From Promethearchaeum syntrophicum (GTDB lineage Archaea; Asgardarchaeota; Lokiarchaeia; Sigyniarchaeales; Promethearchaeaceae): a stretch of 32,000 bases of DNA. Within the stretch, counting starts at the first letter, position 1; every line of letters starts with the position of its first letter. A program made the position numbers and the translations under genes. The stretch spans positions 1,710,001-1,742,000 of the forward strand of contig NZ_CP042905.2 in assembly GCF_008000775.2 (NCBI RefSeq). The letters are read 5' to 3'. Of the stretch, positions 1 through 32,000 are shown piece by piece. The notes beneath the pieces are model-generated. The model was not told the DNA's origin and did no database searches. It worked only from the letters and a program-made list of their open reading frames with translations.

Positions 1-7915: not shown

Positions 7916-8481
7916 GAAAATATTTTAGTGTCGTTCATGTCAAAAGTTTTTTCTAATTTTATTATATGACTGACTGAAAGTGGGGCTAAATTTCGACGAC
8001 ATAAACTACTACATTAATATAACCAATAAACAGGAAGAAAAAGTAAGAAATACTGAAATATATTTTATTATTAATTAGGATTGATTTTATCCCGATCGGA
8101 TAATTTTAAGCCTGTGTAGCCATTTGGGACAAGGGTCAAAATTAGTGATCAAAAATTAAGCAATCTCTTGACGATATTCCATCCGTTCTCATAGAAATTA
8201 AGGTAGATTTGATTCCTGAAGTTGGAGAGGTTCTTGATCGAGAAGAGTGTCAAGAGTATGCAAATGAGGAGGATTCAATGTATATTGAGATATCAGTGAA
8301 ACTGGGAACCAATGTTGATGATGTGTTTATAGGGTTAACAAGATTGATTAATTCAAAGGACGAGGGCAAATTAGCCCATATATCTTTTTATCGCGGGATT
8401 AGTAAAGGGACAAAGGATGGATTTTTTTTTTTTTTGGAAGCTGGTCGTTTAAACGTGATTGAGAAGGTTATTCCCGTATAA
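7916..8481 (+). pseudogene. Decayed Ras/Rab-like small GTPase gene
   Basis: GTPase-like segments are spread over three frames and broken by stops. NILVSFMSKVFSNFI* (7919-7969) corresponds to the P-loop/helix-1 region. KVGLNFDD...EEK (7974-8078) corresponds to switch I. CVAIWDKGQN** (8113-8148) is a G3 remnant. DIPSVLIEIKVDL...CQEYANEEDSMYIEISVKLGTNVDDVF (8173-) carries a G4 NK->IK change and a G5 SAK->SVK change. A T14 tract lies inside the nominal ORF tail. Confidence 0.5.
8422..8435 (+). terminator. T14 homopolymer
   Basis: 14 consecutive T on the + strand at the end of the GTPase remnant, 14 nt from the stop of the convergent 979-aa gene. Confidence 0.3.
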
Positions 8482-11388
8482 CGCCAACGGGACAACCAGT
8501 GACATAGAATATTTGCAGGAAAATCCCTTCAAAATCGGAATCATATTTTCAAAAAACCGATCTACCAAATTTTTTAACTGAATTATGGCTAGAAAAGCTG
8601 CTTTGCCAGACTTTTTGGATTTTTCAAAGGTAAAAATTTGACCTGCGGGTAATCTTTGAATTATTTTTTTTAAAGCATTCAAATCAGAGGAGGAACATTC
8701 CACGAATAGAGCCACAAAAACGGGATACCCGATAATCTGCCAGAACTCCCATGGTAAAAAATGCGGGTGATATTCTTCATAAGGCGGTTTCGCCCCAAAA
8801 TGAAACGAGAGATCGGTTTTCATCTCCAAATCCCCTAATGTCTGCATGGGGGCTTCTTTCAGATAATTATAATCATCATAATACCAGCTATATGAGTACA
8901 GGGATTGCTCCCCAAAAAACCGTAAATCTTCTTGGAGAGGCAATATTCGGAAAGTAAGCCCAGGATACCGAGTGGTTATCCCATTTATTCCGACATTCCA
9001 CTGGCTTTCTTGATTTTGTAAATCATCATTTGAAACCAGATATTCGAGAATTAGAATATTATCAAGAGATCCCCCGTAGTACCACCCATTTTGAAGATAC
9101 TCGGAAAACAGCACGGAAAAAACCCGCGTTTTTTTCAGAATAAAGGGGTTGATATTCGTGCCCGACTGTGAAAGGATGACAAATATTCGCTGTTTCTTTT
9201 CCAACGTTGGATTTTTTTTTCTCTTTACCCTAAAATCGAACTTATCGGTAATTAAATCAAAATTAAATTGCTGAGTCTGAATATACTGCTTAAAAAAGGT
9301 GATAACCTTTTTTCTATCAATACCGGACGAAATTCTTAGGGTGTTTAGGGTATTAAAATAATGCAAGTCTTTAAAGAACTGAGAATAGGCAAAGTCGGGT
9401 AATTTTTTGTCCCAATTCTTAAAGGAAAGGGATCGAGGAGTCGGCATCTTGCTGGAGGCAAGGGGTTTAAGCAGGGATTGTAAATAATGGTTAAATTTTC
9501 TTTCATCCCACTCTCGGGTTTCAAAATCGAAAAACGCCACCACATTAAATCCGATTTGGGAGGATTGGAATATATAGGGAGAACCGATTGCAATCAGATT
9601 ATCCCGCAAGTAATACTTTGAAAACAACAAGTATTCCTCCACCGTTAAATCAATTTTGATATAGTAGGATATTCTACATACCCATTCTAAGGAGAAAATA
9701 AGTAATTCGGAAAATTTAGGAGATGACCTCGACACCACATTTAATTGAATAATATTTTGACTCGTCAGACTAAAGAAGAAGAAACTGAGATATTTTCTAA
9801 AATAATCTTGTTGGATCAAATGACTAAACCGTGTCTTCAGCTCGGTATTGGAATGATCCCTCCGCTTGGAGAGATATTTGGTAAATTCGGGTAAAATTTT
9901 GGGCACATAGTCGTCAAAGAAATGCTCGGTTAAATAGGAGGTATCGGGAATTTTGAGCAAGGTAAGAATGTGGATCAAATTTTCCACCGATTTCTTATTT
10001 GGATACTTTTTTTTCAGCACTTTTTCGAATTCAGGAATGGGAATTTTTGATTTTTTCGGGATTATGGTCTCAAAGTAGATTTGATCATAGGCTTTCTTAA
10101 TTTTGGGAGAGTGGAGCAGGTGTAAGCACGAAATCAGCTCATTTTCTTCCAGAAGATCATGGAAGGACTTGTTATTGAGATTTATTTTTTCGAATTCAAA
10201 AAAGAGAAAGAAATCCAAGAGATCGAATTGGGGCGAGATATCTTGAATTTGCTTTGGATACACTTGACTATATTTTAACAAAGCGATTTTCGGATTTTTT
10301 TTGGTGGTTTTAGCTAAATGGCGATATTTTTTGGAGGGAAATGGCAGTAATTGGGGAATGTTTTGTTCTCGATGTAGCTTATTATCGAATTGGGTGTTAA
10401 ATTTTGATTCAATGGCAGTGTCGATTAAAAAGGTATCTATTGTTCGCAGTTTTCGTAACTTGTTTAGGTAATTTACCAAGGCGGGTTTAAATTCTGCAGG
10501 AGAAAAGGAAATAAAAAGACAATAATTATTATTTAAGGAAAAATGCGAAAAAAAGGGAATCGGTAAAAATAACCGTTCTAAATATTCTTGGGATCGATTA
10601 GAGTCGGTAAATTTTACATAGATAATGAAGTAGCCAAGCCCGATTTTTGCAAAATTCCTTGCCAAGATGGTGGTAGAAAAGGAATATTTTGCCTGTAATT
10701 CCGAAGTTATTCTTGCATAGTCATCATAATTCTTCAAAGGTGAAGATAGCCCAATAATATCCCGTATCGCGCCAATATTGAATTTCTTAGAATATATCTT
10801 CATCACCCAGATATTGAAAATACTAAAGAAGGCGACTTTCGGATAGGGTGGGTTTAATCGGGCCGCAAAATCGGAAATCAATTCACTCAGAGATATTTCA
10901 GCAAAAATAAACTCCAGAATTCTATCCGTAAAAAAAAGGTGAATGAAGGTATCCGACACAGATTTTTTTATTTCGTTCCAAAGCGATTGAAGGAGGATTT
11001 TATCCGTTTTTTGGAATTGCAAAAGAAAGATCAAGTTTAATAGGTAATTTGAACGAAAATTATCAGGAAGAAAACTCAATACCGCAGCAAAATTGATAAT
11101 TTCGGGTAATATTTCTGTGCATTGAGGTGGGATGGTCACGGTATCATACCCAAACATGGTTCGAAATATTTTCGGAGAAATGCGTTTTTTTCCCTTTTTC
11201 CCCTTGCTTTCCGTATCTATCAATTTTATGTCGCTGAATGGAAACACTCGGTCCCGATGAAATTTTTTCTGGTAAAATTCCAACCTTTTACGGTACACTT
11301 CGATAAGATCGTGGTCGTCCATTTTCACTTTCAACACATTGAGTTCTGGATGGAAAAAACTCCTTCTATTTATGTATTTTTGACTCAC
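8449..11388 (-). CDS. Large hypothetical protein (979 aa), no recognisable domain
   Basis: Long uninterrupted ORF with host-like composition. The nominal start is GTG at 11388, and the first ATG is at 11322 (MDDHDLIEVY). I could not identify any catalytic motif by eye. Confidence 0.8.
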   Translation of the reverse strand: MSQKYINRRSFFHPELNVLKVKMDDHDLIEVYRKRLEFYQKKFHRDRVFPFSDIKLIDTESKGKKGKKRISPKIFRTMFGYDTVTIPPQCTEILPEIINFAAVLSFLPDNFRSNYLLNLIFLLQFQKTDKILLQSLWNEIKKSVSDTFIHLFFTDRILEFIFAEISLSELISDFAARLNPPYPKVAFFSIFNIWVMKIYSKKFNIGAIRDIIGLSSPLKNYDDYARITSELQAKYSFSTTILARNFAKIGLGYFIIYVKFTDSNRSQEYLERLFLPIPFFSHFSLNNNYCLFISFSPAEFKPALVNYLNKLRKLRTIDTFLIDTAIESKFNTQFDNKLHREQNIPQLLPFPSKKYRHLAKTTKKNPKIALLKYSQVYPKQIQDISPQFDLLDFFLFFEFEKINLNNKSFHDLLEENELISCLHLLHSPKIKKAYDQIYFETIIPKKSKIPIPEFEKVLKKKYPNKKSVENLIHILTLLKIPDTSYLTEHFFDDYVPKILPEFTKYLSKRRDHSNTELKTRFSHLIQQDYFRKYLSFFFFSLTSQNIIQLNVVSRSSPKFSELLIFSLEWVCRISYYIKIDLTVEEYLLFSKYYLRDNLIAIGSPYIFQSSQIGFNVVAFFDFETREWDERKFNHYLQSLLKPLASSKMPTPRSLSFKNWDKKLPDFAYSQFFKDLHYFNTLNTLRISSGIDRKKVITFFKQYIQTQQFNFDLITDKFDFRVKRKKNPTLEKKQRIFVILSQSGTNINPFILKKTRVFSVLFSEYLQNGWYYGGSLDNILILEYLVSNDDLQNQESQWNVGINGITTRYPGLTFRILPLQEDLRFFGEQSLYSYSWYYDDYNYLKEAPMQTLGDLEMKTDLSFHFGAKPPYEEYHPHFLPWEFWQIIGYPVFVALFVECSSSDLNALKKIIQRLPAGQIFTFEKSKKSGKAAFLAIIQLKNLVDRFFENMIPILKGFSCKYSMSLVVPLALYGNNLLNHV

Positions 11389-11555
11389 ATATATGAATGT
11401 TGTGTTCTACTTTCAATGAGGGTATTTAAGGGAACATGCCAAAAAATGAAAGTAAAAGTTAGGAATAGAAATTCATTGGTTTTTTATTATCTGACCATAA
11501 TGTATATATGAGATTCAAATAATTTATTCAAAAAAAATTTGAGATGAAATATTAA

Positions 11556-12167
11556 ATGGGTTACATTTGTTCAAAATGCGGAAAAGAATATACAAGGCGA
11601 TATCATTATGAAAATCATATAAAAAAATGCACAGGAACACCAACCAAAAAGAAAATAACTAAGAAAAAAGCACCTGTTTCTAGAAAATCTTATGGAAAGA
11701 AAGTTCCAGAGAATATATATTTTGCTGATTTAATCCTCTTTAATGCTGTGAAATCTTTTAAAAAACCTGATTATCTTAAAATACTCGAATTTTGTTCTTC
11801 TTTTGATATTAAAACGGATGAAATTATCTCGAAATTACAAAATAGAATTCGTATTGGGGATATAAAATATCACAATATCCATGAAGAAAACATCCAAAAA
11901 ATTATTACAGATATATTAAATAAACCGAAAATTCAGTATCCGTTTATTATTCCGATTCAGAAATTTCCTCAAGAATTTCCGAGTTTAAATTTTAATGATT
12001 ATGATTCAATTATACAATTCCTACAAAGAATTATTCAACACTATCCAGGATATTTACAATTGAGTTCTTCAAAATTAGGATTTCCTCCAGATTTAGTTAC
12101 CTTTAATCATTTATTCCCAAATTCAGTATTTTTCTCATTATCAAATCGGTGGAGGATAGAAAAATGA
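11556..12167 (+). CDS. Classical C2H2-spaced (C2HC) zinc-finger protein with basic linker
   Basis: The N-terminus is Y-I-C-SK-C-GKE-Y-TRRYH-Y-EN-H-IKK-C, i.e. (Y)xCx2Cx3(Y)x5(Y)x2Hx3C (11562-11630). The linker TPTKKKITKKKAPVSRKSYGKK follows. An A/T box lies ~27 nt upstream of the ATG. Confidence 0.8.
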   Translation: MGYICSKCGKEYTRRYHYENHIKKCTGTPTKKKITKKKAPVSRKSYGKKVPENIYFADLILFNAVKSFKKPDYLKILEFCSSFDIKTDEIISKLQNRIRIGDIKYHNIHEENIQKIITDILNKPKIQYPFIIPIQKFPQEFPSLNFNDYDSIIQFLQRIIQHYPGYLQLSSSKLGFPPDLVTFNHLFPNSVFFSLSNRWRIEK

Positions 12168-14293
12168 GTTTATACATAGAATTTAAAAAAGCAAAAAGCG
12201 ATTTGTTTTTTAAGAAAGATTTATATCAAAAAATATTTCGGATTTTTGAAGGGAAGGGGGGTGATCAGATAATTACAGATCAGATCTTGCCAAAAGGTAC
12301 TCATATTCAAGATCTTCTTATTTTAAATTCAGATATGAAAAGAGCTCGTGATTCTATCTTGATGAAAATCCAAGAATTGGTTAAAAATGACATTAAATTT
12401 TCTGAGAATTTATTCTATTTTTCTCAATACGGTGGGAGTAAAACCCAATTTTTGAACCTAGTTAAGAGTATTATCTGGCAGCACTCCCCGAATTGTATTC
12501 CAATTCTATTAGAGGATATTAGCCAAATTAAGGTAAGAGCCATATTTGAGAAAATGATAGGGCAATTATTAAAACGAATATCTATTATCCCCAAATTTGA
12601 AGAAAATACACAATTATATGATGAATTTTTATCAGAACTAAACAAGCTAATAAGCCGAGTACATATTGCATTTAACCAATCAAAAAATCTTGGGGATGCT
12701 CATGAAATCATAAACAAATTAATGAACATTAAAAATCCAGTAGCGAAAGACCAACTCAGGAAACTAAATGACATCTTACATTCAACTATAATGGTAGATA
12801 AAATTGATATCTTAAATGAAATTGTCTTGTTAATGAAGTTTTGTAGTAAGTATGATTTGATATTCTTATTCATGTTTGATGAAATGGATTTATGGCTTAA
12901 ATCTACATCAGATCACCCTGAACTAAGTCAGAAATTTCGGGATCAACATAAATTTATGAAAAAAATCTTAGACATTCCTAAAAGTCAAGTAAAAATATTT
13001 TTCCTTTTTGCTTGTACCGATCGAGTAAATCGGCTCCTATTTTCGCAAGACCAATTATTTATAAATTCTTCTCCTGCAGCAAGTCGGTTAAATCAAATAT
13101 ATGTGTCCGCGGAAAAAATAATGGAAGCGGGGTGTTATGGATCTGAGATTAAGCAAGCTTTGGTCAAGATCGCCATATATTACTTAGCAAATAATGAAAA
13201 AAAAGATTTTTCTGAACAGTTTTTTACGCAAGTCGCTCCGATTTTAGAGAAAAAGTATCAATCTTATTCTCGAAGAACCAGTAATTCTAGAATTATTCGA
13301 ATGCTTGAAAGTTATCAGTTTTTAGTCAACCCTTTAACTTATGGAATGAAACACTGGGAAAATAATGTAAAGCTTTATGGAGATCTCATTGAAGAACATC
13401 TCGATAAAATACTAAAAAGAATTCATATTAAATTTGTTAGAAAGGAAATATTAGTCGATCCTTCTAAAATCTACTCAAAAGACAGATTAGATGGATATTT
13501 TGTTATTTATGGTGCTGATAGACATGAAGTCAAAACGTATGTAGAAATCAAATTAACTAAGAAATTCGAAGGAAAAAAAGCATCTCAGTTCCTACAATGG
13601 TTAAGCTTAAATCTTGAGAAAAAAATCGTATTGATAGTTTTTAGTCCAACTCCAAAAAGTGAGATCTTAAAACAAATTTCGTTGTATGCAGATTCTCAAG
13701 GGTATCCTCAAGATTTTATAAAAAGGATTGAATTGATTCATATTGAAAATCCTTATGCGTTTGCTCCAATTAATTATTTATCAGATAAATCGTTAGATTC
13801 AGATCAAATTTTAAATTTTTATAACCTATTTGCATTCTGGTTAGATTTTATTGGAGATTTTTCCCATAAATTTCAACAAGTTATTGATAATATTGGTTTT
13901 GGAGTTTTTCCTCCTGAAACACATATTGGAGGTAATTCAGAAGCTTCAGGAATCGAAGATGATGGGCCTCCTCCTGATGATTTTACTTTGGAAGAAAAAA
14001 TTAGTTTGAATTTGATGTTGAATTTATATTTAGAAAAAGCATTTACTCCGTCAGGAAAAATGGGCAAAGCAAAAATTGAAAAAATCATCTCCCAAAAAGC
14101 TTTAGGCATCTCGGATTTGGAAAAATCTTTAGAAAATATGAGAGAAGGAAATTTACTCCTTAGAATAACTGACAAACAAGTGCAATTTGATAAAGATTTA
14201 ATACATATCAATGATTTGGACAATTTTAAAAAAAAAATTCGCTCTGTGTTGACGAATTCAAAAAATACTCAAGGGATCAATTCTTTTTTTTAA
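12164..14293 (+). CDS. P-loop ATPase with deviant Walker A, ~145-aa insert before Walker B, C-terminal winged-helix-like region
   Basis: Walker A-like QYGGSKTQ (12431-12445). Walker B LIFLFMFDEMD (D at 12878). ATG 12164 overlaps the upstream stop (ATGA), and GGAGG (12151-12155) lies 8 nt upstream. The ORF-track start 12149 is a GTG. The C-terminal region GKMGKAKIEKIISQKALGISDLEKSLENMREGNLLLRI looks like a winged helix. Confidence 0.8.
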   Translation: MSLYIEFKKAKSDLFFKKDLYQKIFRIFEGKGGDQIITDQILPKGTHIQDLLILNSDMKRARDSILMKIQELVKNDIKFSENLFYFSQYGGSKTQFLNLVKSIIWQHSPNCIPILLEDISQIKVRAIFEKMIGQLLKRISIIPKFEENTQLYDEFLSELNKLISRVHIAFNQSKNLGDAHEIINKLMNIKNPVAKDQLRKLNDILHSTIMVDKIDILNEIVLLMKFCSKYDLIFLFMFDEMDLWLKSTSDHPELSQKFRDQHKFMKKILDIPKSQVKIFFLFACTDRVNRLLFSQDQLFINSSPAASRLNQIYVSAEKIMEAGCYGSEIKQALVKIAIYYLANNEKKDFSEQFFTQVAPILEKKYQSYSRRTSNSRIIRMLESYQFLVNPLTYGMKHWENNVKLYGDLIEEHLDKILKRIHIKFVRKEILVDPSKIYSKDRLDGYFVIYGADRHEVKTYVEIKLTKKFEGKKASQFLQWLSLNLEKKIVLIVFSPTPKSEILKQISLYADSQGYPQDFIKRIELIHIENPYAFAPINYLSDKSLDSDQILNFYNLFAFWLDFIGDFSHKFQQVIDNIGFGVFPPETHIGGNSEASGIEDDGPPPDDFTLEEKISLNLMLNLYLEKAFTPSGKMGKAKIEKIISQKALGISDLEKSLENMREGNLLLRITDKQVQFDKDLIHINDLDNFKKKIRSVLTNSKNTQGINSFF

Positions 14294-14725
14294 TATCAGT
14301 GTATGATTAATTCAAGTTCAATATTCTATAAATATCAAGATTCAAACTAGTCCAATCTCTATCAAAATAATGAGTTAGGATAGCGGAATATATTTTTTAT
14401 TAAATAAGTTAAAAATTATGATAGAATTACCTGATCTTGACATAGCTATACCATAATTTATGTTTTTAAATTCTAAGTAAAAAATTGCCTAGATTTAAAA
14501 TAATGTTCATTGAATGAATAAATCGATCTCATTTCTACATACCAAGAATTTAAAATTCCAAGTATACATTGGAATTATCGTGCCCAAATAGCGTAGATTC
14601 TTTTAATTCTATTCAAATGTCCCAAATATTTAAGTAAAAAGGAAATTAATGATTTTCACTGATTGTCGATTTTTGTCTCATTATTTACTGAATATAATTA
14701 ATCTTAATATTCTTAACCTATTTAA

Positions 14726-15454
14726 TCAAAAAATATTTTCGAGTAATTCTTGATTCATTTTTAGGAATTTATGCCCAAATCCTTTTAATTCTGCCAACCT
14801 CCCCGATATGCCTTTTGGATTTCCTGTTTTCGTATAGGTTATGGTTGTTTCTGTTATGGCTTGGAGAACGTTGTAAGGGGTTTTGAAATGATCGAGCAAA
14901 ATTCTTGCCTTTTTTTCACTTACCTGACACAAGCCTTCCAAGAAAAATAACTGCGAATCCCTCGAAATTTTTTCTTGTTCTATTTTAATAGGGACATATT
15001 CAAAGGGGGCGGATTTTTGCACGAATTTGGCAAAGCTCCAGATGGTTTCTGCAGTTTCTCTGGCATCCCGTGTAGGAAAGAGAGGGATCTTCATTTTGTA
15101 AATGGCATATAGCATCGCCCCGTAGATACTCGCTTCGTACACCCCTTTTCTCTCAAACATCTTGGTAGGATTTTCCAGAATGATCAAGGGTTTGGTGTAA
15201 TGTTTTTTGAGGTGTTGCAGTTGGGAAAAAAACCGATTATCACAAATTGACGCTACCAGATCATCGCCTCGCTTACGTTCAATCGCAATATCGTTGGAAA
15301 TCACATAATCCGCAATATCGAGCGTTTCTATTTGCAGGTGGCAGGGAATAGTTTCAAACACTGCACGGATTTCATTCCTTTCTCGCTCATCCATGATGAT
15401 TAGGGGGTTACATTTCGAGGTAGAGAGTGGTTGGGTTTTGGATGTGGATTGCAT
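14726..15454 (-). CDS. xpf: Short archaeal XPF/ERCC4-family structure-specific endonuclease with (HhH)2 and C-terminal PIP-like box
   Basis: ERCC4 signature IADYVISNDIAIERKRGDDLVASI..R...Q. HhH elements LEGLCQVSEKKARILLDHF and LAELKGFGHKF. The extreme C-terminus is QELLENIF (Qxx[L]xx[I][F]). I prefer ATG 15454 (A/T box 15474-15485) over the ORF-track start 15562. Confidence 0.9.
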   Translation of the reverse strand: MQSTSKTQPLSTSKCNPLIIMDERERNEIRAVFETIPCHLQIETLDIADYVISNDIAIERKRGDDLVASICDNRFFSQLQHLKKHYTKPLIILENPTKMFERKGVYEASIYGAMLYAIYKMKIPLFPTRDARETAETIWSFAKFVQKSAPFEYVPIKIEQEKISRDSQLFFLEGLCQVSEKKARILLDHFKTPYNVLQAITETTITYTKTGNPKGISGRLAELKGFGHKFLKMNQELLENIF

Positions 15455-15551
15455 ATTATTCTTTTTTGGGAATCTATTTAATAGCACATTTTTTCCACGA
15501 TTTTTTGAATGCGACTTTATATAGTCCAATTTTCTTACTTTTTTGATTATT

Positions 15552-15959
15552 ATGATTAACACCTACCCAATTGAAAAAATCAGCAAAATCCGTATGTCGT
15601 CCCTCGAAATTTTCCACAGTCAAACCGAATCAGAACGATGGGATCGCCACATTCACGCCATGATGGAAACCGTGAAACGCACAGAGAATCCGTATGTCTT
15701 AGCCTTCACTTTAAAATTTGCCGCGCGGTTTTATTTCAAACAACACCAATTTGAGACAGCGATAAAACTTGTGAAAAAAGTCTTGCTTATTTATCCTGCC
15801 AATCATCGCCTCCGAAAATCAACCATGTTCGATCTGTACAGGTATCAAATGGTGGATGCCCGTGAAAAAGGGGATGATCTTACTGCGGAAGCATTACGAA
15901 GCAAATTAAAGGAAATGGAAGGCGATCTTAGGGATGATAGTGGATTTATTTCAAAATAA
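15552..15959 (+). CDS. Small helical hypothetical protein (TPR-like helix pair)
   Basis: 135 aa from the first ATG; the ORF-track start 15543 is TTG. The helical-repeat-like stretch is YVLAFTLKFAARFYFKQHQFETAIKLVKKVLLIYP. It is divergent from xpf. Confidence 0.55.
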   Translation: MINTYPIEKISKIRMSSLEIFHSQTESERWDRHIHAMMETVKRTENPYVLAFTLKFAARFYFKQHQFETAIKLVKKVLLIYPANHRLRKSTMFDLYRYQMVDAREKGDDLTAEALRSKLKEMEGDLRDDSGFISK

Positions 15960-16053
15960 TTTTTTCCACTTTTTTTTTCCTCATTTTTAAAATTACTATA
16001 TATCTTGCTTATTATTAGGGGGAAACGGACGGAAAAAAACAAATAAATAAATC

Positions 16054-17619
16054 TTATGGGGTTACTCGACATTGAATAATACTTATTATCTGATTTTTTA
16101 TTTTTCTTTGACTAAAAGGATCTTCAAAGGACATTTTTAACCTTACTGTACATGTTCCCGCTTTATCTGTGGATTTAATGTTAATTTTTAACTTCATATC
16201 GCCTTCAAATTTAAGTACTCTCGGAGGATCTATTTTGTGAAATGCTATCTTAGTTAATGGTGTAAAATCAAGGTGGAATTCTACATTATTTAAAATTAAA
16301 TCCGTCATGTTTTTAATCGAAAAGTCGATTTCTTTCTCCGAATTTCTGGATAAATTAATAAACATACTACCCTCAACTCTTATCCCTTCTGAACTAAGCA
16401 GATATACTACCATATCTCCAAGAAATCCTTTATTTTTAGAAAACATTGGCATTGGAATGAATTCTCGTAATTTTTTATATCGAAGGTGCTCGAACGCGCT
16501 TTTTATTTCATAGAAATATGGAATATGACAATTAAAAGAAAATTCTTTTATTTTTGAATCCTTCTTGAGGATATATTGATTGCAAAGGTGAATTAAAAAC
16601 AAATAATGGTCATTATGCGGGATAATTCCAAATTTTCGACATAAACTGGATTCGGTGTATAAAAATTCCAGTAATTCATAAAATAACCACGATTTATGGA
16701 GAATGCCGCCGTACGGTTTAAAAAAATGACGATATTTAGTGATCCCGAAATTTATAAGCCAAAGCAACAATAAGTCAAACATGTTGCTTTGATTAATAAT
16801 AGTGGTGATTATAGCTAAAAAAGATCCAAAAATCTCTTTTTTCTCTGAATTGGTTTCAATATAGGGTAAAAAAACAGTTTCTATCCACTTTCTTGCTTCT
16901 TTATTAATCCTTTTTTTTGGAATAATAGCTTTTAAAATTTGCCTGTATTGCTTTGAATTTTTGTAGGTTAGAGCCCAAATTGTTGAAATCATCTGTAATG
17001 TTTCTTTATTTGCATCGGAATTTATTAAAATCGGAAAAAGTTCTCGAAGTAAAACAGTATCTTGTAAATCTGATAAATAATAATCGTAATCAAAATGTAA
17101 AATGTCTTTATCTTTCTCGATTCCAATTCTAATAGAGGCGGTAGAAAATTTTTTTTTAACCGAAATTGCAGGTAGGGATTTTATTTTAATTCCAAGTTTA
17201 TGTGAATATTTTTTTGCTAACCTCTCCCAACGTTCCCGAATTTTCTTGTTCTCACTTTCTAATCCAATAATTTTAATGATTTTGGGGAGTTTTAACAGGG
17301 TGGTGGCTTTCCCATGCATTTCTTTAAGTAATTTCTCGCTTTTCTCAAAGTTTGAACCTCCCGCGGACTTTCCATTTTTTAAAAAATAATAAAATTTCAA
17401 AGAATCGCCATAATCTAGGTAAATGACATAGGCGGCACCTGTGAGGCTTTTTATCATGAGATTCGGGAACATACTGCCTTTTTTAAAGACCACGCCCGGT
17501 TTGAGTTGGAGAACGCGAATTTCCAGTGGTTTTTTTTCGGTGAATTCCTTTTTAGCAAACGTTCGGAGTTGTTTTTTGATTTCAGCTTCTTGATTTCGAC
17601 CGATTTTTTTCTTTGTCAT
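16054..17619 (-). CDS. Hypothetical protein (521 aa), Lys-rich N-terminus
   Basis: Long ORF with an ATG start. No motif recognised. Confidence 0.75.
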   Translation of the reverse strand: MTKKKIGRNQEAEIKKQLRTFAKKEFTEKKPLEIRVLQLKPGVVFKKGSMFPNLMIKSLTGAAYVIYLDYGDSLKFYYFLKNGKSAGGSNFEKSEKLLKEMHGKATTLLKLPKIIKIIGLESENKKIRERWERLAKKYSHKLGIKIKSLPAISVKKKFSTASIRIGIEKDKDILHFDYDYYLSDLQDTVLLRELFPILINSDANKETLQMISTIWALTYKNSKQYRQILKAIIPKKRINKEARKWIETVFLPYIETNSEKKEIFGSFLAIITTIINQSNMFDLLLLWLINFGITKYRHFFKPYGGILHKSWLFYELLEFLYTESSLCRKFGIIPHNDHYLFLIHLCNQYILKKDSKIKEFSFNCHIPYFYEIKSAFEHLRYKKLREFIPMPMFSKNKGFLGDMVVYLLSSEGIRVEGSMFINLSRNSEKEIDFSIKNMTDLILNNVEFHLDFTPLTKIAFHKIDPPRVLKFEGDMKLKINIKSTDKAGTCTVRLKMSFEDPFSQRKIKNQIISIIQCRVTP

Positions 17620-17700
17620 TGTCTACTCTCAAATATATTGTTTCAGATTTTTATAGTTCAGTAGTGTGGAAAAAAATAAAAAAAAGATGAAGATGAGAAA

Positions 17701-18873
17701 TCATTTTCTGAAAAGTTGATTCCTAATTCTTTTTCTTAGTAAGATTGCCCCAATAGAAATAAAAAATATCATATTTACTAACGGAAATCCAGGGATTTTT
17801 ATTCCCTTTATCGAGTCATATTCGAGAATGGATCTTACTAGCGGATAATGATCTACTCCAAGATCACTTCCATCGATTTCATACGGAGTCCTCCAAAAAA
17901 CGCTGTTATTTCTTGCCTTAGGATATTTTTCTTGATAATCTCCCCAATAATTCCCGACCGATCCATTATCCCATTGATTGTTCAAACTTTCGTGTAATTC
18001 TTCCGCTTGCCCTTTTACATTTCCACATACATCATTAAAATAAACCAAGTTATTATTACAATCATTATCTATTTCTATTCCCAATCTATAGTTATATCTG
18101 AGATTATTCCCAAATATAGTGTTACTACAACAATCAGCATATAAATTGACTCCTACAGTGTTATTGGTTATAGAATTTTCCGAAATTGTGCAATTCTCAC
18201 AATGATTATTGAGATAGACGGCATCTCCATTAAAAGTTAAATTGTTTTCAGAAATAACACTGTTATCAGAATCAGTAATCGTTATTCCCCAATCGCAATG
18301 AGACACATTATTCTCTAAAATTAAACAATTATCACTTCCCGAATAACAAGTAATTCCGAAAGAGTAGCTATTATTCACAAAATTATGAGAAATTATGTTG
18401 TTAGGAGAATACCGTAAAAAAATCCCCCAATAATTATTTATCATTGTATTGTTAGTTATGGTTATATTCGAAGACCTTTGAAAGTAGATCCCATCATGTT
18501 CGCCAGAAGATCCTCCAGAAATCCTACAATTTCGAATGATAAGGTGGGCATCTGTATTCCTAATGTCGATCCCGTTAGTAGAGCTGGCAAAAATAGAACA
18601 ATTTTCAATAAAATATGGAGATGTAGAGGTGCCTTCTCCAGAAAATTCTTTATCGGCGATAAAGGAAGTCAACTCAGAATTCCCATCAATTGCGATCGGA
18701 GCTGAGTAAGTATATGTTGCGACCACGGGCATTTTAAGAATACTGTGGGAATCCTTATCGGGAGACAAATTATTTAGGGGTGTTATCCTCATAAAGTTGG
18801 ATTGGGCAAAAATTAAGCTGATTAAAGCAATTAACCCTAAAGTTTTTATAAAATTTTGATTTTTGTCATTCAT
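17701..18873 (-). CDS. Secreted right-handed beta-helix (PbH1/NosD-like repeat) protein with PGF-CTERM-type anchor
   Basis: N-terminal signal/TM segment TLGLIALISLIFAQS. The protein has repeated N-x-x-I-x-x-N / GI.L...S.NN.I..N turns and is Cys-rich. The C-terminus is IPGFPLVNMIFFISIGAILLRKRIR (17704-17793). Confidence 0.85.
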   Translation of the reverse strand: MNDKNQNFIKTLGLIALISLIFAQSNFMRITPLNNLSPDKDSHSILKMPVVATYTYSAPIAIDGNSELTSFIADKEFSGEGTSTSPYFIENCSIFASSTNGIDIRNTDAHLIIRNCRISGGSSGEHDGIYFQRSSNITITNNTMINNYWGIFLRYSPNNIISHNFVNNSYSFGITCYSGSDNCLILENNVSHCDWGITITDSDNSVISENNLTFNGDAVYLNNHCENCTISENSITNNTVGVNLYADCCSNTIFGNNLRYNYRLGIEIDNDCNNNLVYFNDVCGNVKGQAEELHESLNNQWDNGSVGNYWGDYQEKYPKARNNSVFWRTPYEIDGSDLGVDHYPLVRSILEYDSIKGIKIPGFPLVNMIFFISIGAILLRKRIRNQLFRK

Positions 18874-19349
18874 TTTTACTCACTTTTGTATTTTGGTTAA
18901 AAAAAAATTTGTTAAAGATCTATTAAAAGGTTTAGAAATCCTTTTCCAACAAGAATTTTAGATTATATAAAAAACAAATTTAGGACTAAAACAGAGGACA
19001 ATTTTTTGTGTTTTATAAGGAACCATCGCGTTTTACTTGTGAAATGCCTATTGATACAAAATCTAAAACCAACCCACCTATCATATAAGATTAGAAAAAG
19101 TATGTTCCCGATTTTTTCCAGTATCATATCTATTATTGCCTAATTCTAAGGGATCGGCAAAAGGAACTGAAATTCTTCTCCTATACATTTTTCAAAAATC
19201 TCAAAGAAAAAAATTCAATATCTGTTTAGAATAATTTTTCGATGGTTTGAAGGTAATTTGATCAAAAGCGTGGATTTTTATGATAAGAATAGTGTAACCT
19301 TTTTGAAAGAAAGAATATAATTAAGGCTATTTCCCTTGAGGCAAAAAAA

Positions 19350-19841
19350 ATGTACACACGAAATATTGTTTTTAGATATGCTTTATTTAATTTCGCAGAT
19401 GGGTTTAAATTTCACCCTGAAATGAAGGTATTTAACCAAAGTTACAAACAGACTTTGGGAGCTGATGTGTATAAAACGAAATTTCAAATCGAAAATAACG
19501 AAATCAAGGTTTTAATTTGGGATATAGAACCATTTGAGCGGTTTAAACATTTACGGTCAACTTATTATAAGGATGTTTCAGGAATATTGATCCTTTCATC
19601 ATTATCCCATCGTACTGATATTGATAAAATTAAAAATCTAATCCATGAAATTATTTGGGACCATGGAGTATTACCAATCTTAATTTTTAAAACAAAAAAT
19701 CCCGCTCTATCATCTGATGAATTGAATTACAAAGAATTAGAATTCGATTCAATATCCATTTTTAAAATTGAAGGGGATTCTCAAGAATTTATTGAAAAAC
19801 AAATAAAAAAGTCCGTTGAAAAATTACTCCAAGATCTGTAG
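19350..19841 (+). CDS. Rab-like pseudo-GTPase (intact ORF, catalytic motifs lost)
   Basis: TLGADVYKTKFQIENNEIKVLIWDIEPFERFKHLRSTYYKDVSGILIL is collinear with Rab TIGvDF...IWDTAGQERF...YYRga.G. There is no P-loop, G3 is DIEPFE instead of DTAGQE, and G4 is FKTKNP instead of NKxD. Confidence 0.7.
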   Translation: MYTRNIVFRYALFNFADGFKFHPEMKVFNQSYKQTLGADVYKTKFQIENNEIKVLIWDIEPFERFKHLRSTYYKDVSGILILSSLSHRTDIDKIKNLIHEIIWDHGVLPILIFKTKNPALSSDELNYKELEFDSISIFKIEGDSQEFIEKQIKKSVEKLLQDL

Positions 19842-19848
19842 ATTCCAA

Positions 19849-20424
19849 CTAATTTTCCCTCAGATTGAAAAATTTTTTGATTATTGGGGGGAGACGTTTG
19901 GAAAAATCATAAGTCTTAAAATTAAATTCGGTATTATAAATAATCTTCTTGTATTTATGTAAGGAGAGCATGTGGTCATTTAAATTCTTAGCATAAGGCT
20001 GTTTTTCGGTAATTTTATTTTCCTTTATTCTCCTGAGATCAGGCGTAATCCAAATTCGATAGACAAAAAATTTCTTCAGAATTTCGTTTAATCCCTTATT
20101 GATCCCTGAGGATTCCACAATACCAATCGGCATATTCTTTTCTTTGAGATTTTGATAAAATTGTGTAAAGGCATAATCCAAAGCGGATTGAAATTGGAGA
20201 TAGGAGGCAGGATTATTATGGAGATCTTGCGGAGTAAAATTGTTGGTCTGGTAAATGTCCTTAATATCGAAAATCGGGAGATTGGGAAAATATTTTTGGA
20301 TGAAGGTGGATTTCCCTGCGCCCACTAGCCCGATAACATGAATAATGGGGATCTCCGACTTTTTTCGGGGCGAGGTTGGGATTGGCGGATCCCACGTCTG
20401 AAGGTATTTGGAGTCCATTTGCAT
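19849..20424 (-). CDS. Small P-loop NTPase/kinase-like protein
   Basis: Walker A IHVIGLVGAGKSTFI. 191 aa. Same strand as the helicase and 127 nt downstream of it. The substrate is unknown. Confidence 0.7.
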   Translation of the reverse strand: MQMDSKYLQTWDPPIPTSPRKKSEIPIIHVIGLVGAGKSTFIQKYFPNLPIFDIKDIYQTNNFTPQDLHNNPASYLQFQSALDYAFTQFYQNLKEKNMPIGIVESSGINKGLNEILKKFFVYRIWITPDLRRIKENKITEKQPYAKNLNDHMLSLHKYKKIIYNTEFNFKTYDFSKRLPPIIKKFFNLREN

Positions 20425-20551
20425 AATTAGATAATGAAAAAAAGAGTATTTAATGCTTGAATCCCTTGTAATTTTTTAGATCGATTTGAATAAAAAAAAA
20501 ACTAAACAAAAAATCACTATACATTTTAAATTTCCTTGATATTCTGAAAAG

Positions 20552-23074
20552 TTAGGTATACTCCAAAAGCGATTTTTGAGACCCGCGAATACTTTCGCTT
20601 TTTCCACTCAACATTTTGCCCGATCGATCCAAGGAAATGCCTGTCTTTTTATGGATTTCAATCGGCGTTGAGTGAAACACCGATTCGGATGATTCATATC
20701 CATTATTAAATAGAATGCGAGCCTGATTTCGGGACACATTCAGATTTTCCATTAAATCCAATAATTCTTCTTTTATCCCGTTTTTAATCCGAACCGACAG
20801 GATACTCAGGATTTTAGCGAATGTGACCTTTTTTCCATTTCGGACTACCTTTTTTTGCATAAATCTGGTGATCGTTTCAAAAGTCGACGCCACCCGCGCC
20901 ATTTCATTCGTCAGCCCAAAGATATCTCCTGCCCCAAACTTGGGAAACACCTCTAAAATATGCTGAAACGTATGTTCGGAAATCCACAATTTAAGAATCT
21001 CTAATTGGGTATCTAAATTGTGTTTGGAGGATTTAAACGAATTAAAAAATAACAAATTTTCTAAAATGAATTCGTCGGTAGAAAACGCATACGATTCCAC
21101 AAGATGTTTAATATTGACCAGATGTTCAGGATAAACATAAAGACTCACGGCTAACGATCCGAAATCTGAAAGTAAATATCGGTCGGCATGGGGAACTTTC
21201 TTAATCAAGCCCTCCCGAAGGAGAAAATCGAACACATACTGATGATTACAGATTAAGGGGATAAGAGATTTGATAACTTTCTGGGCATTGTGTTTTTTCA
21301 TATCTTTTGGGTGATCCTCGGAAAACAGTGCGTTGATAAAAAAAGTGAGATGCGGGCAGAGTTTCTTGTAGAATTTATTATCGTTTTTAATGTCAAATTT
21401 ATATTTCTTTGCTGGATTACATGAGCAAAAAAACCCTTCGGCTAAGTTTATACGGCAATAATACTCCCCAGAATTGCGGAACACCGACCCTTCAATCCTA
21501 TTTGAGTGAACTTTGGAAATTTGGCACGTCACGGGAACCGTGTTTGGAAAGGCACTCCCATAACTCTGCAAAAAAAACCCTAGGTTCATTCGTTGGATAA
21601 AAAAATGTTGAAATAAATCCTCGTAGACAGAGCTTTTCTGTAGACAGAAGGCAAAAAAAGTCCGCTTAAGAAATTTTTCAATCTCAGCCATGGATATTTC
21701 GGGATTTTCAGCGACCAAAAGTAAAATAAATTCCTGAAGAGCATTAGTATCTCCCAATTTAGAAATAAGTTCTGAATATCTTGGTTGGAGAATCTCATTT
21801 TCGAATTTGAAATACTCCCCTAATACAAATTCATATTCCTCTTCGCTTCGAATTAATATGTAACCGATTCCTTCAGTATCCAATCCAAACCTTCCCGCTC
21901 TTCCCAGCATTTGAAAGAGGATATTTGCCGAATGAACTTTCATTATTCCTTTTTCGGTATACGATAAGCGCATTTCGGGATTTTTGTAGTTTTTTTCTGT
22001 GAGATTAATCATTTTTCTGTACTGGAGAATATCACTTACGATTACCACTCTTGCGGGGGTATTAATCCCAGCTGCCAAAGTGGTAGTCGCCACCAAGACT
22101 TTAATAACGCGTTGTCTGTACAGATCCTCGATTAAATGTCTATCTTCGCTACTTAACGCTGCATTATGATAGGCAATCCCGTATCCTATAATGTCAGACA
22201 GCCCTTTAGCTAAGGTTTTTCTTCGGAGGAGGTTTTTTCGCGCGGTCTCACATTTTCTTATTTCTGCGGGATCCAAATATTTATTCACGGTTTTTTTTAA
22301 TTCTTGACTAAAACTGACACAATCTTTCCGCCGATTAACAAACACCAGCACTTGCCCGTTTCCTTCTAACGTTTTAATAATGATCTCTCGAATTTTCGGG
22401 ATTTTCGATTCGTACAGTTCCAGTGTATAACTCAGCGGAACCGGTCGGGAATACGAATGAAGAAGAATAAATTTTTTTCCAAAAGTTTCTAACCATTCGT
22501 GGAACTGCTCATAATTTCCGATGGTGGCACTGAGTGCAATAAACTGCAAAAATTTAATTTTGGTGAGGAGTTTCATCACCACGTTTTCAAGTCTTGGACC
22601 ACGCTGCGAAGCCCCGATCTCATGAATTTCATCGACAATTGCTACCCTCACTCGGGCAAACAATGGATTATTTTGCCTTAGTAACGCATCACATTTTTCA
22701 AAGGTAGTAATCACAAGATCGGCCTCGGCGAGGTCTTGAATCTCCGCATCAGTATCGCCCGTCGTAACACTGACTTTCAAATTATAGGGGTGTAATGTGT
22801 TGGTAAAATATCCCGCTTTTTCATGGGCAAGAGCTTTATACGGGACCAGATAGATCGCCTTTCCGAGATTCTTGAGCAAAATGTTTAGGATGGCCATCAC
22901 TCCAATGAGAGTTTTTCCACTTCCTGAGGGAGTACACACCAAAAAATTCTGATGGAAAAATAATCCTTTCTTTACGGCTTCTATTTGAATGGGGTTAAGG
23001 GCTGTAATATTTTGTTTTTTTAATATTTGTATAATCATGGCATAATCTAAAACTGAATCTACAGAAGTATTCAC
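20552..23074 (-). CDS. Ski2/Hel308(HELQ)-like SF2 helicase with embedded SWIM-type zinc finger
   Basis: Motif Q/I LNPIQ..CTPSGSGKT, II VDEIHEI, III LSATIGN, V VATTTLAAGINTPA, VI QMLGRAGRFGLD. The C-terminal helix-hairpin-helix-like region is NVSRNQARILFNNGYES. CSC-x20-CPH lies at aa 550-575 (about 21350-21427). GTG start 23074 overlaps the upstream TGA (GTGA), and GGAGG lies 7 nt upstream (23082-23086, minus). Confidence 0.9.
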   Translation of the reverse strand: MNTSVDSVLDYAMIIQILKKQNITALNPIQIEAVKKGLFFHQNFLVCTPSGSGKTLIGVMAILNILLKNLGKAIYLVPYKALAHEKAGYFTNTLHPYNLKVSVTTGDTDAEIQDLAEADLVITTFEKCDALLRQNNPLFARVRVAIVDEIHEIGASQRGPRLENVVMKLLTKIKFLQFIALSATIGNYEQFHEWLETFGKKFILLHSYSRPVPLSYTLELYESKIPKIREIIIKTLEGNGQVLVFVNRRKDCVSFSQELKKTVNKYLDPAEIRKCETARKNLLRRKTLAKGLSDIIGYGIAYHNAALSSEDRHLIEDLYRQRVIKVLVATTTLAAGINTPARVVIVSDILQYRKMINLTEKNYKNPEMRLSYTEKGIMKVHSANILFQMLGRAGRFGLDTEGIGYILIRSEEEYEFVLGEYFKFENEILQPRYSELISKLGDTNALQEFILLLVAENPEISMAEIEKFLKRTFFAFCLQKSSVYEDLFQHFFIQRMNLGFFLQSYGSAFPNTVPVTCQISKVHSNRIEGSVFRNSGEYYCRINLAEGFFCSCNPAKKYKFDIKNDNKFYKKLCPHLTFFINALFSEDHPKDMKKHNAQKVIKSLIPLICNHQYVFDFLLREGLIKKVPHADRYLLSDFGSLAVSLYVYPEHLVNIKHLVESYAFSTDEFILENLLFFNSFKSSKHNLDTQLEILKLWISEHTFQHILEVFPKFGAGDIFGLTNEMARVASTFETITRFMQKKVVRNGKKVTFAKILSILSVRIKNGIKEELLDLMENLNVSRNQARILFNNGYESSESVFHSTPIEIHKKTGISLDRSGKMLSGKSESIRGSQKSLLEYT

Positions 23075-23868
23075 AAAGAATCCTCCAGTAAAATCGTTAC
23101 TTTTCCATCTTTCAAAAGATATCGATATGTTTGACGAATGTTTGTTTCGGATACTAAGTGATTTTGTTTTTCTTTGGTAAATGTAAATGAAAGCGTAAGA
23201 AAATTATCATATTGAAAAGATTTGTCCTTAACTCCTTTGGGTGTCTGGTGGAGATATATCCACATTCCCGCAATACTCATCATAAGATCGAAATAATAGG
23301 GAATATTGGTATTATAGCCAGGATGGTAGGTCACGTGATGAGATAAAATCACAAATAAGTGTTTATCAACCACCAAGTCGATCAAAGCAGGTACAATTTT
23401 TTCCGAGATATATTTTAGAGCTTTCATGTTGTCATAATAATCCATTCCATTTCCCAATTCTCTTTTCAGAATGTTTGAAATCGAATCGATTATTACGATA
23501 TCGTTTGATTCCAAAGGATACACATCTTGTTGTAATAGGTTTAATGTTGCGGTGATTTTGGTAAAATTTTGGGAATTATTGACAAATATCCTGTTCTGAT
23601 GGATACTCGAAAATTCATGCATATAATTCCGTATAGAAAATTTTTGCTCCGAATCAATAATAAAATACCTCCGGGAAGATTTCCTAATGTCGTATCGTAT
23701 GAATTCCTTGATGATGGTGGATTTTCCCGAGAGATTCGGACCTGCCAGATGAAGAAATCTATTTTTGGGCGAAAAATATCTGCCGATGAGGGAAAAAAAA
23801 TCACTTGTAATATCTTCCCTATGTTTTTTTGGAATTGTGTTTAGATTTGATGTAGGAGTAAACGACAT
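23071..23868 (-). CDS. RecA-fold ATPase, RadB/Rad51-paralogue-like
   Basis: Walker A LAGPNLSGKST (23716-23742), followed by YFIIDSEQKFS (compare the Rad51/RadA vvYIDTE..F strand). Walker B is DIVIIDSISNIL. It has no N-terminal HhH domain. Its stop overlaps the helicase start. Confidence 0.75.
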   Translation of the reverse strand: MSFTPTSNLNTIPKKHREDITSDFFSLIGRYFSPKNRFLHLAGPNLSGKSTIIKEFIRYDIRKSSRRYFIIDSEQKFSIRNYMHEFSSIHQNRIFVNNSQNFTKITATLNLLQQDVYPLESNDIVIIDSISNILKRELGNGMDYYDNMKALKYISEKIVPALIDLVVDKHLFVILSHHVTYHPGYNTNIPYYFDLMMSIAGMWIYLHQTPKGVKDKSFQYDNFLTLSFTFTKEKQNHLVSETNIRQTYRYLLKDGKVTILLEDSL

Positions 23869-23883
23869 TTTTTATCATATGAT

Positions 23884-24300
23884 TTATTCGATTTCTGAGG
23901 CGCGGTATAATAATGGGTGTTCCTCTTTTACTGGCGATGAAGATACAGTGGGGTGAAATTTTCTATGATGTATGATTTCTGGAACTATTACCTCTTCGTT
24001 TTTCGATTCTTTTAGAGGAATAGATAAAAATTCGATTGTGGTTTCTAACAAGGCAGTTTTTTCCAGATTATCCTGTAATATATCATTTGCAACTAGGTGG
24101 GATTCTTTTTTGAGATAATATTGGGTAAAATGTGCTATATTTTCCTCGATTTTCTGGAGAAATTCCACGTAATGCTGTTTGAATGTGTTTACATCTATCT
24201 TTTTGGCTTCGAGATCTTTGATATGCTGTTTCCAGAGATCGAGATCACCATAAATAATTTTCTGGATTTCTTTCCTTAATTTACCATTGACCGAGCTCAT
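23884..24300 (-). CDS. Small helical/coiled-coil hypothetical protein, first gene of the helicase operon
   Basis: 138 aa with a charged heptad-like sequence. It ends 15 nt upstream of the RecA-fold ATPase gene on the same strand. Confidence 0.6.
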   Translation of the reverse strand: MSSVNGKLRKEIQKIIYGDLDLWKQHIKDLEAKKIDVNTFKQHYVEFLQKIEENIAHFTQYYLKKESHLVANDILQDNLEKTALLETTIEFLSIPLKESKNEEVIVPEIIHHRKFHPTVSSSPVKEEHPLLYRASEIE

Positions 24301-24394
24301 AAGGAATTAGGTGGAGTAAGTATTTAATATCGAATTTTAAAATTTAAGAAACTGACCAAAAAAAAAAATAAAGAAAACCGATTCGATAATTAGG

Positions 24395-24404
24395 TTTTTA
24401 TAGA
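24395..24404 (+). promoter_or_regulatory. TATA box (tttttataga) for the candidate ncRNA
   Basis: Centred ~27 nt upstream of the first paired base (24426) of the structured element. Confidence 0.4.
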
Positions 24405-24425
24405 TGAACTTCAAATAATATATTT

Positions 24426-24564
24426 AGGCAATTTACGGGGATTAATTATTTTGTCTTTTTGGATGCTATCTCCTTTGGGGATGGCTTGATTTACTCCCTA
24501 ACATTCATCGTTAGAGGAGCTTTCTTTTACGCATCAGATTGGTGCGTTGTCCCCTAAATTGCCT
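24426..24564 (+). ncRNA. Candidate structured ncRNA, four-stem (closing helix + three hairpins), family unknown
   Basis: P1 pairs 24426-24441 with 24550-24564 (15 bp, one bulged C). HP1 is 24465-24485 (9 bp including 2 G-U). HP2 is 24494-24519 (9 bp, one bulge, 7-nt loop). HP3 is 24529-24547 (7 bp including 1 G-U). The G-U pairs exist only on the + strand. The element is G+C-enriched within an AT-rich spacer. Confidence 0.45.
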
Positions 24565-24699
24565 TCTATATTCAAAGCGGACATATTATTTCTCAAAATT
24601 AAGGGCAATTTTGGGATTTTAACCAATTATGCATTTTTGGCAGAATTAATCTCGCCAAAAAAGGATAATTTAATATAATTCAATTTTTCTGAGTATAAC

Positions 24700-25188
24700 A
24701 TGGATAATTCAAAAATTTACCTTGATGAGCTTATGTTGTTGAAAAATATTCTGGATAATAAACAAGGAATCTCAACCCCAAAATTATATTTGGGAAAGAT
24801 CCTAAGAAACAAAAATACCTTGTATAAAAAAATAGAGAAATTGCGAAATTACGGGTTGATTACCTCATTTCGAACCAAAGCCATTCCTCCCATTTCCAAA
24901 CATAAAATTACAGAAACAGGCATTGCCCTTCTTGAAAATTTTACCACGCAATTTTATCCTGAACAGCATGTATTAGAAAAAAAGAAACACAAAAATCCCC
25001 CAAAAACAATCGTCGAATATAAAGAATGTAGGAAACTGGAACCTGATGAATTAGCGGAGCTTTCCCAATCGGTGGTCTATTATTTAGCGGAGGCTCTGGA
25101 AAAAGAAATCGAAGATATATCCAAAAAAAAAGCACTCAAACTCACAAATATTGCCGAGAAAATCATAAAAAAAGTCAGAAATTATTAA
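24700..25188 (+). CDS. Winged-helix (MarR/ArsR-like) DNA-binding protein, putative regulator
   Basis: ISTPKLYLGKILRNKNTLYKKIEKLRNYGLITSF...ITETGIALLENF has an HTH + wing pattern. It has its own A/T box (24667-24680) ~27 nt upstream of the ATG. Confidence 0.6.
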   Translation: MDNSKIYLDELMLLKNILDNKQGISTPKLYLGKILRNKNTLYKKIEKLRNYGLITSFRTKAIPPISKHKITETGIALLENFTTQFYPEQHVLEKKKHKNPPKTIVEYKECRKLEPDELAELSQSVVYYLAEALEKEIEDISKKKALKLTNIAEKIIKKVRNY

Positions 25189-25206
25189 AAGAGCCAAAAA
25201 AAAAAA

Positions 25207-26283
25207 TTACAGCGATTCCAACGGATCACTGAGTTCAGCGGATTTACTGACGACCGCTTTCTTTTTGGAGGATTTCTTTTTTTTCGGAGACTTTTTTTTT
25301 GCAGGGGGGGTTGCTTTTTCTTCATCAAAAAGATATTCCACTTTTTCCGAATCCGAAATCCCCGCCTCCGTGATGAAAAAGGATGCAACTTCAGGAGGTA
25401 AATCAGGAGCATCCACAATAATTGCGGATCGTTCCAGACTCGTATTCGCCGAAAATCCTTTGGTCTTGAATTGAATGCGAAAATGACACCCGTGGGCCAC
25501 AATATTCCCTCCAATCGCATCGTTGGCACTATAAGTCCCCTTCATGAATGTAGCCACTTGGTTTGTCAGTAAAACCGCTACATTATGCGTTTCTGCAATT
25601 CGGGAAAGTTCGTGAATCATTTTGTTTAACACTTGTTGACGCGCCGCCAACATCCCAATCCCCACGTATTCCGACCGCATTAACGCCATCAAGGAATCAA
25701 CCACGATAAGACGGGCGTTTTTATCAATACACGCTTGTTCGGCAGCCCGAATCATTTGGAATTGATGATCGGTCGAATAAATCCTGGCATGGTAGATATT
25801 CCCTAGAATTTTTTGGGGATTAAATCCAAATCTTCGGGCGATTCGTTCGATTTTACTCTTGGAGAATGTGTTTTCCGTATCGATGTATAACACTGCTCCA
25901 TCCAATCCGCCCTCATTAATCGGCATTTGGCATGTGACGGCTAATGTATGAGCGAGATTGGTTTTTCCGCTTTTGAAGGCTCCAAACACTTCAGTGAGAC
26001 GACCGGTAGATACGCCCCCATTTAAGATCTCATCGAAATTCTTGCTTCCTGTGGTCAAAAAATCGTAATTCTCTACGATCTCGGACACTTGTTTGAACGA
26101 GGACATTCCCATGACATCCCGAGCATCCCAGATGAGTTTCTTTGAGGCTTTCCCGCTGATCCCCTCGATTTCTTCAAGGTCACCCGGAACACTCATGGAT
26201 AAGGCTTTGATATCGGTGATCCCGTTTTCTTGGAGGAGTTTGATCTGGCGGGGTTTGATGGAAGATAATTCTGCTAATTCCAT
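25207..26283 (-). CDS. radA: RadA recombinase with extra Lys-rich C-terminal tail
   Basis: N-terminal HhH domain (IKLLQENGITDIKALSM..LEEIEGISGKASKKL). Walker A GAFKSGKT. Also VLYIDTENTFSKSKIERIA, Walker B LIVVDSLMAL, and NQV...GGNIVAHGCHFRIQFK. I prefer ATG 26283 (MELAEL), which has TTTATAAA at 26305-26312. The ORF-track start is 26328. Confidence 0.92.
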   Translation of the reverse strand: MELAELSSIKPRQIKLLQENGITDIKALSMSVPGDLEEIEGISGKASKKLIWDARDVMGMSSFKQVSEIVENYDFLTTGSKNFDEILNGGVSTGRLTEVFGAFKSGKTNLAHTLAVTCQMPINEGGLDGAVLYIDTENTFSKSKIERIARRFGFNPQKILGNIYHARIYSTDHQFQMIRAAEQACIDKNARLIVVDSLMALMRSEYVGIGMLAARQQVLNKMIHELSRIAETHNVAVLLTNQVATFMKGTYSANDAIGGNIVAHGCHFRIQFKTKGFSANTSLERSAIIVDAPDLPPEVASFFITEAGISDSEKVEYLFDEEKATPPAKKKSPKKKKSSKKKAVVSKSAELSDPLESL

Positions 26284-26304
26284 GGAGGGGTTACTGGATA
26301 GTGA

Positions 26305-26312
26305 TTTATAAA
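26305..26312 (-). promoter_or_regulatory. TATA box of radA
   Basis: TTTATAAA lies 22-29 nt upstream of ATG 26283 and implies a leaderless mRNA. Confidence 0.45.
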
Positions 26313-26391
26313 GCCGAAATAAAAACATTTTTAGAATTCAAAAATTTTGAGGGCTCTTTTTTTTTATATGCTTCTACCAAAAGATAATTTC

Positions 26392-26619
26392 ATGGAAAAT
26401 ACCAAAGAATTTTGTGAAAATCTCAAGTTGTATGTGCAATTTTGGGAAAAGAAAAACAATGAAGATATTGTGGGATATTGCAGGAAAAATTTATTGAAAC
26501 CCGTAAAACTGCGAAAAAAAGATATTTATCGATGTATTTCCACAAAATTAAGCCAAGAACGTTCAGTGAGCAATTTTTCCTCAAAGGAATCTTCTATTGA
26601 GAATTATCATATGGTGTAA
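26392..26619 (+). CDS. Small hypothetical protein (doubtful)
   Basis: 75 aa from ATG 26392; the ORF-track start 26347 is TTG. Divergent from radA. No motif recognised. Confidence 0.3.
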   Translation: MENTKEFCENLKLYVQFWEKKNNEDIVGYCRKNLLKPVKLRKKDIYRCISTKLSQERSVSNFSSKESSIENYHMV

Positions 26620-26626
26620 ATTTCGG

Positions 26627-26947
26627 TTAATTTTTGTATACCCCCGAATCAATCGGGACTTCGTGGTTGGGTTTTATGGTATCCAAAAAATCCGCATGTG
26701 TGTTTTGGGGGGAGCCTTGAAATTTTTCCAATGTGTCATTAATTTTACCTAAACCCTCCTCGATTGATTTCTTTACATACAATGCATTCCGTCTTCCGCT
26801 TTGAACGATTAATTTATTATAATAGAAGCGACTCTTGCGATACTTGAAATAGATATAAAAAATAATAACGGCTATCCCAAGGAACGGGTTTTTTTGGAAA
26901 ACCAATGCCAGAAGAACGACGGCTAAAATGGTGGTGATGTGCCCCAT
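26627..26947 (-). CDS. Small membrane protein (two N-terminal TM helices)
   Basis: ITTILAVVLLALVF and FLGIAVIIFYIYF are hydrophobic segments. The ATG at 26947 lies 5 nt after the upstream stop and has GGTGA upstream. The ORF-track GTG at 26956 overlaps that stop. Confidence 0.6.
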   Translation of the reverse strand: MGHITTILAVVLLALVFQKNPFLGIAVIIFYIYFKYRKSRFYYNKLIVQSGRRNALYVKKSIEEGLGKINDTLEKFQGSPQNTHADFLDTIKPNHEVPIDSGVYKN

Positions 26948-26952
26948 AATCT

Positions 26953-27738
26953 TCACCCCGTCTCCGCAAAAATATCTACCATTTTCTTCCTTAAAAACCA
27001 GTCTTTAACCCAAATGCCTTCTTTTGAAAGACTCTGGTTCTGATCTATACACGAATTGGGAACCCAGATGCTTATGAGGTCGGCGATATGGAAATTAATG
27101 GCTTTGGCGCGTTCTTCATTGATCGCTCCTGGAAGCAGTTTAAATTCTTCATTGGTTCTTAGGGAATTATACCACTGCTCAGGATCAATTTCGATCTTTT
27201 TTTCTTGAGGGGTTTCATCCAATTCTTCTGGATATTCGGGAATAGGGCTGTTTGACAAATCTTGAATTTCATTCTCTCGTGTATTCTTTTGCTGACCCGG
27301 TTGGGATGTACTTTCTTTAGGGGAGCCGATTTTAGAGGGCATCTTTGAACCGGTGGCATGAATGATTTTCTCGTGGTAAATATGATCCAACAAATCGGTA
27401 AACAATTCAGATTCAGGAAATTTGAGCTGTTTGGCATATCCCGAAATGATAAACGAAATTATGTTATTCTTATTTTCAACGGTGATGGAGGTGATCTCTT
27501 CTCCGAATTTATGGACGGTCGACCATTTAGTATTTTGCGTTCGAAAAATCCGTAAAATGGCGATCATTTCCAGGAGATTTAGTTTGATGTTTTTCCCTTG
27601 TCCTAATGATGGTTTTTCCCAACTCCCATCTGGTTTTTTTTTTAGAAATCGCAGATAGAGGCACGGTTGGTCAATTTCGGCAGAATCGAGGAGTAACCCT
27701 GTTTTTTGCCCGAAGAACGAATAGTTATGATGGTTCAT
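26953..27738 (-). CDS. Hypothetical protein; N-terminal half possibly a Whirly/PUR-alpha-like beta4-alpha repeat nucleic-acid-binding fold
   Basis: 261 aa. Two consecutive beta-beta-beta-beta-alpha-like segments (TGLLLDS..CLYLRFLKK..W..KNIKLNLLEMIAILRIF and WSTVHKF..ITSITVEN..IISFIISG..KFPESELFTDLLDHIY), then an acidic/Pro linker and a C-terminal domain. TATA at 27760-27768. The fold call is inference only. Confidence 0.65.
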   Translation of the reverse strand: MNHHNYSFFGQKTGLLLDSAEIDQPCLYLRFLKKKPDGSWEKPSLGQGKNIKLNLLEMIAILRIFRTQNTKWSTVHKFGEEITSITVENKNNIISFIISGYAKQLKFPESELFTDLLDHIYHEKIIHATGSKMPSKIGSPKESTSQPGQQKNTRENEIQDLSNSPIPEYPEELDETPQEKKIEIDPEQWYNSLRTNEEFKLLPGAINEERAKAINFHIADLISIWVPNSCIDQNQSLSKEGIWVKDWFLRKKMVDIFAETG

Positions 27739-27780
27739 ACCCTTTTTACTTTAGAGGGGTTTATAAAATCAGAATCTATG

Positions 27781-27815
27781 AAAAAAAATAAAAAAAACAA
27801 AAAAAACAAAAAAAA
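27781..27815. repeat. Phased homopolymer array A8-T-A8-C-A8-C-A8 (9-bp period)
   Basis: Read directly from the sequence. It lies 43-77 bp upstream of ATG 27738, just beyond its TATA box. Confidence 0.8.
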
Positions 27816-28119
27816 TTTCAAAGGCATCTCGTAATAGTAATTTTTTATATTTCAGATTAAACTCTTTATGACTGCAAATATTTAAAAAATTCAGATTATT
27901 TATAATTGCGAGCAAAAAATAGGTGCAATTTTAGAAAAATACAAGATAACAGTTGAAAATGTGAGTATAGTGGAAATACATTTAGTACCAAGTCATTCAA
28001 GTGGAAAATAGCTAAGGCTAAATCTATAGTGGTTGGATTGAATAAATTTTAACTAAGATTTATTGCACTTTTTAATCTATAAAAAAAAAAGGGAAAAAAA
28101 ATTGAAATTGGGGATTATT

Positions 28120-28860
28120 CTATTCGAACGGAATGGGATCAATGGGAGGCTTAGGTGGAATATCTCCTCCACCACCTTGGTCTAAAGAAATAGATACTGT
28201 ACCCCAATTAATATATTGCAAATGATAAAGAAAGAATCCATCATCACCTATCAAGAGGGGTTCATAATCAATAATTGCTCTATCGCAAAAAATAGGTTTT
28301 AACCCTGAATTCACAAATGTAAATCGAGAAGTTATGTCTTGTTCTTCACAACATGCATCTTCATGTCCTGCCGCGGCAACTAAGGTAATACTAAACGAAA
28401 ACCGGCCTTCAAAATGCCCTGTTTCAAAATGTATCTTCCTGTCAAGAGCATTTGGCCGTACTTTCACTAAATCCGAAGCCCCTGTGGTAACTTCAATATT
28501 GAACCCTGATATTAGACCATTCCATTTCCATTCCTCAGAGGCGAGGCTAGTTACCATTACATAAGCAATAAACCCAACACCATCTTCATTATTGTCGGGA
28601 TCACGAGGATTTATGTATTTATCAGAACCAGAGACTGTTATTTTAAGACGAGGTACACCATCGGTAGTCATATAGTGGTCAGCTATAACCGTCCAACCAA
28701 CATATTCTTCAGCAATCGTTGATTTCGATTTTATACTATGAAATACACTGAAAGTATCCAGACTGGATGATTCAGCACTTACACTTGGGATTGTTCCAAT
28801 AGAAATGGACAATCCAATAAAGAAAACAACAAGTAGCCACTTTTTATTTGGTTTTCTCAT
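28120..28860 (-). CDS. Secreted hypothetical protein (signal peptide, Pro-rich C-terminus)
   Basis: MRKPNKKWLLVVFFIGLSISIGTIPSVSA-ESSS is signal-peptide-like. The C-terminus is GGGGDIPPKPPIDPIPFE. I prefer ATG 28860 over TTG 28869. Confidence 0.75.
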   Translation of the reverse strand: MRKPNKKWLLVVFFIGLSISIGTIPSVSAESSSLDTFSVFHSIKSKSTIAEEYVGWTVIADHYMTTDGVPRLKITVSGSDKYINPRDPDNNEDGVGFIAYVMVTSLASEEWKWNGLISGFNIEVTTGASDLVKVRPNALDRKIHFETGHFEGRFSFSITLVAAAGHEDACCEEQDITSRFTFVNSGLKPIFCDRAIIDYEPLLIGDDGFFLYHLQYINWGTVSISLDQGGGGDIPPKPPIDPIPFE

Positions 28861-29001
28861 TTTTATCAAATTCCATGAATTCGTGTGAAAAAAACGAATT
28901 CATAAAAAAAAAATAAAATCACACTATATATTTGTTTGGGATACTATCAATTAATATTGAAAATGACATATTTAAAGTTAAAAAAAACATATAATCAAAA
29001 G

Positions 29002-29115
29002 TTACATGTTGGACGCGGCTTCTTCAAAAAACCAATCTATATAAAAAAAGGCAGATAGGCAAAGTAAAGCAATCCCGACAACAGTTCCCCAGAAAAATAA
29101 AGTTTTTTTTCTCAT
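29002..29115 (-). CDS. 37-aa single-TM micro-protein (below ORF-track cutoff)
   Basis: Translation: MRKKTLFFWGTVVGIALLCLSAFFYIDWFFEEAASNM*. TTTTATATAC (29139-29148, minus) is centred ~29 nt upstream of the ATG. Confidence 0.35.
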   Translation of the reverse strand: MRKKTLFFWGTVVGIALLCLSAFFYIDWFFEEAASNM

Positions 29116-29167
29116 GGTAAAGAATTAAAAAAACTGGAGTATATAAAATCGAAATTAATTTTCAATA

Positions 29168-29752
29168 CTAGATAAATTGATTGTAAAAAATGGATATTTT
29201 TTGAGTAAGCGCTAAGATTACTCCATTGATATCATTGTTAAAAGAAAATTCATTCTCAGAACTGAAATCCCCAGAAAGATTATCTTCTCCAACCAACTCA
29301 TAAATCATAAGTTTGATGATATTTTTCTCACATCCTAAAATTTCAGCGATTTCGTTTAATGGAATTGTCTTTTTAATTTTAATCACTCCTTTAACTTGAT
29401 TCAAAATATTAGGAAGTTGAATTTGATCTTTTTGGACAACTACATTACTTGATTCAACACTTTCTCCTTCTGTTCCAACATCTTTATCGTCCTCCACTTC
29501 AATTTGTTGCTCTATTATCTTTTTTAACACATTTGGGAGTATTTTATCAATGGCTTTTTCAGTGAATACATTCATTGGAATAAATTTTCCCAAAAAATTC
29601 TTTATTTTAGGACTTATTTCATCCAATATTGCATCTACCCCTAGATCAACCAGTTTCTTAGCCGCCTCTGGGTTTTCATCCAGAAATTGTCTTATATATT
29701 TTTCAACTTTCTGAGTCAATTTTGACCGATTGGATGTTGTACCTAATCCCAT
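29168..29752 (-). CDS. Hypothetical protein with C-terminal winged-helix-like module
   Basis: 194 aa. IPLNEIAEILGCEKNIIKLMIYELVGEDNLSGDF resembles an HTH + wing followed by 'G.l.G.id'. An acidic central linker is present. Divergent from fen. Confidence 0.65.
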   Translation of the reverse strand: MGLGTTSNRSKLTQKVEKYIRQFLDENPEAAKKLVDLGVDAILDEISPKIKNFLGKFIPMNVFTEKAIDKILPNVLKKIIEQQIEVEDDKDVGTEGESVESSNVVVQKDQIQLPNILNQVKGVIKIKKTIPLNEIAEILGCEKNIIKLMIYELVGEDNLSGDFSSENEFSFNNDINGVILALTQKISIFYNQFI

Positions 29753-29826
29753 ACGTTATATTTTCAAGCTTCATTTAATAAATTTCTATTTTTGTTATTA
29801 AAAACACACACTTAGAATAATCTTGC

Positions 29827-31086
29827 ATGGGAGTAAAATTAAAAAAACTTATAGAATCTTCGTTTATTCCTCTAACGGAAATCAAAGGAACCAAAGTTGC
29901 GGTGGATGGGATGAACATGCTTTTTCAAATTCTTTATAATCCTTACCAAATGGCACAAAAACTCCCCGATATTTTCTACATGGATTCCACCCAGCGCGTA
30001 ATTACTCACCTCTATGGATGGTTGCAAAAGATCACCCAATTCTATAAAGCCAATATCTTTCCTGTGATTGTGTTTGATGGTAAACCCGATCCTTACAAAC
30101 GACTCACAACCAAAGATTATGCTCGGGATTATTTGGCGGTAAAAAAAAAATATGAGAACGCAATTGAAAAAGGAGACTCTCAAAGGGCAAAAAAATTCGC
30201 CTTATCCAAATCGTTCATGTTCCTAAATTGCATCCACGAATCCAAACTACTGCTCGAAATGTGTGGAATTCCTGTCATAATGGCCCCCTCCGAAGCCGAA
30301 GCCCAATGTGTGTCCCTCCAAAAAGAAGGGTTGGTCGAGTATGTGGTATCCACTGATTTTGATGTCATGTTGTACGGATCCCCACAAATTATCCGAAAAA
30401 TTACCTTTCAAAGCCGAAAAAAAATCCAAGGCAAGTGGGTATCCTATCAACCTAATATTGAACTGATTGAGACCTTTGCGAATTTGGATCGCATGGAAAT
30501 TACCCTTAAGCAGTTGGTTGACCTAAGTATTTTGGTGGGTAATGATTATTATCCAGGAGTCAAAAAAATCGGTCCATCGAAAGCCCTGCAGTCCATTAAG
30601 TATTTTAAGACTCTGGAGCGGATCATGCACAAACACCCGCATTTATTTTCCAATCTTTCACTCCAAAAAATTCACCGCATCCGGGAAATGTTTCAAAATC
30701 CCGAAGTTATCCGAAAACCCAAAATAACCCCTCACCCACTTAATCTGGATGGATTAAGAAAATTAATGACCGATGATCATTCATTAAATTCAGAACGAGT
30801 AGAAAAAAGGTTAACAACTTTAGAAAAAAGGCACACAAAGATGGCCAAGAAGTGGGATTTCGAATTGGAAAAACTCATTTATGAAAGAGATAATAACACC
30901 AATAAATTCCTGCAAAGACAGTTGGATCGCGCCAAAAAGAAGATTCCCGATAGATTTACTCCGAAATTAGAATTTATATCAGCCATCAATTACAAAAAAT
31001 CAAAAACCAAATCAAAACGAAAGCCACGAGTCCAACAAAAAATATATCATAAAAAATTAATTTTGAAACACAAAAAGGAGGTATAA
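29827..31086 (+). CDS. fen: FEN-1 flap endonuclease (XPG/Rad2 family) with long Lys-rich C-terminal extension
   Basis: XPG-N MGVKLKKLI...KVAVDGMNMLFQ, VFDGKPDPYK. XPG-I GIPVIMAPSEAEAQCVSL...VVSTDFDVMLYGSP. H3TH LVGNDYYPGVKKIGPSKAL. It is 419 aa versus about 330-350 aa for typical archaeal FEN-1. Confidence 0.92.
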   Translation: MGVKLKKLIESSFIPLTEIKGTKVAVDGMNMLFQILYNPYQMAQKLPDIFYMDSTQRVITHLYGWLQKITQFYKANIFPVIVFDGKPDPYKRLTTKDYARDYLAVKKKYENAIEKGDSQRAKKFALSKSFMFLNCIHESKLLLEMCGIPVIMAPSEAEAQCVSLQKEGLVEYVVSTDFDVMLYGSPQIIRKITFQSRKKIQGKWVSYQPNIELIETFANLDRMEITLKQLVDLSILVGNDYYPGVKKIGPSKALQSIKYFKTLERIMHKHPHLFSNLSLQKIHRIREMFQNPEVIRKPKITPHPLNLDGLRKLMTDDHSLNSERVEKRLTTLEKRHTKMAKKWDFELEKLIYERDNNTNKFLQRQLDRAKKKIPDRFTPKLEFISAINYKKSKTKSKRKPRVQQKIYHKKLILKHKKEV

Positions 31087-31289
31087 AAAAAATAGATCTA
31101 CTCAAAAAAGAATTAAATTTGCATATCTTGACTCCATTGTTCCTTGCATTCTATAGAGCAAAATTTATAATTTTGTTGTTCTTGACATTTGTTGATGTGG
31201 GTTTTAAACCGTTTCGGGAGCGGTTTCAAGCATATTTCACACTGAAGATATTCCGAAGGATTCAACCTTTTCACAAGAATCACCAAAAG

Positions 31290-31411
31290 ATGACCAAATT
31301 TTAGCGAAGTCTCTAAAATTTCTTTTTTGTGTGAAATGTGGACATAAAAATACTGTTACAGACCGCTTCTGTAAAAATTGTGGCAGGGAAATAAACGAAT
31401 CTCCTGATTAA
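31290..31411 (+). pseudogene. Zinc-ribbon mini-gene separated from its ATG by a 1-nt frame offset in a T4 run
   Basis: Frame 2 encodes ...LAKSLKFLFCVKCGHKNTVTDRFCKNCGREINESPD* with no in-frame start back to the stop at 31205. ATG 31290 (MTKF*) would join it if the T4 run at 31299-31302 were T5. T8 and T11 terminator-like runs follow. Confidence 0.3.
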
Positions 31412-31425
31412 AAATAATCCTGTCG

Positions 31426-31455
31426 TTTTTTTTATTATTATTTCTTTTTTTTTTT
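31426..31455 (+). terminator. Oligo-T tracts (T8, T11)
   Basis: The runs lie 15-45 nt after the zinc-ribbon stop codon. Confidence 0.4.
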
Positions 31456-31498
31456 CTTCAGATTTTGATATTATAAATACCAACTAACTAACATTTCC

Positions 31499-31810
31499 AT
31501 GGAATCCACTTTACGATCCCAAACCGTCCCTATCAACCCGCGTGAAATTAAAAAACATTCCGTTCTTTCTCAGAAATGCCCCATTTGTAAGCAAGAAATA
31601 TCATTTGGCGTCGAACACGGGTTTTTAGAGAAAGTCGAACGATATCCTTATCCTCATGTGATTTTACATGGGGATCCGCTTCATGCACTTATAGTCTATA
31701 TTGATGCGGATTTTCTGATTCGGGGGGCGGACACGGCGCGAAGTATTGAAATTCACCGCAATAGCAATACTTTTTCGCAGATCATTAAGAAGTGGAGTAA
31801 TCCATATTAA
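31499..31810 (+). CDS. Small hypothetical protein with CxxC motif
   Basis: 103 aa containing CPICKQ and His-rich YPYPHVILHGDPLH. attataaata lies ~24 nt upstream of the ATG. Confidence 0.6.
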   Translation: MESTLRSQTVPINPREIKKHSVLSQKCPICKQEISFGVEHGFLEKVERYPYPHVILHGDPLHALIVYIDADFLIRGADTARSIEIHRNSNTFSQIIKKWSNPY

Positions 31811-31835
31811 TCAAATAAAAAAGGAGAAAAAACCT

Positions 31836-32000
31836 ATGGCAACCCAAACCCAAACCCAAGTTCGAAATCACGATTCGAATCGAAAATTTGTTCGGTGTGC
31901 AATGTGTGAAAACGAAGCAACTCAACAACATTTTGTGGATGCGGCAGGCGGAATCTTGTGTGTGTGTGATAATTGTAATTTCATTTTAGAACTCAAAGAT
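31836..32000 (+). CDS. Partial Cys-rich hypothetical protein (runs off window end)
   Basis: ATG 31836 is preceded by AAGGAG (31821-31826). The frame is open to the window edge: MATQTQTQVRNHDSNRKFVRCAMCENEATQQHFVDAAGGILCVCDNCNF... Confidence 0.5.
   Translation, partial: MATQTQTQVRNHDSNRKFVRCAMCENEATQQHFVDAAGGILCVCDNCNFILELKD

Follow-up and report, generated by a model that had tools for sequence, protein, structure and literature searches.

A 32,000-nt window of the genome of Promethearchaeum syntrophicum MK-D1, a cultured Asgard archaeon, contains a three-gene unit encoding a small helical protein, a RadB-type RadA paralogue and a finger-bearing Hel308-type helicase. With moderate confidence, we interpret the unit as an operon of the Promethearchaeaceae (Lokiarchaeia) whose products act together with RadA. 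Judging from sequence and from analogy with characterised relatives of its components, the unit most likely functions as a recombination-regulating module that works with RadA.

Organization of the three-gene unit

The three genes of the unit are all located on the minus strand. The first (23884-24300) encodes a small all-helical protein of 138 aa (QEE16308, annotated 'hypothetical'), and is followed, after a 15-nt gap, by the gene for a 265-aa RadB-like ATPase (23071-23868; QEE16307, annotated 'ATP-binding protein') and by the gene for an 840-aa Hel308/Hjm-type SF2 helicase (20552-23074; QEE16306). The latter two genes are joined by a translational-coupling junction, read from the sequence (23071..23086, minus strand). 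Specifically, the TGA stop codon of the ATPase gene (23071-23073) overlaps the GTG start codon of the helicase gene (23072-23074) to form GTGA, and a Shine-Dalgarno-like GGAGG (23082-23086) is positioned exactly 7 nt 5' of the GTG. The GTG start is supported by conservation of the 12 residues that it adds (xxSVDSVLDYxMI), which are kept in homologues, and by the annotation of the same 840-aa product in GenBank.

A 191-aa P-loop ORF (19849-20424, minus strand) begins 127 nt beyond the helicase stop codon. The 127-nt spacer contains a T-rich tract (20481..20520, minus strand, read from the sequence as ...gattttttgtttagttttttttttattc...), a possible archaeal oligo-T terminator that would close the unit. 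The radA recombinase gene (25207-26328, minus strand) lies 906 nt upstream of the unit; its product matches Pfam Rad51 with an E-value of 8.4e-74 and NCBIfam RadA with 304.5 bits (cut-off 259), and in RefSeq it now starts at M16, giving 358 aa. The layout is as an earlier, sequence-only reading of this DNA had described it, from the ORF arrangement, gap, overlap and GGAGG to the 127-nt spacer and the presence of radA within 1 kb. That reading had also placed the P-loop gene after the helicase gene; the gene is there, but it is not a conserved neighbour outside the genus.

A 162-aa ORF (24700-25188), which the sequence-only reading omitted, lies on the opposite strand between radA and the three-gene unit. 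Because of this intervening ORF, radA is probably transcribed separately from the unit in P. syntrophicum.

The unit is surrounded by a cluster of repair genes, comprising radA, an ERCC4 nuclease gene and FEN1. The ERCC4 (XPF/Mus81-type) nuclease gene (14726..15562, minus strand) lies on the same strand, ~5 kb downstream of the unit, and its product is 61% identical to the ERCC4 protein of L001 (Pfam ERCC4, 2.1e-20). ERCC4 genes are found within ~5.5 kb downstream of the helicase gene in L001, L002, L085, L086 and L087; FEN1/XPG genes also recur near the unit in relatives, and a HIRAN gene is present at one locus.

The 138-aa protein has no match in Pfam, NCBIfam or PADLOC, and a PDB profile search with it returned only generic coiled-coil matches. 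Its homologue is located between radA and the RadB-like gene in L001, L002, L084, L085, L086 and L087, and ~8 kb upstream of the helicase gene, on the opposite strand, at more than 30 other Asgard loci.

A divergent RadB-like ATPase

RadB, represented by NCBIfam TIGR02237, is an archaeal RadA paralogue of Pyrococcus, Thermococcus and Haloferax. Like RadB (~230-265 aa), the ATPase consists of the RecA core alone, without the N-terminal HhH domain of RadA, as indicated by its length, by hhalign and by its AF2 model. Its Walker A motif (GPNLSGKST, residues 43-51; 23716..23742, minus strand) was read from the sequence, and its Walker B region (IVIIDSIS, residues 124-131; 23476..23499, minus strand) was assigned from the sequence and the family alignment. 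Upstream of Walker B, the segment IDSE (residues 71-74, within YFIIDSEQKFS) aligns with IDTE of RadA. In the 42-member family alignment, G48 of Walker A and S131 of the Walker B region are invariant, K49 is kept in at least 90% of members, and some relatives have N or H in place of D128 (L001, for instance, has IINS). The window ATPase itself retains Walker A, the Asp of Walker B and, in IDSE, the catalytic Glu of the RecA/RadA family. The family shares with RadB the Walker A and B motifs, ID[ST]E, DSx[ST] after Walker B, and gene linkage to radA; it differs in having H-[HEQ]-V where RadA has the NQV strand.

Profile-profile comparison, HMM matches and a fold search together place the ATPase as RadB-like. 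In particular, hhalign aligned the ATPase family alignment (A2) with RadA (probability 96.7%, E 3.5e-10); the aligned stretch of 149 columns runs from Walker A as far as the NQV strand (residues 32-180 against RadA core columns 102-259). The family HMM matches RadA ORFs at 1e-12 to 1e-15. The AF2 model (pLDDT 64.8, pTM 0.71) has alternating strands and helices, consistent with a single RecA-type domain. Foldseek ranks RAD51D, XRCC2 and RAD51C first, followed by RecA and RadA; the E-values are 5e-7 to 2e-6 for RAD51D and XRCC2 and 3e-6 to 4e-6 for RecA and RadA, with TM scores of just 0.4-0.5 from a model with a pLDDT of 65. These results uphold the earlier assignment of the protein as Rad51-paralogue-like; across the profile, HMM and Foldseek comparisons, no special affinity to any one eukaryotic Rad51 paralogue is evident.

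The RadB model TIGR02237 matches 27 of the 42 family members (best E 3.5e-20), with relatives scoring 27-130 bits and the Jord, Odin and Hermod members 96-130 bits; no member reaches the curated cut-off of 172.4 bits (TIGR02237/NF006861). Unlike these relatives, the window ATPase does not match the RadB model at E<=0.1, and Pfam and NCBIfam scans give it no RadB or Rad51 match above any curated threshold. The expectation that the 265-aa protein would profile with this group is borne out by the RadA/RadB match of its family, but not by a curated-threshold match of the window protein itself. The family is small, with only 48 matching cluster representatives among 1.84 billion, and the window ATPase is the most divergent member of this Asgard RadB-like family. 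The protein is best described as a fast-evolving RadB, a RadA/Rad51-family paralogue. RadB was earlier described as confined to Euryarchaea (PMC7776575).

A Hel308/Hjm-type helicase

The helicase matches Pfam DEAD (3.7e-29) and Helicase_C (6.6e-11). The NCBIfam Hel308 models cover only its N-terminal stretch (residues 5-494), and it falls far below their equivalog cut-offs (347 versus 887, 305 versus 1200, 302 versus 1216 and 271 versus 891 bits). A PDB profile search returned Hjm (2zj2) first, at 3.6e-139, with matches to RecA1/2 and the winged helix, to domain 4 and to domain 5. Consistent with the profile search, the closest Foldseek matches of the AF2 model (pLDDT 86.5, pTM 0.81) are Hjm and the Sso and Afu Hel308 structures (2zj8, 2va8 and 2p6r), with target-normalised TM scores of 0.76-0.80. 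All five Hel308 domains are present: RecA1, RecA2, the winged helix, the ratchet domain 4 and the HhH domain 5. By profile and by predicted fold, the protein is a Hel308/Hjm-type helicase along its full length, confirming what had been proposed from the sequence. It shares the five-domain architecture of Hel308/Hjm (2zj2, 2va8, 2p6r), but differs from these proteins in its low NCBIfam scores, in its insertion described below and in its operon with a RadA paralogue.

In the same profile search, ASCC3 (457 bits) and Brr2 (431 bits) score nearly as high as Hjm (469 bits), as would be expected if the protein were a Brr2/ASCC3-type RNA helicase of ribosome or RNA quality control, paired with a KaiC/ArlH-like regulator in a unit that is not about recombination. 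The L001 and L002 ATPases, which yield weak ArlH matches only, and an ASH-Ski2-like RNA helicase, whose presence as a neighbour is conserved in other Asgard lineages, point in the same direction. We consider this improbable, however, as the best full-length fold matches are the DNA helicases Hjm and Hel308, including the HhH domain 5, the ATPase family connects to RadB and RadA rather than to KaiC, and the neighbours are radA, ERCC4 and FEN1.

It is still less probable that the unit is a helicase-plus-ATPase anti-virus defence system resembling Hachiman, which consists of the HamB helicase and the HamA (DUF1837) nuclease. Although PADLOC gives HamB matches in the helicase core, the best at 1.2e-38 for residues 16-196, and a weak mad8 match (1.3e-5) for the ATPase, the HamB matches are limited to the generic Ski2-like motor, and PADLOC detected neither HamA nor another defence partner among the four flanking proteins scanned. 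Furthermore, conservation of the helicase extends across the Asgard lineages sampled, in which its gene keeps a stable chromosomal setting beside radA, whereas defence islands are patchy.

A SWIM-like finger inserted in the helicase

Alignment to the Hjm profile reveals an insertion of ~120 residues (~495-615; 21230..21592, minus strand) between the winged-helix and ratchet domains. Specifically, helicase profile positions 494-615 have no counterpart in Hjm, in which residue 455 is followed directly by 457. AF2 predicts that the insertion forms two short helices, a four-stranded beta-sheet (E516-523, E526-533, E536-543 and E547-550) and then a helix (H574-583), with block-mean pLDDT of 75-91 over residues 491-620 and 75-90 over residues 531-590.

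The insertion carries a SWIM-like signature, C550-S-C552 … C573-P-H575 (21350..21427, minus strand), located by alignment and in the AF2 model. The four residues C550, C552, C573 and H575 are invariant in 29 of 29 aligned helicase homologues, and 82 of 84 Asgard helicases carry the CxC…CxH motif, the exceptions being L065, which is cut by a contig end, and L079. In the predicted structure, strand 4 ends at CxC and the helix starts at CxH, in the beta-beta-alpha layout of SWIM (PF04434), where the Cys pair ends a beta-hairpin and the Cys-His pair starts a helix. CxC and CxH are separated by a spacer of 8-11 residues in Odin, Baldr, Borr, Jord, Freya, Thor and Hermod, and by one of at least 20 residues in Loki, Thor and Hod forms of the finger; the short-spacer forms, for example CTCSYHKREGKKLCRH, resemble the classical SWIM consensus CxCxnCxH, from which the long-spacer forms differ. 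Pfam SWIM matches only 4 of 18 excised inserts (10.6, 10.3, 10.1 and 9.2 bits, below the gathering score of 19.6) and none of the full-length helicases. The motif and predicted layout fit a zinc-finger-like module with putative zinc binding.

The finger occurs in Asgard helicases with or without an adjacent RadB gene, and therefore need not be a RadB interface. Nearly every sampled Asgard member of this helicase family has the finger. Thus, of the SWIM finger reported from the sequence, the conserved motif is real, but it stays below the Pfam threshold and is not specific to the operon.

Gene order in relatives and other Asgard lineages

The order radA, small gene, RadB-like gene, helicase gene is kept in L001/L005, L002, L086 and L087, and the part from the small gene to the helicase gene is found in L084 and L085; the helicase gene of L004 is accompanied, 0.7 kb upstream and at a contig edge, by only a weak partial ATPase match. 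The small gene comes immediately after radA in L001, L002 and L086, and after one intervening 55-aa opposite-strand ORF in L087. The stop/start overlap is kept in both Promethearchaeum and Lokiarchaeum, as GTGA in L084, GGAGG-N7-ATGA in L085 and ATGATGA in Lokiarchaeum ossiferum (L001), while L002 has no overlap and instead a 15-nt gap preceded by GAGGGAG.

Outside the Promethearchaeaceae clade, the genes lie close together without forming a single operon. Most Asgard lineages have 1-10 kb between the three genes, and a RadB-like gene is present within 10 kb in 14 of 36 loci with full flanks. In Jord and Freya, the helicase gene is followed on its own strand by one further gene and then RadB, and radA lies 3 kb upstream; in Odin, RadB and one gene precede the helicase gene; in Hermod L083, RadB is convergent with the helicase gene, directly abutting it, and belongs to a same-strand array with radA; and in Loki-type, Hod and Thor genomes, RadB is 4-10 kb downstream of the helicase gene, with RadB followed directly by radA in L047. 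The intervening genes appear unrelated (Prenyltrans/Big-domain surface proteins, a 2-TM protein and the ASH-Ski2-like helicase). The neighbourhood conservation anticipated earlier therefore holds as a tight order in relatives down to 38% helicase identity, but elsewhere as proximity.

This distribution bears on a less probable but serious explanation, namely that these are independent repair genes, with the RadB-like protein working with RadA only and the helicase being the lineage's Hel308, and that an old syntenic block gave rise to the operon by local rearrangement, with no physical complex behind the arrangement. Most sampled Asgard lineages indeed have the genes separated, on other strands or in other arrays, with unrelated genes between them. 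In these lineages the small protein belongs to a different gene array, normally following a ~1290-aa Pfam-less protein ~8 kb away, and the helicase gene is normally preceded by a different gene of ~100 aa, whose window homologue (31499-31810) is 8.5 kb away. Since the small protein and the helicase thus occur in different contexts elsewhere, the wider proximity could be inherited synteny. Moreover, a second copy in the same genome covers radA through the helicase gene, and so resembles a segmental rather than a module-specific duplication. Against this explanation, the overlap and tight spacing persist among relatives at helicase identities of 38-44% and ATPase identities of 26-40%, deriving the window array from the dispersed order takes several rearrangements and not deletions alone, and Jord/Freya, Odin and Hermod acquired tightly adjacent helicase and RadB genes independently.

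Proposed function and relation to known systems

In the favoured reading of a module acting with RadA, the three proteins would be made together and would work with RadA on single-stranded DNA, either where forks have stalled or at recombination intermediates. The ATPase, by analogy with RadB of Haloferax and Pyrococcus, may load, stabilise or otherwise tune the RadA filament. By analogy with Hel308 and HELQ, the helicase would travel 3'->5' on single-stranded DNA and unwind lagging strands or D-loops, or anneal strands, and could thereby limit or channel recombination. The zinc-finger insertion, the small helical protein, or both may bring the helicase into contact with the paralogue, or offer an added DNA-binding surface.

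Coupling of its gene to those of a Hel308-type helicase and a small helical protein sets the window ATPase apart from RadB. In the Shu complex, the SWIM protein Shu2/SWS1 is found with Rad51 paralogues, and the unit likewise places a CxCxnCxH module beside a Rad51/RadA paralogue in a recombination setting. The module here, however, is internal to a helicase and not a small stand-alone protein, it scores below the Pfam SWIM threshold, and the resemblance seen is that of the motif.

HELQ associates both with RAD51 and with the paralogue complex BCDX2, and recombination is held in check by Hel308 (PMC13623763). The likeness to HELQ-BCDX2 lies in the combination of a Hel308-family helicase with RecA-core Rad51/RadA paralogues in recombination control (PMC13623763), and in the best fold matches of the ATPase model, which are RAD51D, XRCC2 and RAD51C. 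The differences are that there is one paralogue here instead of four, that the association here is genomic, and that the window helicase has a finger, whereas the review does not mention a zinc finger in HELQ (PMC13623763). The suggestion that the unit is an evolutionary precursor of the HELQ-BCDX2 or Shu complexes finds nothing beyond analogy in its favour. As an analogy, the pairing of a RadB-like ATPase with a Hel308-type helicase echoes the partnership of human HELQ with RAD51 paralogues.

A translationally coupled three-gene unit lies close to radA

Promethearchaeum syntrophicum MK-D1 (Promethearchaeaceae; 4.32-Mb genome) is the first cultured Asgard archaeon. In the window, three genes on the minus strand form a compact unit. 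Specifically, the ORF for a 138-aa small helical protein (QEE16308; 23884–24300) is followed, after a 15-nt gap, by the ORF for a 265-aa RadB-like P-loop ATPase (QEE16307; 23071–23868), the TGA of which overlaps the GTG start of an 840-aa helicase ORF (QEE16306; 20552–23074), with GGAGG exactly 7 nt upstream of that start. The GTG start is credible, since homologues conserve the added residues and the same start is used in GenBank. The gene radA (Pfam Rad51, 8e-74) lies 906 nt upstream of the unit on the same strand. The coordinates, gaps, overlap, GGAGG spacing and nearby radA all agree with the sequence-only reading, which did not include a 162-aa ORF on the opposite strand (24700–25188, +) between radA and the unit. 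This ORF gives weak winged-helix-like matches only; it is not at the equivalent position in the relatives' loci L001 and L002, and it is present in a second genomic copy (QEE17762).

The second copy, a paralogous region of the same genome in GenBank, looks like a segmental duplication, and comprises radA (QEE17759), the 162-aa ORF, the small helical gene (QEE17765), the RadB-like gene (QEE17766) and the helicase gene (QEE17768). Because it includes radA, P. syntrophicum has two RadA genes. Relative to the window copy, the helicase is 94.8%, the small protein 90.6% and the ATPase 80.8% identical, indicating that the ATPase evolves fastest.

A small P-loop kinase-like gene (191 aa; 19849–20424, −) begins 127 nt past the helicase. 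Its product is labelled 'Zeta toxin' in UniRef, and among the loci compared by BLAST its sole homologue is in a Promethearchaeum sp. locus (L004), 4 kb from the helicase; we therefore dropped it as a component of the unit.

Sequence and model comparisons place the ATPase near RadA and RadB

Searched against curated libraries, the window ATPase gives only sub-threshold generic P-loop matches (AAA_14, 4e-5; Elongator Iki1, 1.7e-3; RecA, 0.026), and its profile finds only chance matches among PDB sequences. Only 48 relatives, all of about 230–300 aa, emerge when 1.84 billion cluster representatives are searched exhaustively with a profile; their alignment shows the motifs GxxGxGK[ST], [IV]D[ST]ExKFS, hhhhDSxS and ILxH[HEQ]V[ST]. 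This family belongs to the RadA lineage by three sequence tests. In particular, the family profile aligns with RadA at 96.7% probability (E 3.5e-10), with IDSEQKFS opposite IDTENTFS and HHV opposite NQV; the family HMM matches RadA ORFs at 1e-12 to 1e-15; and some members join RadA under BLAST single-linkage clustering. The Walker A motif, the Walker B Asp and the Glu of IDSE are all intact in the window ATPase, and the Walker B Asp is replaced by N or H in some relatives.

The most informative result for the ATPase came from the NCBIfam RadB model, which is matched by 27 of 42 family members, none of which reaches the 172-bit cut-off. The score falls from 130 bits in Jord through 103 in Odin, 96 in Hermod and 64 in the Asgard locus L018 to about 27–31 in Loki-type members, and the Promethearchaeaceae ATPases do not match the model. 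This gradient indicates that the family is a fast-evolving RadB lineage, with the window protein as its most distant member. Profiling was expected to return Rad51-, RadB- or KaiC-like hits: the window protein itself stays below curated thresholds, but the family profile leads to RadA and RadB.

The AF2 model of the ATPase (pLDDT 64.8, pTM 0.71) matches the folds of RAD51D, XRCC2 and RAD51C best, followed by RecA and RadA, by small margins and with TM scores of only 0.4–0.5. The description of the ATPase as Rad51-paralogue-like thus stands as regards the RadA lineage, on the profile, HMM and clustering results; a specific affinity to eukaryotic paralogues was not found. For the ATPase, two gaps in annotation are exposed. 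The window protein is labelled 'ATP-binding protein' only, and RadB is said in a 2020 review to be confined to Euryarchaea (PMC7776575), yet a RadB-like family occurs in Asgard. One preprint put aside '20 RadB-like hits' from Asgard.

The helicase is a five-domain Hel308-type enzyme with an insertion

The motor domains of the helicase are plainly Ski2-like. The NCBIfam Hel308 models match it at best over residues 5–494, far below their cut-offs. In a search of the PDB with the helicase-family profile, the top match is P. furiosus Hjm (3.6e-139), with ASCC3 and Brr2 scoring close behind. The Hjm match consists of three separate regions: profile positions 6–493, covering RecA1/2 and the winged helix; 616–667, the start of domain 4; and 690–829, covering domains 4 and 5. 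An insertion of ~120 residues has no counterpart in Hjm and sits precisely between residues 455 and 457 of that enzyme. Consistent with the profile, the AF2 model (pLDDT 86.5, pTM 0.81) is most similar to the Hjm, Sso and Afu Hel308 structures (target-normalised TM 0.76–0.80), followed by POLQ-helicase and Brr2. The profile and fold matches together indicate that the helicase is a complete five-domain Hel308-type enzyme with an insertion. The expected Hel308 assignment is thus borne out by profile and fold, and not by the NCBIfam cut-offs.

In the AF2 model, the insertion is predicted to form four beta-strands (516–550), a loop and a helix (574–583); C550 and C552 fall where the last strand ends, C573 and H575 where the helix begins. 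All four are invariant among 29 aligned helicase homologues, and the CxC…CxH signature is found in 82 of 84 Asgard helicases from GTDB species genomes, the exceptions being one cut by a contig end (L065) and L079. Odin, Baldr, Borr, Jord, Freya, Hermod and some Thor helicases have a short, classical-looking spacer (for example CTCSYHKREGKKLCRH); in the Loki, Hod and Thor forms it is ~10 residues longer. With long and short spacers both tried, the Pfam SWIM model scores 9–10.6 bits in 4 of 18 excised inserts, against a threshold of 19.6, and full-length helicases also score below it. A search of 5.8 billion proteins with the insertion region alone returns five short fragments and no new contexts. 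Because the signature and predicted layout fit and the curated threshold is missed, we call the finger SWIM-like, a step short of the SWIM finger first proposed. Furthermore, the finger is seen with or without an adjacent RadB gene; it characterises the helicase family and is not specific to the operon. Characterised Hel308 enzymes, in contrast, lack such a conserved zinc-finger-like insertion.

The only remark on Asgard in a 2026 review of HELQ/Hel308 is that Hel308 is present there (PMC13623763). A 2024 survey reports Hel308 as missing from 13 of 15 Lokiarchaeota genomes (PMC10946056); the scores of the zinc-finger family, far below the Hel308 model cut-offs, might account for part of this absence.

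Gene order is conserved in relatives and differs in other Asgard lineages

Loci of relatives were gathered by searching genome contigs with the helicase alignment, so that the sampling is centred on the helicase and not on the ATPase. The array radA, small helical gene, RadB-like gene and helicase gene, with no gap longer than about 50 nt, is present in Lokiarchaeum ossiferum (L001/L005) and in metagenomic L002, L086 and L087, and its last three genes are present in two Promethearchaeum-like contigs (L084 and L085). Among array-bearing relatives, the helicase is 88% to 38% identical to that of the window, and ATPase identity falls as low as 26–29%. The stop/start overlap is kept, as GTGA in L084, GGAGG-N7-ATGA in L085 and ATGATGA in L. 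ossiferum. In L088, the ATPase is missing upstream of the helicase.

Elsewhere among Asgard lineages, the unit genes lie close together in different arrangements; the tight order and overlap hold down to 38% helicase identity and do not extend to these lineages. In Jord and Freya, the helicase, a Zn-ribbon/wHTH protein and RadB are encoded in that order on the same strand, and radA lies 3 kb upstream; in Odin, the order is RadB, a 385-aa protein and helicase; and in the Hermod locus L083, RadB abuts the helicase convergently, in a same-strand array with radA. Loki-type, Hod, Thor and Hermod loci have a gene for a two-TM protein of ~110–125 aa (judged by eye to resemble the 109-aa two-TM protein of the window) and a ~250-aa gene ahead of the RadB-like gene, 4–10 kb downstream of the helicase, and in L047 radA directly follows RadB. 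A RadB-like gene lies within 10 kb in at least 14 of the 36 loci with full flanks, a lower bound, as several such genes sit right at the 10-kb edge.

In the differently arranged lineages, the gene for the small helical protein is found ~8 kb upstream, on the opposite strand and following that of a ~1290-aa Pfam-less protein; the genes in between include those for Prenyltrans/Big-domain surface proteins and an ASH-Ski2-like helicase. With the small protein elsewhere and the intervening genes seemingly unrelated, the proximity of the unit genes may be partly inherited synteny. The large proteins beside RadB in Odin and Hermod were considered as repair partners and rejected, being Prenyltrans/Big-domain surface proteins. 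Most Asgard lineages also carry a divergent conserved array upstream of the helicase (L076 1029–9360, −; equivalents in >40 loci), which encodes a 231-aa protein with weak caspase-like matches, a ~690-aa HhH-domain protein, 250-aa and 284-aa proteins, a ~1290-aa Pfam-less protein and then the small helical protein.

The two-TM and ~250-aa genes before RadB-like, followed by radA as in L047, probably represent the ancestral order. The window still holds the presumed ancestral partners: a 109-aa two-TM protein (26627–26956, −) and a 261-aa Pfam-less protein (26953–27738, −) are encoded just upstream of radA, and a 103-aa Pfam-less ORF (31499–31810, +) lies 8.5 kb from the helicase on the other strand. 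In most other Asgard loci, the homologue of this ORF is the gene immediately before the helicase, and on its strand (for example L047 9202–9510). The Promethearchaeaceae array would thus have needed several rearrangements uniting three dispersed genes, which favours selection for co-expression.

Nucleases are encoded near the unit as well. An ERCC4 (XPF/Mus81-type) nuclease of 278 aa (14726–15562, −) is encoded no more than about 5.5 kb downstream of the helicase, and homologues are similarly placed in L001, L002 (where there are two), L085, L086 and L087; the nuclease may also belong to the module. A FEN1/XPG-family nuclease (29827–31086, +) recurs near unit genes in relatives: its homologue is the next gene after RadB-like in L008 and after the helicase in L088, and in Jord and Freya it comes two genes beyond RadB. 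The HIRAN domain is linked to DNA damage and fork 3′ ends; a HIRAN-domain protein occurs in one relative (L086 12459–12797, −), 3 kb downstream of the helicase. The main rival to a joint module is that the genes of the unit serve independent functions within a repair-gene cluster; with possibly inherited proximity on one side and the favoured selection for co-expression on the other, we regard it as rather unlikely.

A possible recombination-regulating module

Regulation of homologous recombination is an ancient role of both Hel308/HELQ and the Rad51/RadA paralogues. Beyond the identities of the parts, their translational overlap and their conserved order, which are direct observations, we lean slightly, by analogy, towards a module that would regulate recombination together with RadA. 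In such a module, the RadB-like ATPase would modulate RadA filament assembly, as judged from RadB roles (PMC7776575), and the helicase would move 3′→5′ on ssDNA at forks or D-loops, limiting or channelling recombination, as judged from Hel308/HELQ roles (PMC13623763). The small protein, whose profile finds only generic coiled coils in the PDB, and/or the finger insertion could join helicase and ATPase, or supply an extra DNA-binding surface. A defence-system reading was rejected, as PADLOC matches only the generic HamB helicase core.

That the zinc-finger Hel308, the RadB-like ATPase and the small helical protein form some stable complex is a tentative proposal, which we consider less likely than not. 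Mammalian HELQ forms a physical association with the BCDX2 paralogue complex (PMC13623763), whereas the Asgard link is a genomic one. The suggestion of an evolutionary precursor of the eukaryotic assemblies is an analogy, and no specific affinity to eukaryotic paralogues or Shu2/SWS1 was found. The full ancestry claim, a stable complex including RadA in which the finger is the paralogue docking site and which is the direct forerunner of the HELQ–BCDX2 and/or Shu/SWS1 mediators, is much less likely than some stable complex, and we consider it highly improbable.

In the open-access literature searched, we found no mention of a Hel308 zinc finger or SWIM, or of a RadB-Hel308 operon, in line with the initial remark that an archaeal operon of this kind is not known to have been described. 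In Asgard, the archaea nearest eukaryotes, both partner types are genomically linked, and in one family they are translationally coupled. This supplies three or four defined proteins of a cultured organism for expression and for tests of complex formation and of effects on RadA.

Other features of the window

Ras-family small GTPases are typical of Asgard genomes, and two are encoded in the window (6599–7171, + and 19350–19841, +); the second matches profile positions 23–113 only and may lack the N-terminal P-loop. An IS110-family transposase (1732–3291, +) lies in a stretch of 44–47% GC, against about 30% elsewhere, surrounded by three similar-sized ORFs of ~300 aa (90–1073, 3489–4466 and 4624–5517, +), each with a zinc-ribbon domain at its end.

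Follow-up and report, generated by a model that had tools for sequence, protein, structure and literature searches.

The Hel308-family helicase of Promethearchaeum syntrophicum is interrupted by an insertion of about 130 residues that splits its winged-helix (WH) domain between helix 2 and the recognition helix. The insertion carries four invariant Cys and His residues, and its signature and predicted topology suggest that it is SWIM-like and probably a structural zinc module. The gene lies in a window of 32,000 nt (the whole stretch of DNA that was analyzed; NZ_CP042905.2 of assembly GCF_008000775.2, positions 1,710,001-1,742,000, forward strand), and the features discussed below are collected in Table 1.

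An insertion within the winged helix of an Asgard Hel308 helicase

In archaea, Hel308 corresponds to human HELQ and to the helicase domain of POLQ. An initial annotation of this stretch, made from the sequence alone, had proposed a Hel308-type helicase of 840 aa, where canonical members have ~700-720 aa; NCBIfam, PDB, Foldseek and a profile alignment to Hjm all support a Hel308-type host that exceeds canonical members by about 130 aa. The protein is 100% identical to QEE16306.1 (DEAD/DEAH box helicase, Promethearchaeum syntrophicum). A Pfam scan revealed an SF2 core with Ski2-like motifs (PF00270, PF00271 and PF04851), NCBIfam Hel308 models matched at 305-347 bits, and Hel308/Hjm entries in the PDB were retrieved with E=1e-71 by sequence and E=2e-142 by profile. 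Hjm residues 4-450 aligned to the family profile at 382 bits. The WH, ratchet and C-terminal helix-hairpin-helix (HhH) domains are also present, as Hjm residues 457-506 and 566-697 align beyond the insertion and Foldseek superimposed the model on the Hel308 structures 2VA8 and 2ZJ8 with target-normalised TM scores of 0.77-0.79. The helicase scores 304.6 bits against NF040935, for which the equivalog cut-off is 1200 bits, indicating that it represents a divergent Hel308 subfamily and not an equivalog. The host protein is a Hel308-type helicase of an Asgard-specific subfamily whose members are 810-870 aa long. Its GTG start overlaps the stop codon of the upstream gene by 4 nt (GTGA), and a GGAGGA sequence lies 8 nt upstream of this start.

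Alignment of the family profile to the solved P. furiosus Hjm structure also bore out the proposal that canonical Hel308 proteins lack the insertion: about 130 profile positions separate Hjm residues 450 and 457, with Hjm 4-450 corresponding to profile positions 12-489 and Hjm 457-506 (recognition helix, wing and start of domain 4) to positions 619-668. The extra length of the helicase is because of this insertion. The insertion had been placed between the winged helix and the ratchet, which proved incorrect. In addition to the Hjm alignment, the Pfam WH model HTH_61 (PF20470) matches residues 429-486 (model positions 23-77 of 92) and breaks at 486, and AF2 predicts a helix and a beta-hairpin at residues 614-635, C-terminal to the insertion. 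These results demonstrate that the insertion lies inside the WH domain. A single-sequence PDB search with the insertion deleted in silico left the junction unbridged; the profile of 118 sequences bridged it.

The full-length AF2 model (pLDDT 87, pTM 0.82) shows the insertion as a packed sheet with helices at pLDDT 84-91, and the blocks around the putative ligands reach 89-91. The predicted order is two ascending helices, a four-stranded antiparallel sheet that ends at CxC, a variable loop, and a CxH that opens the first of two descending helices. AF2 of the isolated domain returned the same secondary structure (pLDDT 80.6), and the loop between the ligand pairs was modelled poorly (pLDDT ~47 in this domain-only prediction).

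Table 1 Positions of the helicase gene, its domains and its putative metal ligands in the window
Feature	Position	Strand	Basis
Hel308-family (Ski2-like SF2) helicase, 840 aa	20552..23074	-	Pfam, NCBIfam, PDB matches, Foldseek
RecA1 / DEAD domain, residues 27-189	22508..22996	-	Pfam PF00270, E=3.7e-29
RecA2 / Helicase_C domain, residues 226-397	21884..22399	-	Pfam PF00271, E=6.6e-11
WH N-terminal half, residues ~443-481 (helices 443-456, 462-470, 473-477)	21632..21748	-	AF2; HTH_61; Hjm alignment
Insertion of ~130 aa, residues ~482-611, absent from canonical Hel308/Hjm (helices 482-490, 498-505; four beta-strands; metal loop; helices 574-583, 592-609)	21242..21631	-	Profile alignment, AF2
SWIM-like core, residues 516-583 (strands 516-523, 526-533, 536-543, 547-550; CxC; 20-residue loop; CxH at start of helix 574-583)	21326..21529	-	AF2
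Cys550 codon TGC, putative metal ligand, invariant	21425..21427	-	Codon read directly; alignments
Cys552 codon TGT, putative metal ligand, invariant	21419..21421	-	Codon read directly; alignments
Cys573 codon TGC, putative metal ligand, invariant	21356..21358	-	Codon read directly; alignments
His575 codon CAT, putative metal ligand, invariant	21350..21352	-	Codon read directly; alignments
WH C-terminal half, residues ~612-636 (recognition helix 614-620; wing strands 624-626, 633-635)	21167..21241	-	AF2; Hjm alignment
Ratchet (domain 4) and C-terminal HhH, residues ~637-823	20606..21166	-	Hjm 566-697 and Sso Hel308 587-683 alignments; weak PF21280; Foldseek
Upstream gene, translationally coupled, 265-aa P-loop ATPase, weak RecA/KaiC/Elp5-like matches	23071..23868	-	

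Conservation of the tetrad and its relation to SWIM fingers

Positions 21335-21457 of the window translate on the minus strand to CRINLAEGFFCSCNPAKKYKFDIKNDNKFYKKLCPHLTFFI, residues 540-580 of the 840-aa helicase, where C550-S-C552 is followed after 20 residues by C573-P-H575. The CxC-x20-CxH motif reported there is real: the ligand codons were read directly, and the pattern C.C.{6,25}C.H arises in just 23 of 20,000 shuffles of the helicase protein (0.1%). Among six-frame ORFs of the window and of loci L001-L005, the pattern was found only in these helicases. Conservation in orthologues, a check suggested with the original proposal, was complete. C550, C552, C573 and H575 are invariant in 41 of 41 and then in 118 of 118 aligned homologues (33-88% identity), although column identity across the insert region of these 118 sequences averages only 33%. 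The motif is likewise carried by all 120 of the 120 best database matches and by each of the 84 helicase ORFs that the fetched Asgard loci yielded, among them 79 of 80 from a species-representative genome scan. The ligand pairs are separated by 19-26 residues in 120 homologues and by 13-14 in remote members. A further cysteine, Cys540, is kept in only 94 of 118 homologues, with V, G, A, I or T in the others.

The insertion as a whole was present in every family member examined (84/84 ORFs from Asgard loci) and is a family-wide trait of the helicase in genomes labelled Loki-, Thor-, Hod-, Hermod- and Odinarchaeota. When the domain profile was compared with 1.84 billion representative proteins, 27 matches were returned, all of them members of the same helicase family or fragments thereof except for one spurious repeat protein (P0128). 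The domain family is therefore closed, being retrieved only from the Asgard Hel308-family helicase. A literature search found no paper describing the insertion or linking Hel308 with SWIM. A SWIM finger in a Hel308 helicase had been called unusual, which agrees with this search; within Asgard archaea, however, the insertion is common to the whole family. The Asgard enzyme thus departs from the textbook five-domain Hel308 by an invariant putative metal module in its WH domain. A published survey found Hel308 to be absent from 13 of 15 Lokiarchaeota genomes, and a published phylogeny groups eukaryotic HELQ/POLQ-type enzymes with Asgard sequences (PMC10946056). An insertion of 130 aa combined with low Hel308-model scores could defeat coverage-based filters, and this may bear on the absences in that survey.

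SWIM zinc fingers (PF04434; Makarova, Aravind & Koonin 2002) occur, for example, in Shu2/SWS1, in bacterial and archaeal SNF2-associated SWIM proteins and in E. coli YehQ. The helicase carries their signature, CxC-Xn-CxH (n usually 6-25; n=20 here), with ligands conserved among all 118 aligned sequences. The strand-like segment before CxC and the helix after it, both anticipated in the initial annotation, recur in the AF2 prediction, where the strands of residues 516-550 end at C550 and helix 574-583 opens at CxH. This layout resembles the Shu2 crystal structure, where C114 and C116 come after strand beta4, C176 comes before helix alpha7 and H178 is part of that helix (PMC5727457).

No comparison gave a statistically significant link to SWIM. 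The suggested search with PF04434 (gathering score 19.6 bits) gave no match at E<=10 for the whole protein or for isolated 131- and 105-aa domain segments, and across 37 family members one reached E=0.44 (control YehQ, 31.5 bits). NCBIfam scans of the whole protein, the same isolated segments and the 37 members yielded no usable SWIM match. Profile-profile alignment by hhalign against the SWIM1 and SWIM2 domains of YehQ gave probabilities of 0.6-14% over 5-29 columns, essentially the ligand triplets, whether or not the long loop was trimmed, while the positive control of SWIM1 against SWIM2 gave 77% (E=2e-5). The comparator was a single bona fide family, E. coli YehQ and its homologues, and its profile is narrow because the homologue search gave mostly fragments and close relatives. 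Comparison of the domain profile with PDB sequences produced only noise (E >= 0.14), and Foldseek of the domain-only AF2 model against the PDB returned nothing significant and no SWIM entry (best E=0.5). Against BFVD, where all matches were weak, the fourth was a 'SWIM-type domain-containing protein' (E=0.12, prob 0.82, TM 0.46). Since no match to SWIM reached significance, we retain the proposed label 'SWIM-type' only in respect of signature and predicted topology.

Proposed role of the module and alternative explanations

We hypothesize that the insertion is a SWIM-like accessory domain in the WH of Asgard Hel308 that binds a structural Zn2+ and offers a docking or selectivity surface, and we consider this account probable. 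C550, C552, C573 and H575 most likely chelate one structural Zn2+ together. Cys550 and Cys552 at the end of strand 4, with Cys573 and His575 at the N-terminal end of a helix, would hold the ion, which would in turn stiffen a protruding module that stands outside ATP-driven translocation. The module may then serve as a docking or selectivity surface for recombination or fork-repair partners or for branched DNA, a role that would parallel that of the arch/KOW insertion in the WH of eukaryotic Ski2 and Mtr4. We infer both zinc binding and this function, and the understanding of helicase mechanism is unchanged by the finding.

The nature of the domain could be read in other ways. It might be an independent zinc-binding invention of the helicase lineage, perhaps treble-clef-like, that shares CxC...CxH with SWIM by convergence; we regard this as possible but less likely. 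The failure of every sequence and structure significance test against SWIM points in this direction, as do a domain profile that retrieves nothing beyond the helicase family and a spacer that exceeds the 6-16 residues usually quoted for SWIM (PMC5727457). SWIM descriptions are nevertheless matched by the signature and the strand-strand-turn-strand-CxC layout, by a hydrophobic residue after CxC and by C-x-H-[IV]-[TS]-x-F-L at the start of the helix. Furthermore, 64 of 118 family members have a small residue at H+3, remote members have the shorter spacers, a SWIM-type protein is among the top BFVD matches, and the tests relied on a Pfam SWIM model only 38 positions long and on the one YehQ family. 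It is considerably less likely that the three cysteines and the histidine, together with the semi-conserved Cys540, bind an iron-sulfur cluster in place of zinc. Three invariant cysteines, one histidine and a fifth cysteine in 80% of members would be compatible with such a cluster, the host organisms are strictly anaerobic, and repair helicases commonly contain Fe-S clusters; precedents include the 3Cys-1His [2Fe-2S] CDGSH proteins and the 4Fe-4S clusters of XPD- or DinG-type repair helicases. However, CSC-x19/20-C-x-H departs in spacing from the CDGSH signature, C-x-C-x2-(S/T)-x3-P-x-C-D-G-(S/A/T)-H, and Pfam zf-CDGSH gave no match. Cys540 is replaced in 24 of 118 members, and in Shu2 it is zinc that this CxC...CxH tetrad holds (PMC5727457). 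A chance motif, or a selfish element such as a mini-intein or other recent insertion with no role in the protein, is barely credible. The mini-intein size range does include ~130 aa, but the motif's rarity among shuffles, the invariance of its tetrad in a poorly conserved region and the presence of the insertion in every family member examined argue against this reading. We rejected an intein because the C-terminal junction consensus (...KNQYIL) lacks HN followed by C, S or T and the predicted fold is a packed sheet with helices. A very improbable reading makes the helicase a Hachiman HamB-type defence protein with the insertion as a defence-specific sensor: PADLOC HamB models scored up to 130 bits and a PDB HamB 67 bits, but these matches span only the generic RecA core (residues 16-217), whereas matches to Hel308 models are much stronger (347-479 bits) and extend over all domains. 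No HamA (DUF1837) match was found in three neighbouring ORFs (265, 138 and 191 aa), and the helicase gene lies among RadA, ERCC4 and Hef-like genes in a synteny that is stable across Asgard species. The partial HamB match and the lack of HamA in these three ORFs led us to reject a defence identity.

What the module contacts is a separate question. It may mainly recognize nucleic acid, placed near the duplex entry as a wedge or as a reader of branch points, an alternative to protein docking that we hold only tentatively. SWIM domains were first predicted to bind DNA (PMC5727457), the WH-inserted arch of Mtr4 contacts RNA substrates (PMC5931499, PMC4267639), and the inter-ligand loop is strongly basic (+5) in the Promethearchaeum clade. 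Yet 86 of 118 members have a negatively charged loop (-2 to -5) and most loops in the family are both acidic and aromatic, the insertion is nearly neutral (mean charge +0.5) on a protein of +21.5, and Shu1-Shu2 binds no DNA, its SWIM domain serving as a protein interface that contacts the Rad51 paralogue Shu1 (PMC5727457). The near-neutral insertion on a strongly basic protein and the acidic, aromatic loop lead us to favor protein docking; because the loop charge flips between clades and the loop is modelled poorly, a single way of binding through the loop is unlikely to be conserved. A more specific idea, to which we give little credence, is that the insertion is a genuine but highly diverged SWIM domain by which RecA-family paralogues are held on the helicase. 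It would then be the archaeal equivalent, fused to a helicase, of the eukaryotic Shu2/SWS1-Rad51-paralogue module and of the HELQ-BCDX2 interaction in metazoans. If so, the link between a Hel308-type helicase, SWIM and a Rad51 paralogue would predate eukaryotes. In Promethearchaeum and Lokiarchaeum, the helicase gene is translationally coupled to a RadB-like P-loop ATPase and adjoins radA; genes for RadA, the RadB-like ATPase and an ERCC4 nuclease lie near it in Promethearchaeum syntrophicum and Lokiarchaeum, as does a Hef-like helicase in the major clade, a repair setting that also speaks for the main account. Major-clade members have conserved genes for proteins of 93 aa and 76 aa downstream. 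Comparison of Asgard loci revealed no partner gene kept beside the helicase across the whole family. The 265-aa ATPase, an 81%-identical paralogue of which is named RadB by UniRef, was set aside as a conserved partner of the insertion and is a low-probability lead: it is confined to the Promethearchaeum/Lokiarchaeum clade, and its RecA-likeness is weak (best PDB profile E=5.5e-4, P-loop only).

Comparison with known helicase systems

The Asgard enzyme shares RecA1, RecA2, WH, ratchet and HhH domains with archaeal Hel308/Hjm (PDB 2P6R, 2VA8 and 2ZJ2), HELQ and the POLQ helicase-like domain. Archaeal Hel308/Hjm also provides its best sequence and structure matches, and the gene neighbourhood of the Asgard helicase is one of DNA repair. 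It differs from Hel308/Hjm in the 130-aa putative metal-binding insertion in the WH and in its score of 305 bits against a cut-off of 1200. Like SWIM domains, the insertion has CxC-Xn-CxH with invariant ligands, strands that lead into CxC and a CxH that opens a helix, as in Shu2, and it is tied to an SF2 motor protein and to recombination genes. In contrast to typical SWIM domains, which are N-terminal or stand-alone with shorter spacers, it is embedded in the WH of a Ski2-like/Hel308 helicase, and it has no significant HMM, profile-profile or Foldseek match to them.

The arch of Mtr4 and Ski2, a stalk with a KOW 'fist', is about 260 aa long. It is itself an insertion in the WH domain (PMC10946056, PMC5931499), and thus both modules are accessory parts in the WH of a Ski2-like helicase, with insertion points likened at the domain level; in both, helices flank a beta-rich globular part on either side in primary structure. 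The two have no sequence or fold relation and differ in size and in content (a putative zinc tetrad here, a KOW barrel there), and the host is of DNA-repair type rather than an exosome cofactor. The helicase has no rSAM-like, KOW or DSHCT Pfam match, and Mtr4 and Ski2 align with it over RecA1 only; what is shared is the host domain of the insertion. ASH-Ski2 (COG1202), a group of archaeal Ski2-like helicases found in Asgard archaea, has an N-terminal four-Cys zinc finger (PMC10946056). Both are Cys-based zinc modules, putative in our case, on archaeal Ski2-like helicases, Asgard ones included, but the ASH finger is N-terminal with four cysteines, whereas the insertion here is internal and CCCH; the helicase profile matches Hel308/Hjm at E=2e-142 versus E=5.6e-65 for the ASH-type structure 7UJB. 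Together, the insertion described here and the arch suggest that the WH may be a recurrent site for the insertion of specificity modules in Ski2-like helicases, and the Asgard insertion offers a concrete handle on substrate or partner choice by Asgard recombination helicases.

Conserved ligands in an Asgard Hel308-family helicase

The CxC-x20-CxH signature reported in the initial annotation is borne out by direct reading of the four ligand codons: residues 540-580 of the 840-aa helicase ORF read CRINLAEGFFCSCNPAKKYKFDIKNDNKFYKKLCPHLTFFI, in which C550-S-C552 is followed by 20 residues and then by C573-P-H575. The protein is 100% identical to QEE16306.1, annotated as 'DEAD/DEAH box helicase' in Promethearchaeum syntrophicum, a cultured member of the Asgard archaea. 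The ORF begins with GTG, overlapping the TGA that ends the upstream gene (GTGA), and GGAGGA stands 8 nt 5' of this start.

More than 2,700 relatives of the helicase were found among 5.8 billion proteins, and we characterised the best 120. These are 744-898 aa long, come from Asgard archaea (Promethearchaeota) or a plain 'archaeon' where a source is named, and carry CxC-x19-26-CxH in every case (120/120). Ligand conservation among orthologues, a check left open by the initial annotation, is complete: C550, C552, C573 and H575 do not vary in either of two alignments (41 and 118 sequences, 33-88% identity). C540, part of the segment originally quoted, is kept in only 94 of the 118. Mean column identity around the ligands is only 33%, and the four ligands are the sole invariant columns of a 37-sequence alignment of the domain. 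A species scan (one genome per species, GTDB) yielded 80 loci; all titles that name a lineage are Asgard (Promethearchaeum, Lokiarchaeum, Hod-, Hermod-, Thor- and Odinarchaeota, and generic Promethearchaeota/Promethearchaeia), and a minority read 'uncultured archaeon' alone. The helicase ORF was recovered in 84 of 85 fetched Asgard loci, and in all 84 the motif lies 167 residues past the GRAGR motif. The family consensus is G-V-[YF]-x-C-x-F-D-I-x-x-G-I-x-C-[ST]-C-G-F ... F-x-F-C-x-H-[IV]-[TS]-x-F-L-x-Y-L.

P. syntrophicum also encodes a second, 95% identical helicase outside the window (QEE17768.1). The two copies are 100% identical over residues 481-580, a stretch that takes in the entire SWIM-like core. 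The ATPase encoded upstream has a second copy as well, so that the ATPase-helicase pair appears duplicated.

Position and predicted fold of the insert

Pfam finds DEAD and Helicase_C domains in the helicase, which reaches 270-347 bits with the NCBIfam models for Hel308 and related proteins, far under their equivalog cut-offs of 887-1216. By sequence, the closest proteins of solved structure are S. solfataricus Hel308 and P. furiosus Hjm. The 118-sequence profile matches Hjm at E=2e-142; ASCC3 and Brr2, for each of which the total adds up two helicase cassettes, come behind it. An AlphaFold2 model of the full-length protein from the same alignment (pLDDT 87, pTM 0.82) retrieves Hel308/Hjm first in Foldseek (target-normalised TM 0.77-0.79), then the POLQ helicase domain and Brr2. 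Together, these matches identify a divergent Hel308-family member with all five canonical domains.

Alignment of the profile with Hjm gives three colinear blocks, with ~130 profile positions standing opposite six Hjm residues (see table). The initial annotation had placed the insert between the winged-helix (WH) and ratchet domains. However, the segment after it comprises the WH recognition helix and wing (helix 614-620, strands 624-626 and 633-635 in the AlphaFold2 model), and the Pfam WH model HTH_61 covers residues 429-486 and ends at profile position 77 of 92. Thus the insert lies inside the WH domain and splits it.

An independent domain-only model (pLDDT 80.6) agrees with the full-length model on the secondary structure of the insert. 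In both, CxC stands directly at the end of strand 4, and C573 directly precedes helix 574-583, which contains H575. A 20-residue low-confidence loop follows CxC, and the ten-residue blocks at the ligands have pLDDT of 89 and 91 in the full-length model. This predicted local arrangement is the same as that described for the SWIM domain of Shu2, where C114 and C116 lie just past strand beta4, H178 within helix alpha7 and C176 in the loop leading into that helix, and where zinc was established by anomalous scattering (PMC5727457).

We found no description of the insert in a full-text literature search (Hel308, SWIM, Asgard, archaeal helicases), and a 2026 HELQ/Hel308 review mentions Asgard Hel308 without zinc or an insert. 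A 2024 survey of archaeal Ski2-like helicases, filtered at no less than 60% COG1204 coverage, reported Hel308 missing from 13 of 15 Lokiarchaeota genomes (PMC10946056). Because every Asgard species genome returned by our scan encodes an insert-bearing Hel308-family helicase, this absence may be partly methodological, and the insert and low Hel308 model scores might contribute to it.

Features of the window, of the helicase and of the Lokiarchaeum ossiferum locus L001
Feature	Location	Strand	Details
Helicase ORF	20552-23074	-	840 aa
Signature segment	21335-21457	-	residues 540-580
Insert	21242-21631	-	residues ~482-611; Hjm profile alignment
Inter-ligand loop	21359-21418	-	residues 553-572
Insert N-terminal helices	residues 482-490, 498-505		both models
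Insert strands	residues 516-523, 526-533, 536-543, 547-550		both models
Insert last helix	residues 592-609		both models
Hjm 4-450	profile 12-489		118-sequence profile alignment
Hjm 457-506 (RNILYFLLENEFIEISLEDKIRPLSLGIRTAKLYIDP...)	profile 619-668		118-sequence profile alignment
Hjm 566-697	profile 688-829		118-sequence profile alignment
radA	25207-26328	-	PF08423 E=8e-74
138-aa ORF	23884-24300	-
265-aa P-loop ATPase	23071-23868	-	stop overlaps helicase start; translationally coupled
191-aa P-loop protein	19849-20424	-	GLVGAGKST
163-aa Ras/Roc-like small GTPase homologue	19350-19841	+	PF00071 E=8e-13
521-aa ORF	16054-17619	-	no Pfam family at E<=0.01
ERCC4/Hef-type nuclease	14726-15562	-	farther along than the helicase
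714-aa ORF	12149-14293	+	no Pfam family at E<=0.01
979-aa ORF	8449-11388	-	no Pfam family at E<=0.01
L001 radA - small ORF - ATPase - helicase	2628-8596		ERCC4 right after helicase
L001 203-aa ORF	553-1164		weak Ras/Roc/Arf matches

Gene neighbourhood

In the window the helicase sits among recombination and fork repair genes, all on the same strand. L. ossiferum and a third genome share the order radA - small ORF - ATPase - helicase, which is also found in part in the Asgard loci L008 and L021. The major clade of the family lacks this cluster; there the helicase has a stable synteny of its own (L002, L004 and about 50 further loci; examples at L042 8725-10857, L079 9720-10241, L074 3305-5209 and L019 8436-8714): a ~635-aa HhH protein (PF14520) is encoded upstream in divergent orientation, and on the downstream side are a pair of small ORFs (~93 and ~76 aa) that Pfam does not match, a DUF1922 zinc-ribbon protein and a Hef/FANCM-like helicase of ~711 aa (DEAD + PF21210 + Helicase_C).

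Among the 5.8 billion proteins, close homologues of the 265-aa ATPase number only 12, and the syntenic genes in L001 and L008 are 28-30% identical to it. It gives weak RecA, KaiC/ATPase_2 and Elp5 (Iki1) matches, its best PDB profile match being RecA (E=5.5e-4, P-loop region only), and UniRef gives the name 'RadB' to a paralogue in P. syntrophicum with 81% identity to it; the 265-aa ATPase may be a divergent RadA paralogue. The 191-aa P-loop protein directly downstream of the helicase gave no significant match in a family search, and is 81% identical to a protein in a related Promethearchaeum MAG (L007), encoded there away from the helicase. The 163-aa GTPase homologue aligns only from profile position 23. 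By eye it lacks the GxxxxGK[ST] P-loop and has WDIEPFERF in place of the expected WDTAGQE, and so may be a degenerate GTPase. The 203-aa ORF of L. ossiferum lies ~4 kb upstream of the helicase there.

Relation to SWIM domains and proposed role

The 'SWIM-type' label of the initial annotation agrees with the signature, the ligand invariance and the predicted topology, but no statistical test of membership gave a significant match. PF04434, the profile named in that annotation, gave no match at E<=10 to the whole helicase or the isolated segment and reached E=0.44 in one of 37 family members (control E. coli YehQ, 31.5 bits). Alignment of the domain to YehQ-type SWIM alignments with hhalign gave probabilities of 0.6-14% with only CSC or CxH aligned, and stayed negative when the long loop was trimmed (control YehQ SWIM1 vs SWIM2, 77%, E=2e-5); this comparator is narrow, as fragments and close relatives made up most of what the homologue search gave. 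A Foldseek search of the PDB with the domain model found nothing significant (best E=0.5); among predicted viral structures, the fourth-ranked match was a 'SWIM-type domain-containing protein' (E=0.12, prob 0.82), which is suggestive only. A domain profile run against 1.84 billion representative proteins found 27, none outside the helicase family and its fragments except one spurious repeat translation. We read the insert as a SWIM-like module with CCCH ligands. It is plausibly homologous to SWIM, the chances being about evenly balanced; a convergent, non-SWIM zinc module is possible but the less favoured account.

An invariant CCCH tetrad within an otherwise fast-evolving domain is the hallmark of a structural metal site. 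An Fe-S cluster in place of zinc is very unlikely, as C540 varies and the ligands are not spaced as in CDGSH. It is highly improbable that the helicase is a defence enzyme of the Hachiman type: HamB models match the RecA core only, and the neighbouring ORFs scanned contain no HamA match. A chance motif or an intein is barely conceivable; C.C.{6,25}C.H arises in 23 of 20,000 shuffles of the helicase protein and is confined to these helicases when ORFs in all six frames are read from the window and from five related loci. As a less favoured possibility, one that overlaps our main hypothesis, the insert might serve mainly to recognise DNA and not as a docking surface. The mean charge of the insert is about neutral (+0.5), whereas the whole protein is very basic (+21.5). 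In most members the loop between the ligand pairs is rich in acidic and aromatic residues (GFxNGISDNFxNDEFSFEF; charge -2 to -5 in 86 of 118), but in the Promethearchaeum clade, where it reads NPAKKYKFDIKNDNKFYKKL, it is strongly basic (+5). This pattern argues against a single conserved DNA-binding loop and mildly favours a docking or regulatory surface. The charge reversal is set in an otherwise conserved scaffold.

On the basis of tetrad invariance, charge, the repair neighbourhood and the role of the Shu2 SWIM domain as the interface with a Rad51 paralogue (PMC5727457), we propose a zinc-stabilised selectivity module. Zinc would stabilise the insert as an accessory domain projecting from the WH domain, a structural statement that is probably correct. 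The insert would then confer partner or substrate selectivity, analogous to the Ski2/Mtr4 arch; this specific role is tentative.

Fusions of SF2 motors with SWIM fingers have precedents, the SWIM name itself deriving from SWI2/SNF2, and so have WH insertions in Ski2-like helicases; the insert is therefore no new category. In eukaryotic Mtr4 and Ski2 the arch, too, is inserted into, or projects from, the WH domain (PMC10946056, PMC5931499), and the comparison made here is at the level of this host domain.
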